Below, piece after piece: positions 1-64,000 of a stretch of DNA of 64,000 nucleotides. Source of the stretch: Macrostomum lignano (taxonomy: Eukaryota). The stretch lies in contig NIVC01001156.1 in NCBI GenBank assembly GCA_002269645.1, positions 124,001 to 188,000 on the forward strand, written 5' to 3'. The notes beneath the pieces are model-generated. The model was not told where the DNA came from. It did not search any database and worked only from the letters and a program-made list of their open reading frames with translations. Position 1 is the first letter of the stretch. Each line of letters opens with the position of its first letter. The translations under genes and the position numbers were made by a program.

Positions 1-76
1 TTTTATTATTATTATTCTTGGATACGAGGGAGAAGAGACAGGTAGAGAAAGACGCAGAAGCAGCGAGCGGCCTCAC

Positions 77-386
77 CCTCCAAACAGAAAATCTGCTGCC
101 GCTTCATCAGGCCGGCAAAGAACGCGGCCCCGCACTGGCAGTTGTCAGCTGAGCAGGTGACATTTTCTTGACGCCTCCGAGCTCTGGCAGCGGCGCCACC
201 GGCTGCTGGCCACCAGGACCGGCAGTTTGTCTGCGCCGCGCACGGCTCCGGGCAGAGCGCCGGGCCGGAGCAGTTCAGGCTGGGGCCGCCGCCGCAGCTG
301 CAGCAGCAGATGATGCTGGCGCAGATGATGCCGAAGCAGCACAGAGCCCGCGCCGCGGATGCACCGGTGGGACGGCCTGTCGGCAT
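77..386 (-). CDS. Probable first coding exon of a secreted or membrane Cys-rich protein that continues beyond the left edge
   Basis: ATG at 386; hydrophobic Cys-rich N-terminus (ALCCFGIICASIICCC); RARRR furin-like site followed by C-x3-C-x-C...C; GTGAGG donor immediately after 77 on the minus strand. No family recognised. Confidence 0.35.
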
Positions 387-765
387 TTCTTAGCCTTCGC
401 AGGGAATCGGCAAGATGCGCGGCTGGGGAGCGGAGCTGGCAGTTGAGTCGGGCACTCGCGGCCTGCCATCCTGCCTGCCTACCTGCCTATATGGCACTGG
501 GGGCGGCCGCCTGCCGCAGGATTTGTTGGCACGGGGCCAGCCAATCGGTGACTGCTTGGAATCTGGGAAACAGATTCGGGCATTTGATTTGGCTGCTGTT
601 GAGCTGGCTGGGGGGGTTAAGTTGAGGGCGTGGCATCCATGAGGCATACTGTTGTGCTTAGCGGCCTGTGGGGCCGAAATCAGAGGGTTAGTGCTTGTTC
701 ATTACCCGGGGAACTGCAGGGTTACTGAGGCCGACAGATATACGGAGGGGACCGAATGAATGAGG

Positions 766-1147
<382 letters not shown>

Positions 1148-1686
1148 TGCCCAGCATTAGCTTTCTACTCGCATGACTTTTGGCTCACATGAGCATTAAT
1201 GATTTTGATCCAGCGGTGGCTGCAGAGAGACACGGAGACAGCCCGGACTAAACGGGAACGCAGAGCCAACAAGGGCGAAGCCTCTCAAGCCGAAGCAGAC
1301 GCGATAGCTGCTTCCATTATTGCACTGAAATTAGAGGCCCTGGCTGAGGACAAAGCCGCCCATTGTTCCAACGAAAGTGGAAATGCAAACTGCGCGGTCT
1401 GATGAAGGGGCAGCGGGGAGAGAGCGGGTGGGAAGCCGAGAGAGGTGGCGGAGTAGCGGCAGTCCCGCAGTCTTCGCAAAAGGTAAAAAATAGATCCCAC
1501 TTCCGCAGTGGCTGAGGTGTGAGCTCAGCGTGAGTCGAGCCATGCACCTGATTAGTGCAGATGCGGATCCTAGAACTGATGAGAACTGTTTTTTGTGGGG
1601 AAGGAGGGAGAGGGATGTGCCTGGCAGGGCTTGTGAGCAAGGTGGGCCCAGACTGTCTGGCAAAACTGGTAGGAAAATCTCAGCGG

Positions 1687-2165
1687 GAAAACTTCGCCAT
1701 TGGAAACCGCCATGAGAAACCTTCGCCGTTGAAAACCTTCGCCGTTGAAAACCTTCGCCATGAGAAACCTTCGCCGTTGAAAACCTTCGCCATGAGAAAC
1801 CTTCGCCGTTGAAAACCTTCTCCGTTGAAAACCTTCGCCATGAGAAACCTTCGCCGTTGAAAACCCTCGCCGTGAGAAACCTTCGCCGTGAGAAACCTTC
1901 GCCGTGAGAAACCTTGCCGTGAGAAACCTTGCCGTGAGAAACCTTCCGTCGGAAACCTTCGCCGTGAGAAACCTTGCCGTGAGAAACCATCGCCGTGAGA
2001 AACCTTCGCCGTGAGAAACCTTGCCGTGAGAAACCTTCGCCGTGAGAAACCTTCGCCGTGAGAAACCTTGCCGTGAGAAACCTTCGCCGTGAGAAACCTT
2101 GCCGTGAGAAACCTTCCGTCGGAAACCTTCGCCGTTAGAAACCTTGCCGTGAGAAACCTTCGCCG
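1687..2165. repeat. Minisatellite with 15-17-bp units (GAGAAACCTTCGCCGT and GTTGAAAACCTTCGCC variants)
   Basis: Direct reading; about 30 units, with unit type changing along the array. Confidence 0.93.
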
Positions 2166-2668
2166 CGGTAAAACTCCTGTGGGGGAAATCTCGTGCTCCC
2201 GCATAAACTTAGAAAACTTCCGATATGTTTATTAAATACGAACTTTGTACTGTTCCAGGCAGAGCATCAGAAAAGATGAATGCTAATTTCGTACTGACAA
2301 AAACTCTTCTGTCGATCTAAGCGGAGCGTTGCCGCCCCACGTAAATATTTACATTGAGAACGGGGCGCTCTCAACAATTCCAAGTGCCGATCCATCAAAT
2401 TTTTTTGACTTGGTGAACCTTCCCGGCCGTGCCGGCAGCCTGCTGGGCACTTTTCAACTCCTCGATTTGTTTGGCCAAAAACCCGCTTTCAAAGATCAGG
2501 GGAGTTGCGTGTCCCGTTCAACTGCTGCATTCGCCATCGGCGTGACCACTTCGGCAGCCACTTCTTGATTTTTTCACGCATCTGCTTCCACCTTCGGCCC
2601 AGCCCCAAGTCTCGCTCTGCGTGCTGCATAAAATTTGATTTTTTAGTGCGATCGGCTCAGTACCGTGA

Positions 2669-3040
2669 CACTCACTCACTCACTCACTCACTCACTCACT
2701 CACTCACACACTCACTCACTCACTCACTCACTCACTCACTCACTCACTCACTCACACACTCACTCACTCACTCACTCACTCACTCACTCACTCACACACT
2801 CACACACTCACTCACTCACTCACACACTCACTCACTCACTCACACACTCACTCACTCACTCACTCACTCACTCACTCACTCACTCACTCACTCACTCACT
2901 CACTCACTCACTCACTCACTCACACACTCACACACTCACTCACTCACTCACACACTCACTCACTCACTCACACACTCACACACTCACTCACTCACTCACA
3001 CACTCACTCACTCACTCACTCACTCACTCACTCACTCACT
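2669..3040. repeat. (CACT)n microsatellite
   Basis: Direct reading. Confidence 0.98.
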
Positions 3041-3123
3041 TATTCTATTCTTTCCTCCATGTCCTCTACATGATGGCCAATTTTGATTTCAACGTCCGAT
3101 ATCTTCTATATCGACCTGACATA

Positions 3124-4405
<1,282 letters not shown>

Positions 4406-4799
4406 TGGCGTATGCGCACAAGATGAGGTAAACGGATGTAACTTATGCTTGCCTGATCGGCATAAGCATATCGATTTTTTTTTTGGATTTCATCTGTTGC
4501 AAAAAAGTGAATAAAGCTGAGGGCCGTCAATCAGCTAGTAAAGAAAATCAGAATTAGAGCACTCACTGAGAGGTTTGCCATACCTCATAATACATATATT
4601 TAACTGAACACCTCTCTCTCTGACGCAACAACCCCACCATGTTCAATGAGGGGCGGTGGACGCCAGGCGTACACTTAACGGCACTCCACAAAGAAGGTGC
4701 AGGCAGGCAGGAACACAACTAATCATAAAATCCCCCTACATGCAATGATGCTTCATCATTGCAGCACTTGAAAAACATTGATGTTCGGAAAAGAAACTC

Positions 4800-7560
4800 A
4801 CTATGACCCCCCAATAATAGTTAAACGAAACGAATCGCACAAACAACGAAACGCAGCTAAACTGCAACACAGATTGATAAATCATGCCAGCTAGCATGGA
4901 ATTCAAGCATCTCCTGGGTCCGCGGCCTGGCCTTTGCACGACTCGAGACCTTGACGATCTCACTGCTCAGTCTCGTCCCGGATACACCGCCTCCAAAATG
5001 CCAGTAAACCAGGTGAGCCTCGATGGCCAGCTTCGCCTTTCGCCAGGACGATGTCGCCGACCGTCGCCTCTCGGATCACGCCGAGCAGATTTTCGCACAG
5101 TTTGTCAGATATTGCCGCTCCCAACAGTTCCGGAAGGAGTGAAGTCTGACGCGCATTTGCATTAGCAGTTTTGGCAACGGTAGCAGAAGATCCGAGGCAG
5201 ACAGAAGAAGGTTGCGCCGTAAGCCGCTGTAACAACAGAAAGGGTGCTGGTGTCAGAATTTCTTCCTTGTGATCAGCATCCACGTAGAGCAAAGGGCGGC
5301 TGTTGAGCACCGCCTCCACCTCCATTTGTACTGTTCGTCCAATGTAGGACTTGCATTCAGAAGGGTCTTGCGCAGCTTGATTTCCTTAATCAATTGCTTC
5401 CAGAAGCCTCCTTGCCAGGGTGCGCACTCGATGATGGACTTCTACGTGATCGTTCATGTCAAGCAGAACTCCTGGACTTTTTGACTCTCCGATGCTTGCA
5501 AAATCCGCGCGGCTTTGGCAAATGTCTTAGAATTATCGCTGATAAGACTAGAGATGCCTCTCCTCGCACGAATCTCCATAGGACTCTCAGGCAGGTCTCG
5601 GTTGTTAAATCCTTCAACAGTTCCAGATGAAGCGCTCGCGTTGCTGCGCAGGTGAACACCAAGATCTAGCCCTTCTCGACGGCAGTATCTTCTCTCAGCT
5701 TGACCGGATCTCAGAAGTCAAGTCCGCTCCACTCGAACGCACTCGAACTGGTCAGCTCCTATGAGGATGTTGATCTCTGGATGCTGCTCGCTGCCGATGT
5801 CCCAGTCTGTCAGATCCAGATGTGGGAAGTGATCGCTGCGCAAGCTGTTGACAACGAGCTGATGAGAGCAGATGTATGGTACTGTGTAATGCGTAATGTG
5901 AAACGGTTGACTAGCTTACGAATTTGGAACTCGACCTCCGTTTATAGGACCTTAGGCTGTGTGCCTCCGAATTTCGTTACTTTCATTGTGTCTTAGCCGA
6001 TCACACTAAATTCCGCTCAGCTACGCCCGACATAATGAACGAACGGTTACTCACAGAGTCGAAGAGACTTCTAACCCCTATTTCACTGCTGCCACCTCGT
6101 GAAATCAGCATAGCTCCAGCAGTAGGACAAATCACTGTCTGGCCTTGGTAACCATCGCCATAGTCTTCACTTCGTGAATTTTGACACCCTGCGCGGCCGA
6201 CTGTTCGGGTTCTTCTTTCCTAAACCCACCGTATCGATGATGCATCAAGGAATCTTGTCTGCCGGCCGTTGCTGTAGCTGTTCCACTCGGGTAGAGCAGA
6301 CTGGGATGATGCTTCAACTTGTAGAAGCCACTCTACTTCTTTTGATAGCAAGTCGTGGGGGCTTGACCTTTGGTTTGAGGCAACTGAAGCAGTGTCTCTG
6401 TTCTTTTAAGAATCGAAACTTAGTGGACACATCCACCAGTAGATCCCAACTTTTTGGAGTATGTTCAGCATCACAGTAAGGACACATGTTTCTGACTTTG
6501 GCGACCTTCGTAGCCTTAGGCTGCACAGCAGATACCGCGGATTCCTTTGTTTTCCTGTGTTGAACTCTCGCTCCGAGAGCAGCTTCCTCCTCAAATAGGA
6601 TTTCTAGATCAAGGTCAAGGCATTGAGGAATTTTTTAATCAACACTAGGCCGCTTCAATTTGTCACCTGTTATTGACTGCTACCATGGGAAGAGCGTATG
6701 GAAACTATCCTGGCAGTTCTAAGCATCTCACTTCCGGCAAGTTCGTCAGCAAGTTGAACAGCAAGATGGTCTCGTATGAAGAAACATCACCCCGAGATTC
6801 TCCAGGCTGCAGACATTGCCACTGACTTGATCGTAGAAGTTTCTCAGGTGGTGGACCGAAGCACCTAAGCAGATCATCGTGGAGAACTTCGCCAGATTAT
6901 CGCGCACGGCTCCACTCCGGGATCCAAACCGTCGTTGCAGGTTATCGCAATCTTGTAGTTCCCGGCCGTGATGTTAAGGCCAGCGATCGAATTCTTGACT
7001 TCTCCTGAAAGGCACGATTGCAGGTAGCTGAACTTGTCAACAACGCTGAGGCTCGAGTTGTCGTGGTTGCTGGAACTGAAGCGGTCCCAGAATGGAGTCC
7101 ATTGAGTCCGATCTCCACTGAATGCTGGTGGCGCCAGTACGAGTATAGGCAGCCTGATGGCCAGCGTAGTCGCCAAAGCAGCACTCTCTCGCGGTGGCGT
7201 TGATGGCGTGGTCTCCTTCGATTCCTGTTGCTTCATTGCTTGCATGCGGCTTTCTCACTCCTGAAGAATCTGTAGTCGCTCGGCGAGACTTGAAATCATC
7301 TTTCCAGCCAGCAACTCGAACTCCATCGTCTTCTTCACATACTCTTGGAGTGCATTCTCGACGAGCTCAACGGACAGTTCTTCTTCCACTGCCAGCAGCT
7401 GTTGCTTCTTGAGGCACAGTGCTTTCAGTTTGCTTTCGATATCTTCCTCAGCAGCCTATGGCTCGAGCTGGTCTTGGCCTTTCTGGGCCAATCTGGTGAC
7501 ATTCGCTCACAATACTCCACGCTTTCTGGAGTCCATGCTAGGCTGACGAGAAACCGCTTT
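4800..7560 (-). mobile_element. Degenerate, internally deleted BEL/Pao LTR retrotransposon (Gag, protease, then integrase core; RT and RNase H absent)
   Basis: Gag ATG at 7536; DUF1759-like PPAFSGDRTQWTPFWDRF...LSVVDKFSYLQSCL; Cys knuckles CPYCDAEH and CFSCLKP; protease LFDSVSNRSFI and NILIGAD; integrase GLDF...LVFTCAATRALHLEL and EVEAVLNSRPL. Many stops and frameshifts; no LTR pair found; boundaries approximate. Confidence 0.88.
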
Positions 7561-7700
7561 GTCACTGTAGGACTCTATCGCTCTATACCTTCACTTTATT
7601 GTGATTTTAGTTCAGGCACTATCCATGACATCAACACTTACATGTCTAGGAAAGCATAAGATTATGATATATTTATAACTATCATTTAAAATTTATCCAG

Positions 7701-9085
7701 GCAATCAGCCAGCCCATTCGGACCGAGCTACCGGTGCGCGACCCGCGGCAGACTTTTGCACCGCATTTCCATGTTGCTGCTTTCCCGAGCCAGCTGATTT
7801 CCTAGGCAGACTGCCGCCAAATATTTGCGACGAGTTAAGCAAAGAAACCGAAATTCACCTGGTTGTCGCTACCCGGCCAGGACACAAAAATGAGTACAGG
7901 GCTAGTTACAGTTTTCTCGAGAAACGATTTATTCGCACGTTTAACGATACACAGGGACGGCTATTTGTCCTGCTTAAGTACCTTATTAAGAAAGTGATGG
8001 CAAAAAAGCTGGGAGTTGCAGGTCTAAAGTCCTATCACGCCAAGACGTTAACCTTCTTTATGATTGGTCGCGAGGACGAGTCCATCTGGTCTAGCGAAAA
8101 CTTGTTTCACTTGACAGAAAAATCCATGGATTTACTGGTGGAACTTCTCGATTCCATTGAACGCCCGGATGTACTGATGCCACACTTCTTTTTGAAGGAC
8201 GGGCCGTTGTTTATTAAAGGTGCGGACTCAGAGGGACACCGTAAGCAGCAGATTCGGCGAGCAGCTATCGAGATGAGGCAGAACTTACAGCTGCATCTGC
8301 AAAGTTATGTAAGATCCGTGCTAAAGCCACTGGATTCCGATAATTTCTACTTCCATCCTTTCTTGCTGTCGGAGATTGGTATAGAGACAGTCAAACCGGA
8401 CGACATTGCAAAGTACCACAGGCTGTACGACTACATTTATGTCACGCTAATGGAGCTGGTGGAACAGGACTTGCCGCTTGAGCAGTATCTGAGAGACATC
8501 GCTAGAATTCCGGATCACGCATACAGTGCTAGGGTTTGCCTGACAGCTTTGGCTTTGTGGAAGTTTGGGAAACACGACTCTGTAACGGAAGTTCTAAAAG
8601 ATTCACTGGAGCATCAAGCATCTCGCTTCGTGCCATTCACTGTCTGTTCAGATGCCCAAGAGGCCAAGTTATTGATCTGGCAGCATTTGCAAGAGACTGA
8701 TGCCGCGTGGCGCTTTGTTTTCGCAGCCAAGACTCTCCCAGTGTTCACCTTCCTGCCCGACAGACTGCGACGACTCTTTCCTGCCGAGATGCCCGACTTC
8801 AAGCTTTTTTTCTACATGAACTTCAATGCTCTGCTGAAATGCCTGAGCGCTGTTGCCCTGCCAAACCTATTTTCAGTTTCAGACTGGTTCTCTGAACTTC
8901 AGCTTGATCCTGACTTTGAGGAGCTGTACGCCTTTTGCGAGTTCTGCCGGGATCCGAAGGCACTGAGAGCAGCACACAGGAGGATGTGTCAAGTCGTTCG
9001 CAAGCCGATTCACCCTCTGGAGAAAGCGAAGTTAGAGCTGGTTGAGAAGCGATGCTCTGAGTTGCAAGCTAAACAACGCGAATGA
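7701..9085 (+). CDS. 3' exon of a Mab-21/cGAS-like receptor (cGLR) nucleotidyltransferase with a long helical C-terminal extension
   Basis: The frame is open from acceptor ATTTATCCAG|7701, well upstream of the tracked ORF at 7994. It reads ADFCTAFPC..FPEPADFLGR...IHLVVA...EYRASYSFLEKRF...QGRLFVLLKYL...LKSYHAKTL..W...MPHFFL, matching the Mab-21 motif series (DhVPA, WP..A..W..R, HLV, WRhSFS.hE, LLK, SYHhKT, PHYF). The N-terminal GS/DxD exon was not found. Confidence 0.8.
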
Positions 9086-10682
9086 AATTAAAATAATTGG
9101 ATTTGGTGAATTTAGTGGTTATTGCATTCAAGAGTAGTAAAATATTTTCGCTTTCAAATCAATCCATCATATCAAACATTAAGCTTTTGCCCCTCGTTAC
9201 CTTTAAGGAAGTCGAATTGTTTCAAATATAGCATTTTGCAAGCTAGTAAAGACTACGAGAAAGCAATTTAATGCAAGATAGCAAAAACGCATGCATTTTG
9301 AGCCTCACTGCTAGTTGTCAAGTATGGTAAAAAAGGTGTGTCAAACCGGCAGGCTACATTAAGATGCTTACGGCCCTCTGTTCAAAATTACCTTTTAATA
9401 TACCGCTTAAATTTGTATTACACTTACACTTAATCGTTCTAATTTAATAAGATTTTGTATCCACACCACCAAACTTGTGACCACGTGAGGATGAAACGCA
9501 CGGTTACACAACAGGAACAAAATTTAAAATTAAAACAGCGCATAAGTTAAAGTGCAGAGTTCGACGTGTGTTAGAGCGAATTTTCTGTTCCTAACAAGAG
9601 ACTTCAGTCAATTAATGTAATTGTTCGCGTGTGCTTTTGTTCCAAAATGCAGTTTGTTAATTTTTTGAAACACCCTTAAATTTAATGTTAACCTCAGACC
9701 TCTAAATAATATCTATGCGAACAAGAAAATAGATTATGAATGGATTTTTAGACATACAGCAATCTCGTATGCGTTATCGTTTGTAGTGCATCCACTGTCC
9801 ATGCAAATATTGGATGCACTAAAACTATAAAGTTTGATTTCGTGTATGCAATTTTTTTTGTTTTATTGATTGTGATTTCGAATTGAAGCGTAAATTCAAT
9901 TTTTACCTGCTTGTGAATGACTGATGAATATTTCGTAGCTTCTTCTAGTACTCTAGTTTTTTGGTTGGTTGAATCTGAAACGGTCCTAAGTGAGCTTTTT
10001 TAAAAAAAGTATGCTATATACTATACAATAATATATGTACATTAAAGTATCAATAGTACGCTACTGGCATGCTGCAAATATGTAAAATTAAAATGCGAGT
10101 AGCTTTGAAAGTTCAGAGCGTCATTATATTTGATTTTGCAATTGCTTAAACTGATTAATACGCCGAGCATTATGGGCCTGCATCAGTAATGCGCCCGCTC
10201 GAATTCGCTAAATACGATTGTATAAGCCCTAATCATTATCACATTGGAATTCTAGGACTTTATTCTCTCAGCTCATTTATTTATTGTGGCATTCAACTGA
10301 ACTAATTACCGGTACCCCCAAAATTCAATACACATTTTGGAAGCCATAGCTACAAAGCTAGTTTTCTTCTCAAGTCATGCGGCTTAAGCCTGGTTCACAT
10401 TTCCGCAAATAGCTGACGCTCACAGCTAATAGCTGATTTTCAGAAATCTACTAGCTCAGCGCGACCACTACTAGCGGGTGCTACTATCGGCCTCAAATAG
10501 ATGCATCGCCATGCAGTTCAATTTAACCCGCGAAGATAATAGGCAATATTTGACCCTTGGCCACTGTTACGAGTATATAAAGTAATTCAGTTTAGTGCTA
10601 GCCCTATCTGTGCTTCGTACAGGGCGTTTTCAATCTAAGAAATCTTGACCAGAAAGCCGTGACCAGCTTTCAGATTTCAAAC

Positions 10683-11969
10683 ATGCTTTCACGAGCCAAG
10701 AAGCTACTGCTACTGGCAATCGTAACGATACTGCAACATCGTAGGCTGATCAGGCAAGGCCGCCGCCCTAGGCGATGGTGGCGGAGACCGAGTCATCAAC
10801 GAAGAGAAGAGCTTGGCGAGTTTGCCGGATTGATCCCACATCTGCGAGATAGAGACTCGGAGATGTACTTCAAGTATATGCGCATGCGCCCGGCTCGGTT
10901 TGAGCATCTGCTTTCACTGGTTGCAACCAAACTCTCCAGGCCATGTGCAAGAAGAGAGGCCGTTCCGGCAGAGGAGAAGCTAATGATGACGCTTTGCTAC
11001 CTGGCTTCGGGTTGCAGCCAAGCCGACTTGTCGTTTCGATTTGGCCGAGGACGCTCTACTGTGTCAGGGGTCGTGTTCGAGACTGCGATTGCCATCTACG
11101 ACAAGCTGGCGTCAACATATCTAAAGTTTCCTGCATCTGCAGAAGAATGGAAAGCAATCGCTGGTGGATTCTGGGAAAAGTGGCATTTTCCGAACTGCCT
11201 CGGTGCAATTGACGGCAACCATTTCAAGGTTCATTTTCCAAGAAACACCGGCTCCCAGTACTTCAATTACAAGCAACAGTTCAGCTCACTGGTACTCGCC
11301 ATGTGGGACAGTAACTACATCTTCACGTACATAGAGAGTGGCAGCGCAGGGAGAGAAGGAGACGCTGGAGTCTTCTCACGTTCAGCCTTGTACGCTGGAT
11401 TGGAGTCTGGATCGGTGAAAGTCCCGGAGCCTTCCTGCATTTCTGGCAGCAGCCTCGTCATGCCATTTGCAATTGTCGGTGATGAGGCTTTCCCGCTGAA
11501 GAATTATCTCATGCGCCCATTCCCTGGGCGCGGCGGAATGGTACCATTGGACTACAAGACGCAAGTGTTCAACTACCGGCTGTCTCGAGCAAGACGCACA
11601 ATTGAGAATGCGTTTGGAATCCTGGTGACTCGCTGGCGACTCTTCCTGCGGCCTGTCATAGCGAGAATCGATCACGTTGAGGCCTTTATTCGGTGCGCAT
11701 TCGTACTGCATAACTTCATGCGAATAGAGGACGAGGCCAACATTACAGCAGCTCGGTCCTACATGCCACCTGGAAGTGTTGACCAGGAACTGCCCACCGG
11801 CCAGGTACAGGAGGGTTCATGGAGATCCACCGTGACAGACAGCGTCGGGGTAATGCCAGCCCGGAATCTGGGTGGAAATCGAAGCAGCGCCTCCGCTCGG
11901 GAGCAACAGATGCTGCTGAGGGACTTCTTCGTCAGCCCAATGGTGCCATTCCATGGCAGAGCGCAATGA
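10683..11969 (+). CDS. Harbinger DDE transposase (HARBI1/ALP1-like)
   Basis: Uninterrupted ORF from the first ATG at 10683; motifs WHFPNCLGAIDGNH, YFNYK, IVGDEAFPL, FNYRLSRARRTIENAFGIL, LHNF. Confidence 0.95.
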   Translation: MLSRAKKLLLLAIVTILQHRRLIRQGRRPRRWWRRPSHQRREELGEFAGLIPHLRDRDSEMYFKYMRMRPARFEHLLSLVATKLSRPCARREAVPAEEKLMMTLCYLASGCSQADLSFRFGRGRSTVSGVVFETAIAIYDKLASTYLKFPASAEEWKAIAGGFWEKWHFPNCLGAIDGNHFKVHFPRNTGSQYFNYKQQFSSLVLAMWDSNYIFTYIESGSAGREGDAGVFSRSALYAGLESGSVKVPEPSCISGSSLVMPFAIVGDEAFPLKNYLMRPFPGRGGMVPLDYKTQVFNYRLSRARRTIENAFGILVTRWRLFLRPVIARIDHVEAFIRCAFVLHNFMRIEDEANITAARSYMPPGSVDQELPTGQVQEGSWRSTVTDSVGVMPARNLGGNRSSASAREQQMLLRDFFVSPMVPFHGRAQ

Positions 11970-12327
11970 TACATGTACCTACTGATGATAATCGATAATA
12001 CTGTTGATGAATCATTAATTTATTCCGCATGTTTATTTCGCATACAGAACGTGAATTTATGAGCTAATTTTGTGGAAATTTCAAACAAGGCGGCGAGAAA
12101 GTACAATGCTGCAGCAGAAAGTAATCCAAACTCGTAAATAAATTGACAAGACTGTGGAGACAATATTTTCAACATATTCATTTATGATTTCATTATATTT
12201 TCTGTCTCTCTCGATCTCTGCACTTGCTCTCTGACACGCACAATGCAATCTGGTCATGAAAAAAGGAAAAAATATTTGCTTCTAGTTAGCAAAATATTGC
12301 ACTCTATCGCTTTTATCTCACGCACTT

Positions 12328-13155
12328 CTAGGAGTCATTGGGAGGTGTGACCGTGGATATGATGGAGCTGAGCATGTCGTCGAAGGAAACTGATCCAGCA
12401 GCGGCATCAGCGGCAGGCTCAGTTCGGATGGCAACGCTTCGGGGCAGGCCGTGGAGTTGGATTGTGAACAACTCGCTCCGCAGGTGCGCCATGGCATAGT
12501 CGCGCTCAATTTGCGTTGGAAGCCGACGGATGGCCTGTCCAATTGCTTGGCCAAAGGAGGCATATTCGTCCTCATCTTTTGTCAGTTGCTGGGTCAACTG
12601 GCTGAGGGCAGTATCCAGCTTTGATGCTTCTGTTGCAGTTGCCTTTCTGGCCTTCCTTGGCGCACTTTCCGCAAACTCTCGCATTGACGCCTCACTGGGG
12701 TCAGTTGTTGCAGCCTGTGCCTCTGCTCGACTGGACTGTTGCGCCTCATCATTGACCGAGATTGCCTGCTGAGAGGGTCCAGCAGATCCCACAGCTACAA
12801 GTTCTGGTGTGGGCGGAGGCACATTTGAGGTAGTATCGCCAATGTAGTCACACTTGTCCAGGAAGTTCATGCGACTGTATATTCCCAACCGCCTGGGAGT
12901 AGGCTTGACCGCACTCCCACTCGGAAGCTTGCTTCCACGCCGGAAAACAAAGTAGTCACGCTTGAGACCTTGAAACCGCTTGAGGCACCAAGTTGCATCC
13001 TTGCCCAAAGTCTCAGCGATCTGATTCCATGCGCTGGTTTTCGCCTGCTGATCCTTGAATTTTCGGCTTGAGATGTTGTAGACAACTTCATGTTTGGCAA
13101 CTTCATCTATCAGAGTTGCATCCAACTCCGGAGTCTCGTGTGACAAGTCGGACAT
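12328..13155 (-). CDS. Harbinger MADF/Myb-SANT DNA-binding partner protein
   Basis: Intact 275-aa ORF; LIDEVAKHEVVYN...KTSAWNQIAETLG...CLKRFQGLKRDY MADF pattern; C-terminal DEDEYASFGQAIG..IRRL; lies inside the TIRs. Confidence 0.92.
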   Translation of the reverse strand: MSDLSHETPELDATLIDEVAKHEVVYNISSRKFKDQQAKTSAWNQIAETLGKDATWCLKRFQGLKRDYFVFRRGSKLPSGSAVKPTPRRLGIYSRMNFLDKCDYIGDTTSNVPPPTPELVAVGSAGPSQQAISVNDEAQQSSRAEAQAATTDPSEASMREFAESAPRKARKATATEASKLDTALSQLTQQLTKDEDEYASFGQAIGQAIRRLPTQIERDYAMAHLRSELFTIQLHGLPRSVAIRTEPAADAAAGSVSFDDMLSSIISTVTPPNDS

Positions 13156-14419
13156 TTCCAGGTATCAAGTTGTGTGGAGTTTGGGGTGAAGAATAGAGCA
13201 TGGTTCTATTCGTTTCATATAGCCTCCAGCTGTGCTCCTGTCTGGTTGCGCAAGAAATTGTCTGTACTCATTGTACAGTGAGCAGTGAGCAATGACACAA
13301 TCGTTTAAATTTACTGTACGCCTACCCCTGCCATCCATGCTGCAGAAGCGGACAACTCAAAGCAAGGAGTTGTGAGTGTTTATGTGAATGGGGTGCATTT
13401 CGGTTTCGTTTGCCATGCATAAAATTGAAATTTATATTGTCCTTTCTAGTTCTAATGAATAGAACCAAATAAAATCACTATTAGAGTCCGCCAGGAGCGG
13501 CGGACTTTCGGATAGTAGAGCTGCGCACGGATAGTAGCGTTCGCAATCAGCTGGTAGCGGCGGCGAACAGCTATTAGTTTGAAGCACGGAGCTATTTGCG
13601 GAAATGTGAACCAGGCTTTAGCAGCTGTCATCATTGTTTTCTACCCCAAGAAATTTAATCGTCTTCTCTTGAATTTTTTCAAACAACCTCACATCGTCTT
13701 GCGTAGGTATACATAGTTAAGCAGTTTAACAAGAAACCGTTTACAGGTTATGGTGTGACACTATATATTTTGAATTTTTATGACCTTTTTTGGACAGTCT
13801 ACATCCATGTACATGATATTGCCTCTAAAATTTGCATTTATTAATATACTGTATACATCGGTATAATTTTTATAACGTTTATAGATGAGACATGAGTCAA
13901 AAAAACAAAATCCCATTTACATGAATATGTAGAATATGTACATATAGACATTGTGCATATGGCTTTTCAATGCGCGGTTGTACATTGACTCCAAGTATTT
14001 GATTGTCTATAACATTCGAGCTGTCTGACGCGCAGATTCATAACGTAATATCGGGCTTTTCAAACTGTGAGCTACATGTACATGTATGTACACTAATTTA
14101 TAAGTTCACCTGCTCTTCACGTGCCTATTCTCGCTACATAAATCTAATAAATCTGAGTTCATTGAGACTCAACACATTTACATGCATACACTTAATTGTA
14201 TAACTCGAAGAAAAAACATAACTTCCGAAGCTGTTTCGGTATACACGCTGTATGCCTGGGTTCGGTGGCCCTCATTTAAGCAATTTGTTTTTATAGTTTC
14301 AACATTTTTATTTAAGTACATGTATATATATATACATGTACGTGTAGCCCGCGTATACTGAACGCCTGGTTGCTGGCCGTAAATTAGCTGTAACCAAATA
14401 CTTTTTATTGGGTCGGAGG

Positions 14420-17400
14420 ACCACGCCTTTTAAGGCGCAATTTCACTGACACGCACCAAAGCATCAGAGGCGCCAGAACTATAGAAGCGCCCAGTGGGCT
14501 GTCTTACAGTACGTGTACTAGCTAGTACGTCCGTACATGCACCCTTTGCAACATTTCTACAATTGGTGCTGCCAAAGCTGCTGGTGCGGACCTCTGCTCG
14601 TGTGGAAGCTCTCACGGCCATGGAGGGATCCAAAGCAGGGGGGGGAGTGCTGGCCAAACAACCAAAGCGCACTTATGCGGCTATGGCCAAGAGGCAGCCG
14701 GCCCTGATCATCCAAGGCCGGGAGACGCCTCTTACGGCCGAACAGCTCAACCTTATCTGGCGCAGGTTGGACTCCCACCTGGTCAAGATGGCCTTGAGCG
14801 GTACCGCTATTCAAGTCCAAAAGACGAAATTCGAGGACCAAGCCCTTCATATCCAGCCCGCCGACAGCCAGTCTAGGCAACAGCTCCTCGAGCTGCTGAA
14901 AGCCTTCGGCTGGACATCATGCTCTCACCAGCTCTTTCCCACGTGCCGCACCGCAGCTAGGCCCACTGGACCACTCTCCGGGCGGACAGATCTTGGCTTC
15001 GACCATCATTACTAGAGAGAGGACGGCTCGCTCCGCAAAATCATTCTCTCCTTTCAAGTAAACGGGACCTGACAAGATTTATCCTGCCTTCCTTCATGAG
15101 GCAGTTAAAAATGGCCTCCTCTGCAACCTCTTCAAGGCCAGCATTACCCTCGGGTACGTGCCAAAAGCCTGGCAAGAGGCCACGGTAGTCTTCATACCCA
15201 AACCAGGGAAGGGAGACTATCACTCTGCCAAAGCTTACCGCCCTATCAGTCTGAGACGTCTTTCTTTTTCAAACTGATGAAACAGCTGGTGCTCTGGCGC
15301 CTCCTCGTAGAGCTGAGGAACTCCCCGCTCTCCCCTAATCAGCACGCCTTTCGTCCTGGACGTTCCATCGAAAGTGCGCTTCACGCCATTGTCGACAAGC
15401 TGGAGCGCGCCGTGCTTGGCAGTGGATACGCGCTGTCGCTTTTCCTCGACTTTGATGGTGTGTTCAATAATGTGCTCTTTGAAGCCTTTAAGCGGGCCCC
15501 GGAATCCCAGGGCACGCATGAGCACCTTACCCGCTGGATCATGTACATGGTCTCCCATCGTACTGCCACCTCGCACCTCCTTGGGAGACTCACGCTCCGT
15601 GGAAGTCCAGAAAGGCGGACCGCAAGGTGGAGTCCTCAGCCTGATTCTCTGGAATTTAGTCATAGACGAGCTGCTTTGCAGCCCGCATCCGGACCCTGTT
15701 CAGAAGGTCGGCTATGCGGACGATGTTACCGCCACTGTGGCTGGACCATCACCCGCGGTCCTCAGGGACCTCCTTCAAGCCTTCATCCACCGCGCACATA
15801 GCTGCAGTCTCAGGTTCTCTGAGTCTAAAACCGTGGCAATCATGTTCACCAGCCGCCGAAACTGGAGGATTGAACCGCTCTCCCTCAATGACAAACCCGT
15901 TGCCATGGAGAAACAAACCAGATGTCTGGGCGTCACCCTCGACCACAGGTTGAGCTGAACCCCGCACGTCCAAACCAAAGCCCGCAAAGCTCTCGCGACT
16001 CTCGCGCTGATCCGCAGAGCTTTCGGCGCTACCTGGGGCCTCACCCCCGCCGCCTCTGGTGGATTTACACTGCCATTGTTAGACCGGCCATCTCCTTCTC
16101 CGGCTTCATTTGGAACAGTGCCCTAGAGGTGAAAGGGGTTTTTGAGGTTCTAAATAGGGTGCAAGGCCGCACTTGTCGAGCTATCATGAGCGCGGCTCCC
16201 TCTACGCCCTTCGCTGGCATGAACTCCTTCTTGGACATTCCCCCCTCGACCTCTTTGTTAGAGGGGAGGCAATGAAAACCACCCGCCGTCTGCTTGACGC
16301 GGATATCCAGAAGCAGTTCACCTTCAGAAAGCGGAACCTCCGGCCGCATGGCGACCTCAGCCTGCGAGACCTGGAAGCAGCGAGAGGCCTACTGACCCTC
16401 TCGGACGGAATCCCGTCCACGCTCTGCGCATGCCCTCCGCTCAAATTCAAAACCAGCATTCCACCACGTCCATTCCAGAAAGAGACAACTGGAAACCCCA
16501 TGAAATCCACTGCTTCATTGACGGGTCCCAAATCAACTCCTCCTCTGGCTACGGCTACGGCATCGTGTCTGGAGGGAGAACTGTGGCGACCTTCTCTCAA
16601 CACACCGGCACCTGCTTCACCGTCTTCCAGAACGAAGTTCTCGCCATTAGCTCCTGCACCATGGAGCTGTACAATCAACGCATCTGGGGGAAGGAGATTA
16701 CCCTCCACTCGGACAGTCAAGCGGCGATTCACGCCCTTGAGCGCACCACCACCTGCTCGCGTACAGTCCTCGACTGCATCGGGCAGCTCAACCGCTTAGG
16801 CGCCTCTAACAAGGTGTCCCTAAGGTGGATCCCTGGGCATTCGGGCCACCCCGGCAACGAGTTTTGGCCGATTGCCTGGCCAACTCCCTGGCTTCTAAGC
16901 ACAGGGAGAGGTGGGCTAACGCCCCGACTGCCGGCAATCCCGCGCGGCTGTCCCCTGTCCTTCCTCCGCCCTGCGCAGGGCCCTGCTTGGACTCAACCGC
17001 AGGGACCTCACGGTGACCATGGCCCTCTCGGGTCATGGCTGTTTTGCCAGGCATCGTCACCTCCAGGGAAAAAATCGCAGTGAGGAATGCCCATTCTCCC
17101 TCTCCAGTGTCGAGAATGCGGAGCACTTTATCTGTGAATGCCCCGCCTTTACTCAGGACAGGCTCACCTACCTCGGCCCAAACCCGGACCTCTCCGACGT
17201 TTTCAGGCCCGAGAATCTCTGCCAGCTCTTCCGCTACCTAAGGGCTACAGGCGAGCGACAATCCACCTCCTGGACTCTCCGGAGGGGGACCGAGCTGTGG
17301 ACACCGGCACCACCGGAACTCCCTGCATGACACCGCAGCACTATAGCTGCCCGTGGTCTCCAGGGGTTAGCGAAATGCGCGGCAACGCCTCCTCGCTGTT

Positions 17401-17445
17401 TCCGGACGCACGGAGCCCGGTTGCAGCTAAGTCAAGCTAAGTCAA
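14420..17445 (+). mobile_element. Non-LTR retrotransposon (LOA/R1-like, with RNase H); degenerate, endonuclease region deleted
   Basis: ORF1 N-terminus (RTYAAMAK...LIWRRLDSHL, DUF4780-like) at ~14617-14905. RT at ~15005-15960: GPDKIYP, VVFIPKPGK, YRPISL, LFLDFDGVFNNV, PQGGVLS, GYADDV. RNase H at ~16490-16870: FIDGS, VFQNEVLAI, SDSQAA, WIPGHSGHPGNE. C-terminal CCHC ([11 protein letters not shown]). 3' tail GCTAAGTCAA x2 at 17426-17445. Many frameshifts; 5' boundary approximate. Confidence 0.9.
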
Positions 17446-17687
17446 CATTTCTAAAATTGCCGACATATTCGAAGTGCTCGATGGCAAATGGCAAATAAAA
17501 ATAATTGCAAATTTTTTTTGTATCTCAGCATGGCTTTTAACAATAGGTCGAATTACTGAGCCATTTTTCCGCGGCCGTCAAACACTCAAGATAACGGATT
17601 TCTTTGCCGCACTGAAACGATCGAAGTGACATATGTGACAATACACACAAAATTTAGGAACACTGGCTAAACTCCCTTTAGTGCTAG

Positions 17688-17881
17688 CAGTAGCGCAGCC
17701 AGGGAGGGAGGAGCCGGGGAGCCTGCCCCTCGCAATTATTTACCCCCCTCCCCCAAAAAAATTCCGGAGAAAAATTACTCCTCTTCCTGAATTAGTTCCA
17801 GAGAAAAATCCCCGCCCCCTATAACCCCTCCTCCGGTTGCTGAATGGGCCCTCCCGAAATAATTTCCTGGCTGCGCCACTG
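17688..17881. mobile_element. hAT-type MITE (194 bp)
   Basis: 16-bp TIRs CAGTAGCGCAGCCAGG / CCTGGCTGCGCCACTG (1 mismatch); 8-bp TSD AGTGCTAG / AGCGCTAG (7 of 8 match). Confidence 0.8.
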
Positions 17882-19971
17882 AGCGCTAGCGTATCGCGAC
17901 CGCATGCCTCGATCAGCTCGATCGATCTGACTTTATTGGTCACTTGTCTTTCACCCAGGCGGGAGCTTCCCGGATCCGGACGTCCAACAGGTGGCCCCAG
18001 ATGCGACTAATGGACACCATGAGGCGAATTTTATGTTGGCTGAACAAACTTCAACAAAGAACAAACCTCAACTATTAGAAGTTCTCAGCTATTAACTCTC
18101 TCGACGTCGGGGTGATGACGGTGTGACGGGGGACTTGTGGAAAACTTCATTGTTTTACTATCATTTTTACTATCAGTAGACTACTACGTAAGTGTATCAT
18201 ATTTTGTATGAATTCTGTGTACGAGTACATTCATTGAATCGGCTTTTATATGTCAGCAAGTGATGAATTTTTAACAAATCAATAATTTGCCCAGCGCCCA
18301 TCGTAACTCTCAGCCAATTACAATTCGCTGTATCATCTGTCGTTTTACATTAACTGTTCGTTTTTCGTCGCTACTCACAAACAAATAAAAAAAACTTGGC
18401 CAACTAAGCAAGCAAAATATATCAGTTCAATTGAATATTGGACTGCGCTATACTTTCATTTTTCTTCGGTCTTGTTCGGTCTTGTTCTGCCAAGGACTGC
18501 CAGATTAAATTCGTCACAACGGAATGCTTGAAATTAATATCCAAAATTTAACGTCCATACGCTGTACCCTGTACGTACCTTAAACTCTAGTTCTAGTAGC
18601 AAAAACAAATATATATTTTGCATAGTGGTTCTTGTTCTAGAATCAGAATCAAGAATATGTTAACTACTGTTTGTAGAATTCAGAGTAGATCCCATGAACC
18701 GTACTAAAATTTTGAAATGTCTACATTTAAACAAAAATTAAGGCTAATTTTAGCATGGTGACTTCATATATGTTATATTTGTACAAACGCTAAAAAGTAT
18801 CATTATGATTTATAGTTTGAATAGATTTTAATTTTTAGTTGAGCTCTCTCACCCCTCGAAAAAACTGTTTATTCCCTTTTAAATCTTATTCGCATGAGTC
18901 AGCTGTTGAACAAGGCTGTTTGATCCATGGGCTGTGGCGGCGAAGCGTTTCTTTGATTGAGAAGGGTTAGTGGTAGTTTCCCCAGCGAATTTTAGATTTA
19001 GAGCAAAACTTATGCTAAAATCACTCAAAAAGCATATAATTATATTTATTTGTATTTATGATGACAAGTTATATTTATTTTGGTATGCACTAGGACACTG
19101 GACAGTTTTAGCTGCTTAACTAGTACTTAGTAATTGTAGTTTTTACATATTATATATTAATAATAATATTAATCATGGTAAATATAAGAATACTTTTTGA
19201 AAGGCTAAATCATCCATTTTTCATTTAATAATATAACTTTTACTTTACTTATAACATAGCATAGACCTAGATATACATATTATGGTGTTGTATACATTAG
19301 ATAGTAATTATTATTTCTAGACTATAGTATACTTACACTTTGTAGTGTATTGTGTAAAATTTCTATGACAGTATTTAATGTTTTTACTTTTTATCCAGTA
19401 TAAAAGTGAACTATATAAATGAATTCAGGTGAATTTGCTCCTAAATATATGAGCTAACAAGATAAATTTGTTTTTATCATAGTAAAATAGTTCATTTAGT
19501 GTTATATAGAATACAATTATATTTTATTTGTTTAAACTATGTAATGAAAGATAATTTTTGTCAAATATAAAATTTCTGTGTAATAGCAATTATGCTTTTT
19601 AGAATATTTTTGTTAATTTATTGATAGAGTTGAGCACCCTAAATATGCTTGACATATTTTAATTTATGTTTAGAGCCAATCATGATTAAGAGCTAAGCAA
19701 GTAGTATAATACTATATATAATATATATAGAAACTATAAAACATGAACTTGTTGAATTTAGGATATTCAAGATTAATAAATGCTATATACAAAATATACT
19801 ACAAACTATAGCAGTATAAGTACTATTTTGAAGCATTTTATTCAAATATAGATGTTATTGGTGTCTGTAGTATATTTTTCCCATCCTTTTAAACTCAAAA
19901 AATAGTTGATAAGCTCTCAGAATATATAACTACAAAACTCATTCATTTAAGCATCTAGAGGACAGCTAAAA

Positions 19972-20098
19972 ATGAAGGTACAGGTTTTTGATATCATATT
20001 TGATGATGCAGATGTGAATCCAAATGCTGTCTATCGACCTGGCCAGTTTATCAAGTTTGTCATTCACCTAAACCTCCTGGAGCCAACCAAGTGTAAAG
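19972..20098 (+). CDS. ARRDC: Alpha-arrestin (arrestin domain-containing protein), coding exon 1
   Basis: MKVQVFDIIFDDADVNPNAVYRPGQFIKFVIHLNLLEPTKCK; GTAAG donor at 20099, phase 1. Confidence 0.8.
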
Positions 20099-21608
20099 GT
20101 AAGCTTTTTCGATAAATTTAATAAAATTTATCTATGTACATGTAGTAATAGTGATGAGCATTTCTTCTAGGTTGTACTATTTGTGATATAGTGTTCAAAT
20201 TTGTTTTATCCATGAATTTCCGGCAAAGGCAGTAAGAGTGGGTACAGAGTATAGTAGTCAAATACACAGGTTCTCGCAGGCCTGCGTTGTGCATGGGCAC
20301 GAGTGCTCACTATCTCCCTGAGTCTTGGGCTTCAGGATGCACCCATGTAGTCTCCCCGCGAATCGGGACGCGGTTGTGCAGGCTGCCTTCAGTAAGGCGT
20401 CAAGACGCACTGGCTGGCGTAGAGATGTAATACAGTATAGGAACGTCTAATTGAATCGGGGTTGTAGTTACTATAGTGAAAGGCCGTAGTGTGCTGGGAC
20501 GAAAGTTGAGTCCTGCAAGTTTATTTACGAGTATTTGCAAACGATGGATAGTTAATCACTGAACCACCAGTATGCACTGTACGCAAGGTTGATGTACATA
20601 TATATTGGATATCGCTTGAGCACTACAAGCATCAGGACCATACGGACCTTTCAACTTCCTGTGACAGTCGAATAAAAGAAGGCAATGATGAGCTGGATCT
20701 AGTCCTCGAAACCCGGCCTGCCGACTCAACCGATGTGTTCAGAAATTTCTTAAGATATAGTTAGCTAGTTGAAAAAAATTAAGCTCACGCGAGCGAGAGA
20801 ATGGGCAAGCGACACCGTGCTTAAATAAGTAAACCACAGCAACCATAGGAAAAGCAGGCTTAGAGCCCAACCCCCACCAGCCAATCACTGCGCAAAATAA
20901 GAGAAGAGTAAGCCAATCATCGCACAACAAGCAAGGTGACAATTAAGGGAGGGTTCAACAACACAAAAACAGATCTTAAACCAACCAGCTAAGGCATATC
21001 TCGCACGCATGCAGGGGTGATTCAAGTAAGCATAAAAAAACAGGAACGAGACGCATGGGGTGACTTAATCAGCAAACCTGGAGAACGGGGTGCAATTGTA
21101 CTGCAAGAGTGCCTGATTTAACAAAAAAATGGGACATACTTTGACTGTGAATGTAAACTAATCTTGACCAGCAATATTTTCTTGATTGTTTATGCATACT
21201 TTTTTGCAAATCAAATACCGGTAAACTATCTAGAAAATAAAATGTATGATGGATAAGGAAGAAACCCCATCCTTGACAGCAACTCCTCAAGTGTAGAAAG
21301 TAAATGTCCAGAATGGTTGGCGAAAGCAGTTCAGTTACGATGCATGCATGTTTAGTATGAAGCAAAACTTGAGACCTGGTGGACACCCTGAATACTCTTC
21401 ATCTCTTCCCTCACACTCCTTACTGCTCAGTCCTCCTTGCCTAGTAAGGTTTATATAAGTAGGAGGCGCTTTTACAAAGCGGATCTCATAAGCTATAGCT
21501 AGGTTTTATAATAGAAATAATATACATGCACGACAGAAATGAGTTTATGATGGAAAATCTGCTTCATCACAATTATCACTTGTATTAAAGTTGCTGAAAT
21601 TCGGTATC

Positions 21609-21890
21609 TATACTCTGCAACATTGAAAAGTGGCCACTCTATGCGCCAGTGAGCAATTTCTCTTGAACTTGAACTGAACTTGAAGCTGATCGGGGTAGCT
21701 TTAATCCGTCCAAGCCTCGCACACCGCTCCCCCCACTTCATTGCCTTAAACTCTGACTTCCGTTGAACCCTCCATTCCTCAGCTAAGTTGCGTCACTCGC
21801 TAAGATTGAGAGACTTTACCTGCACTCTCAAAAGTGGCGACCACAGACGGAATCTTCTATGTTTGCGACTTTTCGAGGTTGCTGAGTATA
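21609..21890. mobile_element. TA-flanked MITE (Tc1/mariner-like), ~280 bp, in arrestin intron 1
   Basis: Terminal inverted repeats TATACTCTGCAACATTGAAAAGT / ACTTTTCGAGGTTGCTGAGTATA (19 of 23 match). Confidence 0.6.
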
Positions 21891-22053
21891 CATGTAGCTC
21901 TAAAGTAAACGCTATTAACAACGGCAATTTGGACAACAGCAAAATAGCGTTACGTCTTTTATCTTTAGTATATTTTATATTGTATTTTTGCATTTTTACC
22001 CTATGAGCAACTTAATTAATTGTTTGTTTTGCTTATCTGCCTAAATCTTACAG

Positions 22054-22188
22054 CTGTGTACGTTAGGCTGTTTGGTGACTCAAGTGTGCACTGGACTGAG
22101 CAGGTGCAGTCAGGAGGCGATGATTCAAGTGAGACCGTGCACTACAGCTCACAAGAAAAGTACATCGATGAGACGGTGTACATTTACA
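22054..22188 (+). CDS. ARRDC: Alpha-arrestin exon 2
   Basis: TTACAG acceptor and GTAAGT donor; AVYVRLFGDSSVHWTE...HYSSQEKYIDETVYIY; phase 1 at both ends. Confidence 0.88.
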
Positions 22189-22437
22189 GTAAGTGGATTT
22201 TGCTGTTTTGAGCCATCACCTGCCCAATATGATGTATTTTCATTATATTACATGTATGTGTCATGTCACGTGACTCGTTAAATTGTATGTTTATTTTTAT
22301 GAAAAATCCCACAGTTTCGAGGCATAAATTAAGGCTTTGGCTTTTGTGCGAAAATCACACATATCGCTTTTATGGACTCTCATAAGTGCCTTTCGTTTTT
22401 ATATCCACTCATCCTCTACCACCACTACACCATTTTA

Positions 22438-24694
22438 CCCTCGCCTTTGAACAAATTCCGTTTCACTTTAGACAGTCGGAACTTCAGTTTAGACACTTTT
22501 AGTAGACTGGAGCCCCGAATCTACATTCACTATCGACAAACTCCGTTTCAGCATCGACAGCTAAGCTTTGTGGTGCTACAATTCTATCTATTTACATAGG
22601 CAAGTAAGGAAACGCACATCCAGATCTAGGCGAAACTCCCTTTCACTTTCGACAAACGCCACTTCTCCTTAAACACTTTATGGTCTAAGCTGCTGAAACT
22701 CCGTTTCACTTTAGTCAACCAACATTCAAGATAGACAAGATACATTCACTTTAGACATGAACTCACACGGGAGGTGTGCAAAGGTTTATTAAGCATGTTC
22801 ATGGAAATTTCCAAGGATAAAAACTTTCATTGTAACGGAAGATGGCGTGCAACGAGGATTTTTTATCAATAAACAGTTAGTTTGGTGGCCTAATTTAAAA
22901 GGCATTTGAGAATGCAGGACTTCCGAAAAATGTTTGTTTAACAGCGTCGTGATTAAAACGGCAAAGCCAGCAGATGCGCAGCGATAGATCTGCGATGGGT
23001 TCTGATTTCCATTAGCCATCAATTGGCTGAGACGCCTAGCACCGTGGCAGATACCTGAAGCAATGGCTGAGCCACCGTGCCACTTTCTCTGGAGTGATGC
23101 AGTTGGCGGTGCCGTCCACCTCATAGAGTATAATGTCTCGGCGGTACGCCGCCTGGCTGCGACCAGCAAGCTGCTGCTCGGTCAGCCTGATGAAGGAATC
23201 TTGGATCGCCGACAGTCGACGCTTCAGAGCCGCCTTCCAGCATGATATCGCGTTCTCAACTGGGGTGAGAAATGGACTGTAGGGTGGCAGTCGTCTCACT
23301 TCCACAGCGTCTTCGACCTCGTAGCTTTCGGCGTCATTTTGGCTGCTGACGTTGTCTATGACAACACTGATGCTGCTGTCCGGAAACACGCTGTGGAAGT
23401 TGGCGATTGTGATTGTGAGAAACTCGCCGAATCTCTCCTTTGTCATGCCGCTGTCGTATGACTGGAAGTGCACGATTCCAGCAGCCGGGGTTACTGCCAG
23501 GCAGACGGTGATGCGCTGTCCCTTCTGTCCAGAAACCTGTCGGTACACGCGCTGTCCCCGAAGAGATCGTCCATAGGATCGCCGAACCCATGTGTTGAAG
23601 CCAAACTCGTCAATAAAGATCTGATCTGATCAATGGCAAATCAATTGAGCAAATTGCTCACGAGCGGCTACAACCCTTGGCGAGTTGCGCTCAGCTGGAA
23701 GATCTCGTGCCAGCTTCGTTGTGAACAGTGCACCGTCGAGTTTTATGCTCAGTGTCTTTTCTGAGACATGCTGCTTCTCAGGAAAAGCTTGTCTGAGCAT
23801 GGTGTTCATCTCTTTCAGAGTCAGCAATGGATTCTGCTCCACGATTGCGCACAAATATTCTTGCATCTCACCATCCCACTTCACGTTCTTGGCTCCGCCG
23901 CACGAAAGCTTCTCCACTCGTCCACTCCTCACAATGGAATATGCGGTCGTTCTCTTGATGCAAATTTGAGAGGCCAGTAGGATAAAATCTTCGCCCTTCT
24001 GGTAAGCGGAGAGAATTGTCGCTGCCTGTCATGGTTGCTCACTGGCTGTTGCTGTTGCGCTGGAGCCTGCTCTTCAAAGTCGCTTTCACTTTCGTCTTCG
24101 TATCCAGGCTCCTCTTTTATGTACGAATCTTCACTGTCCTCCATCTTTTTCAGGGCTTGCTTTAGCGAATATCTTTAGCGAATAGGCTTCAGTGTTTGGA
24201 GCGAAGGGAGAGTAGGCTGAGACTTTGGTTCGGAAGTTCGGAAGGTCTGGCCGGCGACCCTGCCACCCCACACTGTTTAAAGGGGCGAAAAGGGTGTCTT
24301 AAAAGGTATCTATGGTCAAAACCCCTCTTTCAGCCAACACTAGGCGTAAAAAAATGACGCATCTAAGAATCTGTCTAAAGTGAATGTATCTTGTCTATCT
24401 TGAATGTTGGTTGACTAAAGTGAAACGGAGTTTCAGCAGCTTAGACCATAAAGTGTTTAAGGAGAAGTGGCGTTTGTCGAAAGTGAAAGGGAGTTTCGCC
24501 TAGATCTGGATGTGCGTTTCCTTACTTGCCTATGTAAATAGATAGAATTGTAGCACCACAAAGCTTAGCTGTCGATACTGAAACGGAGTTTGTCGATAGT
24601 GAATGTAGATTCGGGGCTCCAGTCTACTAAAAGTGTCTAAACTGAAGTTCCGACTGTCTAAAGTGAAACGGAATTTGTTCAAAGGCGAGGAGGG
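22438..24694 (-). mobile_element. IS630/Tc1/mariner-superfamily transposon with ~320-bp TIRs, in arrestin intron 2
   Basis: TIRs 22438-22757 and 24372-24694, nearly identical (one substitution and one 3-bp indel seen); TA TSD at 22436-22437 and 24695-24696. Confidence 0.95.
23036..24144 (-). pseudogene. Disrupted IS630/Tc1-like (DDE_3-type) transposase
   Basis: HTH region ILSAYQKGEDFILLASQICIKRTTAYSIV; IFIDEFGFN; VIDN; LPPYSPFLTPVENA. Frameshift near 24025 and in-frame TGA at 23630-23632. Confidence 0.9.
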
Positions 24695-25030
24695 TATTTG
24701 AGGATAGAATGGTGTATACTTAATGAGTTATTTCTAGGTAGCTATGTGACTTATTTTAGAAGAATTGGCTCAACCGATTCTTATGAAACTTGCACCGTCC
24801 GATCATACATCATAAATGACTCCGACCTAAATTACGTCATAGCACAATAGTTCAATGGCTTCTGGCAGCATAGCACAAGACTGCATTGCAGCTTAGAATT
24901 CAATAACAGTTAGTTTCCCATTTACAGTTTTCATCTAAAGCTTTTTTGAGCCATTTCCGAAATAGCCAAAATTTCTGTCCAGTTTGAGTTTTTCAATGAT
25001 TCCGTCGCCGTTCACAATAAACTTTCACAG

Positions 25031-25452
25031 CCCCCACAGACAACCATCACCCGGCTGGTGAATTTATCTATCCAGTTTCCTTTCAATTGCCGCCAACGGC
25101 TCCGGCATCCTTCGAAAGCAGCATAGGGAACATCCGTTACTACATCCAGGCGAGAATGGACCGGTCGTGGAATAAGAGCAATATGGCCAAGAAGTTTTTT
25201 ACTGTTATCCGCGATTTCGATTTGAATTTCTGTCGGCCGGAAGAAATCGGACCATACAACGCTACCGGAGAGTTTAATGTCACCTGTAATGCCTGTATCT
25301 GTTTTAATTGCAGCAGTTGCTACGGCAAAGTTCTAGTCCGCGTCGAGCTGCCTAAAAAGGCCTTCGTGCCAGGGGAGCACGTGCATGTTACTGGGGAGAT
25401 TTCCAATTTTAGCAAGACCGCCTTGCAGAGTGTTAAGCTGGAGATTTATCAG
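25031..25452 (+). CDS. ARRDC: Alpha-arrestin exon 3
   Basis: HPAGEFIYPVSFQLPPTAPASFESSIGNIRYYIQA...FTVI...LPKKAFVPGE; an alternative in-frame acceptor exists at 25040; donor GT at 25453. Confidence 0.9.
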
Positions 25453-25567
25453 GTACCAAGTTACATATTGCCTATACCGCCTTGGTTGCCTAAAGGCTGA
25501 CTGGTGACCTAAGTGGCTGAGGAGCAAGTTCAACACTAAACGTTTTGATTTCCATAAAATATTTTAG

Positions 25568-25747
25568 CACTGCATCTACATGACTCCTTCAAAGAGCAGA
25601 GTTGATTGCCGAGTGGTCTCGGAGTTGCAGCTGGACCGCATTCAACGAGGCCACTCAATGCAGCTGAACCACGTGTTGACCGTGACACCTGTGCCCAGCT
25701 CACACATGCTAGGCTGCGGTAACATTCGCGTTCAATATTATTTTAGA
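25568..25747 (+). CDS. ARRDC: Alpha-arrestin exon 4
   Basis: TTTTAG acceptor and GTAAGT donor, phase 0 at both ends; ...VTPVPSSHMLGCGNIRVQYYFR matches the arrestin-C pattern (P.S....C..I.V.Y). Confidence 0.85.
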
Positions 25748-25916
25748 GTAAGTTACTTAAGTAGGCTCTGTTATTTGGTACAATGGCGGATTGCAGTGTT
25801 TTGCCCATTATTCATCTCTGCGATACGCAACGTCGGCCTGCTGGCGCTCATCGAAAATTCAAAATAACGTATTCGTGATTCATATATCACGATTTTTAGT
25901 GTTCATTTTTAACAAG

Positions 25917-25994
25917 TTTGCCGTCAGTGTCCCACGCTGTGCATTCATTATTCCACAATTCGAAATCGTACATTCGTGCAACAATGTGCTTTGA
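25917..25994 (+). CDS. ARRDC: Possible terminal exon of the alpha-arrestin
   Basis: Weak AAG acceptor, phase 0; FAVSVPRCAFIIPQFEIVHSCNNVL* loosely fits the last arrestin-C strands. Confidence 0.35.
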   Translation, partial: FAVSVPRCAFIIPQFEIVHSCNNVL

Positions 25995-27306
25995 ATATGC
26001 TTTTTGTCATAGACGATGGGCATTATTCTACGCTGACGGTTTGAATTGTCTATGGAAAAATCCCACAGTTGTCTAGCTAGCTTAGTTGACAATGTGATAA
26101 AATGTACGGCTTGCTAGTGCATCGATGCCATGGACACTCTACGCGCACTCGTGGTCTAGGCGTTACTGCACTCGCAAGCCATGCACTTTCTCTCCATCTA
26201 GCAGTTTTCTCTTCATTATTATTTTACGTCTACTATCTATAGCCAGGACCTGCACCGGAGCGGTTACGAAAATTAGATTTCTCGGTAGTTGCACGTACTC
26301 TTTTGCACTACTTGAGTAGTCTGATTGTCTGAAAAAACAATCCACGTTCCTCGTACTCCCTACGCACTTCTGCAGCGCCACCCACACTAAGCAACCAGGA
26401 GTGCAGCGTACCTGGCCGAGTGGAGCCGGACACCGACCCAGGCAAGCAGCCGGGTGCGACCAGGTATCCGTACGACAATCGCGCCTATGAACCGCCATCA
26501 GCCTAATTTGATATGTTATCCGGGTAAATCAGTTAATAACATCTAATTAAATAATTATCTACAAGAATCTCGAGCCTGAAACTTTAGCGATTTGCTATTT
26601 CTGTGTACATATTTATTATTACAGCAACTTATTTACAGGTATCGGCTGTTTTTTCTATTATTACCTTATATCATACGTTAGTTCCACGGATAAAATTCAT
26701 GAAAGTCCCAGTTTTCATAGAAAAATAGCTTAAAAACTTACATCGTTTCAACGTGTTTTATTCTAGAGCTTTTGAGAGCTCCCGTGATTTAAATTCTTAG
26801 AAAGGTAGGCACATGTGTTCCATTAGTCATTTAGCCTTCTATTGTAGCTGGTACGGTCTGGTTATTATTCTGAGAGGAAAGTTAATACATTCTTAGTGAT
26901 CGCAAATGGCTTTGCCTTGCAGTTCTACATGTAGCTACGTGTTATCATACTTCCATGAGGAGACTGGCGTCTATCTATACAATTTCTAGTTTTCTATCTA
27001 CACGCGCTTATGTTTAGAGTTATCTATTTATCATTAGTCAATTTTTATGTCAAGACAGAATTCCATTTTTCTTTTATTTTAATGTCACAATCTCAGTTCA
27101 ATGACGAATGAGATAGTATTTATATATTACACACGCACACGTAATGGGATGATTATTTATTGGTGGATGTATTTTACCAGGACTTTTCACTTTCTCAAGA
27201 AATCTGAATTAATTTGAAACCAATTGTTTACTTTCTTTAGATTTTTCGTAGTGGTATACTCTGGATAAATTTTGAAAAGGAAGTCTTTCGAGTGGACTGC
27301 TAAGTG

Positions 27307-27875
27307 TGTGATTCATGGACTGCTAAGTTGTGCATGTATCTAGCTGGTATGTGATTCATGGACTGCTAAGTTGTGCATGTATCTAGCTGGTATGTGATTC
27401 ATGGACTGCTAAGTTGTGCATGTATCTAGCTGGTATGTGATTCATGGACTGCTAAGTTGTGCATGTATCTAGCTGGTATGTGATTCATGGACTGCTAAGT
27501 TGTGCATGTATCTAGCTGGTATGTGATTCATGGACTGCTAAGTTGTGCATGTATCTAGCTGGTATGTGATTCATGGACTGCTAAGTTGTGCATGTATCTA
27601 GCTGGTATGTGATTCATGGACTGCTAAGTTGTGCATGTATCTAGCTGGTATGTGATTCATGGACTGCTAAGTTGTGCATGTATCTAGCTGGTATGTGATT
27701 CATGGACTGCTAAGTTGTGCATGTATATCTAGCTCGTGTGTGATTCATGGACTGCTAAGTTGTGCATGTATCTAGCTGGTATGTGATTCATGGACTGCTA
27801 AGTTGTGCATGTATCTAGCTGGTATGTGATTCATGGACTGCTAAGTTGTGCATGTATCTAGCTGGTATGTGATTC
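27307..27875. repeat. 43-bp tandem repeat, ~13 near-identical copies
   Basis: Unit TGTGATTCATGGACTGCTAAGTTGTGCATGTATCTAGCTGGTA; head-to-tail with no spacers. Confidence 0.97.
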
Positions 27876-30800
27876 AGCCGCGCTGCCGTTTCATCAGTTC
27901 GACAAAGGAGCGGACAGAAGACAGACAGAAATACTGAAAATGGCGAGGAAAAATAGCTAAGTTAGTGCGAGCGTATTGTATTGGGAATCAAGCATTTATG
28001 GAAAGCAGAGTTCAAAATAGCAGCGATTCTACAGTAGAAGCTATGCCGAAAGGACCATCTGAAGCCACTGTATATGTCTAATGGTCTGTAACTTTGAGCT
28101 GTGTCAATAAGTTTGAGAAATAATTTCTCACTAATCGTAGGGACCATTTTAGATTAATACAGCCTATGTGCACAGAGAATTGAAAGTCAACAATATATAG
28201 GTGTGTTTTGCATTTGCTGAGTTGAAGTTAGGAGCAGAATTAGATCGAATCGTTAATGCGTATGAATATAGCAGCTGACACACTAAGCATTATATTCCCT
28301 CAGAGTGCATTGAGAAAACTTTATTAGTAACTACATTAAAGACTCGACCAGAGTTTTTAATGAGTTATAATATTAATATAACTTACACAATTTCTGCTCC
28401 TGCCTCCCGCTTTGTTTGCTGACTTCTACTTCAGAGGATTTCTCAAATGCCTGTGTGTACTCAGTGCAATGGCATGCACTTTTATGGAAGTTTGGAACCA
28501 AGTAAGGCTCTGGGTTTGCTCCGTTTAAGCAGCTGTTCCATCAAACGACAATTGCCAACAACGTCGATAGACAAGTTACAAATGTACTTTGCAGGCTCTT
28601 AAGATTCGTTCATATTGTCATCAAACAAGCCATGCGTCTATACGAGCTAATTTTGGATGCCTGCTGATTCGCACGATTTAGACTGCATATGCATGTAGAA
28701 ACATACAGATCGATACGGCCTGTACAGTTGAATTGCATTTGATCCACTGGTGCAAAGAAATCTCAGCTATTTAAGCTCGTATATTTACATGAAGTATTGA
28801 AAAAGGTATCAATATCAAATTCTCATGGCGTAAACTTACTTTCTCTCATCAGTTGATACTTTATTTAACACATCTAATCGAAGCGAACTACTTTTAGTAC
28901 TACATATCTGCTAAAATTTCTACCCATGATCCATCTCAGCACAATAAAAGCAATTACAAGTGTGCAATTCAAATCACATGTAAGCTACTGCAGTGGAAGC
29001 CAAGATAAATCCACAGACATCGCATCGTACCACACGCTGTACGCAAGAACTTCTCAAGTAGAAGGACGTTACACTCCAGTTATCGTGTAATTTTTTTTGG
29101 CGGCCGATTGTTTCAAGTGCTGTAACTATTTAATTATTTGCATGGTAGAGGGCTAGTTCTTTCGCTGATTTGTTCAGAATTTATTCCTCTTTAAAATAAT
29201 GCTACATTTACGGTTGTATCTGTACGAGGGCGGAATTGCCAAGTACAGTAAAGTACATGTACCTTATTATTTATAAAAGCTAAATTTATAGTTGAAGCAC
29301 GCTATCTGATTTTAGTTACTAGGAGCGTATAAACATGTAGTAGCTAGCTACATCTAAGGCATAAAGTGATTAAAGAACAAAGATACACGCATCCGATGGC
29401 CACTGGCTTGACACGGGAGGCTCTAGCGGAGACTGACGATTGACATTATAAAAAGGAAAAAAGGGTAAACTTTTCTTATTAATTTTTACTGAAGAAAAAG
29501 TCATAAAAAGAGCCTAAATACAAATGGCATAGACCCAGTCGAATTAAAAAGTAATACAATATGATATTTGTGTTCACATATTGGGGGGATTTTTTAAAGC
29601 AAGGCCGCAATCAAGCATAGCAGTTAATTAAGGATGAAAAACGTGAAAATTTCCTACCTCGCCAATGAATTTTACGGTGAAAATCAGCCGTCAAAAAAAT
29701 TTATACGAAAGCTGAGTGTACCGTCCTTCTATTTGAGATGTTCTTGGCTGTACGCTCATTATTCAACGCTTCGAAATCATTATTTAAGGCTACTAAAAAT
29801 ACATTCATGAGACAATTCATGTGCTTGTGCATATGGATATGGTATTAATTGTCATAGACAATGACAGTGAGTCATTGACAGTGACAGTGAGACAATATGA
29901 CAGTGATGACATTATTGTGTCATCATGATGTCATTGTTATTGATAATACTGTCACTGTCACTATCATCACTTGATGACATTGACTCAGAAGCGTGCAGAT
30001 GACCCGGATGGTCCCAATTCTGCAGATGACGCCAAACATGCTGAAATTTGCATGATCCTCATCGAACTTTATACAGCCGCGGTGTCGCGGTTCAGATAAA
30101 AGATAAAGAGAAGATACATGCGTGTACTTGCACTGTAAAGAGAGGGAAGAAAAGAATTGGGCAAGATTGTGTAGAAGTAGAAGGGGAGAAGAATTATACT
30201 ACTGAAGGGAGGCGATCAGTAGTATAGTACAGCAAGTGTACGAGCTACATGTAACATAAAGGAAGCAAGCTCATGTGCCATCGCATCAGTGCTGAAACTC
30301 CTTTTTACATGTACACGTACAGGCCTGGATAAGCCTTGAGCAGGTCTTAATGTGAATTAAAGATGAGGAGTATAACGATGTGCCACGAAAATTACATGTG
30401 GGGGACATGATCGGTATACCTGCTGAATGTCTTGCCATCACACTCCGAAATTCTGATCCTGAGGCGATCTGGTGAGCCGCGAGGCTCGTCTAGCTGCTAT
30501 AAAAATAGATACAATATTCAGAGACGGTCTCTCTATACTATTCAAAGATACATAAGAACCATGGTGACATAAAATCGACATAAAACAAGCTAAGTCCTTG
30601 CACTCATGCTGCTCATCACAACCTCGGATCACGCACGAAAATTAATAACATGCATATTCATTATTGTGCGCTTACATTTGGATTCCCTTGGCCCCTTGCT
30701 TTATCTGTACTTTACTCAGAAAAAATATTTTACTTTATAAATTTCCCGACATGTACAGTACGTAAAAAGTACACATTAAAACAAAGAATTCTTATGGATA

Positions 30801-32579
30801 TTGTACAAAGCCGTTGTTATTTTGTTTTTCCACTAAAAACTAATGACAAACACTAAATTTATTTCTTAAATTTTTTAGTATTAGGTATTAGAAAATAGTC
30901 AAATTTGGAAAAGAAAAGAAATGTGACATATTTGAATAAAAAACAATGATTCATTTTCTTTTGCAAACAGGCGTTAGGGTTTACCCCAAACAGACAGATT
31001 TTTTGAACGCTAGAATGGGTACGAAATAGTTAACCTGAATAATTTAGTTATTTAGGTTAATGTTAGGACTAAGATAAGGTTAGGATATGGATCTGATAAG
31101 GATCTGAGATAAGGACCTGAATAGCTTAGTTTAGGCCTAAGCGCGTTAGGTTATTTCGTTATTAGGGTAAGGTTATGGATTAGGATAAGTTTAGAATATG
31201 GAGCGTCAACCTGTTTGTTTCAAGTCAAATGGACGATATTTTACAATTATCAAATAGCTAGCAGTCAAATTCGTAGACAGTAAATTCAGTAATTCAATTA
31301 TAAAAACATGGTTTTGGACAAATAGTCCTACACAAGGGGATGAGTGTATAAGTTTTGTCTGTGACTGTGCCTTCATATATGGTTTTATTTTATTTATGAT
31401 CAAGATATTTCAACAATTAGTAGCATTTTTCAGGTAAAACTGGAAGGGGTAATATAATCGATGCCAAAATTTATAAAAAAGGAGCATTTTTATGTTGCTT
31501 CTAAGAAGTTCTAGTTCTTGTTCTAGTGAAAAATTGCTCTACTGTTTAGCAAAACAAAAAAGTTTGATGCAAAAAATATTTTGTTTTGATCTAATTGACT
31601 TCTACTACTGAAAGTGAAAATAAAAAAGAAAGGCCACTAAAATAAAATTCTTAAATAGCAAAGGCCCTAGATGACCAATTATAGGTAAAAAAAGCAATAG
31701 TTGTCAAAAGGGTCTGGGTAATAGTCCTAATAAATTAATGGTATTCTTTTGTTTTATAATCACATAGCATTATCCTTATAAGAGTCAGGACTTTTGTTAT
31801 AGGCCTATAATCCTCCAATAGAATATAAAAAAGTTAAGTTAAAATTACTCTTAAAATCAAACTTCAAAATAAGACTACTTCTTTAAAAGCATATTTTTAT
31901 TGTAGTATAGTATCAAATATTTCATTATATGATCATTTATAATCATTTAAATGATGAAATTATATGTAGGTGATTGCAAGATAAAACTGAAAGAGCTTAT
32001 AGGTTTAGAATTACAATTGCACCAATAGTAGAATTGTATTAGACTTAGAACGATTGTATATTGAAATGATAAGAAATTGTCAATAAAATCAATGTTTAAA
32101 TTAAACAAAACAAATAATTTTAGTCTCTATAAGGTACCCGCGCACCCGCACACTAAGGTAGCCACTTAAGCTCCTAGCATTTGTACTTAATGTATTGTTA
32201 CTTTAGGGTCCTTATAAATAATCATTTTAAGAAGACTATTTTCCTAGGCAAAGTTATGTAGAATAGTTTGTAAGACTCAACAAAGGTTTGTATATATGAT
32301 TAGTTAATAATTGAACAAACTTTAAAGCATCAACCCTAGGTTAGCCACAATATCAGATATGTGGAAATATGGAGCTAGAAATATACAAGTTCTTCTAGGG
32401 ACTGTAAATTGCCTAGAAAGATAATGTGATCAAAGTAGTCAACAAATAGGCCACAGAATAAAATAACCATGAGAGTACTATATCCCTTGAGAGTACAACT
32501 GGGAGAGTACATGAGTATGACTGGCTTTTAAAGTAGGGATTAGCAGATTTTTACCTCAAAGGCCAGATAAAGAATCTAG

Positions 32580-33090
32580 CTAATGGCTACAGGGGCAGAT
32601 GAGAGTGGAAAGAAGAATGAATAGACAATAAGAAAAAGGAGAAGTGAGAGAAGGGATAAGAGAATAAATAAAATATAATAGGAGACAGTGGATAGAAGAA
32701 GAGGGATAAGGGAAGAGGAGTGCAAGGACAATAGATGGGAAGAGGCAAATAAGAGAGACAAGAAGAGAGAGGAGAGATGAGATAAGAAAAAAGATATAAA
32801 AGAAAAGAGAGGAGGGAAGAGAGAGGAGAAAGATAAGATAAAGATGAAGAGGAGAGATAATAGGGGAGAGAGTTAAAAGAAGAGAGAAGAGAGGAGATAG
32901 AGGGAATAGCAAAGGAAAGAGAAAAGAAGAGGGGAGAGATGAGACGAAAAATGAGAAATCCTAGAAGGGATACAGGAAAGAGTAGAAAAAAGAATAGAGA
33001 TAAGCAAGATGAGAGAGAAGAGAAGAGAATAGAGAGGACAGGAGATGGGAAAAATAGAAAAGAGATGAAAGGAGAGATAGAAAAGAGATC
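32580..33090. repeat. GA-rich low-complexity tract
   Basis: Direct reading. Confidence 0.8.
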
Positions 33091-36000
33091 GTAAAATGAA
33101 AGAATGCCAAATTTTTGGAATTACAAGTTCACATGTATTAAACTTTTGTGTTAAAATATATTTTTAAAAAAATTAACAAGTAATTAAATTTAGGCCTAGC
33201 CTTTTGCAAGCGCATTTGTTAAATTTGTTAAAATGTATAAGTAGCAATAAAGATTAGAATGTACAATCTATTCTATGATTCATAGCTGACTATTGAAAAG
33301 CTTTATGAATATCAACAAAGCTATAAAAAAAGGCAAAACATATCAAAAGATGAAAATTGAGTTTGACTCCTATATTAAAAGCAATAATATTTTTGTACTG
33401 AAAATCTATATCTTTATAGTATATTTTTTTCAAAAATGTGCTTTGTAAATTTTTTTTTAGTTTTTTACCCCTAAATACTAAAGTATAGTCCTTAGTGCAT
33501 TAATGTATGTATATTAAATGCCAATAGAAATCTAATATATAGTATATTATAACTATTTATACACTTTAACAAATTCATTTTTAACAAACATATACATGTA
33601 TATTTTGACAAATACAAGTCTAATACATTTGAGCTTAAACTTTTGATTGTCACCCTTTTGATTGTCATCCTATTGATTTGCCCTTTTGATTTGTTGCCTT
33701 TTTTATTTTTTCTAAGTGACTTAGGAATAGGACTAGGTCTAAGACTGTCCTAATTCCATATGAACTTTTTTATATACATAGGCTAGCATTTGGGCCCTAG
33801 TATTTTAGAAAAATTACAATGATTAGGTAGTCATAGGCTTTTGAATTTTTGTTTTTTGTATAAGCCTAGGGCTAGAGTATATATATAAAATGCATATATA
33901 TATTTAATATTAGTATTATTTGCCCATCCATGTGATTATAAAATCACAATTTATGTTTAAAGTTGGTCTATTGCCATAGGCTATAGCTATAGATTGCTTT
34001 TTCAAACTTGAAACATAATACATATATGCCAGAATCTGGCATCTGGCATATGCCAGGTGTATAGTATATATCATTAAATTTTGGCATTACAAATTGGCAT
34101 ATAAAGGGGCCTAGCATACCCTATGGTATATAGCTTGGCATATAAAAATTGTTAGGACAGCAAGTAAGACAAAGTTATGAGTCTTAATCAATGTGCATTA
34201 TACATTATAGATGGCATACAAAAAATTACCAAGTTCAAGTTTGGCATATTCTTTATATGCATAGATAGAATAGCTAAATTTTTATCAAATTTTGATAATA
34301 AAAATATCAAAAGTAGCTAGATCTCAAAAATGATAGAAAATTTTTTTTATTCAACTTCACTTGAATAAAAAAATTGAAGATAAAACAAAAACAATAAGAA
34401 AAAATTGGTTCTTTATGATGTAAAAATATTGGATCCATTTTTATTAAATTTTTTTCAACAATTTGAACTTTGCAAGTTTATAATTTAAGTTGTCATTTTT
34501 CTTTTTTTCTTGGCATATTTTTGTATGTAATATACTTATAAGTCCATTGGCATACATAAGCTAGGGAAAATTTTATTCTGGCTTACATTAGTACAAAATC
34601 CTAACAATAGGCCTAGAGTATTTTTAATAATAATAACAATAATATTTGAATAACAAAATATAATTTTTTGACCTATGTATATTTTTAATGAAGATTGCAT
34701 GCATGTACATGATATTAAAGTTGTGCTTGCAACTGCTACTGTTTTTTGCTCTGGGATTAAAAGTGTCAGAACTTTCTGGATATACCTTGTATATTCTATG
34801 TTTCATTTTAGGGTTTTATAAACTTTTGGATAGGTAGTCTCTATGGTTGAAAAATATACTAATATACTTATACTTTAATAGAGCTCTGTGTCTACTAAAA
34901 TCTTATTTTTTTTATCAATAATCTCCTTATCCTAAAAGCCCTTTATTCCCTATGCCATATTTGGCTTTTGGTTTGTTTTAATCTATATATAGAAATAAAG
35001 CTTTAATTTGATATCAGCATTTTCAAAAACCTTTTGGGAGACTAAATTATGATTTATAGTCAATTTTATGCTTGGAATTATACTAAAAAATGACAAACTT
35101 TCATCTTTTATACTAGATTTATTATATGCCTGGTACACCCTCCTGGATAGAGGGGTGGCAGGCATCAATAAATGTGGCTAATAGACTATGTCATCATAAA
35201 GACTAAGAGTTTTTGTTTAAAAACTAGTTCAATGCATTCTTTTCTATATTAAAATTTTCTTGAACAAAAATATAATAAAAATGTTTTTATACAAAAGCTG
35301 TGGCAAGATTTAACTTTTTTTCTATATACATTTTATTAAATTTACTAAAAAACATTGTTTTTTTATGTATCTATTTCCCAAATTTAGCATGTCTACATGG
35401 AACTAATTGAAATTAGAAGATATACCACTATCAAAATCCTGCAATTTATATCAAAAGCCAAGAATGTATGCCAGTTAATTTTTCTATTTGTTCTCATACT
35501 AGGCATTTATGCCGGGGTTGATTTAAGAAAAAAATGAAACTAATGAATTCTGGTATAAGTGTGATAATAAAAATATATTATAGATTATAATAAACTATTT
35601 AAACTAGAACTATATTATCTACAAAGGGTTACAATACAAAAGTAACAAGAATTTTGTTATAACTTTTGACTGAATAAACATATAAACTTATTAATTTTTA
35701 TGCAATAATTTTTTACAAGTACATATAAAAAACTAACAGCTTTATCTTACTCTATATAACCACATACTTGTTAATTATTGTTATTTAAATTCTATACCTT
35801 GACATAAAAAATTGTCTAAAAAAAGACTAAAAAGTCCAGAACTTGAAAGCTTTTTAAATTCTGCTGCTAAATTTGGCTACTTCTGATAAAAGCCTTTCTG
35901 CTCTTTATAGGCAAAGTTGCCTGGGAATAATTTCATTGTTTTGAGCTGCATGGCATTATTGGTTAAAGTTTCAATTTCTAAATGATTTGGTTGAATATTT

Positions 36001-36904
36001 CTTCTAATTAAGGCTATGGAGTGTTCAAAATTTGCATGCATTGCTATGACAAAATGGCAGCTTTTTAGAGCGTGCTAAAACCACTGAAGAAATAAATGAG
36101 GGTGCAGATTTTTTACTTGATGAACACATTTAAACTTGGTTACTTTTGCTATTGACAAATATTGTAATTTTCTATCTTGAAGCATAGACTTTTATTTAAG
36201 ATTACACAGTGTAATTATGTAAAGTTTAAATTATAGTTGTTAGTTTTCTATATATTTAGAATTGTTGGGTAAAAATTTCAATTTACTTCTAGGTACTTCA
36301 GATAAAAGTTTAAAAAAAATCTCGCAATTTTTAAAATACTGCTTGTACATAAAGTTAAAAAAGCTAGGCTATGGCTAGTGTATTTTAGCAAACTTACTTA
36401 CTATTTAAATCAAATTGAATTTAGGTAAAAATATTCATAATAATGTATATTTCAAATAAGAAATCAAACTATCCATGTGTTTATATTATACCATAAAGTA
36501 ATTATTTTTGATTGTCAACATTATTAAATTATGGGCTAGCTAAGAAAAAACCAAGGTTCATTCTAGAATCCACAAAAGCAATTTTTTACTTTAATAGTGC
36601 AAATTTTATTCATTCATACCTGGCTGCACTCACTGTAATCCCATTGTTAATTTGGCACCTATTAACAAAAACTGATATTCTGTATTAATATTAATATGTG
36701 CATACACTTTCATTCCAGCCTTCCCCAGTTGCAGCAACTCAACAATCTCCCAGATAGGAGGAATCGAGAAAAACAGAGCCTTCCAATTGAGAATGGGCGG
36801 CACGTGAGCTCAGTCTCAGCCTGCAGTTACTCAAATCCCAGTTGCTCAAACAATTATAATATCGCTCTAATTGAAAATCAGGTGGCCCCCCTCGGACTCC
36901 CTCC

Positions 36905-37498
36905 ATGTGGCCGAGCAGGCGCGGCCGCTCCGACAGCAGCGGCGCCGGCGCCACCAACGGCGCCAGCAGCATTTTCGGCGCCCCGCTGGATGTCGCCATC
37001 AGGCGCCGGGGCAGCAGCCAGCAGCAGCAGCCGGCGGAAGTTCCGGACATTGTCCGGCAGATCTGCGAGCACCTGAGCAAGGCCGGCCTGGCAACCGAGG
37101 GCCTGTTCCGCGTCAACGGCAACAACCGGATGGCTAACCAGATTCGCCGCCTGTTCGACGAGCACTCTGTGGTGGACTTCTCCGACATTCACGACGTGCA
37201 CTCGATCGCCAGCGTGCTGAAGCAGTACATCCGCGAGCTGCCGGACGGCATCGTGGACAGCGAGGCCACGCTGCAGTTCGTGCAGGCTGCCGAGGCCGCG
37301 GCCGGCGACCCCAACCGGCTGTGCCGGGATTACGCCGAACTGATCGACCGGCTGCCGGAGCCCAACAGGAAGCTGCTGAAGTACCTGACCGAGTTTCTGC
37401 GCCGAGTTGCCGACAGGGACGCCGAGAATAAAATGTCGCCCCTTAATCTGGGCATCTGCTTTGGGCCCAATGTGTTCCGCTGCGGCGACACCGTGCAG
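36905..37498 (+). CDS. FAM13: FAM13-family RhoGAP, exon 1 (RhoGAP domain). Full model: join(36905-37498, 42059-42964, 45468-46166, 46286-46339, 47138-47580, 48016-48299, 50783-50898)
   Basis: IFGAPL...VPDIVRQICEHL...TEGLFRVNG...ASVLKQYIRELP...NKMSPLNLGICFGPNVF; catalytic Arg present; GTGAGG donor. An acceptor at 36881 suggests an upstream exon. Confidence 0.92.
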
Positions 37499-37649
37499 GT
37501 GAGGCCTCTTGAGTTGCAGCTGTGCTTGCTAATTGGTTTTTGCATGCTCTCATCTCTCATCTCTATATGGCTTGTCCTGTCTCAGTCCATGGGCTCTACT
37601 CTCAGCCTTCTGAATTCTGCTTCTCTGCTTCTCTCATACTTTACTGTCT

Positions 37650-37990
37650 CTACTCTCTCCTCTACTCTCCCTCCGCTCTACTCTCCCTCCTCTCTACTCT
37701 CCCTCCGCTCTACTCTCCCTCCTCTACTCTCCCTCCACTCTACTCTCCCTCCACTCTACTCTCCCTCCGCTCTACTCTCCCTCCTCTCTACTCTCCATCC
37801 ACTCTACTCTCCCTCCACTCTACTCTCCACCCACTCTACTCTCCCTCCACTCTACTCTCCATCCACTCTACTCTCCACCCACTCTACTCTCCCTCCACTC
37901 TACTCTCCATCCACTCTACTCTCCACCCACTCTACTCTCCCTCCATTCTACTCTCCCTCCATTCTACTCTCCCTCCACTCTACTCTCCCT
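37650..37990. repeat. CTCTACTCTCCCTCCA-type ~16-bp minisatellite
   Basis: Direct reading. Confidence 0.9.
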
Positions 37991-38814
37991 CTTTACATCC
38001 TGTTCTCCCTTTCTACACCCTACTCTTGCACTCTACAGTCTGAGCCAGCATAGAGCTGCCCAAATTGTGTTAGTCTAAGGAGTGCTAGCCGGTAGTTACC
38101 GTGTTTGCAGTGCGCAGTGCGTTGGTCCTCAACCCCCATACGGATGCAGCTTCTTCAGTCAATTTTTGGATATTTTTTCACTCTATGCATTTACCTACAT
38201 CTTCCAGCACAGTTTTGCTTGTACTTAAGCTCTGCTGATGGCACAGATCTCTTGAGCACACCTTTGGTTACCTATCTGGCCACCCGCCTGTCACTGTCTA
38301 GATATGATTTTCATGTGTTTTTCAGTCTTTAATTTGATGCTAAACTCACAGTGCTTTCTGAATAAACTGTTCCTCTAGCCTGGCCAGCTGCCCTGCTATC
38401 AGCATCTGCCTCTGCATATGCAGGTTTGTAAATCTGAGCGATGCAGTCATTGTAGTCTCTATGCTACCGCATTTCTTAATTTACTTTTTATAATCCCGCT
38501 TACCACAGTGAGCAGCAATGCATAGTGTTCGAATTTTTTAATCGTCTGCGTTGCTATGGCAACAGTGAAAATAATAATATTGTGCACACAGTTTAACAGA
38601 GAAATTATTATATAGTTACAAATATTGACTTATAATATAATTAATAACTTTAGCTTGCACGTGACACAATTCATACACCTATTATATTACCTTGCACTGT
38701 CATTGAATTGGCACCTGTGTTAGTTGCAGTCATTGGCTGCGTTGCAATGCACCTTTTTATCACTGTCTCCTAGGGGAATTCACCTCTGCTAGGGTTTTGT
38801 GCTTGTAGTTCAAC

Positions 38815-39195
38815 ACATCACAATAATCACCACCATCAGCACCATAATCACCATCTTCATCATAATCATTTCTACCATCACCACAATCATCATCATCACC
38901 GACACCGTCATCATCATCACCATCATCACCATCATCATCATCATCATCATCACCATCATCATCACCATCATCATCACCACCATCATCATCATCACCATCA
39001 TCATTGACACCGTCATCGTCATCACCATCATCATCATCACCATCATCACCATCATCACCGACACCGTCATCATCACCATCATCATCATCATCACGATCAT
39101 CATCACCATAATCATTGCCATCACCATCATCAGCAGCATCATCATCGCCATCATCACCATCATCATCACTATCACCATCATCACAATGATAACCA
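38815..39195. repeat. (ATC/ACC)n degenerate trinucleotide repeat
   Basis: Direct reading. Confidence 0.93.
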
Positions 39196-39885
39196 GCCTG
39201 TAACTGGTATTAGTTATCAAATTTACCTGTTCTCCATCATGGCCATGGAGAGTGGGATATGCCTGGCAGCAGTCCAAGTTAAGTCCCGCGGCTTACGGCT
39301 AGCACTGCTGACTTATCGTTGTTCAAAATGGCTATCGTTTATTTAATCCCCATAAACTATTTAAAAGCAGTGAAATATTCGATGTGAGTGTTGCATCACT
39401 CCCTGTTTTCGTAGCAGTCTTCCTGTGCCCATATTTTAGCATTAGGCTTACGCGAATGTTTGCTATAATAACAGTTACTAGCGCCAGTGTTGTGCCTCCA
39501 TTTAGCGCCAGCGAATGTGACAGGCTCAGCAGAGTTGGTAAAAGCTGATGCCCTTTTAAAATGTCACTATTTCCTTATCTACGACTCGTATATTCCGGCG
39601 GGGCAAGCAGATCTGGCTTGTGTTGCAGAAATCCCCGTGTGCTTGCCCAACGAACGCAAGATTCTCCCCAATTCTCCCAATTTCCCGAGCCCAACCTCGA
39701 TCGGGTCGAGCGATACCGAATTGTTCCGCTTCTGTCCCCGATTCCCCTTCCCCTCTTGGCCGCAGATTGCCTCGGCTACCAGGGTAAAGGATTTCCAGGT
39801 GGCGCTATAAATGTTGCAAAAGCTGTCCTGAGGGAGCTGCCCTCCTGCGGTGACTCACTGCGGACAGCTGGGGTCATGGGCTGGG

Positions 39886-39905
39886 TAGATAGATAGACAG
39901 ATAAC

Positions 39906-39995
<90 letters not shown>

Positions 39996-40134
39996 ATGGA
40001 TGGATGGATAAATGGATGGATGGATAGATAGATAGATAGATAGATAAATGGATGGATGGATAAATGGATGGATGGATAGATAGATAGATAGATAGATAAA
40101 TGGATGGATGGATAAATGGATGGATGGATAGATG

Positions 40135-40211
<77 letters not shown>

Positions 40212-40246
40212 ATGGATGGATGGATAAATGGATGGATGGATAGATG

Positions 40247-40302
<56 letters not shown>

Positions 40303-40313
40303 CAGACAGACAG
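39886..40313. repeat. Compound GATA/GGAT/GACA microsatellite
   Basis: Direct reading. Confidence 0.96.
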
Positions 40314-41254
40314 ACGGATTCGTAGTAGGCTGGTAGATTAGTAGGCTAATAGGCAGGTAGCTGCGTGGGTAGATATGCAGCTGAATTAGTAGGCAAGTGG
40401 GTGATGCATCAATCGGTGATGTATTAAGATTTCCACCTGGCCATGCGTGTCAACTGTCTACAAATATATATCCCACACTATATTTATGCTGCGTAAATTT
40501 TGCTATAGAAAAAGTTTCATTTGCGACCTCTTTTTGCTTGTTTCCGCCGAATAATAAGTTGCTTGGGCCGCGGCGCTCGGGATGATGGCTTCCAAAAGCG
40601 GGCAAAAACCCCAAAGCCCGCCTTCGCCGATCCCCGTGCCTGTAGTTTCGCCCTGTCCCGGCCCGGCCGCTGCCCGCCAGTCCTGTGCGCGTACGCTGGG
40701 CGGGAGGGTGGTTGAGATTGGCTGCCACTGAGAGCCGGAGAGAAACCGGTCCAGTCCATGAAGGCCTTCGTCGGCTGCAGACTTTGCCTGCCTTGGTTAT
40801 TGCAGAGTCTTCTTGCAAATGCAGAGAGGGAGGTTTCCTGTCAGTTGTTGCTGCACTCTTGCGTTTTCGCTAGCGGATTGAACATCGCTAGTCCTCTACA
40901 AGGAGCGAACCCTGTGCGGATAAATTTATTCCAAAAATGGGCCTGGCTGGAGCCGCAGTGGCGCACTTTTAACGGCCAAGTTCCAGCGCTGCTCTGGGCC
41001 TCCACTTGCCCTACTTTTAGTAGTCCCGAATTGTGTGTGCTGGCGTCAGCGAATGCATAAATAAATATTCTGCTGCGGCTTCCAGTTTGTAACCTGCCTT
41101 GTAAACAGCAGTCGGGAAACTTCCTGCTTATCTGCAGCTGGCTGCGCACTGATGGCCTGCGTTTTGTTTACACTATTGGATGCGCTTGTCAGTCTGGCCA
41201 TCCTTGCCGCTCTGTGTCCATCTATCAGCTGCTATTGAGTGTGCTTTCATTGTG

Positions 41255-41283
41255 TGTCTGTCTGCCCATCTGTGTCTGTCTGC

Positions 41284-41323
<40 letters not shown>

Positions 41324-41402
41324 CATCTGTGTGTCTGTCTGTCTGTCTGTGTGTCTGTCTGTCTGCTGTCTGTCTGTCTGTCTGTCTGTCTGTCCATCTG
41401 TG

Positions 41403-41447
<45 letters not shown>

Positions 41448-41449
41448 GC

Positions 41450-41485
<36 letters not shown>

Positions 41486-41688
41486 CATCTGTGTGTCTGT
41501 CTGTCTGTCTGTCTGTCTTTCTGTCTGTCAGTCTGTCTGTCTGTCTGTCTGCTGTCTGTCTGTCTGTCTGTCTTTCTGTCTGTGTGTCTGTGTGTCTGTC
41601 TGTCTTTCTGTCTGTGTGTCTGTGTGTCTGTCTGTGTGTCTGTCTGTGTCTGTCTGCCCATCTCTGTCGTCTGTCTGTCTGTCTGTCA
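41255..41688. repeat. (GTCT)n microsatellite
   Basis: Direct reading. Confidence 0.95.
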
Positions 41689-42058
41689 CCAATTTATCAA
41701 GAGACTAGCATTAAGAAAGCTTTGAAAATCACAAATAGTCTTCGAACAGTGCAAAACTTTCGCTTTATTTCCAGGGAATTTGAAAGTCGCAATAAAATCA
41801 TTTTATAAAACCGGTGAGGTGGTAAATAATGGCGCAATATTAAAAATGAATATCAATATAGTCCATATTTTTACACTACTTGTAGTAGATGTTGAACCAG
41901 CATGCCGGAGATACGCAGAGTGAGCACTGTATGAGCATCGCATGTCAGCCAGCGCAGTATTTTAGGCTTATTTTGTGTCTAATTGCGACTTACTACTCAA
42001 TTTGAATTCAGTAGTTTATAACGGAGTTTTTCCCCTATTTATGTCAATCATTAAACAG

Positions 42059-42964
42059 AGCCTGAAGGTGCAGAGCATGGCCAACAAGATCATGTCGGAT
42101 TTGATCGCGCACTACTCTGACGTGTTCGAGCCAGCGCCGCAGGCCAAGCTGCCCCGCATGGTCACCGTGAAGGAGTGCTCAGGCAGCGGCGGCGCTGGAA
42201 ACAGTCCGAGCCTGCGCCGACTCTCCGCCGGCAGCACTGGCGGCGGCGGCGGCGGCGGTCACTCCATGACGAACAACAACAGCAGCCACAGCAGCTCATC
42301 AGAGTCGGCGGCGGTCGCGCTCAGGTCAGGCGGTCCCCAGCCGAAACCTAGGAACTCGCTGCAGCCAACCCTGTCGGCGTCGACTCCGGCCTCCGCCTCG
42401 GCCGGTGCCGCCGGCGGCGCCTCCATGGTGTCGTCATCGAGGGTGTCTCTGGTGGACGACGAGCCGTCTTCCTACAGCGAGTCGCCCCGGTTTCCCCAGC
42501 AACAACAGCAGCAGCAGCTGGCGGCCCAGCAGCAGCAGCAGTTGGGCTTGCTGCAGCAGCCCGGCGGCAGCCTGAGCCGCGCCATTCGAGCGGCCGTGGC
42601 CAGCCATCTGTTTGGCGCCGCTGCCGACGAGGACGCCGACGACGATGGAGACGAGGATGATGACGACGTCGAGGAGTTGCCGCGGGACGGCGGTAGCAGC
42701 GGCGGCGGCGGCGGCCCAGATGAGGAGGAGGAGTCGGAGCGGACGCTGACGCCAAAGGCGACACCCAGCCCGGCTGTGCCGCGGTTGGACCTCAGCCAGC
42801 TGACTGCGGGCGGGCCGGCGGCGGCGGCGACTGGGACTGGGGCGTCCGCGTCTTCCGCTGGCGCGCCCGGAGCTTCGGGTTCGACATCGGTGGAGGCCAG
42901 GCGGTCAGTCTACGATAATGTTGGCAGCCTGCAGAGACCGGCAAGTGCTGGGAAGAGTGCCTGG
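42059..42964 (+). CDS. FAM13: FAM13-family RhoGAP exon 2
   Basis: AAACAG acceptor; SLKVQSMANKIMSDLIAHYSDVFE completes the GAP domain; low-complexity G/S/Q/D tracts follow; GTAATC donor, phase 0. Confidence 0.85.
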
Positions 42965-43016
42965 GTAATCGGGTCTTTGTTTTTTATATCAAGCCGCTCG
43001 TGCTCTTGAAGACATT

Positions 43017-45328
43017 TTAGAGCCAGAATCGCCATCAGTGACTTTAGAATCGCCATCAGTGACTTTAGAATCGCCATCAGTGACTTTAGAATCGCCATCA
43101 ATGACTTTAGAATCGCCATCAGTGACTTTAGAATCGCCCTCAGTGACTCTTTAGAATCGCCCTCAGTGACTCTTTAGAATCGCCATCAGTGACTTTAGAA
43201 TCGCCATCAGTGACTTTAGAATCGCCATGAGTGACTTTAGAATCGCCATCAGTGACTGTTTAGAATCGCCATCAGTGACTGTTTAGAATCGCCATCAGTG
43301 ACTGTTTAGAATCGCCCTCAGTGACTTTAGAATCGCCATGAGTGACTCTTTAGAATCGCCATCAGTGACTGTTTAGAATCGCCCTCAGTGACTTTAGAAT
43401 CGCCATGAGTGACTCTTTAGAATCGCCATCAGTGACTTTAGAATCGCCCTCAGTGACTCTTTAGAATCGCCATGAGTGAGTCTTTAGAATCGCCATCAGT
43501 GACTCTTTAGAATCGCCATCAGTGACTTTAGAATCGCCATGAGTGACTTTAGAATCGCCATGAGTGACTCTTTAGAATCGCCATCAGTGACTCTTTAGAA
43601 TCGCCATCAGTGACTTTAGAATCGCCATGAGTGACTTTAGAATCGCCATGAGTGACTCTTTAGAATCGCCATCAGTGACTTTAGAATCGCCATCAGTGAC
43701 TTTAGAATCGCCATGAGTGACTTTAGAATCGCCATCAGTGACTGTTTAGAATCGCCCTCAGTGACTTTAGAATCGCCATGAGTGACTCTTTAGAATCGCC
43801 ATCAGTGACTGTTTAGAATCGCCCTCAGTGACTTTAGAATCGCCATGAGTGACTCTTTAGAATCGCCATCAGTGACTTTAGAATCGCCATCAGTGACTTT
43901 AGAATCGCCATGAGTGACTTTAGAATCGCCATGAGTGACTCTTTAGAATCGCCATCAGTGACTTTAGAATCGCCATGAGTGACTTTAGAATTGCTCTCAG
44001 TGACTTTAGAATCGCCCTCAGTGACTCTTTAGAATCGCCATGAGTGAGTCTTTAGAATCGCCATCAGTGACTCTTTAGAATCGCCATCAGTGACTTTAGA
44101 ATCGCCATGAGTGACTTTAGAATCGCCATGAGTGACTCTTTAGAATCGCCATCAGTGACTCTTTAGAATCGCCATCAGTGACTTTAGAATCGCCATGAGT
44201 GACTTTAGAATCGCCATGAGTGACTCTTTAGAATCGCCATCAGTGACTTTAGAATCGCCATCAGTGACTTTAGAATCGCCATGAGTGACTTTAGAATCGC
44301 CATGAGTGACTCTTTAGAATCGCCATCAGTGACTTTAGAATCGCCATGAGTGACTTTAGAATTGCTCTCAGTGACTTTAGAATCGCCCTCAGTGACTCTT
44401 TAGAATCGCCATGAGTGAGTCTTTAGAATCGCCATCAGTGACTCTTTAGAATCGCCATCAGTGACTCTTTAGAATCGCCATCAGTGACTCTTTAGAATCG
44501 CCATCAGTGACTTTAGAATCGCCATCAGTGACTTCAGAATCGCCATGAGTGACTTTAGAATTGCTCTCAGTGACTTTAGAATCGCCCTCAGTGACTCTTT
44601 AGAATCGCCATGAGTGAGTCTTTAGAATCGCCATCAGTGACTCTTTAGAATCGCCATCAGTGACTTTAGAATCGCCATCAGTGACTTCAGAATCGCCATG
44701 AGTGACTTTAGAATTGCTCTCAGTGACTTTAGAATCGCCCTCAGTGACTCTTTAGAATCGCCATGAGTGAGTCTTTAGAATCGCCATGAGTGAGTCTTTA
44801 GAATCGCCATCAGTGACTCTTTAGAATCGCCATCAGTGACTCTTTAGAATCGCCATCAGTGACTTTAGAATTGCTCTCAGTGACTTTAGAATCGCCCTCA
44901 GTGACTCTTTAGAATCGCCATGAGTGAGTCTTTAGAATCGCCATGAGTGAGTCTTTAGAATCGCCATCAGTGACTCTTTAGAATCGCCATCAGTGACTCT
45001 TTAGAATCGCCATCAGTGACTTTAGAATCGCCATGAGTGACTCTTTAGAATCGCCATGAGTGACTGTTTAGAATCGCCATGAGTGACTGTTTAGAATCGC
45101 CATCAGTGACTTTAGAATCGCCATGAGTGACTCTTTAGAATCGCCATCAGTGACTTTAGAATCGCCATGAGTGACTGTTTAGAATCGCCATGAGTGACTG
45201 TTTAGAATCGCCATGAGTGACTGTTTAGAATCGCCATGAGTGACTGTTTAGAATCGCCATCAGTGACTGTTTAGAATCGCCATCAGTGACTGTTTAGAAT
45301 CGCCATCAGTGACTGTTTAGAATCGCCC
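43017..45328. repeat. 21/23-bp satellite (TTTAGAATCGCCATCAGTGAC and variants), ~2.3 kb
   Basis: Direct reading; fills almost all of FAM13 intron 2. Confidence 0.98.
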
Positions 45329-45467
45329 TCCGAATGGTTTAAGAACCGCACTTATCAGTTAATTTTATTCTTGTCAGTCATTTATGTACAAAGTGATCCG
45401 ATATTCCTATTATACTATCCACTTTCTAAGTAACATAAACGCATCTTACACTCCATTTTCACTTTAG

Positions 45468-46166
45468 CATTCGTCGCACGAGCAGCAGCAGCAGACATCG
45501 GCCGGCCAGTCCACCTTGGCCAAAGTGTCCGAGAACACTTCGTCCACATCGACTTCGTCCACAACCGGACACCATCACCATCATCACCATCACCATCTGC
45601 ACCAGCATCAGCACCACCAGAATCACAACTCCCGCCATCATTCTGGCTCAGCTTCGGCTTCTGAGCAGCAGCAGCTGCCAATGCCGGCTGCTCAGGCTTC
45701 TGCCTCAGTTGCCGACGACCTTCAGCAGCAACAGCAGCAGCAGCCGTCGGTCCGCCAGCTTCAGCGCACCGTCCAGTCGTTGACCCGCCGACTTAACGAC
45801 CTGGAGAGCCGCTTCCTGGCCGAGCGCGGCCGCCGGCCCGACCGCGAGGATCGAGCCCGGGACCCCGAGCTGGGCGACGCCCACGCCCGGCTGCAGGCCG
45901 CCAAACGGCAGCTGAAAGCGGCTAAGGCGGCGTCAGTGTCGGCGTCGGCGTCGGCGTCGGCTTCAGCGTCGGCGTCTGCCGCAGTCACCTCGCTGACGAC
46001 TGCCGACGACTGGACCGCCGCTACGGCCGCTTCGCCGACGTCCGAGACTCCGCAGTCGGCCAGTCTGCCGACCGCGCACACGCCGCTGTCCGCCCACAGC
46101 GTCACCGACTACACGCCTCCGTCCACCGCCAACACCGCCGTCACGGCGCTCAGATCCGACCAGCCG
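45468..46166 (+). CDS. FAM13: FAM13-family exon 3
   Basis: CTTTAG acceptor, phase 0; FAM13-like coiled repeat LQRTVQSLTRRLNDLESRFLAERGRRPDREDR; GTGCGT donor. Confidence 0.85.
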
Positions 46167-46285
46167 GTGCGTTGATTTCTTAGAAAATGTGACCTCAAAT
46201 TTCAAGGGATTGTTCCTAATAGCCTCTGAGATGTGTGATCATGTGGTACTACTCAACTGAAAATGCGGTTTGTGTAACATTGCAG

Positions 46286-46339
46286 GACAGCAACCGGGTT
46301 AGAAGATCAAGTGCGGCAGCCTCGGGCAGTGCCAGTAAT
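46286..46339 (+). CDS. FAM13: FAM13-family 54-nt small exon (possibly alternative)
   Basis: TTGCAG acceptor and GTAAGT donor; frame-preserving; DSNRVRRSSAAASGSASN. Confidence 0.6.
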
Positions 46340-46459
46340 GTAAGTAGTGTGTCCTTGTCTGCTTTTTGTGTCTTGTCTGACTTCAACTGGCTTTGAATGT
46401 TTACTAATGATGCTATACTTATTAGTGCATTAATTTGTCCTAATGAGACAATGATTTTG

Positions 46460-47055
46460 TCCTAATGGGGATCTAGAATGTGTCCTAATGGGGCACTAGA
46501 ATGTTTCCTAATGGGGCACTAGAATGTGTCCTAATGGGACACTAGAATGTGTCCTAAAGGAACACTAGAATGTGTCCTAAAGGGGCACTAGAATGTGTCC
46601 TAAAGGAACACTAGAATGTGTCCTAATGGGGCACTAGAATGTGTCCTAAAGGGGCACTAGAATGTGTCCTAATGGGGCACTAGAATGTGTCCTAAAGGGG
46701 CACTAGAATGTGTCCTAAAGGGGCACTAGAATGTGTCCTAAAGGGGCACTAGAATGTGTCCTAAAGGAGCACTAGAATGTGTCCTAATGAGGCACTAGAA
46801 TGTGTCCTAATGGGGCACTAGAATGTGTCCTAAAGGGGCACTAGAATGTGTCCTAAAGGGGCACTAGAATGTGTCCTAAAGGGGCACTAGAATGTGTCCT
46901 AAAGGGGCACTAGAATGTGTCCTAAAGGGGCACTAGAATGTGTCCTAAAGGGGCACTAGAATGTGTCCTAAAGGGGCACTAGAATGTGTCCTAAAGGGGC
47001 ACTAGAATGTGTCCTAAAGGGGCACTAGAATGTGTCCTAAAGGGGCACTAGAATT
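46460..47055. repeat. 23-bp minisatellite (CTAGAATGTGTCCTAAAGGGGCA)
   Basis: Direct reading. Confidence 0.96.
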
Positions 47056-47137
47056 TCGAATCCATTCTCAAAAGTGCAGCTTCATCAGCGTGCATTGAGA
47101 TGTGCTTTTCCCAACCCCCCCCCAAACCCCGCTCCAG

Positions 47138-47580
47138 CATCACTCCGATCATCATCAGCATCAGCAGCCGCAGCAGCAGCAGCAGCAAGCGGCGCCCTCA
47201 GCCACAGAGGACACATACTACACTCTCATCAGCCGCCTGGAGGAGAAGCGACGCCAGGCCAACCGTCCAGAGGCGCTGGACCGCATGGACTCGCGGCAGA
47301 TCGCCGACGAGAAGCTGGCGCTGCAGAAGGCGCTGCTGCTGTACGAGAATCTGCACGGCCGGCCCAGCACCAAACGGGACAAGGAGCTGATCAGGCCGCT
47401 GTACGATCGCTACAGGCAGGTCAAGAAGCTGCTGGCCAGAGCCGACGGCGGCGCTGGCGATGGGGACGGCGCCGACGAGGGCGCGGTGGGGGGCGGCGGC
47501 GGACTGGGCAGTACGAATAACTATGCTACTATTAGTATTCCGTCTGGCGGCTACGACTGGTCCGCTGGCGATGGGGCGAG
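47138..47580 (+). CDS. FAM13: FAM13-family exon 5 (conserved C-terminal domain)
   Basis: RLEEKRRQANRPEALDRMDSRQIADEKLALQKALLLYENLHGRP...PLYDRYRQVKKLL, the FAM13A/B/C signature; GTGAGC donor, phase 2. Confidence 0.92.
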
Positions 47581-47599
47581 GTGAGCCACGATCAGTTCG

Positions 47600-47945
47600 A
47601 CTGCAGATCCCCTCAGTCCTTCAGGATCTCAAATCCCCTCAGTCCTTCAGGATCTCAGATCCCCTCAGTCCTTCAGGATCTCCTACAGATCCCCTCAGTC
47701 CTTCAGGATCTCCTACAGATCCCCTCAGTCCTTCAGGATCTCAAATCCCCTTAGTCCTTCAGGATCTCCTACAGATCCCCTCAGTCCTTCAGGCTCTCCT
47801 GCAGATCCCCTCAGTCCTTCAGGCTCTCCTGCAGATCCCCTCAGTCATTCAGGCTCCCTGGCAGATCCCTCAGTCCTTCAGGCTCTCAGATCACCTCAGT
47901 CCTTTAGGATCGCCTGCAGATCCCCTCAGTCCTTCAGGCTCCCCT
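47600..47945. repeat. ~30-bp minisatellite (CAGATCCCCTCAGTCCTTCAGGATCTC core)
   Basis: Direct reading. Confidence 0.9.
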
Positions 47946-48015
47946 CGAATCCCCTCGAATCCACTTGAATCCTCCCCTTCAGTCTCTCTCAAGCACAATT
48001 TTCTAAAAATTCCAG

Positions 48016-48299
48016 AGCCGCTGGCGGCGCCGCCAGACCCAGCCGGGCCGGCAGCAGCGACTTCCTGGTGACGCAGGACTTCAGCCTGCTGCGCCAGACC
48101 GCCGCTGCGCCCGCTGCCGGGCCTCCGTTAGCGCCGGCAGCCTCAAGACAGACTCCTTCCTCTGGCGCTTCAGCGGCCTCCGCTGCCGCCACCAACAACC
48201 TGGCGCTGCTAACTGAGGAGATCCGCCTGACCAAGGAGGAGAAGTACAAACTGCAGAAACTGCTCAAGACGTTTGAGCACGACTTTGAGAGCCAGACTG
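48016..48299 (+). CDS. FAM13: FAM13-family exon 6
   Basis: TTCCAG acceptor, phase 2; EEKYKLQKLLKTFEHDFESQTG; GTGAGT donor, phase 1. Confidence 0.9.
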
Positions 48300-48339
48300 G
48301 TGAGTGTGCGCCTGCTTTTGGGTGAGAATGACACTGAAA

Positions 48340-49255
<916 letters not shown>

Positions 49256-49651
49256 GAAACTACGGCGTAGTGGCAGAAAGGAATCTGGCACTCAGGCAGC
49301 TGCTCACTCTGCCAGTATTTTGAACCCCATGTCCATAGCCTCAAGATTCAGATGCAGGCTTAAATTAGCAGTTATAAGTCTCTGAATCATATAGCCATCA
49401 GACTTAAAAGCGTTTCAATGTCAGCATCGAGGCCCACCAAAGTTCCCCATGTAGTTTAAGAGCTTTAGCTCCGGCTTTCAAATTGTAAAAATTGTTTGCT
49501 ATTGACCAGCTGCGGGCGCCTTGCTGCAATTTGTCACCTTATTTGCACTTATGCTTCGGCACTCTTGTCTGGGTCATTCCGTATGTCGGAATTCGAATGC
49601 AGTTTTTAGCTTGCATGGGATTTGTAATGTGGGATTTCAAGGTCTTGCTGA

Positions 49652-49908
49652 TAGGATTTCTGATGTGCCACTTTTGAGTGTGGGATTTCTGATGTGCCAG
49701 TTTTGAGTGTGGGATTTCTGTTGTGCCATTTTTGAGTGTGGGATTTCTGATGTGCCAGTTTTGAGTGTGGGATTTCTGATGTGCCACTTTTGAGTGTGGG
49801 ATTTCTGTTGTGCCATTTTTGAGTGTGGGATTTCTGATGTGCCATTTTTGAGTGTGGGATTTCTGATGTGCCATTTTTGAGTGTGGGATTTCTGATGTGC
49901 CATTTTTG
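49652..49908. repeat. 29-bp minisatellite (TTTTGAGTGTGGGATTTCTGATGTGCCA+N)
   Basis: Direct reading; about 9 copies. Confidence 0.93.
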
Positions 49909-50534
49909 GTGCTGATGCTAATGCTATCGTTTCGAATGTGCTGCTGCTGTCAGCGCCTGCTGCTTGGACATTGTAGAAACATAAAGTAAAATTAAGCCAG
50001 AGACCCGTATGATTTATGGCCTGACAGTAATAGAGCTGGCAGAAAAGTTAGGCCAAAGCAGTGCTTTCTTGTGAAGCCCGGCCTTCCTCGGTAATATTCG
50101 GATTTTATATTCTCTGCTAAATCCGCAGTCCATGAGTGCTTTGATAATGACTGCAGGGACATTCCCATGGGGATTTCTGGGCATGGGAGGATTCCGTGGG
50201 CGGAACTGGATTAAAGGGATGCAGGAATTCAAGCCCCCCCCCTAATGCAGTTCTAGCGAGTAATCTTACCTGTCCGTTCTGCAAACTTTCATGTTGTGGC
50301 TAATTAATAAAGCTATAAGCTCAGCTGAAAATCGCTCTGCTGAGGCACTAGGGGGGTCAGTCAGGTTCTGACAGGCTTAGCTTTTGTTCCCATTGCAGTT
50401 AAATTGCTGCTTAAGTGACATTTTTTGTTATTCAAATATTAGAGGGCTTCATTAAGTGAGAAATTTCATGCTAAAAAATCCACTGGTCTATTTAGAAACT
50501 AGCGCAGGGTTTTCTGTATTCTTTCTATACATAT

Positions 50535-50735
50535 CCTCTTTATTTCTCTAGTTTTTTGTTTTCGATACATATCGGCTGTATTTCTCTAGTTTTATATTTT
50601 TCGATACATATCGGCTTTATTTCTCTAGTTTTATATTTTTCGATACATATCGTCTTTATTTCTCTAGTTTTGTGTTTTTCGATACATATCGGCTTTATTT
50701 CTCTAGTTTTGTATTTTTCGATACATATCGGCTTT
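50535..50735. repeat. 39-bp tandem repeat, ~5 copies
   Basis: Unit TTTATTTCTCTAGTTTTATATTTTTCGATACATATCGGC, containing the CGATA-CA-TATCG palindrome. Confidence 0.92.
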
Positions 50736-50782
50736 TTAGCTCGTGAAACCACTGAAATGACACATGTCTCTCCACTCCGCAG

Positions 50783-50898
50783 GTCACAAGATGGCCAAAG
50801 TGGACCGCCTGCCAATGCAAGCCGAGTACAATCGATACAAAAATCTGAAGTCCAAATTGAAACGCCTCGAGCAGCAGCTGAGCCAGGCCACTCTGTAG
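50783..50898 (+). CDS. FAM13: FAM13-family terminal exon
   Basis: CCGCAG acceptor, phase 1; GHKMAKVDRLPMQAEYNRYKNLKSKLKRLEQQLSQATL* matches the FAM13 C-terminus. Confidence 0.92.
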
Positions 50899-51824
50899 AT
50901 TAACCCCTCCCTCCCCTGAGAGCCCGTGACCCCTTGTTTCTCTGCATCATTGACTTTCTTAAAGTATTAATTTTTTACCTAGTACTATCGGACTCAAATT
51001 TCATCCGCCACGTTTTTTATAAATCGCAATCTGAATTTATATATAGAATAAATATATAAATCGTAGTTCTCCCGTCATATACTACTTTTTGACTACTAAT
51101 TTAGTTAATCGCCTCGTAAATGTATTTAAAATTTTTATTCTACTGTAAAAAATGGCAATCAGTTATAATTCACCCTTCCAGCACCGATCAACTACTTGCA
51201 GTAGTATCAACTCCCGCTTTTTATACGAGTACGAAGCACAGTAGAGTAAAGTAACCGTGGAATTTTTATTTGTATTTCTGTTTCGGTTTTCTTCTTTCGA
51301 ATCGCTAAATTAACCTGACGTCTTTCAGTATTGCTGCCCGCACCCGCCTGAATGCAGTTCGCTTCCAGGTAAAAAATAGTTTCGGATCGACTGAACAGCC
51401 ATACAGCAGGTACAAAGTGGGAGAATAAGTTGTCTTGCTGTTATCTTCACCTCCGTCCCCCCTCTGTCCCTCAGCAACTCTTGGCGCTGCTTTTTTTATT
51501 GCTGCTTTTTCTGCTTCGCACCTGGTCAGGCCGGTTGCTATGCAGTCTCTGCCCGTCCCATTGCTTGTCCTCTCGCTGCTGCTGCATGTAGCTTTGTTTT
51601 GCTTTGTTTCGCTTCAGTCTGTTTCCACTTTTGTTGGTGTGCTTACAGTGTCTTCTCTGCTTTTAGTTCAGTTTGGTTCGGGCTTGAGTCTCTCTGTGCT
51701 CGGCTCTGCGTCTCGGAACTCTCTTCTGCTTTTGCTGCTGCTGCGGCGAACTCCTGCTTGACGACTGCTATGGGGTGCGGCCTGCTGTTGAATGTCAAGC
51801 TGGATGCCTCCTATCTCTGCTGCG

Positions 51825-52210
51825 CCCCCCTCTCCCTCTCCTCTCCCTTCTCCCTCTCTCCCTCTCTCCTCCCTCTCTCTCCCTCTCCTCTCCCTCTCCC
51901 TCTCCTCTCCCCTCTCCTCTCCTCTCTCCCTTCTCCTCTCCTCTCCCCTCTCCCTCTCCTCTCCTCTCTCCCCTCTCCTCTCCTCCCTCTCCTCTCTCCC
52001 TCTCTCCTCTCCTCTCTCCTCTCTCCCTCTCTCCTCTCCTCTCCCCTCTCCCTCTCCCTCTCCTCTCTCCCCTCTCCTCTCTCCCCTCTCCTCTCTCCCC
52101 TCTCTCTCTCCCTCTCCTCTCTCCTCTCTCCCCTCTCTCTCCCCTCCTCTCCCCTCTCCTCTCTCCTCTCCTCTCTACCCTCTCCCCCTCTCCCCTCTCC
52201 TCTCCCCTAC
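51825..52210. repeat. CT-rich polypyrimidine low-complexity tract
   Basis: Direct reading. Confidence 0.92.
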
Positions 52211-52767
52211 TTTTTCCCTGCAAAATTTAAACGGGCCTCACCTCTAAGCCGACAGACTAACGGAGTTTTTGGCCTCTTTGACTTGGATTTTTTGTTTAAT
52301 CTGCCTCCGACACCGTCGCTGATGCTGGCAGCGAACTGCTCTCATGTTCATAAAGCTTGAGCCTGGCCTCTGATTTGCTTTTATTAACAACATGACCTGA
52401 TGAGCTCTAATTGCCTACTTTTCCCTTCATGAAGTCACGGATCCTCTTCGTCGTAAATTAAAGTTGTTAAAAATGTTCAAAATTGATGCACTGAGAACTG
52501 ATTGATTGATTGACACTTTCTTGTATGTAAATTCTGGTAGACTTTTAGATTCAACCGCTTCGATTATAATATGATGCATGTTATTATTATATGTACAAGC
52601 CGCCGCTAAATAAATATGAATTGCTTTTGCAAACTGAATGGTTTTCTTAGTGTTCAAAGCCATCATATTTGTTTATGCAATAATTTAGCATTCACACAGT
52701 GCAACTCGGTGTGCTCACAGCTGTTTAGTGAGTTTTTTATGTTCACATGATAACTATTGGTCACGGG

Positions 52768-54470
52768 GCCCACCATTGTACACACACACTCTGTCCCACA
52801 GCCCACCATTGTACACACACACTCTGTCCACAGCCCACCATTGTACACACACACTCTGTCCACAGCCCACCATTGTACACACACACTCTGTCCCACAGCC
52901 CACCATTGTACACACCCACTCTGCCCACAGCCCACCATTGTACACACACACTCTGTCCACAGCCCACCATTGTACACACACACTCTGTCCACAGCCCACC
53001 ATTGTACACACACACTCTGTCCACAGCCCACCATTGTACACACACACTCTGTCCACAGCCCACCATTGTACACACACACTCTGTCCACAGCCCACCCTTG
53101 TACACACCCACTCTGTCCCACAGCCCACCCTTGTATACACCCACTCTGCCCACAGCCCACCCTTGTACACACCCACTCTGCCCACAGCCCACCCTTGTAC
53201 ACACCCACTCTGTCCCACAGCCCACCCTTGTACACACCCACTCTGTCCCACAGCCCACCCTTGTACACACCCACTGCCCACAGCCCACCCTTGTACACAC
53301 CCACTCTGTCCCACAGCCCACCCTTGTACACACCCACTCTGTCCCACAGCCCACCCTTGTACACACCCACTCTGCCCACAGCCCACCCTTTGTATACACC
53401 CACTCTGCCCACAGCCCACCCTTGTACACACCCACTCTGTCCCACAGCCCACCCTTGTACACACCCACTCTGCCCACAGCCCACCATTGTACACACCCAC
53501 TCTGCCCACAGCCCACCCTTGTACACACACACTATCCCACAGCCCACCCTTGTACACACCCACTCTGCCCACAGCCCACCCTTGTACACACCCACTCTGC
53601 CCACAGCCCACCCTTGTACACACCCACTCTGTCCCACAGCCCACCCTTGTACACACCCACTCTGTCCCACAGCTCACCCTTGTACACACCCACTCTGCCC
53701 ACAGCCCACCCTTGTACACACCCACTCTGCCACAGCCCACCATTGTACACACCCACTCTGCCCACAGCCCACCCTTGTACACACACACTCTATCCCACAG
53801 CCCACCCTTGTACACACCCACTCTGTCCCACAGCCCACCCTTGTACACACCCACTCTGCCCACAGCCCACCCTTGTACACACCCACTCTGTCCCACAGCC
53901 CACCCTTGTACACACCCACTCTGTCCCACAGCCCACCCTTGTACACACCCACTCTGTCCCACAGCCCACCCTTGTACACACCCACTCTGTCCCACAGCCC
54001 TCCATTGTACACACCCACTCTGTCCCACAGCCCTCCATTGTATACACCCACTCTGTCCCACAGCCCACCCTTGTACACACCCACTCTGTCCCACAGCCCA
54101 CCCTTGTACACACCCACTCTGTCCCACAGCCCACCCTTGTACACACCCACTCTGTCCCACAGCCCACCCTTGTACACACCCACTCTGCCCACAGCCCACC
54201 CTTGTACACACCCACTCTGTCCCACAGCCCTCCATTGTATACACCCACTCTGTCCCACAGCCCACCCTTGTACACACCCTTGTACACACCCACTCTGTCC
54301 CACAGCCCACCCTTGTACACACCCACTCTGTCCCACAGCCCTCCATTGTACACACCCACTCTGTCCCACAGCCCTCCATTGTACACACCCCTCTGTCCCA
54401 CAGCCCACCCTTGTACACATCTGTCCTCACACCCACTCTGTCCCACAGCCCTCCATTGTACACACCCCTC
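52768..54470. repeat. ~32-33-bp satellite (CACAGCCCACCCTTGTACACACCCACTCTGTCC), ~1.7 kb
   Basis: Direct reading; source of the 500-670-aa spurious ORFs. Confidence 0.97.
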
Positions 54471-56359
54471 TTAGCCCACTCTTATCACATCCCTCAACCC
54501 ACTCTTGGACACATCCCTCAGCCTACTTGTCACATCCCACAGCCTACTTGTCACATCCCTCAGCCCACCCTTAGAGCGATCCAAATTAACTGGCAACTTT
54601 CCCCAACTTTCCTGATTCCGAGTTCTGGCTGTTTAATCAAACTGCGCGCTCTGTGCTTTCAATTTAAAATTGGATTGCACAGGCTTGAGACTTTGGCGGA
54701 AACTGAGCAGCTTGGGCTCTTGAGTAGCTGGGTCTCTGCTGTATAATTTATTCCAGCTAATTTCGGGTCTGCAGTGTGTGCTGTTTAATCAGCTCCTTCC
54801 TACCTGACATACCGGCTTACTCTGGCTCGCATTAGCACTACACTTGCGCAGTTAATCAGCTTTATTTTCAAGTTCCTCCCCGCTAGCTGTCTCTTGATGT
54901 AGCGGATAAAGGCGGAAGATAAGATGGATGAGGGAAGGAGAGGTTTTCCTGGCCGCTGGGGTATTTCATGCCGGCCTATAATTGGGGCGGCCGAAGGTCT
55001 GCATTATAAGAGGCTGCTGCTGCTGCTATATGAGACCTTGAGCAGGAAACTGGAGCGCAAACTCTCTCTTTAAAGCCTCACAAACTCGCGAGTCTGTCGC
55101 TCCTGTATTGTAGCTCGCAAGCTCGAACTTGAAGGTTGTCGAAATCGAGAATTTCGAGCTTCGAGGCGCAAGATTAGTTAACAATAACACTTCGGATTCT
55201 TGTTGAAGTTACTCGGCTGCTCGCATAATCTGCACACATTGCGAAGGTCAGACAGTATGCAAGCACTGAAAGGCACTGCAGTTCACTCTGCTGCAAGTGT
55301 CGTTGATAATATGGATGGATTTAATGGGATTATGGAGGACGCTAAAAAAATTGTCCCAAAAGCCCCCTCGTGCATTCTACTTTCTCGGCATTTAATTATG
55401 CATCCGATTGAAGCTGGCGTTCTTGCGGCGGTCTTTGGGCATCCGAAAGTATAAGCAGCTGAGCCCCCCAATTCCCGTGAGTCGCAGACTCAGCATCATC
55501 AGATTTGCTCGGGAAATCGAAAAAATTCTCCAAACTTTCAGCGGTGGAGCGGATCGGACCGATGAAGGGGGTTGAGCTACCCCCTGCTGAGATTTTATAT
55601 AAAAAATGAATATTTCCGACAGAGACGAGAGGATGGGCTATAGGGAGTAAAATTAATTTCTTAGCAGAATTGTCACGTGACGGTCTCGAATTGAGAGGTT
55701 GAGTGAATGAAGCTCAGGATATGCAGGTGAATGGCATATAGGAAAGGCCTTGAAACAGACAGCTAAAAGACATCGGAAAAAACTAGTGAAAGACATCGAA
55801 GGACAGGTGAAAGACATCGAAGGACAGGTGAAAGGCATCAAAGTGACAGGTGAAAGGCATCAAAGTGACAGGTGAAAGGCATCAAAGTGACAGGTAAAAG
55901 GCATGGGAAAAGACAGGTGAAAGCATGGAGAAACTGAAGGCAGGTGACGGACAGTAAAACTGGGTTAAAGATACAAGAAAAGACAAAACCAGATAGCCTG
56001 GCCAACTTCAATAGTTGGCTAAAAACAAATTGAAATGACAGCACTGACAAGACGAAAGACAGGAGACTGGAGAGAATCACTGCCCCCAGTGCTATGAAAA
56101 TCAGGAAACGGACTCTGCTCAGGTTTTCTGTCTTGATCGGAGATCTGCACCCGCTTCTCAAGACTCTCCGTGACCGTTCAAGTAGCAGTTGAGAAGACTC
56201 GGATCGGACGTGAGGGATTGCGCTCTCCATCCCATGCATCATGCTCTTCTGGCTGCCAGGGAGTAAATTAATTTTTTATATCCCATCGAGACAAGAAGTG
56301 ATATTTTGGGAAATTCTTTGCTAGTATTTTTTATCTGACTCGTAGGGCCTCCGTAACTC

Positions 56360-57320
56360 TGTCACTCTGTGTCAGTTTCTGTCACTCTAAATCAGTCTCT
56401 CCACTCTGTATCAGTCTCCGTCACTCTGTATCAATCTCTGTCACTCTGTATCAATCTATGTCACTCTGTATCAATCTCTGTCACTCTTTATCAGTCTCTG
56501 TCACTCTGTATCAATCTCTGTCACTCTGTATCAATCTCTGTCACTCTGTATCAGTCTCTCAGTCTCTGTCACTCTGTATCAATCTCTGTCACTCTGTATC
56601 AATCTCTGTCACTCTGTATCAATCTCTGTCACTCTGTATCAATATCTGTCACTCTGTATCAATCTCTGTCACTCTGTATCAGTCTCTGTCACTCTGTATC
56701 AGTCTCTGTCACTCTGTATCAGTCTCTGTCACTCTGTATCAATCTCTGTCACTCTGTATCAATCTCTGTCACTCTGTATCAATCTCTGTCACTCTGTATC
56801 AATCTCTGTCACTCTGTATCAGTCTCTCAGTCTCTGTCACTCTGTATCAATCTCTGTCACTCTGTATCAATCTCTGTCACTCTGTATCAATCTCTGTCAC
56901 TCTGTATCAATATCTGTCACTCTGTATCAATCTCTGTCACTCTGTATCAGTCTCTGTCACTCTGTATCAGTCTCTGTCACTCTGTATCAGTCTCTGTCAC
57001 TCTGTATCAGTCTGTCACTCTATATCCATCTCTGTCACTCTGTATCAGTCTCTGTCACTCTGTATCCATCTCTGTCACTCTGTATCAGTCTCTGTCACTC
57101 TGTATCAGTCTCTGTCACTCTGTATCAGTCTCTGTCACTCTGTATCAGTTTCTGTCACTCTGTATCAGTCTCTGTCACTCTGTATCAGTTTCAGTCACTC
57201 TGTATCAGTTTCAGTCACTCTAGCAGTTTCTGTCACTCTGTATCAGTCTCTGTCACTCTTTATCAGTCTCTGTCACTCTAAATCAGTCTCTCACTCTGTA
57301 TCGATCTCTGTCACCCTGTC
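56360..57320. repeat. 20-bp minisatellite (TCTGTCACTCTGTATCAATC / ...CAGTC)
   Basis: Direct reading. Confidence 0.96.
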
Positions 57321-57789
57321 TCAAGGCAACAGTGACAAATTTTAATTAAGTCAAGCGATAAGAGATAAGTGACGTCAATTATAGGTCAATTAAAATCACA
57401 ATACATGTATATTTTTGCACTCACAAAAACTTTTACGCGGTAGGAGCAGCAACAATATGGTAATTAATTTTGTTAAAACAATTTTTGAGAGCTATATGGC
57501 AGGTTTGACAGTTCAGACATAACAGTTACAACAATTGACGTCGCAAAAATCGCTCATTGGCTCGTATAGTTATTGATCAAATGGTTGAATTTTTATGTTT
57601 TTTCGACTGTGACAGGTTCGCAGCGGAGCCAGGACAAAAATAATATTTTTGGAGGCAATAATTCCTATTTATGATTGCTTAAATATAACATTTGTTGACA
57701 CATGCAATTCAGAATTTATGCAATGGTGTATTGTCCCTGGCCGACATGCGCCGTTTATGGTTGAAATCCCTATTTACACCTACATGTAA

Positions 57790-59318
57790 TATAGCTTTTT
57801 GCAGCCCATTTGGGCTTACGCGCATTGAATTAAATCCAAGATACGTTTGCCAATGCAATGGATAAATACCGGCGCGAGCCATAGACAAATCGTTGTCACG
57901 TGCTGCGACCGCTGATTCTTTGCATTGCTTTTTCTGTTTGACGGTCCTAAAAACTAATGGTTCTGTCTATGGATTTGAGGGCAGGAACGAGCGAAATCCG
58001 AGGTCTGCTTCGGATCAGTATCAGCCTCGGATTTCGCTCGTTCCTGCCCTCAAATCCATAGACAGAACTGTGTTGTCTCATCATTTCGAGGGCGCCACTA
58101 AGCATTAACCATAGACGAAACTAGCGGGCACAGAATTCATTCCTGCCCGCGTTCAAAATCTTTCCTGCCCGCCACTTTAGTCTGTGGTAATACTCAGGCT
58201 TTTTAAACTGTATTTTTGCAACACCTGATAGAATCCTGAAGAAAAGAGCGAATATAACGGGTGTCCCAAAAAAAGGGTAACACTTTGTGCGCTCACTGTG
58301 AGTGAGCAGTTAGGCCTATAGCACAGTAATTTAACAGGTCCACAGTAAACATTTTTAAGTTATTCCCACAAACATTTGGTTGCGAAAAATTGCTCCAGAG
58401 GCGAGTTATTGAGCACAGAAGTGTACGCTAGCTTTTCTGCCAAGCTTTGCCATACACAGCTGCGATAGACAATCTTTTGCTTTAAAAATCTTAAGGAGCA
58501 TAGACTCTGAGACGGTGTGTGGTCAAATAACAGTTTATTTGAAAGTGAAAGAGCTTGTAAGTGTACGCTAGCTTTTCTGCCAAGCTTTGCCGTCAAAGTC
58601 GGCATCCACCTTAGCAACCACTAAGAATCAAATTAATCGGTTCAAGAAATTTCTTCGAGAGAAAAACCTGTCTGATGACATTGAAAGCTACTTAGACGGC
58701 TATCTGCGCCTCTGGTACGTAAGTCTGCGAGCTAATCCTGCGCTTGGAACAAAGACCTATGCACCGGATACGATTCGTGGCTTTCGGGCTAGTATCCATC
58801 GATTTGTAAAGGAGACAAACAGTGCTTGAGAAAGACGGTGTAAGACTCAGCTTCTATCTTTAAAGCTGCATGGCTTTTGATGAAGCATTGATGAACTATT
58901 CTGCTATTGACGTATTGTTTATAAATGTACTTTTGTTATGCTGGCTAGCATGTACTGTTACTTCGATAAGTTTATCTTTTTCTACGCTTAATAATAAATG
59001 CCATAGACTAAAATCGCGGGCGCACATTGACGATTCCGTGGGCCGTGCGGCCCGCAAAATCATGGGACAACAATGCATTGTTTGTAGTAATGTATTGTTC
59101 TGCATAAAAAATGCGAATAATGACCGTCAAATTGCTAAGCAACGCAGCTTTTGTCTATGGTAGCAAGGTTGGCACAGCGTCGATGCAAGCGATCGATCCA
59201 AGCGTGGATGCCGCTGTGCCAGCCTTGCTACCATAGACAAAAGCTGCGTTGCATTGGCAATCGAATCTTGGATTAAAATCAATGCTTTCAAGCCCCAAAC
59301 GGGCTGCAAAAAGCTATA
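57790..59318. mobile_element. ~1.5-kb TIR-bounded non-autonomous element carrying a Crypton-like tyrosine-recombinase fragment
   Basis: ~70-bp TIRs at 57790-57858 and 59249-59318 (9 mismatches and 1 indel), with TATAGC...GCTATA ends; internal hairpins and CCATAGAC sites. Confidence 0.72.
58551..58829 (+). pseudogene. Truncated Crypton-type tyrosine recombinase, N-terminal core-binding region (related to DUF3504/ZMYM/KCTD1/QRICH1-type domesticated Cryptons)
   Basis: SKSASTLATTKNQINRFKKFLREKNL..DIE..YLDGYLRLWYVSLR...TYAPDTIRGFRASIHRFVKE fits the NT..T.......F..W.....LD..L..FY..vR..G..Y.P.TL..hRASI.R.L pattern; catalytic domain absent. Confidence 0.65.
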
Positions 59319-59649
59319 GTACACCTATCGCGGAAATTCCCAGGTGTCTAGAAGTCAATACTTTACCAATATCAAGATGAACCTTTAGATGACATCCTAA
59401 CCCAAACCCGGTTTGAGTTCGGGCGCTCAGGAGTGAGCGGCCTGATTGCCTTCTCCCTTGTTGTAGGTCTGCCAGCGCCTTGATTTGCGGCAGTGCCAAT
59501 GCTTAGAGCCCCCTTGCTGCCCTGACAAACACTAGCTGACAAGGCTCAGGGCTGGGCGAATGTCAACTCGATGCTCCAAGACAACATAACTGAACCCGCA
59601 ACCTCCAGTCTGAATCACTCGAGATGCGGTTTTTCATGCGGTTCCACCG

Positions 59650-60273
59650 CTACTCGATCTCCCTCTCCGTCACGTGACTCACCTGGACTTGGACTGCGCA
59701 GCGCTGATTGACGCGAGTCGACTGCAAGTTCGCGGCGCTGTGGTTCGTGCCAATCAGCGTGTTGTTGTTGTTGTTGTTGGTCCTCGGCCGCCGGCCCAGG
59801 GCGGTCAGCAGCGCCGCCAGCTTCGCCGCCAGCTCTCGACGGAACTTCTTGCCGCACAGGCAGTAGAGGAAGAAGTTGGAGGCGTGGTTGGTGTACATCA
59901 GCAGCTCCGTGCACGCCTGTACCAGCAGGTAGCGGCTGTGGAACAGCGGGTCCGTGTAGTCCACCGTGACGAAATTGCCCAGCGAAGTGGCCACCTTCAA
60001 CGCCGTGATGGGCAGAGCGGTGGTCAGGAACAGGCCCGACACAGACAGCAGGGTCACCGTCACCTGGCGGAAGTTGCGGTTGAAGCCCGCCTGGCTGCTG
60101 GGCGGCGGGCCGGCGGCTGTGCGGGATCTCGACTTGTCCGCGGTGCTGCGCCCTCCGCCGCCGCCGCCGCCGCGAAGTCCCCGCAGCTCCATGGCCGCTG
60201 AGCCGCCCTGCACGGCGGGTCCTGGGTAGCGGGCCGAGGTCTTCAGGACGTAGATTATGCGGCAGTTGCATAT
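59650..60273 (-). CDS. Class A peptide-receptor-like GPCR, exon 2 (TM5 end to C-terminus)
   Basis: CCAG acceptor, phase 0; ICNCRIIYVL...QVTVTLLSVSGLFLTTALP...ELLMYTNHASNFFLYCLCGKKFRREL. Confidence 0.9.
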   Translation of the reverse strand: MCNCRIIYVLKTSARYPGPAVQGGSAAMELRGLRGGGGGGGRSTADKSRSRTAAGPPPSSQAGFNRNFRQVTVTLLSVSGLFLTTALPITALKVATSLGNFVTVDYTDPLFHSRYLLVQACTELLMYTNHASNFFLYCLCGKKFRRELAAKLAALLTALGRRPRTNNNNNNTLIGTNHSAANLQSTRVNQRCAVQVQVSHVTEREIE

Positions 60274-60414
60274 CTGGCCAAGGGGGGAGAGTGAGATTAT
60301 GGAGTATGTACAATGATTTTACGGGGTAGAATGTTCATTTAGGTTAGGGAGATTGTAAGTTGTGTCGTAGGGGGAGTGAAAATTTGGCTTAGTGAGAAAT
60401 ACATGCATATAGGT

Positions 60415-60790
60415 GCCTCAAATACAGCCACCTCACTCCCTGTCCCAAACACATCCACCTCAATCCCTGCCCCAAACACACCCACCTCACTCCCTTGCCC
60501 CAAACACAACCACCTTCCTCCCTGTCCCAAACACACCCACCTCACTCCCTGCCCCAAACACACCCACCTCACTCCCTTGCCCCAAACACAACCACCTTCC
60601 TCCCTGTCCCAAACACACCCACCTCACTCCCTGCCCCAAACACACCCACCTCACTCCCTGCCCCAATCACACCCATCTCACTCCCTGCCACAATCACACC
60701 TACCTCACTCCGTGTCCTAAACACACCCACCTCCTTCCTTGTCCTGAAAACACACCCACCTCCCTCCCTGCCCCGAACACACCCTCCTCC
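60415..60790. repeat. ~28-bp minisatellite (CACCTCACTCCCTGCCCCAAACACACC) in the GPCR intron
   Basis: Direct reading. Confidence 0.88.
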
Positions 60791-60875
60791 CTTCCTTCAC
60801 CGACCAATGACTTATGACCTATGACCAATCTGTGACCGAAACAAAAAGTCAACAAGCCAATCGAGGCCAGCTCAC

Positions 60876-61499
60876 CAAGATGATGCAGAAGGGCGCAAAG
60901 CAGTACAGAGTGGAGTCAATCCAAGCCAGTTCCTCCCTCAGGTAGACGAAATTCTCTCGCAGCTCGCAGATAAGCATGGTCTCATTGGTGCCCGGCCAGG
61001 TGTGGTCGTACAGGTCGAGGGTGAACAGCCAGTGCGCGTTGATCAGCAGGCAGGCGGTGACCAGCGCAGCCACGGTGATGCGGGCTTTGCGCACAGAGTC
61101 GCTGGCGGGTCGCACAGTCTTCTGCTGCACCATGCCGGCCCGTTCGACTGTCACGGCCACAATGAGCAGCACGCTCAGGTAAGTTGACGCCGTGGACACC
61201 AGGTGGCCGCTCACGCAGAGCCAGGCGCTGTGCAGGCTGAGGTTCAGGCCGGTGAGGTGGGTCAGCCAGCTGCGGAGCAGGCCGGACAGCAACGCCACCT
61301 GGTCAGCGATGCCGAGCACAAGCAGGTAGGCGAAGGTGCTGGACCGCTTGCTGCCCTGCCACAGCACCCAGGTGGCCAGCACGTTGCCAACCGTGCCTAC
61401 GGTGAGCACAGCCGGGCTCACGCCCCATAGCAACCACTTGTAGGCTCGAAACTCGGAGTAGTTTGAGTACAGTCCCTGCTCATACGGCAGCAGCGACAT
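60876..61499 (-). CDS. Class A peptide-receptor-like GPCR (FMRFamide/myosuppressin/GPR139-like group), exon 1 (TM1-TM5)
   Basis: GTVGNVLA (TM1), YLLVLGIAD (TM2), LSVLLIVAVTVER (TM3), NAHW (TM4), WIDSTLYCFAPFCIIL (TM5); GTGAGC donor, phase 0; spliced product 415 aa. Confidence 0.9.
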
Positions 61500-61704
61500 T
61501 TCGCCAGTATTTTCGTCCGTTCGAAGAGTTCTCCTTGATAATCTGGCCGACTTTGCCGCTCCCTAATCGCTCTCGGAGCCCCAGTTCACCCCCTGTCTGT
61601 CCGACTCTTATCCGTCAGAGACTCTCGGGAAATCATTGGTTGCCCTCTCCCCAGCCAATGACAGCGGAATGCAGCCATGTCGTGCTTAGCCACATTGCTA
61701 CCAG

Positions 61705-61857
<153 letters not shown>

Positions 61858-62270
61858 GAACTGACATTTTAGTGTCTGGAACTGACATTTTAGTGTCTGA
61901 AACTGACATTTTAGCGTCTGAAACTGACATTTTAGTGTCTGAAACTGACATTTTAGCGTCTTGAACTGACATTTTAGTGTCGAACTGCCATTTTAGTGTC
62001 TGAAACTGACATTGGAGTGTCTGAAACTGACATTTTAGCGTCTTGAACTGACATTTTAGCGTCTGAAACTGACATTTTAGTGTCTGAAACTGACATTTTA
62101 GCGTCTTAAACTGACATTTTAGTGTCTGAAACTGACATTTGAGTGTCTGAAACTGACATTGGAGTGTCTGAAACTGACATTTTAGTGTCTGAAACTGAAA
62201 TTTTAGCGTCTGAAACTGACATTTTAGCGTCTGAAGCTGACATTTGAGTGTCTGAAACTGACATTTATCG
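61858..62270. repeat. 21-bp minisatellite (CTGACATTTTAGTGTCTGAAA)
   Basis: Direct reading. Confidence 0.94.
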
Positions 62271-62944
62271 TGTTAAAATGACATTAAAATAACGAATACA
62301 GCGGACTCCCATTGGATTAATGCACTGCAGATCAAAGGCAGTCCTACCGCTTGTATGCTCATTTACTATGCTATAGTTGGTAGAACAATACAGCGGAAAG
62401 AGTAGAAAGAATAGCCAGACAAGAGCCTTAATCCTCTATTAGCTTGGTATTGGCTGTTTATGCCTGCCTGCAACTGAGCTTGGAAATCAATAACTGCTTC
62501 TTCTGGTCCATGCTGCTGCCCCTACTGGCACCCTGTATTTAGGCAAGCAGACAGAGCCGGGTTGAATAAAACCTTCAGTTTGCTTCTTCAATTTGTCAGT
62601 AGGGTAGAATTGCAGATGCAAATAGTCTGCATGAACTTCTCTTTTGCTTTTTAACGACAAAGCGACATTTTTTATTGAATGGAAATTTTACAAAAGAATG
62701 CAAAATTCAAATCTCAAGATTTAGAATTGCTCTCACAGTCAAGTCCTCTCAGGCTCAGGGAAGGGCCTGTCTCACTTTTTAGAAATGCGAATGATGCAGA
62801 ATGAGAATGGGTTTGCGGATATTTTTGACTGAAAATGCGTTTGGTTTAAATAGGTTGTCTTGTATACTGGTGAGTGAATTCATTTATATGGACTGAACAT
62901 TATGCTTGCTACGCATTAACGCGTGAAGCTCGTAAGGGGAAGTT

Positions 62945-63395
62945 GGGTGGGTGAAGATGAGGTAGGTGAAGCTGGGGCTGTGTGAAATGGGTGGGTGAAA
63001 CTAGGGTGGGTGAAACTGTGAGTGGGTGAAGATGGGTGGGTGAAATGGGTGGGTGAAACTAGGGTGGGTGAAACTGTGAGTGGGTGAAGATGGGTGGGTG
63101 AAATGGGTGGGTGAAACTAGGGTGGGTGAAACTGGGGGGGGTGAAACCGGGGTGGGTGAAACTGGGGTGGGTGAAACTGGGGTGGGTGAAACCGGGGTGG
63201 GTGAAACCGGGGTGGGTGAAACCGGGGTGGGTGAAACCGGGGTGGGTGAAACCAGGGTGGGTGAAACCGGGGTGGGTGAAACCGGGGTGGGTGAAACCGG
63301 GGTGGGTGAAACCGGGGTGGGTGAAACCGGGGTGGGTGAAACCGGGGTGGGTGAAACCGGGGTGGGTGAAACTGGGGGGGTGAAACCGGGGTGGG
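62945..63395. repeat. ~15-bp G-rich minisatellite (GGGGTGGGTGAAACC)
   Basis: Direct reading. Confidence 0.94.
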
Positions 63396-63496
63396 CCCCT
63401 TAGCCCCGCTTCATGCATGCAATGTAGAGTAAAGCTACTCGTAATAATTTAAGTAAAAAAGAAGACTTATTTTTACTTTCCTAAACCTAACATCCG

Positions 63497-63640
63497 AGAC
63501 CCCACACCCCAGACCCCACACCCCAGACCCCACACCCCAGACCCCACACCCCAGACCCCACACCCCAGACCCCACACCCCAGACCCCACACCCCAGACCC
63601 CACACCCCAGACTCCAGAGCCCAAACCCCAGACCCCACAT
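63497..63640. repeat. 14-bp C-rich minisatellite (CCCCACACCCCAGA)
   Basis: Direct reading. Confidence 0.93.
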
Positions 63641-64000
63641 CTCACAACCACACTCCACACGCCGGACCCCACACTTCAGGCTAGAAATCCCACACCGCTT
63701 ACCACACCCTCCTCTCCCTGACTTCAGTCTGAAAACTGCAGCAACGCAGTCAGGGGATCTCAGTGAACTTTATTTTATTTACTCAGCTCAACAGCCTGGC
63801 AGTCCCCTCTCGGGCCACTTCACTGAAACTGCAATTTTGGCTGAGCGAGCTGCCTGCAGTCCTCTGGCGGGGGGGGGGAGATTTTCTTGACGTTTATAGC
63901 AAGAACAGAAATTGAAACTGAGTTAGTCTTCTGAATCGGAGCGAAACGTTATAATTAATAGAGATTTCGTTTCAACGGATGTTTCAATTGCAGGACTTAT

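What the first reader, a model, noticed from the sequence alone, without database searches (positions are those of the whole stretch)
7701..9085. cGAS-like receptor (Mab-21) exon with a ~290-aa unknown helical tail, lacking its catalytic 5' exon
Seen: the exon begins 293 nt upstream of the tracked ORF and carries the second half of the Mab-21/cGAS fold, including the third-Asp strand (DFCTAF), HLV, the EYRASYSFLE loop, SYHAKT and PHFF, followed by a long helical extension. Established: animal cGLRs are nucleic-acid sensors that make cyclic dinucleotides, with the GS and DxD catalytic motifs in the N-terminal half. I found no such exon between 400 and 7700, which is filled by microsatellites and the BEL relic. 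The gene is either spliced across a long repeat-filled intron or decapitated by the BEL insertion, yet the 461-codon frame is intact, which suggests selection.
Basis: partly seen in the sequence, partly recalled or inferred. Interest (0 to 1): 0.7.

Follow-up and report, generated by a model that had tools for sequence, protein, structure and literature searches.

The report
Beheaded flatworm cGAS-like receptor gene copy
This is the last exon of a Macrostomum lignano cGAS-like immune-sensor gene whose promoter and first three exons were removed by a ~2.9-kb deletion, so it is most likely a young gene relic and not a new kind of gene.

Summary
Window 7701-9085 (+) follows an AG acceptor and is open for 460 codons plus a stop. 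It carries the third-Asp strand, the Mab-21 C-lobe (Pfam PF20266, above the curated cut-off) and a ~250-290-aa tail.

The window is Macrostomum lignano DNA. It is colinear at ~97-98% identity with a sister locus, L001 (NIVC01000876.1). There the same exon is exon 4 of gene BOX15_Mlig030220g1, which encodes ankyrin repeats, a GS...DVD catalytic N-lobe, this exon's C-lobe and the tail.

The BEL/Pao relic lies inside intron 3 in both copies, so it did not behead the gene. The window instead lacks ~2,945 bp of the sister locus. That stretch holds the upstream region, exons 1-3 and the exon-3 splice donor. No N-lobe exon of any family member occurs anywhere in the 64 kb.

The intact frame is weak evidence for selection. 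The two copies differ at only 9 of 1,385 exon bases, 6 non-synonymous and 2 synonymous codon changes (dN/dS ~0.87). Synonymous sites are also less diverged than the introns.

The tail is conserved across a large M. lignano-specific ANK-cGLR-tail family. Li et al. 2023 already catalogued and cloned members of it. The tail has no significant fold match.

Verdict: a recently decapitated paralog or allele of a known family. Interest is low to moderate.

The parts
7701..9085 (+). Terminal coding exon (exon 4 of the sister gene Mlig030220): cGLR third-Asp strand, Mab-21 C-lobe, family-specific tail and TGA stop at 9083-9085
   Evidence: Open frame. 98.7% aa identity to P0001 residues 204-664. Colinear with L001 exon 14765-16149.
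7699..7700 (+). AG splice acceptor, the same position as the intron-3 acceptor of the sister gene
   Evidence: 'TATCCAG|GCAATCAGCC' is found at window 7700/7701 and at L001 14764/14765. The sister CDS can only be rebuilt with GT-AG introns using this acceptor.
7751..7768 (+). DFCTAF: beta-strand carrying the third catalytic acidic residue (D17 of the exon frame, D221 of P0001)
   Evidence: The column is D in 20 of 21 family members. It lies in strand E219-229 of the AF2 model. Its spacing from DVD is 56 aa, which fits the Li et al. motif.
7964..8218 (+). Mab-21_C (HhH/H2TH-like) helical domain, containing the SYHAKT and MPHFF motifs
   Evidence: PF20266 at E=4e-6, above the gathering cut-off. 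It aligns to the cGAS 'SYHVKT ... HYF' region.
8225..9082 (+). 286-aa family-specific C-terminal domain ('tail'): mostly helical with a few short strands, no recognisable fold relative
   Evidence: AF2 pLDDT 82.5, pTM 0.78. Foldseek best E is 0.15 against PDB and 0.32 against BFVD. It is conserved across M. lignano paralogs. No Pfam family is shared by the members.
4475..4484 (.). Deletion junction, inside a T10 run. Left flank = L001 to ~8106-8109. Right flank = L001 from ~11052. About 2,945 bp of the sister locus are absent (upstream region, exons 1-3, exon-3 GT donor).
   Evidence: blastn-short and direct reading of both loci. Exon 3 of L001 ends at 11036, with the donor GT at 11037-11038.
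4485..7698 (+). Remnant of intron 3, present in both copies
   Evidence: 97% identical to L001 11052-14764.
4960..7245 (-). Degenerate BEL/Pao retroelement relic, antisense to the gene and inside intron 3 in both copies
   Evidence: DUF1759 (Pao gag) E=7e-17 at 6877-7245(-). The same sequence is in L001.
3121..4406 (.). (ATAG)n microsatellite of 322 units. It sits where L001 has two shorter ATAG/AGAT arrays separated by 1.9 kb of unique DNA that the window lacks.
   Evidence: TRF results.
7997..7999 (+). First in-frame ATG (M99). A protein made from this copy alone would be 362 aa and would lack the third-Asp strand.
   Evidence: the ORF listing finds no ATG, GTG or TTG in frame between the stop at about 7676-7678 and 7994.
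9087..9092 (+). ATTAAA, a candidate poly(A) signal 2 nt after the stop
   Evidence: Pattern search; function not shown.

Best explanation
Window 7701-9085 is the orphaned last exon of a second genomic copy of the Macrostomum lignano gene BOX15_Mlig030220. The second copy is either a homeolog from the recent whole-genome duplication or a divergent haplotype.

The intact copy encodes ankyrin repeats, a cGAS-like nucleotidyltransferase and a family-specific ~250-290-aa C-terminal domain. The transferase has its GS loop and DVD in exon 3 and its third Asp in exon 4.

In the window copy a ~2.9-kb deletion, joined at a short T-run microhomology, removed the upstream region, exons 1-3 and the exon-3 splice donor. 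What remains has no start codon before M99, no promoter that can be recognised, and no catalytic GS/DxD half. It cannot make a cyclic-nucleotide synthase and is most likely a young, not yet degraded pseudogene.

Shown:
- homology and colinearity with the sister locus
- the missing segment and its junction
- the fold of the sister protein
- conservation of the catalytic residues in the family

Inferred:
- that the difference is a deletion in this lineage (not an insertion in the other)
- that the copy is silent
- that the family's intact members act as ligand-activated nucleotide-second-messenger synthases
For: - The only close homolog is P0001 (M. lignano, 664 aa, 99% identical), which has 203 extra N-terminal residues.
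- The window is colinear with L001 at 94-98% identity over more than 17 kb, except for defined gaps.
- L001's GT-AG exons are 10001-10188, 10518-10595, 10693-11036 and 14765-16149. Window 4395-4469 matches L001 8024-8098 and window 4475+ matches L001 11052+, so exons 1-3 and the donor are absent.
- No N-lobe of any of 198 family-related proteins is found anywhere in the window.
- The BEL relic is shared by both copies inside intron 3.
- P0001 has G140-S141, then 20 aa, then D162-V-D164, then 56 aa, then D221. This fits the published cGLR motif.
- These residues are invariant in the family: GS 20/20, DxD 19/19, third D 20/21.
- The AF2 model of P0001 (pLDDT 78.7) matches MAB21L1, cGAS, MB21D2 and Cv-cGLR1 at Foldseek probability 1.0 over ~380 columns.
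- dN/dS is ~0.87, and there are only 9 substitutions in the exon.
- If one assumes the exon's own low divergence and neutral change since then, the chance of the frame staying open is ~0.4. This uses 4.4% of substitutions creating a stop and the indel:substitution ratio of the flanks.
- No gene call for the 362-aa ORF is on record, and no second member sits in P0001's 90% cluster.
- M. lignano is a recent hidden polyploid with excess paralogs (PMC10468722).
Against: - The exon is much less diverged from its sister (0.65%, no indels) than the DNA on both sides (2.2-2.6%, 15 indel events). The drop coincides with the exon borders.
- If the window copy had drifted neutrally for the whole time since the flanks split, about 21-24 differences would be expected against 9 observed (P ~0.0005-0.002). 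So either the deletion is young, or the exon was homogenised by gene conversion, or it is still constrained.
- No transcript data could be consulted, so silence is inferred, not shown.
- M. lignano trans-splices ~30% of its genes (PMC8629364).
- N-terminally short 'tail-first' gene models of the family are annotated (P0088). Expression of a truncated product is therefore not absurd.
- The deletion cannot be checked against reads here.
Confidence: 0.68

Rival explanations
1. The truncated copy is still expressed and maintained. Transcription would come from a cryptic promoter, read-through or SL trans-splicing into or near the 7701 acceptor. The product would be a protein without a catalytic core, starting at M99: half of the C-lobe plus the tail. 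It could act as a regulator, decoy or adaptor for the intact ANK-cGLR-tail paralogs through the shared tail.
For: - The exon shows a sharp trough of divergence bounded by its borders, with no indels.
- The acceptor, the stop and an ATTAAA are intact.
- Annotated family models begin at the MPxFF motif and contain only the tail plus an extension. These are P0088 and P0191, at two loci.
- SL trans-splicing is common in this species.
Against: - dN/dS is ~0.87, and synonymous sites are as depleted of changes as non-synonymous ones. That is not the signature of protein-level purifying selection.
- The SL ends in ATG. Joined to 7701 it reads a frame that stops after 34 codons.
- The first in-frame start is 296 nt into the exon.
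- The upstream 3.2 kb is an antisense retroelement relic and microsatellite.
- No gene call or protein for this copy is in the databases searched.
- Low divergence is also seen over a retroelement relic 5-10 kb downstream, so low divergence alone does not prove function.
Confidence: 0.12
2. Assembly artefact. The real locus has exons 1-3, and the contig was mis-joined or collapsed next to the 1.3-kb (ATAG)n array and the T-run, so nothing was deleted in the animal.
For: - The missing segments lie right next to long microsatellites. The window's single ATAG array replaces two arrays plus 1.9 kb in L001.
- The junction lies in a homopolymer.
- M. lignano assemblies are known to be difficult, because of polyploidy and redundant contigs.
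Against: - The second breakpoint is in unique sequence on both sides. There are 75 bp of unique match on the left and a continuous match for more than 3 kb on the right.
- The copy differs from L001 by ~2.4% substitutions and by a 3.2-kb Harbinger insertion with a clean TSD. It is therefore a genuinely different haplotype or paralog and not a mis-assembled duplicate of L001.
Confidence: 0.1
3. The exon is used as a 3' exon by another upstream gene lying beyond the start of the window, giving a new chimeric transcript.
For: The acceptor is intact and the phase-1 frame is open.
Against: In the sister locus the next upstream gene is on the opposite strand (L001 1-2440, minus strand). The window starts inside it, at L001 2055. 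No donor-bearing coding exon is recognisable in 1-7700.
Confidence: 0.04

Closest known systems
BOX15_Mlig030220g1 (P0001; GCA_002269645.1, contig NIVC01000876.1), Macrostomum lignano
   Same: 99% identical over all 460 codons. Same acceptor, same intron-3 content including the BEL relic, same 3' flank.
   Different: The window copy lacks the ~2.9-kb segment with the upstream region, exons 1-3 (ANK repeats, GS loop, DVD) and the splice donor. It has 6 amino-acid differences and a Harbinger insertion 1.3 kb downstream.
M. lignano predicted cGLRs catalogued and cloned by Li et al. 2023 (PMC9980059, screen entries 89-93: PAA86972.1, PAA45980.1, PAA57558.1, PAA93208.1, PAA68676.1)
   Same: The same family. 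They share the 'GS(F/Y)(A/S)EGWGN...SD(I/V)D' N-lobe, the 'RPA.D' third-Asp strand, 'LRVS.SF.E', 'YHAKT', 'M.HFF' and the same tail beginning '(F)HPF'.
   Different: Only ~30-38% identical to this exon. They are full-length where this copy is truncated. None is named among the active enzymes in the text or tables held.
Vertebrate cGAS, human MB21D2, MAB21L1 and oyster Cv-cGLR1 (solved structures 5vds, 7lt1, 5eom, 8gjw/8gjy)
   Same: The sister protein's model superposes on the bilobed Mab-21/cGAS fold (probability 1.0, TM to target 0.45-0.60). Sequence signatures in this exon align to cGAS 'RLSFS..E', 'SYHVKT' and 'HYF'.
   Different: 12-17% identity. The N-lobe insert is shorter (56 aa between DxD and the third D). 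There are ANK repeats in front and a ~250-290-aa extra domain behind. There is no Zn-thumb-like element and no basic N-terminus that I could recognise (not tested). PF03281 does not detect the N-lobe.
Bivalve cGLR-like proteins with long helical C-terminal extensions (e.g. Sinanodonta woodiana KAL3855470.1, P0078)
   Same: Mab-21 domain followed by a long, mostly helical tail. Detected at E~5e-10 through the Mab-21 part.
   Different: The tails are not detectably homologous (BLASTP E>=0.14).

Membership tests
Animal cGAS-like receptor (cGLR), criteria of Li et al. 2023 (PMC9980059) | G[S/G] activation loop followed after 8-20 aa by [DE]h[DE]h | tested here: not met
   Absent from the exon and from the whole 64-kb window. 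Present in the sister copy as G140-S141, 20 aa, D162-V-D164.
Animal cGAS-like receptor (cGLR), criteria of Li et al. 2023 (PMC9980059) | Third acidic residue h[DE]h, 50-90 aa after the DxD | tested here: met
   D at exon codon 17 (7751-7753) in 'AADFC'. It is 56 aa after DVD in P0001, and the column is D in 20/21 paralogs.
Animal cGAS-like receptor (cGLR), criteria of Li et al. 2023 (PMC9980059) | Homology across the C-terminal helix bundle | tested here: met
   PF20266 above the gathering score. Alignments to cGAS and cGLR1 chains.
Animal cGAS-like receptor (cGLR), criteria of Li et al. 2023 (PMC9980059) | Predicted structural homology of the whole domain to cGAS/CD-NTases | tested here: inconclusive
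   Met for the intact sister protein. The window copy encodes only about the C-terminal 60% of the domain, so it cannot form the caged bilobed fold on its own. That fragment was not modelled as such.
Animal cGAS-like receptor (cGLR), criteria of Li et al. 2023 (PMC9980059) | Ligand-dependent synthesis of a cyclic (oligo)nucleotide | not testable with these tools
   Biochemical. Five M. lignano relatives were in the published screen, but none is reported as active in the text or tables held.
Mab-21 domain (Pfam PF03281 + PF20266) | Hit to the N-terminal NTase model PF03281 | tested here: not met
   No hit for the exon (E<=1) or for full-length P0001 (E<=10). The model appears too distant from this family, so this says little.
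   No TPR family in Pfam for any of 10 members. The best Foldseek hits are TPR proteins, but only at E 0.15-1 and TM<0.4. The model contains beta-strands between the helices.
Unprocessed (truncated) pseudogene | Loss of promoter, start codon or essential exons relative to a functional paralog | tested here: met
   About 2,945 bp with the upstream region, exons 1-3 and the donor are missing.
Unprocessed (truncated) pseudogene | Relaxed constraint or disabling mutations in the remaining coding sequence | tested here: inconclusive
   No stop or frameshift in 460 codons. dN/dS is 0.87, but from only 8 changed codons. The exon is far less diverged than its flanks.
Unprocessed (truncated) pseudogene | No transcript | not testable with these tools
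   No expression data were available. No protein or gene call for this copy is in the collections searched.

The most novel reading that the evidence does not exclude
The beheaded copy is not dead. It would be transcribed from a cryptic start and translated from M99 into a 362-aa 'C-lobe-remnant plus tail' protein. Through the family-specific tail, a confidently folded domain with no known structural relative, that protein would bind to or compete with the intact ANK-cGLR-tail enzymes. This would be a newly born, catalytically empty regulator of a flatworm-specific cGLR network, comparable to the annotated tail-first models P0088 and P0191.
Probability: 0.1. Interest if true: 0.55.

Novelty: new member of a known kind. 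Interest (0 to 1): 0.27.

Why it matters
For this locus the result is mainly a clean-up. An apparently mysterious 'catalytic-exon-less cGLR' is a recently truncated duplicate in a recently duplicated genome. The retroelement blamed for the truncation is an innocent intron resident.

The family behind it is more interesting. M. lignano is a flatworm, a phylum said mostly to lack immune cGLRs. It nevertheless holds dozens of ANK-cGLR paralogs with strictly conserved catalytic residues. All of them carry the same extra C-terminal domain of unknown fold, and some are fused to a caspase domain.

Working out what that tail binds, and which receptor reads the product, would extend cGLR biology to a genetically tractable, regenerating animal. 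Young truncated copies like this one show how fast the family turns over.

Tried and rejected
1. BEL insertion as the cause of decapitation: rejected. The relic is in intron 3 of the intact sister copy too.
2. A hidden N-lobe exon in the window: rejected. tblastn with P0001 at E<=10 and with 198 family-related proteins at E<=1e-3 finds only 7701-9085. The few other hits are retroelement pieces inside chimeric gene models.
3. SL trans-splicing supplying the AUG: rejected. The SL ends in ATG (PMC8629364), but ATG joined to 7701 reads a frame that stops after 34 codons.
4. The tail as TPR: not supported.
5. The tail shared with bivalve cGLR-like proteins: not supported.
6. Viral relatives of the tail: none found.
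7. A profile search with a tail-only alignment returned nothing, not even the known family members. I treat that result as uninterpretable, not as evidence of absence.
8. Exact-product look-up of the 362-aa ORF: nothing on record.
9. Literature searches for Mlig030220, for Macrostomum with Mab-21, and for Macrostomum with cGAS and STING: nothing relevant beyond Li et al. 2023.
10. PDB search with full-length P0001 was swamped by ankyrin-repeat hits. The ANK-free alignment A1 was used instead.
11. STING in M. lignano was not searched, because no query sequence was at hand.
Full report
**What is in the sequence**

- Window 7703-9085 (+) is an uninterrupted frame of 460 codons ending in TGA.
- It is preceded by TATCCAG|G with the AG at 7699-7700, so an exon would start at 7701 in phase 1. 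This explains why a naive translation from 7701 is full of stops.
- Pfam finds Mab-21_C (PF20266) at residues 88-172 with E=4e-6, above the curated cut-off.
- The nearest solved structures by sequence are a cGAS-like receptor 1 (8gjy) and cGAS chains.

**Where it comes from**

- The only close database relative is a 664-aa protein of the flatworm Macrostomum lignano, BOX15_Mlig030220g1 (P0001). It is 99% identical over the whole exon and has 203 further residues at its N-terminus.
- Its locus, L001 (contig NIVC01000876.1), is colinear with the window at 94-98% nucleotide identity from window base 1 to about 22,200. The exceptions are a few well-defined gaps.
- The window is thus a second M. 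lignano copy of the same locus.
- M. lignano is a recent hidden polyploid with many duplicated genes (PMC10468722). A homeolog or a divergent haplotype are both plausible, and I cannot tell which.

**Anatomy of the intact sister gene**

- The P0001 coding sequence can be rebuilt from L001 only with four exons and canonical GT-AG introns: 10001-10188, 10518-10595, 10693-11036 and 14765-16149.
- Exons 1-3 encode two to three ankyrin repeats, a linker/spine helix and the N-lobe. The N-lobe has G140-S141, then 20 residues, then D162-V-D164.
- Exon 4 is the window's exon. It starts 16 residues before D221 in 'AADFCTAF', which lies 56 residues after the DVD.
- These spacings fit the motif used to define animal cGLRs: G[S/G], X8-20, [DE]h[DE], X50-90, [DE] (PMC9980059).
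- An AlphaFold2 model of P0001, built on 22 family sequences, has mean pLDDT 78.7 and pTM 0.75.
- In that model the GS sits at a strand-helix turn, and the DVD and DFC lie on beta-strands.
- Foldseek places the model on MAB21L1, human cGAS, MB21D2 and oyster Cv-cGLR1, at probability 1.0 and E about 1e-6 over about 380 columns.
- The sister gene is therefore a bona fide cGLR-fold protein with a complete predicted active site.

**What happened to the window copy**

Window 4475-7584 matches L001 11052-14478, and the gag-like DUF1759 lies at 6877-7245(-). The relic is an old intron resident and did not behead the gene.
- The window instead lacks two blocks of the sister locus.
  - Block 1 is L001 5613-7556. 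It lies between two ATAG/AGAT arrays that appear in the window as one 1.3-kb array.
  - Block 2 is L001 ~8107-11051, about 2,945 bp.
- Window 4395-4469 matches L001 8024-8098, and window 4475 onward matches L001 11052 onward.
- Read base by base, the junction lies in a T10 run (window 4475-4484) with about 3 nt of T microhomology. The right breakpoint is 16 bp past the last base of exon 3.
- Block 2 contains about 1.9 kb of upstream DNA, all of exons 1-3, the two small introns and the exon-3 GT donor.
- A search with 198 family-related proteins finds no N-lobe exon anywhere else in the 64 kb, on either strand.
- Dozens of paralogs share the architecture ANK + N-lobe + C-lobe + tail (see below). 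The simplest polarity is therefore a deletion in the window lineage. This polarity is an inference.

**Does the open frame indicate selection?**

- The two exon copies differ at 9 of 1,385 bases (0.65%) with no indels. Six codon changes are non-synonymous and two synonymous, giving Nei-Gojobori dN/dS of about 0.87.
- The intron on the left and the 3' flank on the right differ by 2.2-2.6% and by 15 indel events. The divergence trough coincides with the exon.
- If the window exon had drifted freely ever since the flanks diverged, about 21-24 differences would be expected (P about 0.0005-0.002). The chance of keeping the frame open would be only a few percent.
- However, synonymous sites are as depleted as the rest (pS 0.65% against 2.4% in the introns). 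The non-synonymous:synonymous ratio is what neutrality predicts.
- A retroelement relic 5-10 kb downstream (RVT_1 and RNase H ORFs at 15277-17080) shows equally low divergence of 0.2-1.2%.
- The pattern is best read as a recent common ancestry of the exon sequences: a young deletion, and/or gene conversion or recombination between the copies. What followed was too short to degrade the frame.
- Given the exon's own divergence, the probability of no stop and no indel on the window branch is about 0.4.
- Ongoing constraint is not excluded, but it is not what the substitution pattern shows.

**Coding potential of the relic**

- There is no ATG, GTG or TTG in frame between the upstream stop (about 7676-7678) and 7994/7997. 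A protein made from this copy alone would start at M99.
- Such a protein would lack the third-Asp strand and contain only part of the C-lobe plus the tail.
- M. lignano trans-splices about 30% of its genes to a leader that ends in ATG (PMC8629364). That ATG joined to 7701 is out of frame and terminates after 34 codons.
- No gene call or protein for this copy exists in the collections searched.

**The tail and the family**

- An exhaustive phmmer scan found 234 representatives at E<=1e-3 and 42 at E<1e-30.
- Every strong hit whose source could be read is from M. lignano.
- These hits align over the whole exon, tail included.
- The common architecture is a variable, often very long ankyrin array, then 'VGS(Y/F)SEGWGN...SDID', 'RPA.D', 'LRVS.SFLE', 'YHAKT' and 'M.HFF', then the tail with invariant 'FHPF', 'Y', 'AW(K/R)F', 'FLP' and 'NF.AL'.
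- The catalytic residues are invariant among 22 aligned members that are only about 30% identical overall: GS 20/20, DxD 19/19, third D 20/21. This argues that the intact members are enzymes.
- Modelled on its own, the tail (window 8225-9082) folds confidently (pLDDT 82.5, pTM 0.78) into a mainly helical domain with a few short strands.
- The tail has no significant match in the PDB (best E 0.15, weak TPR-like hits, TM<0.4) or among viral models. No Pfam family is shared across members. It shows no detectable similarity to the tails of bivalve cGLR-like proteins.
- The family is not new. Li et al. 2023 list M. lignano proteins of exactly this type among their predicted cGLRs and cloned five of them, tails included, for their biochemical screen (PMC9980059, supplementary file 3, entries 89-93).
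- That paper also notes ANK- and TPR-fused cGLRs, and that most flatworms lack immune cGLRs.
- No Macrostomum enzyme is named as active in the text or tables held.

**How it most likely works**

- For the intact paralogs, by analogy with characterised cGLRs (inference): the ANK array and/or the tail sense a ligand or partner, the bilobed NTase closes, and a cyclic di- or oligonucleotide is made for a downstream receptor that remains to be identified in this species.
- For the window copy: it does nothing enzymatic. It is a beheaded duplicate, probably silent. I put this at about 0.68.
- Expressed truncated regulator: about 0.12.
- Assembly artefact at the microsatellite or homopolymer junction: about 0.10.
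- Capture by another gene: about 0.04.

**Verdict**

- It is a cGLR exon without its catalytic half. The cause is a 2.9-kb deletion, not the BEL element. The intact frame reflects youth more than demonstrable selection.
- It is a new, unannotated and truncated member of a known, lineage-specific cGLR family.
- Interest in the locus itself is low. The uncharacterised tail domain and the caspase-fused relatives are the parts worth following.

Noticed in passing
window 10389-13615: Full-length PIF/Harbinger DNA transposon. It has perfect 28-bp terminal inverted repeats (AGCCTGGTTCACATTTCCGCAAATAGCT) and a TTA target-site duplication. It carries an intact 436-aa DDE_Tnp_4 transposase ORF (10659-11969, +) and a 275-aa MADF/Myb-like ORF (12328-13155, -). 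The sister locus L001 has the empty site (…GCGGCTTA|GCAGCTG… at ~17500), so the insertion is younger than the split of the two copies and the element may still be active.
   Followed up: partly
proteins P0016 (PAA59752.1) and P0059 (PAA93319.1), M. lignano; not in the window: Some members of the same family are fused, after the cGLR-like domain and tail, to further ankyrin repeats and a C-terminal caspase domain (Peptidase_C14, E~1e-25 to 1e-27). This puts a cGLR-like sensor and a caspase in one polypeptide. I did not check whether the gene models are correct.
   Followed up: partly
proteins P0088 / P0191 (Mlig015042g1, Mlig005902g1); not in the window: Two annotated 532-aa M. lignano gene models start exactly at the 'MPSFFL' motif. 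They consist of the family tail plus a further helical extension, with no NTase part. They are either natural tail-only proteins or truncated models.
   Followed up: no
window 1-4406 versus L001 2055-8035: A chain of long tetranucleotide microsatellites and a minisatellite: (GACA)95, a 16-mer x29, (CACT)93 and (ATAG)322. Array lengths differ strongly between the two copies. L001 has 1.9 kb of unique DNA (5613-7556) between two ATAG/AGAT arrays, which the window lacks. Whether this is an insertion or a deletion was not determined.
   Followed up: partly
window 14000-19500: Divergence from the sister locus is only 0.2-1.2% over ~5 kb that includes non-LTR/LTR retroelement ORF relics (RVT_1 at 15277-15798, RNase H at 16430-17080). 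Elsewhere it is 2-5%. Divergence between the two copies is strongly mosaic, which suggests gene conversion or recombination between them.
   Followed up: no
window 36905-38053 (+), 60849-61499 (-), 23036-23548 (-): Other coding pieces in the window: a RhoGAP-domain exon (E=6e-41), a rhodopsin-type GPCR fragment (7tm_1, below the cut-off) and a DDE_3 (Tc1/mariner-like) transposase fragment.
   Followed up: no
window 52700-54750: Many long overlapping ORFs on both strands (up to 672 aa) in a region of extreme GC skew (-0.4 to -0.7) with no Pfam match. This is most likely low-complexity or satellite-like sequence and not genes.
   Followed up: no
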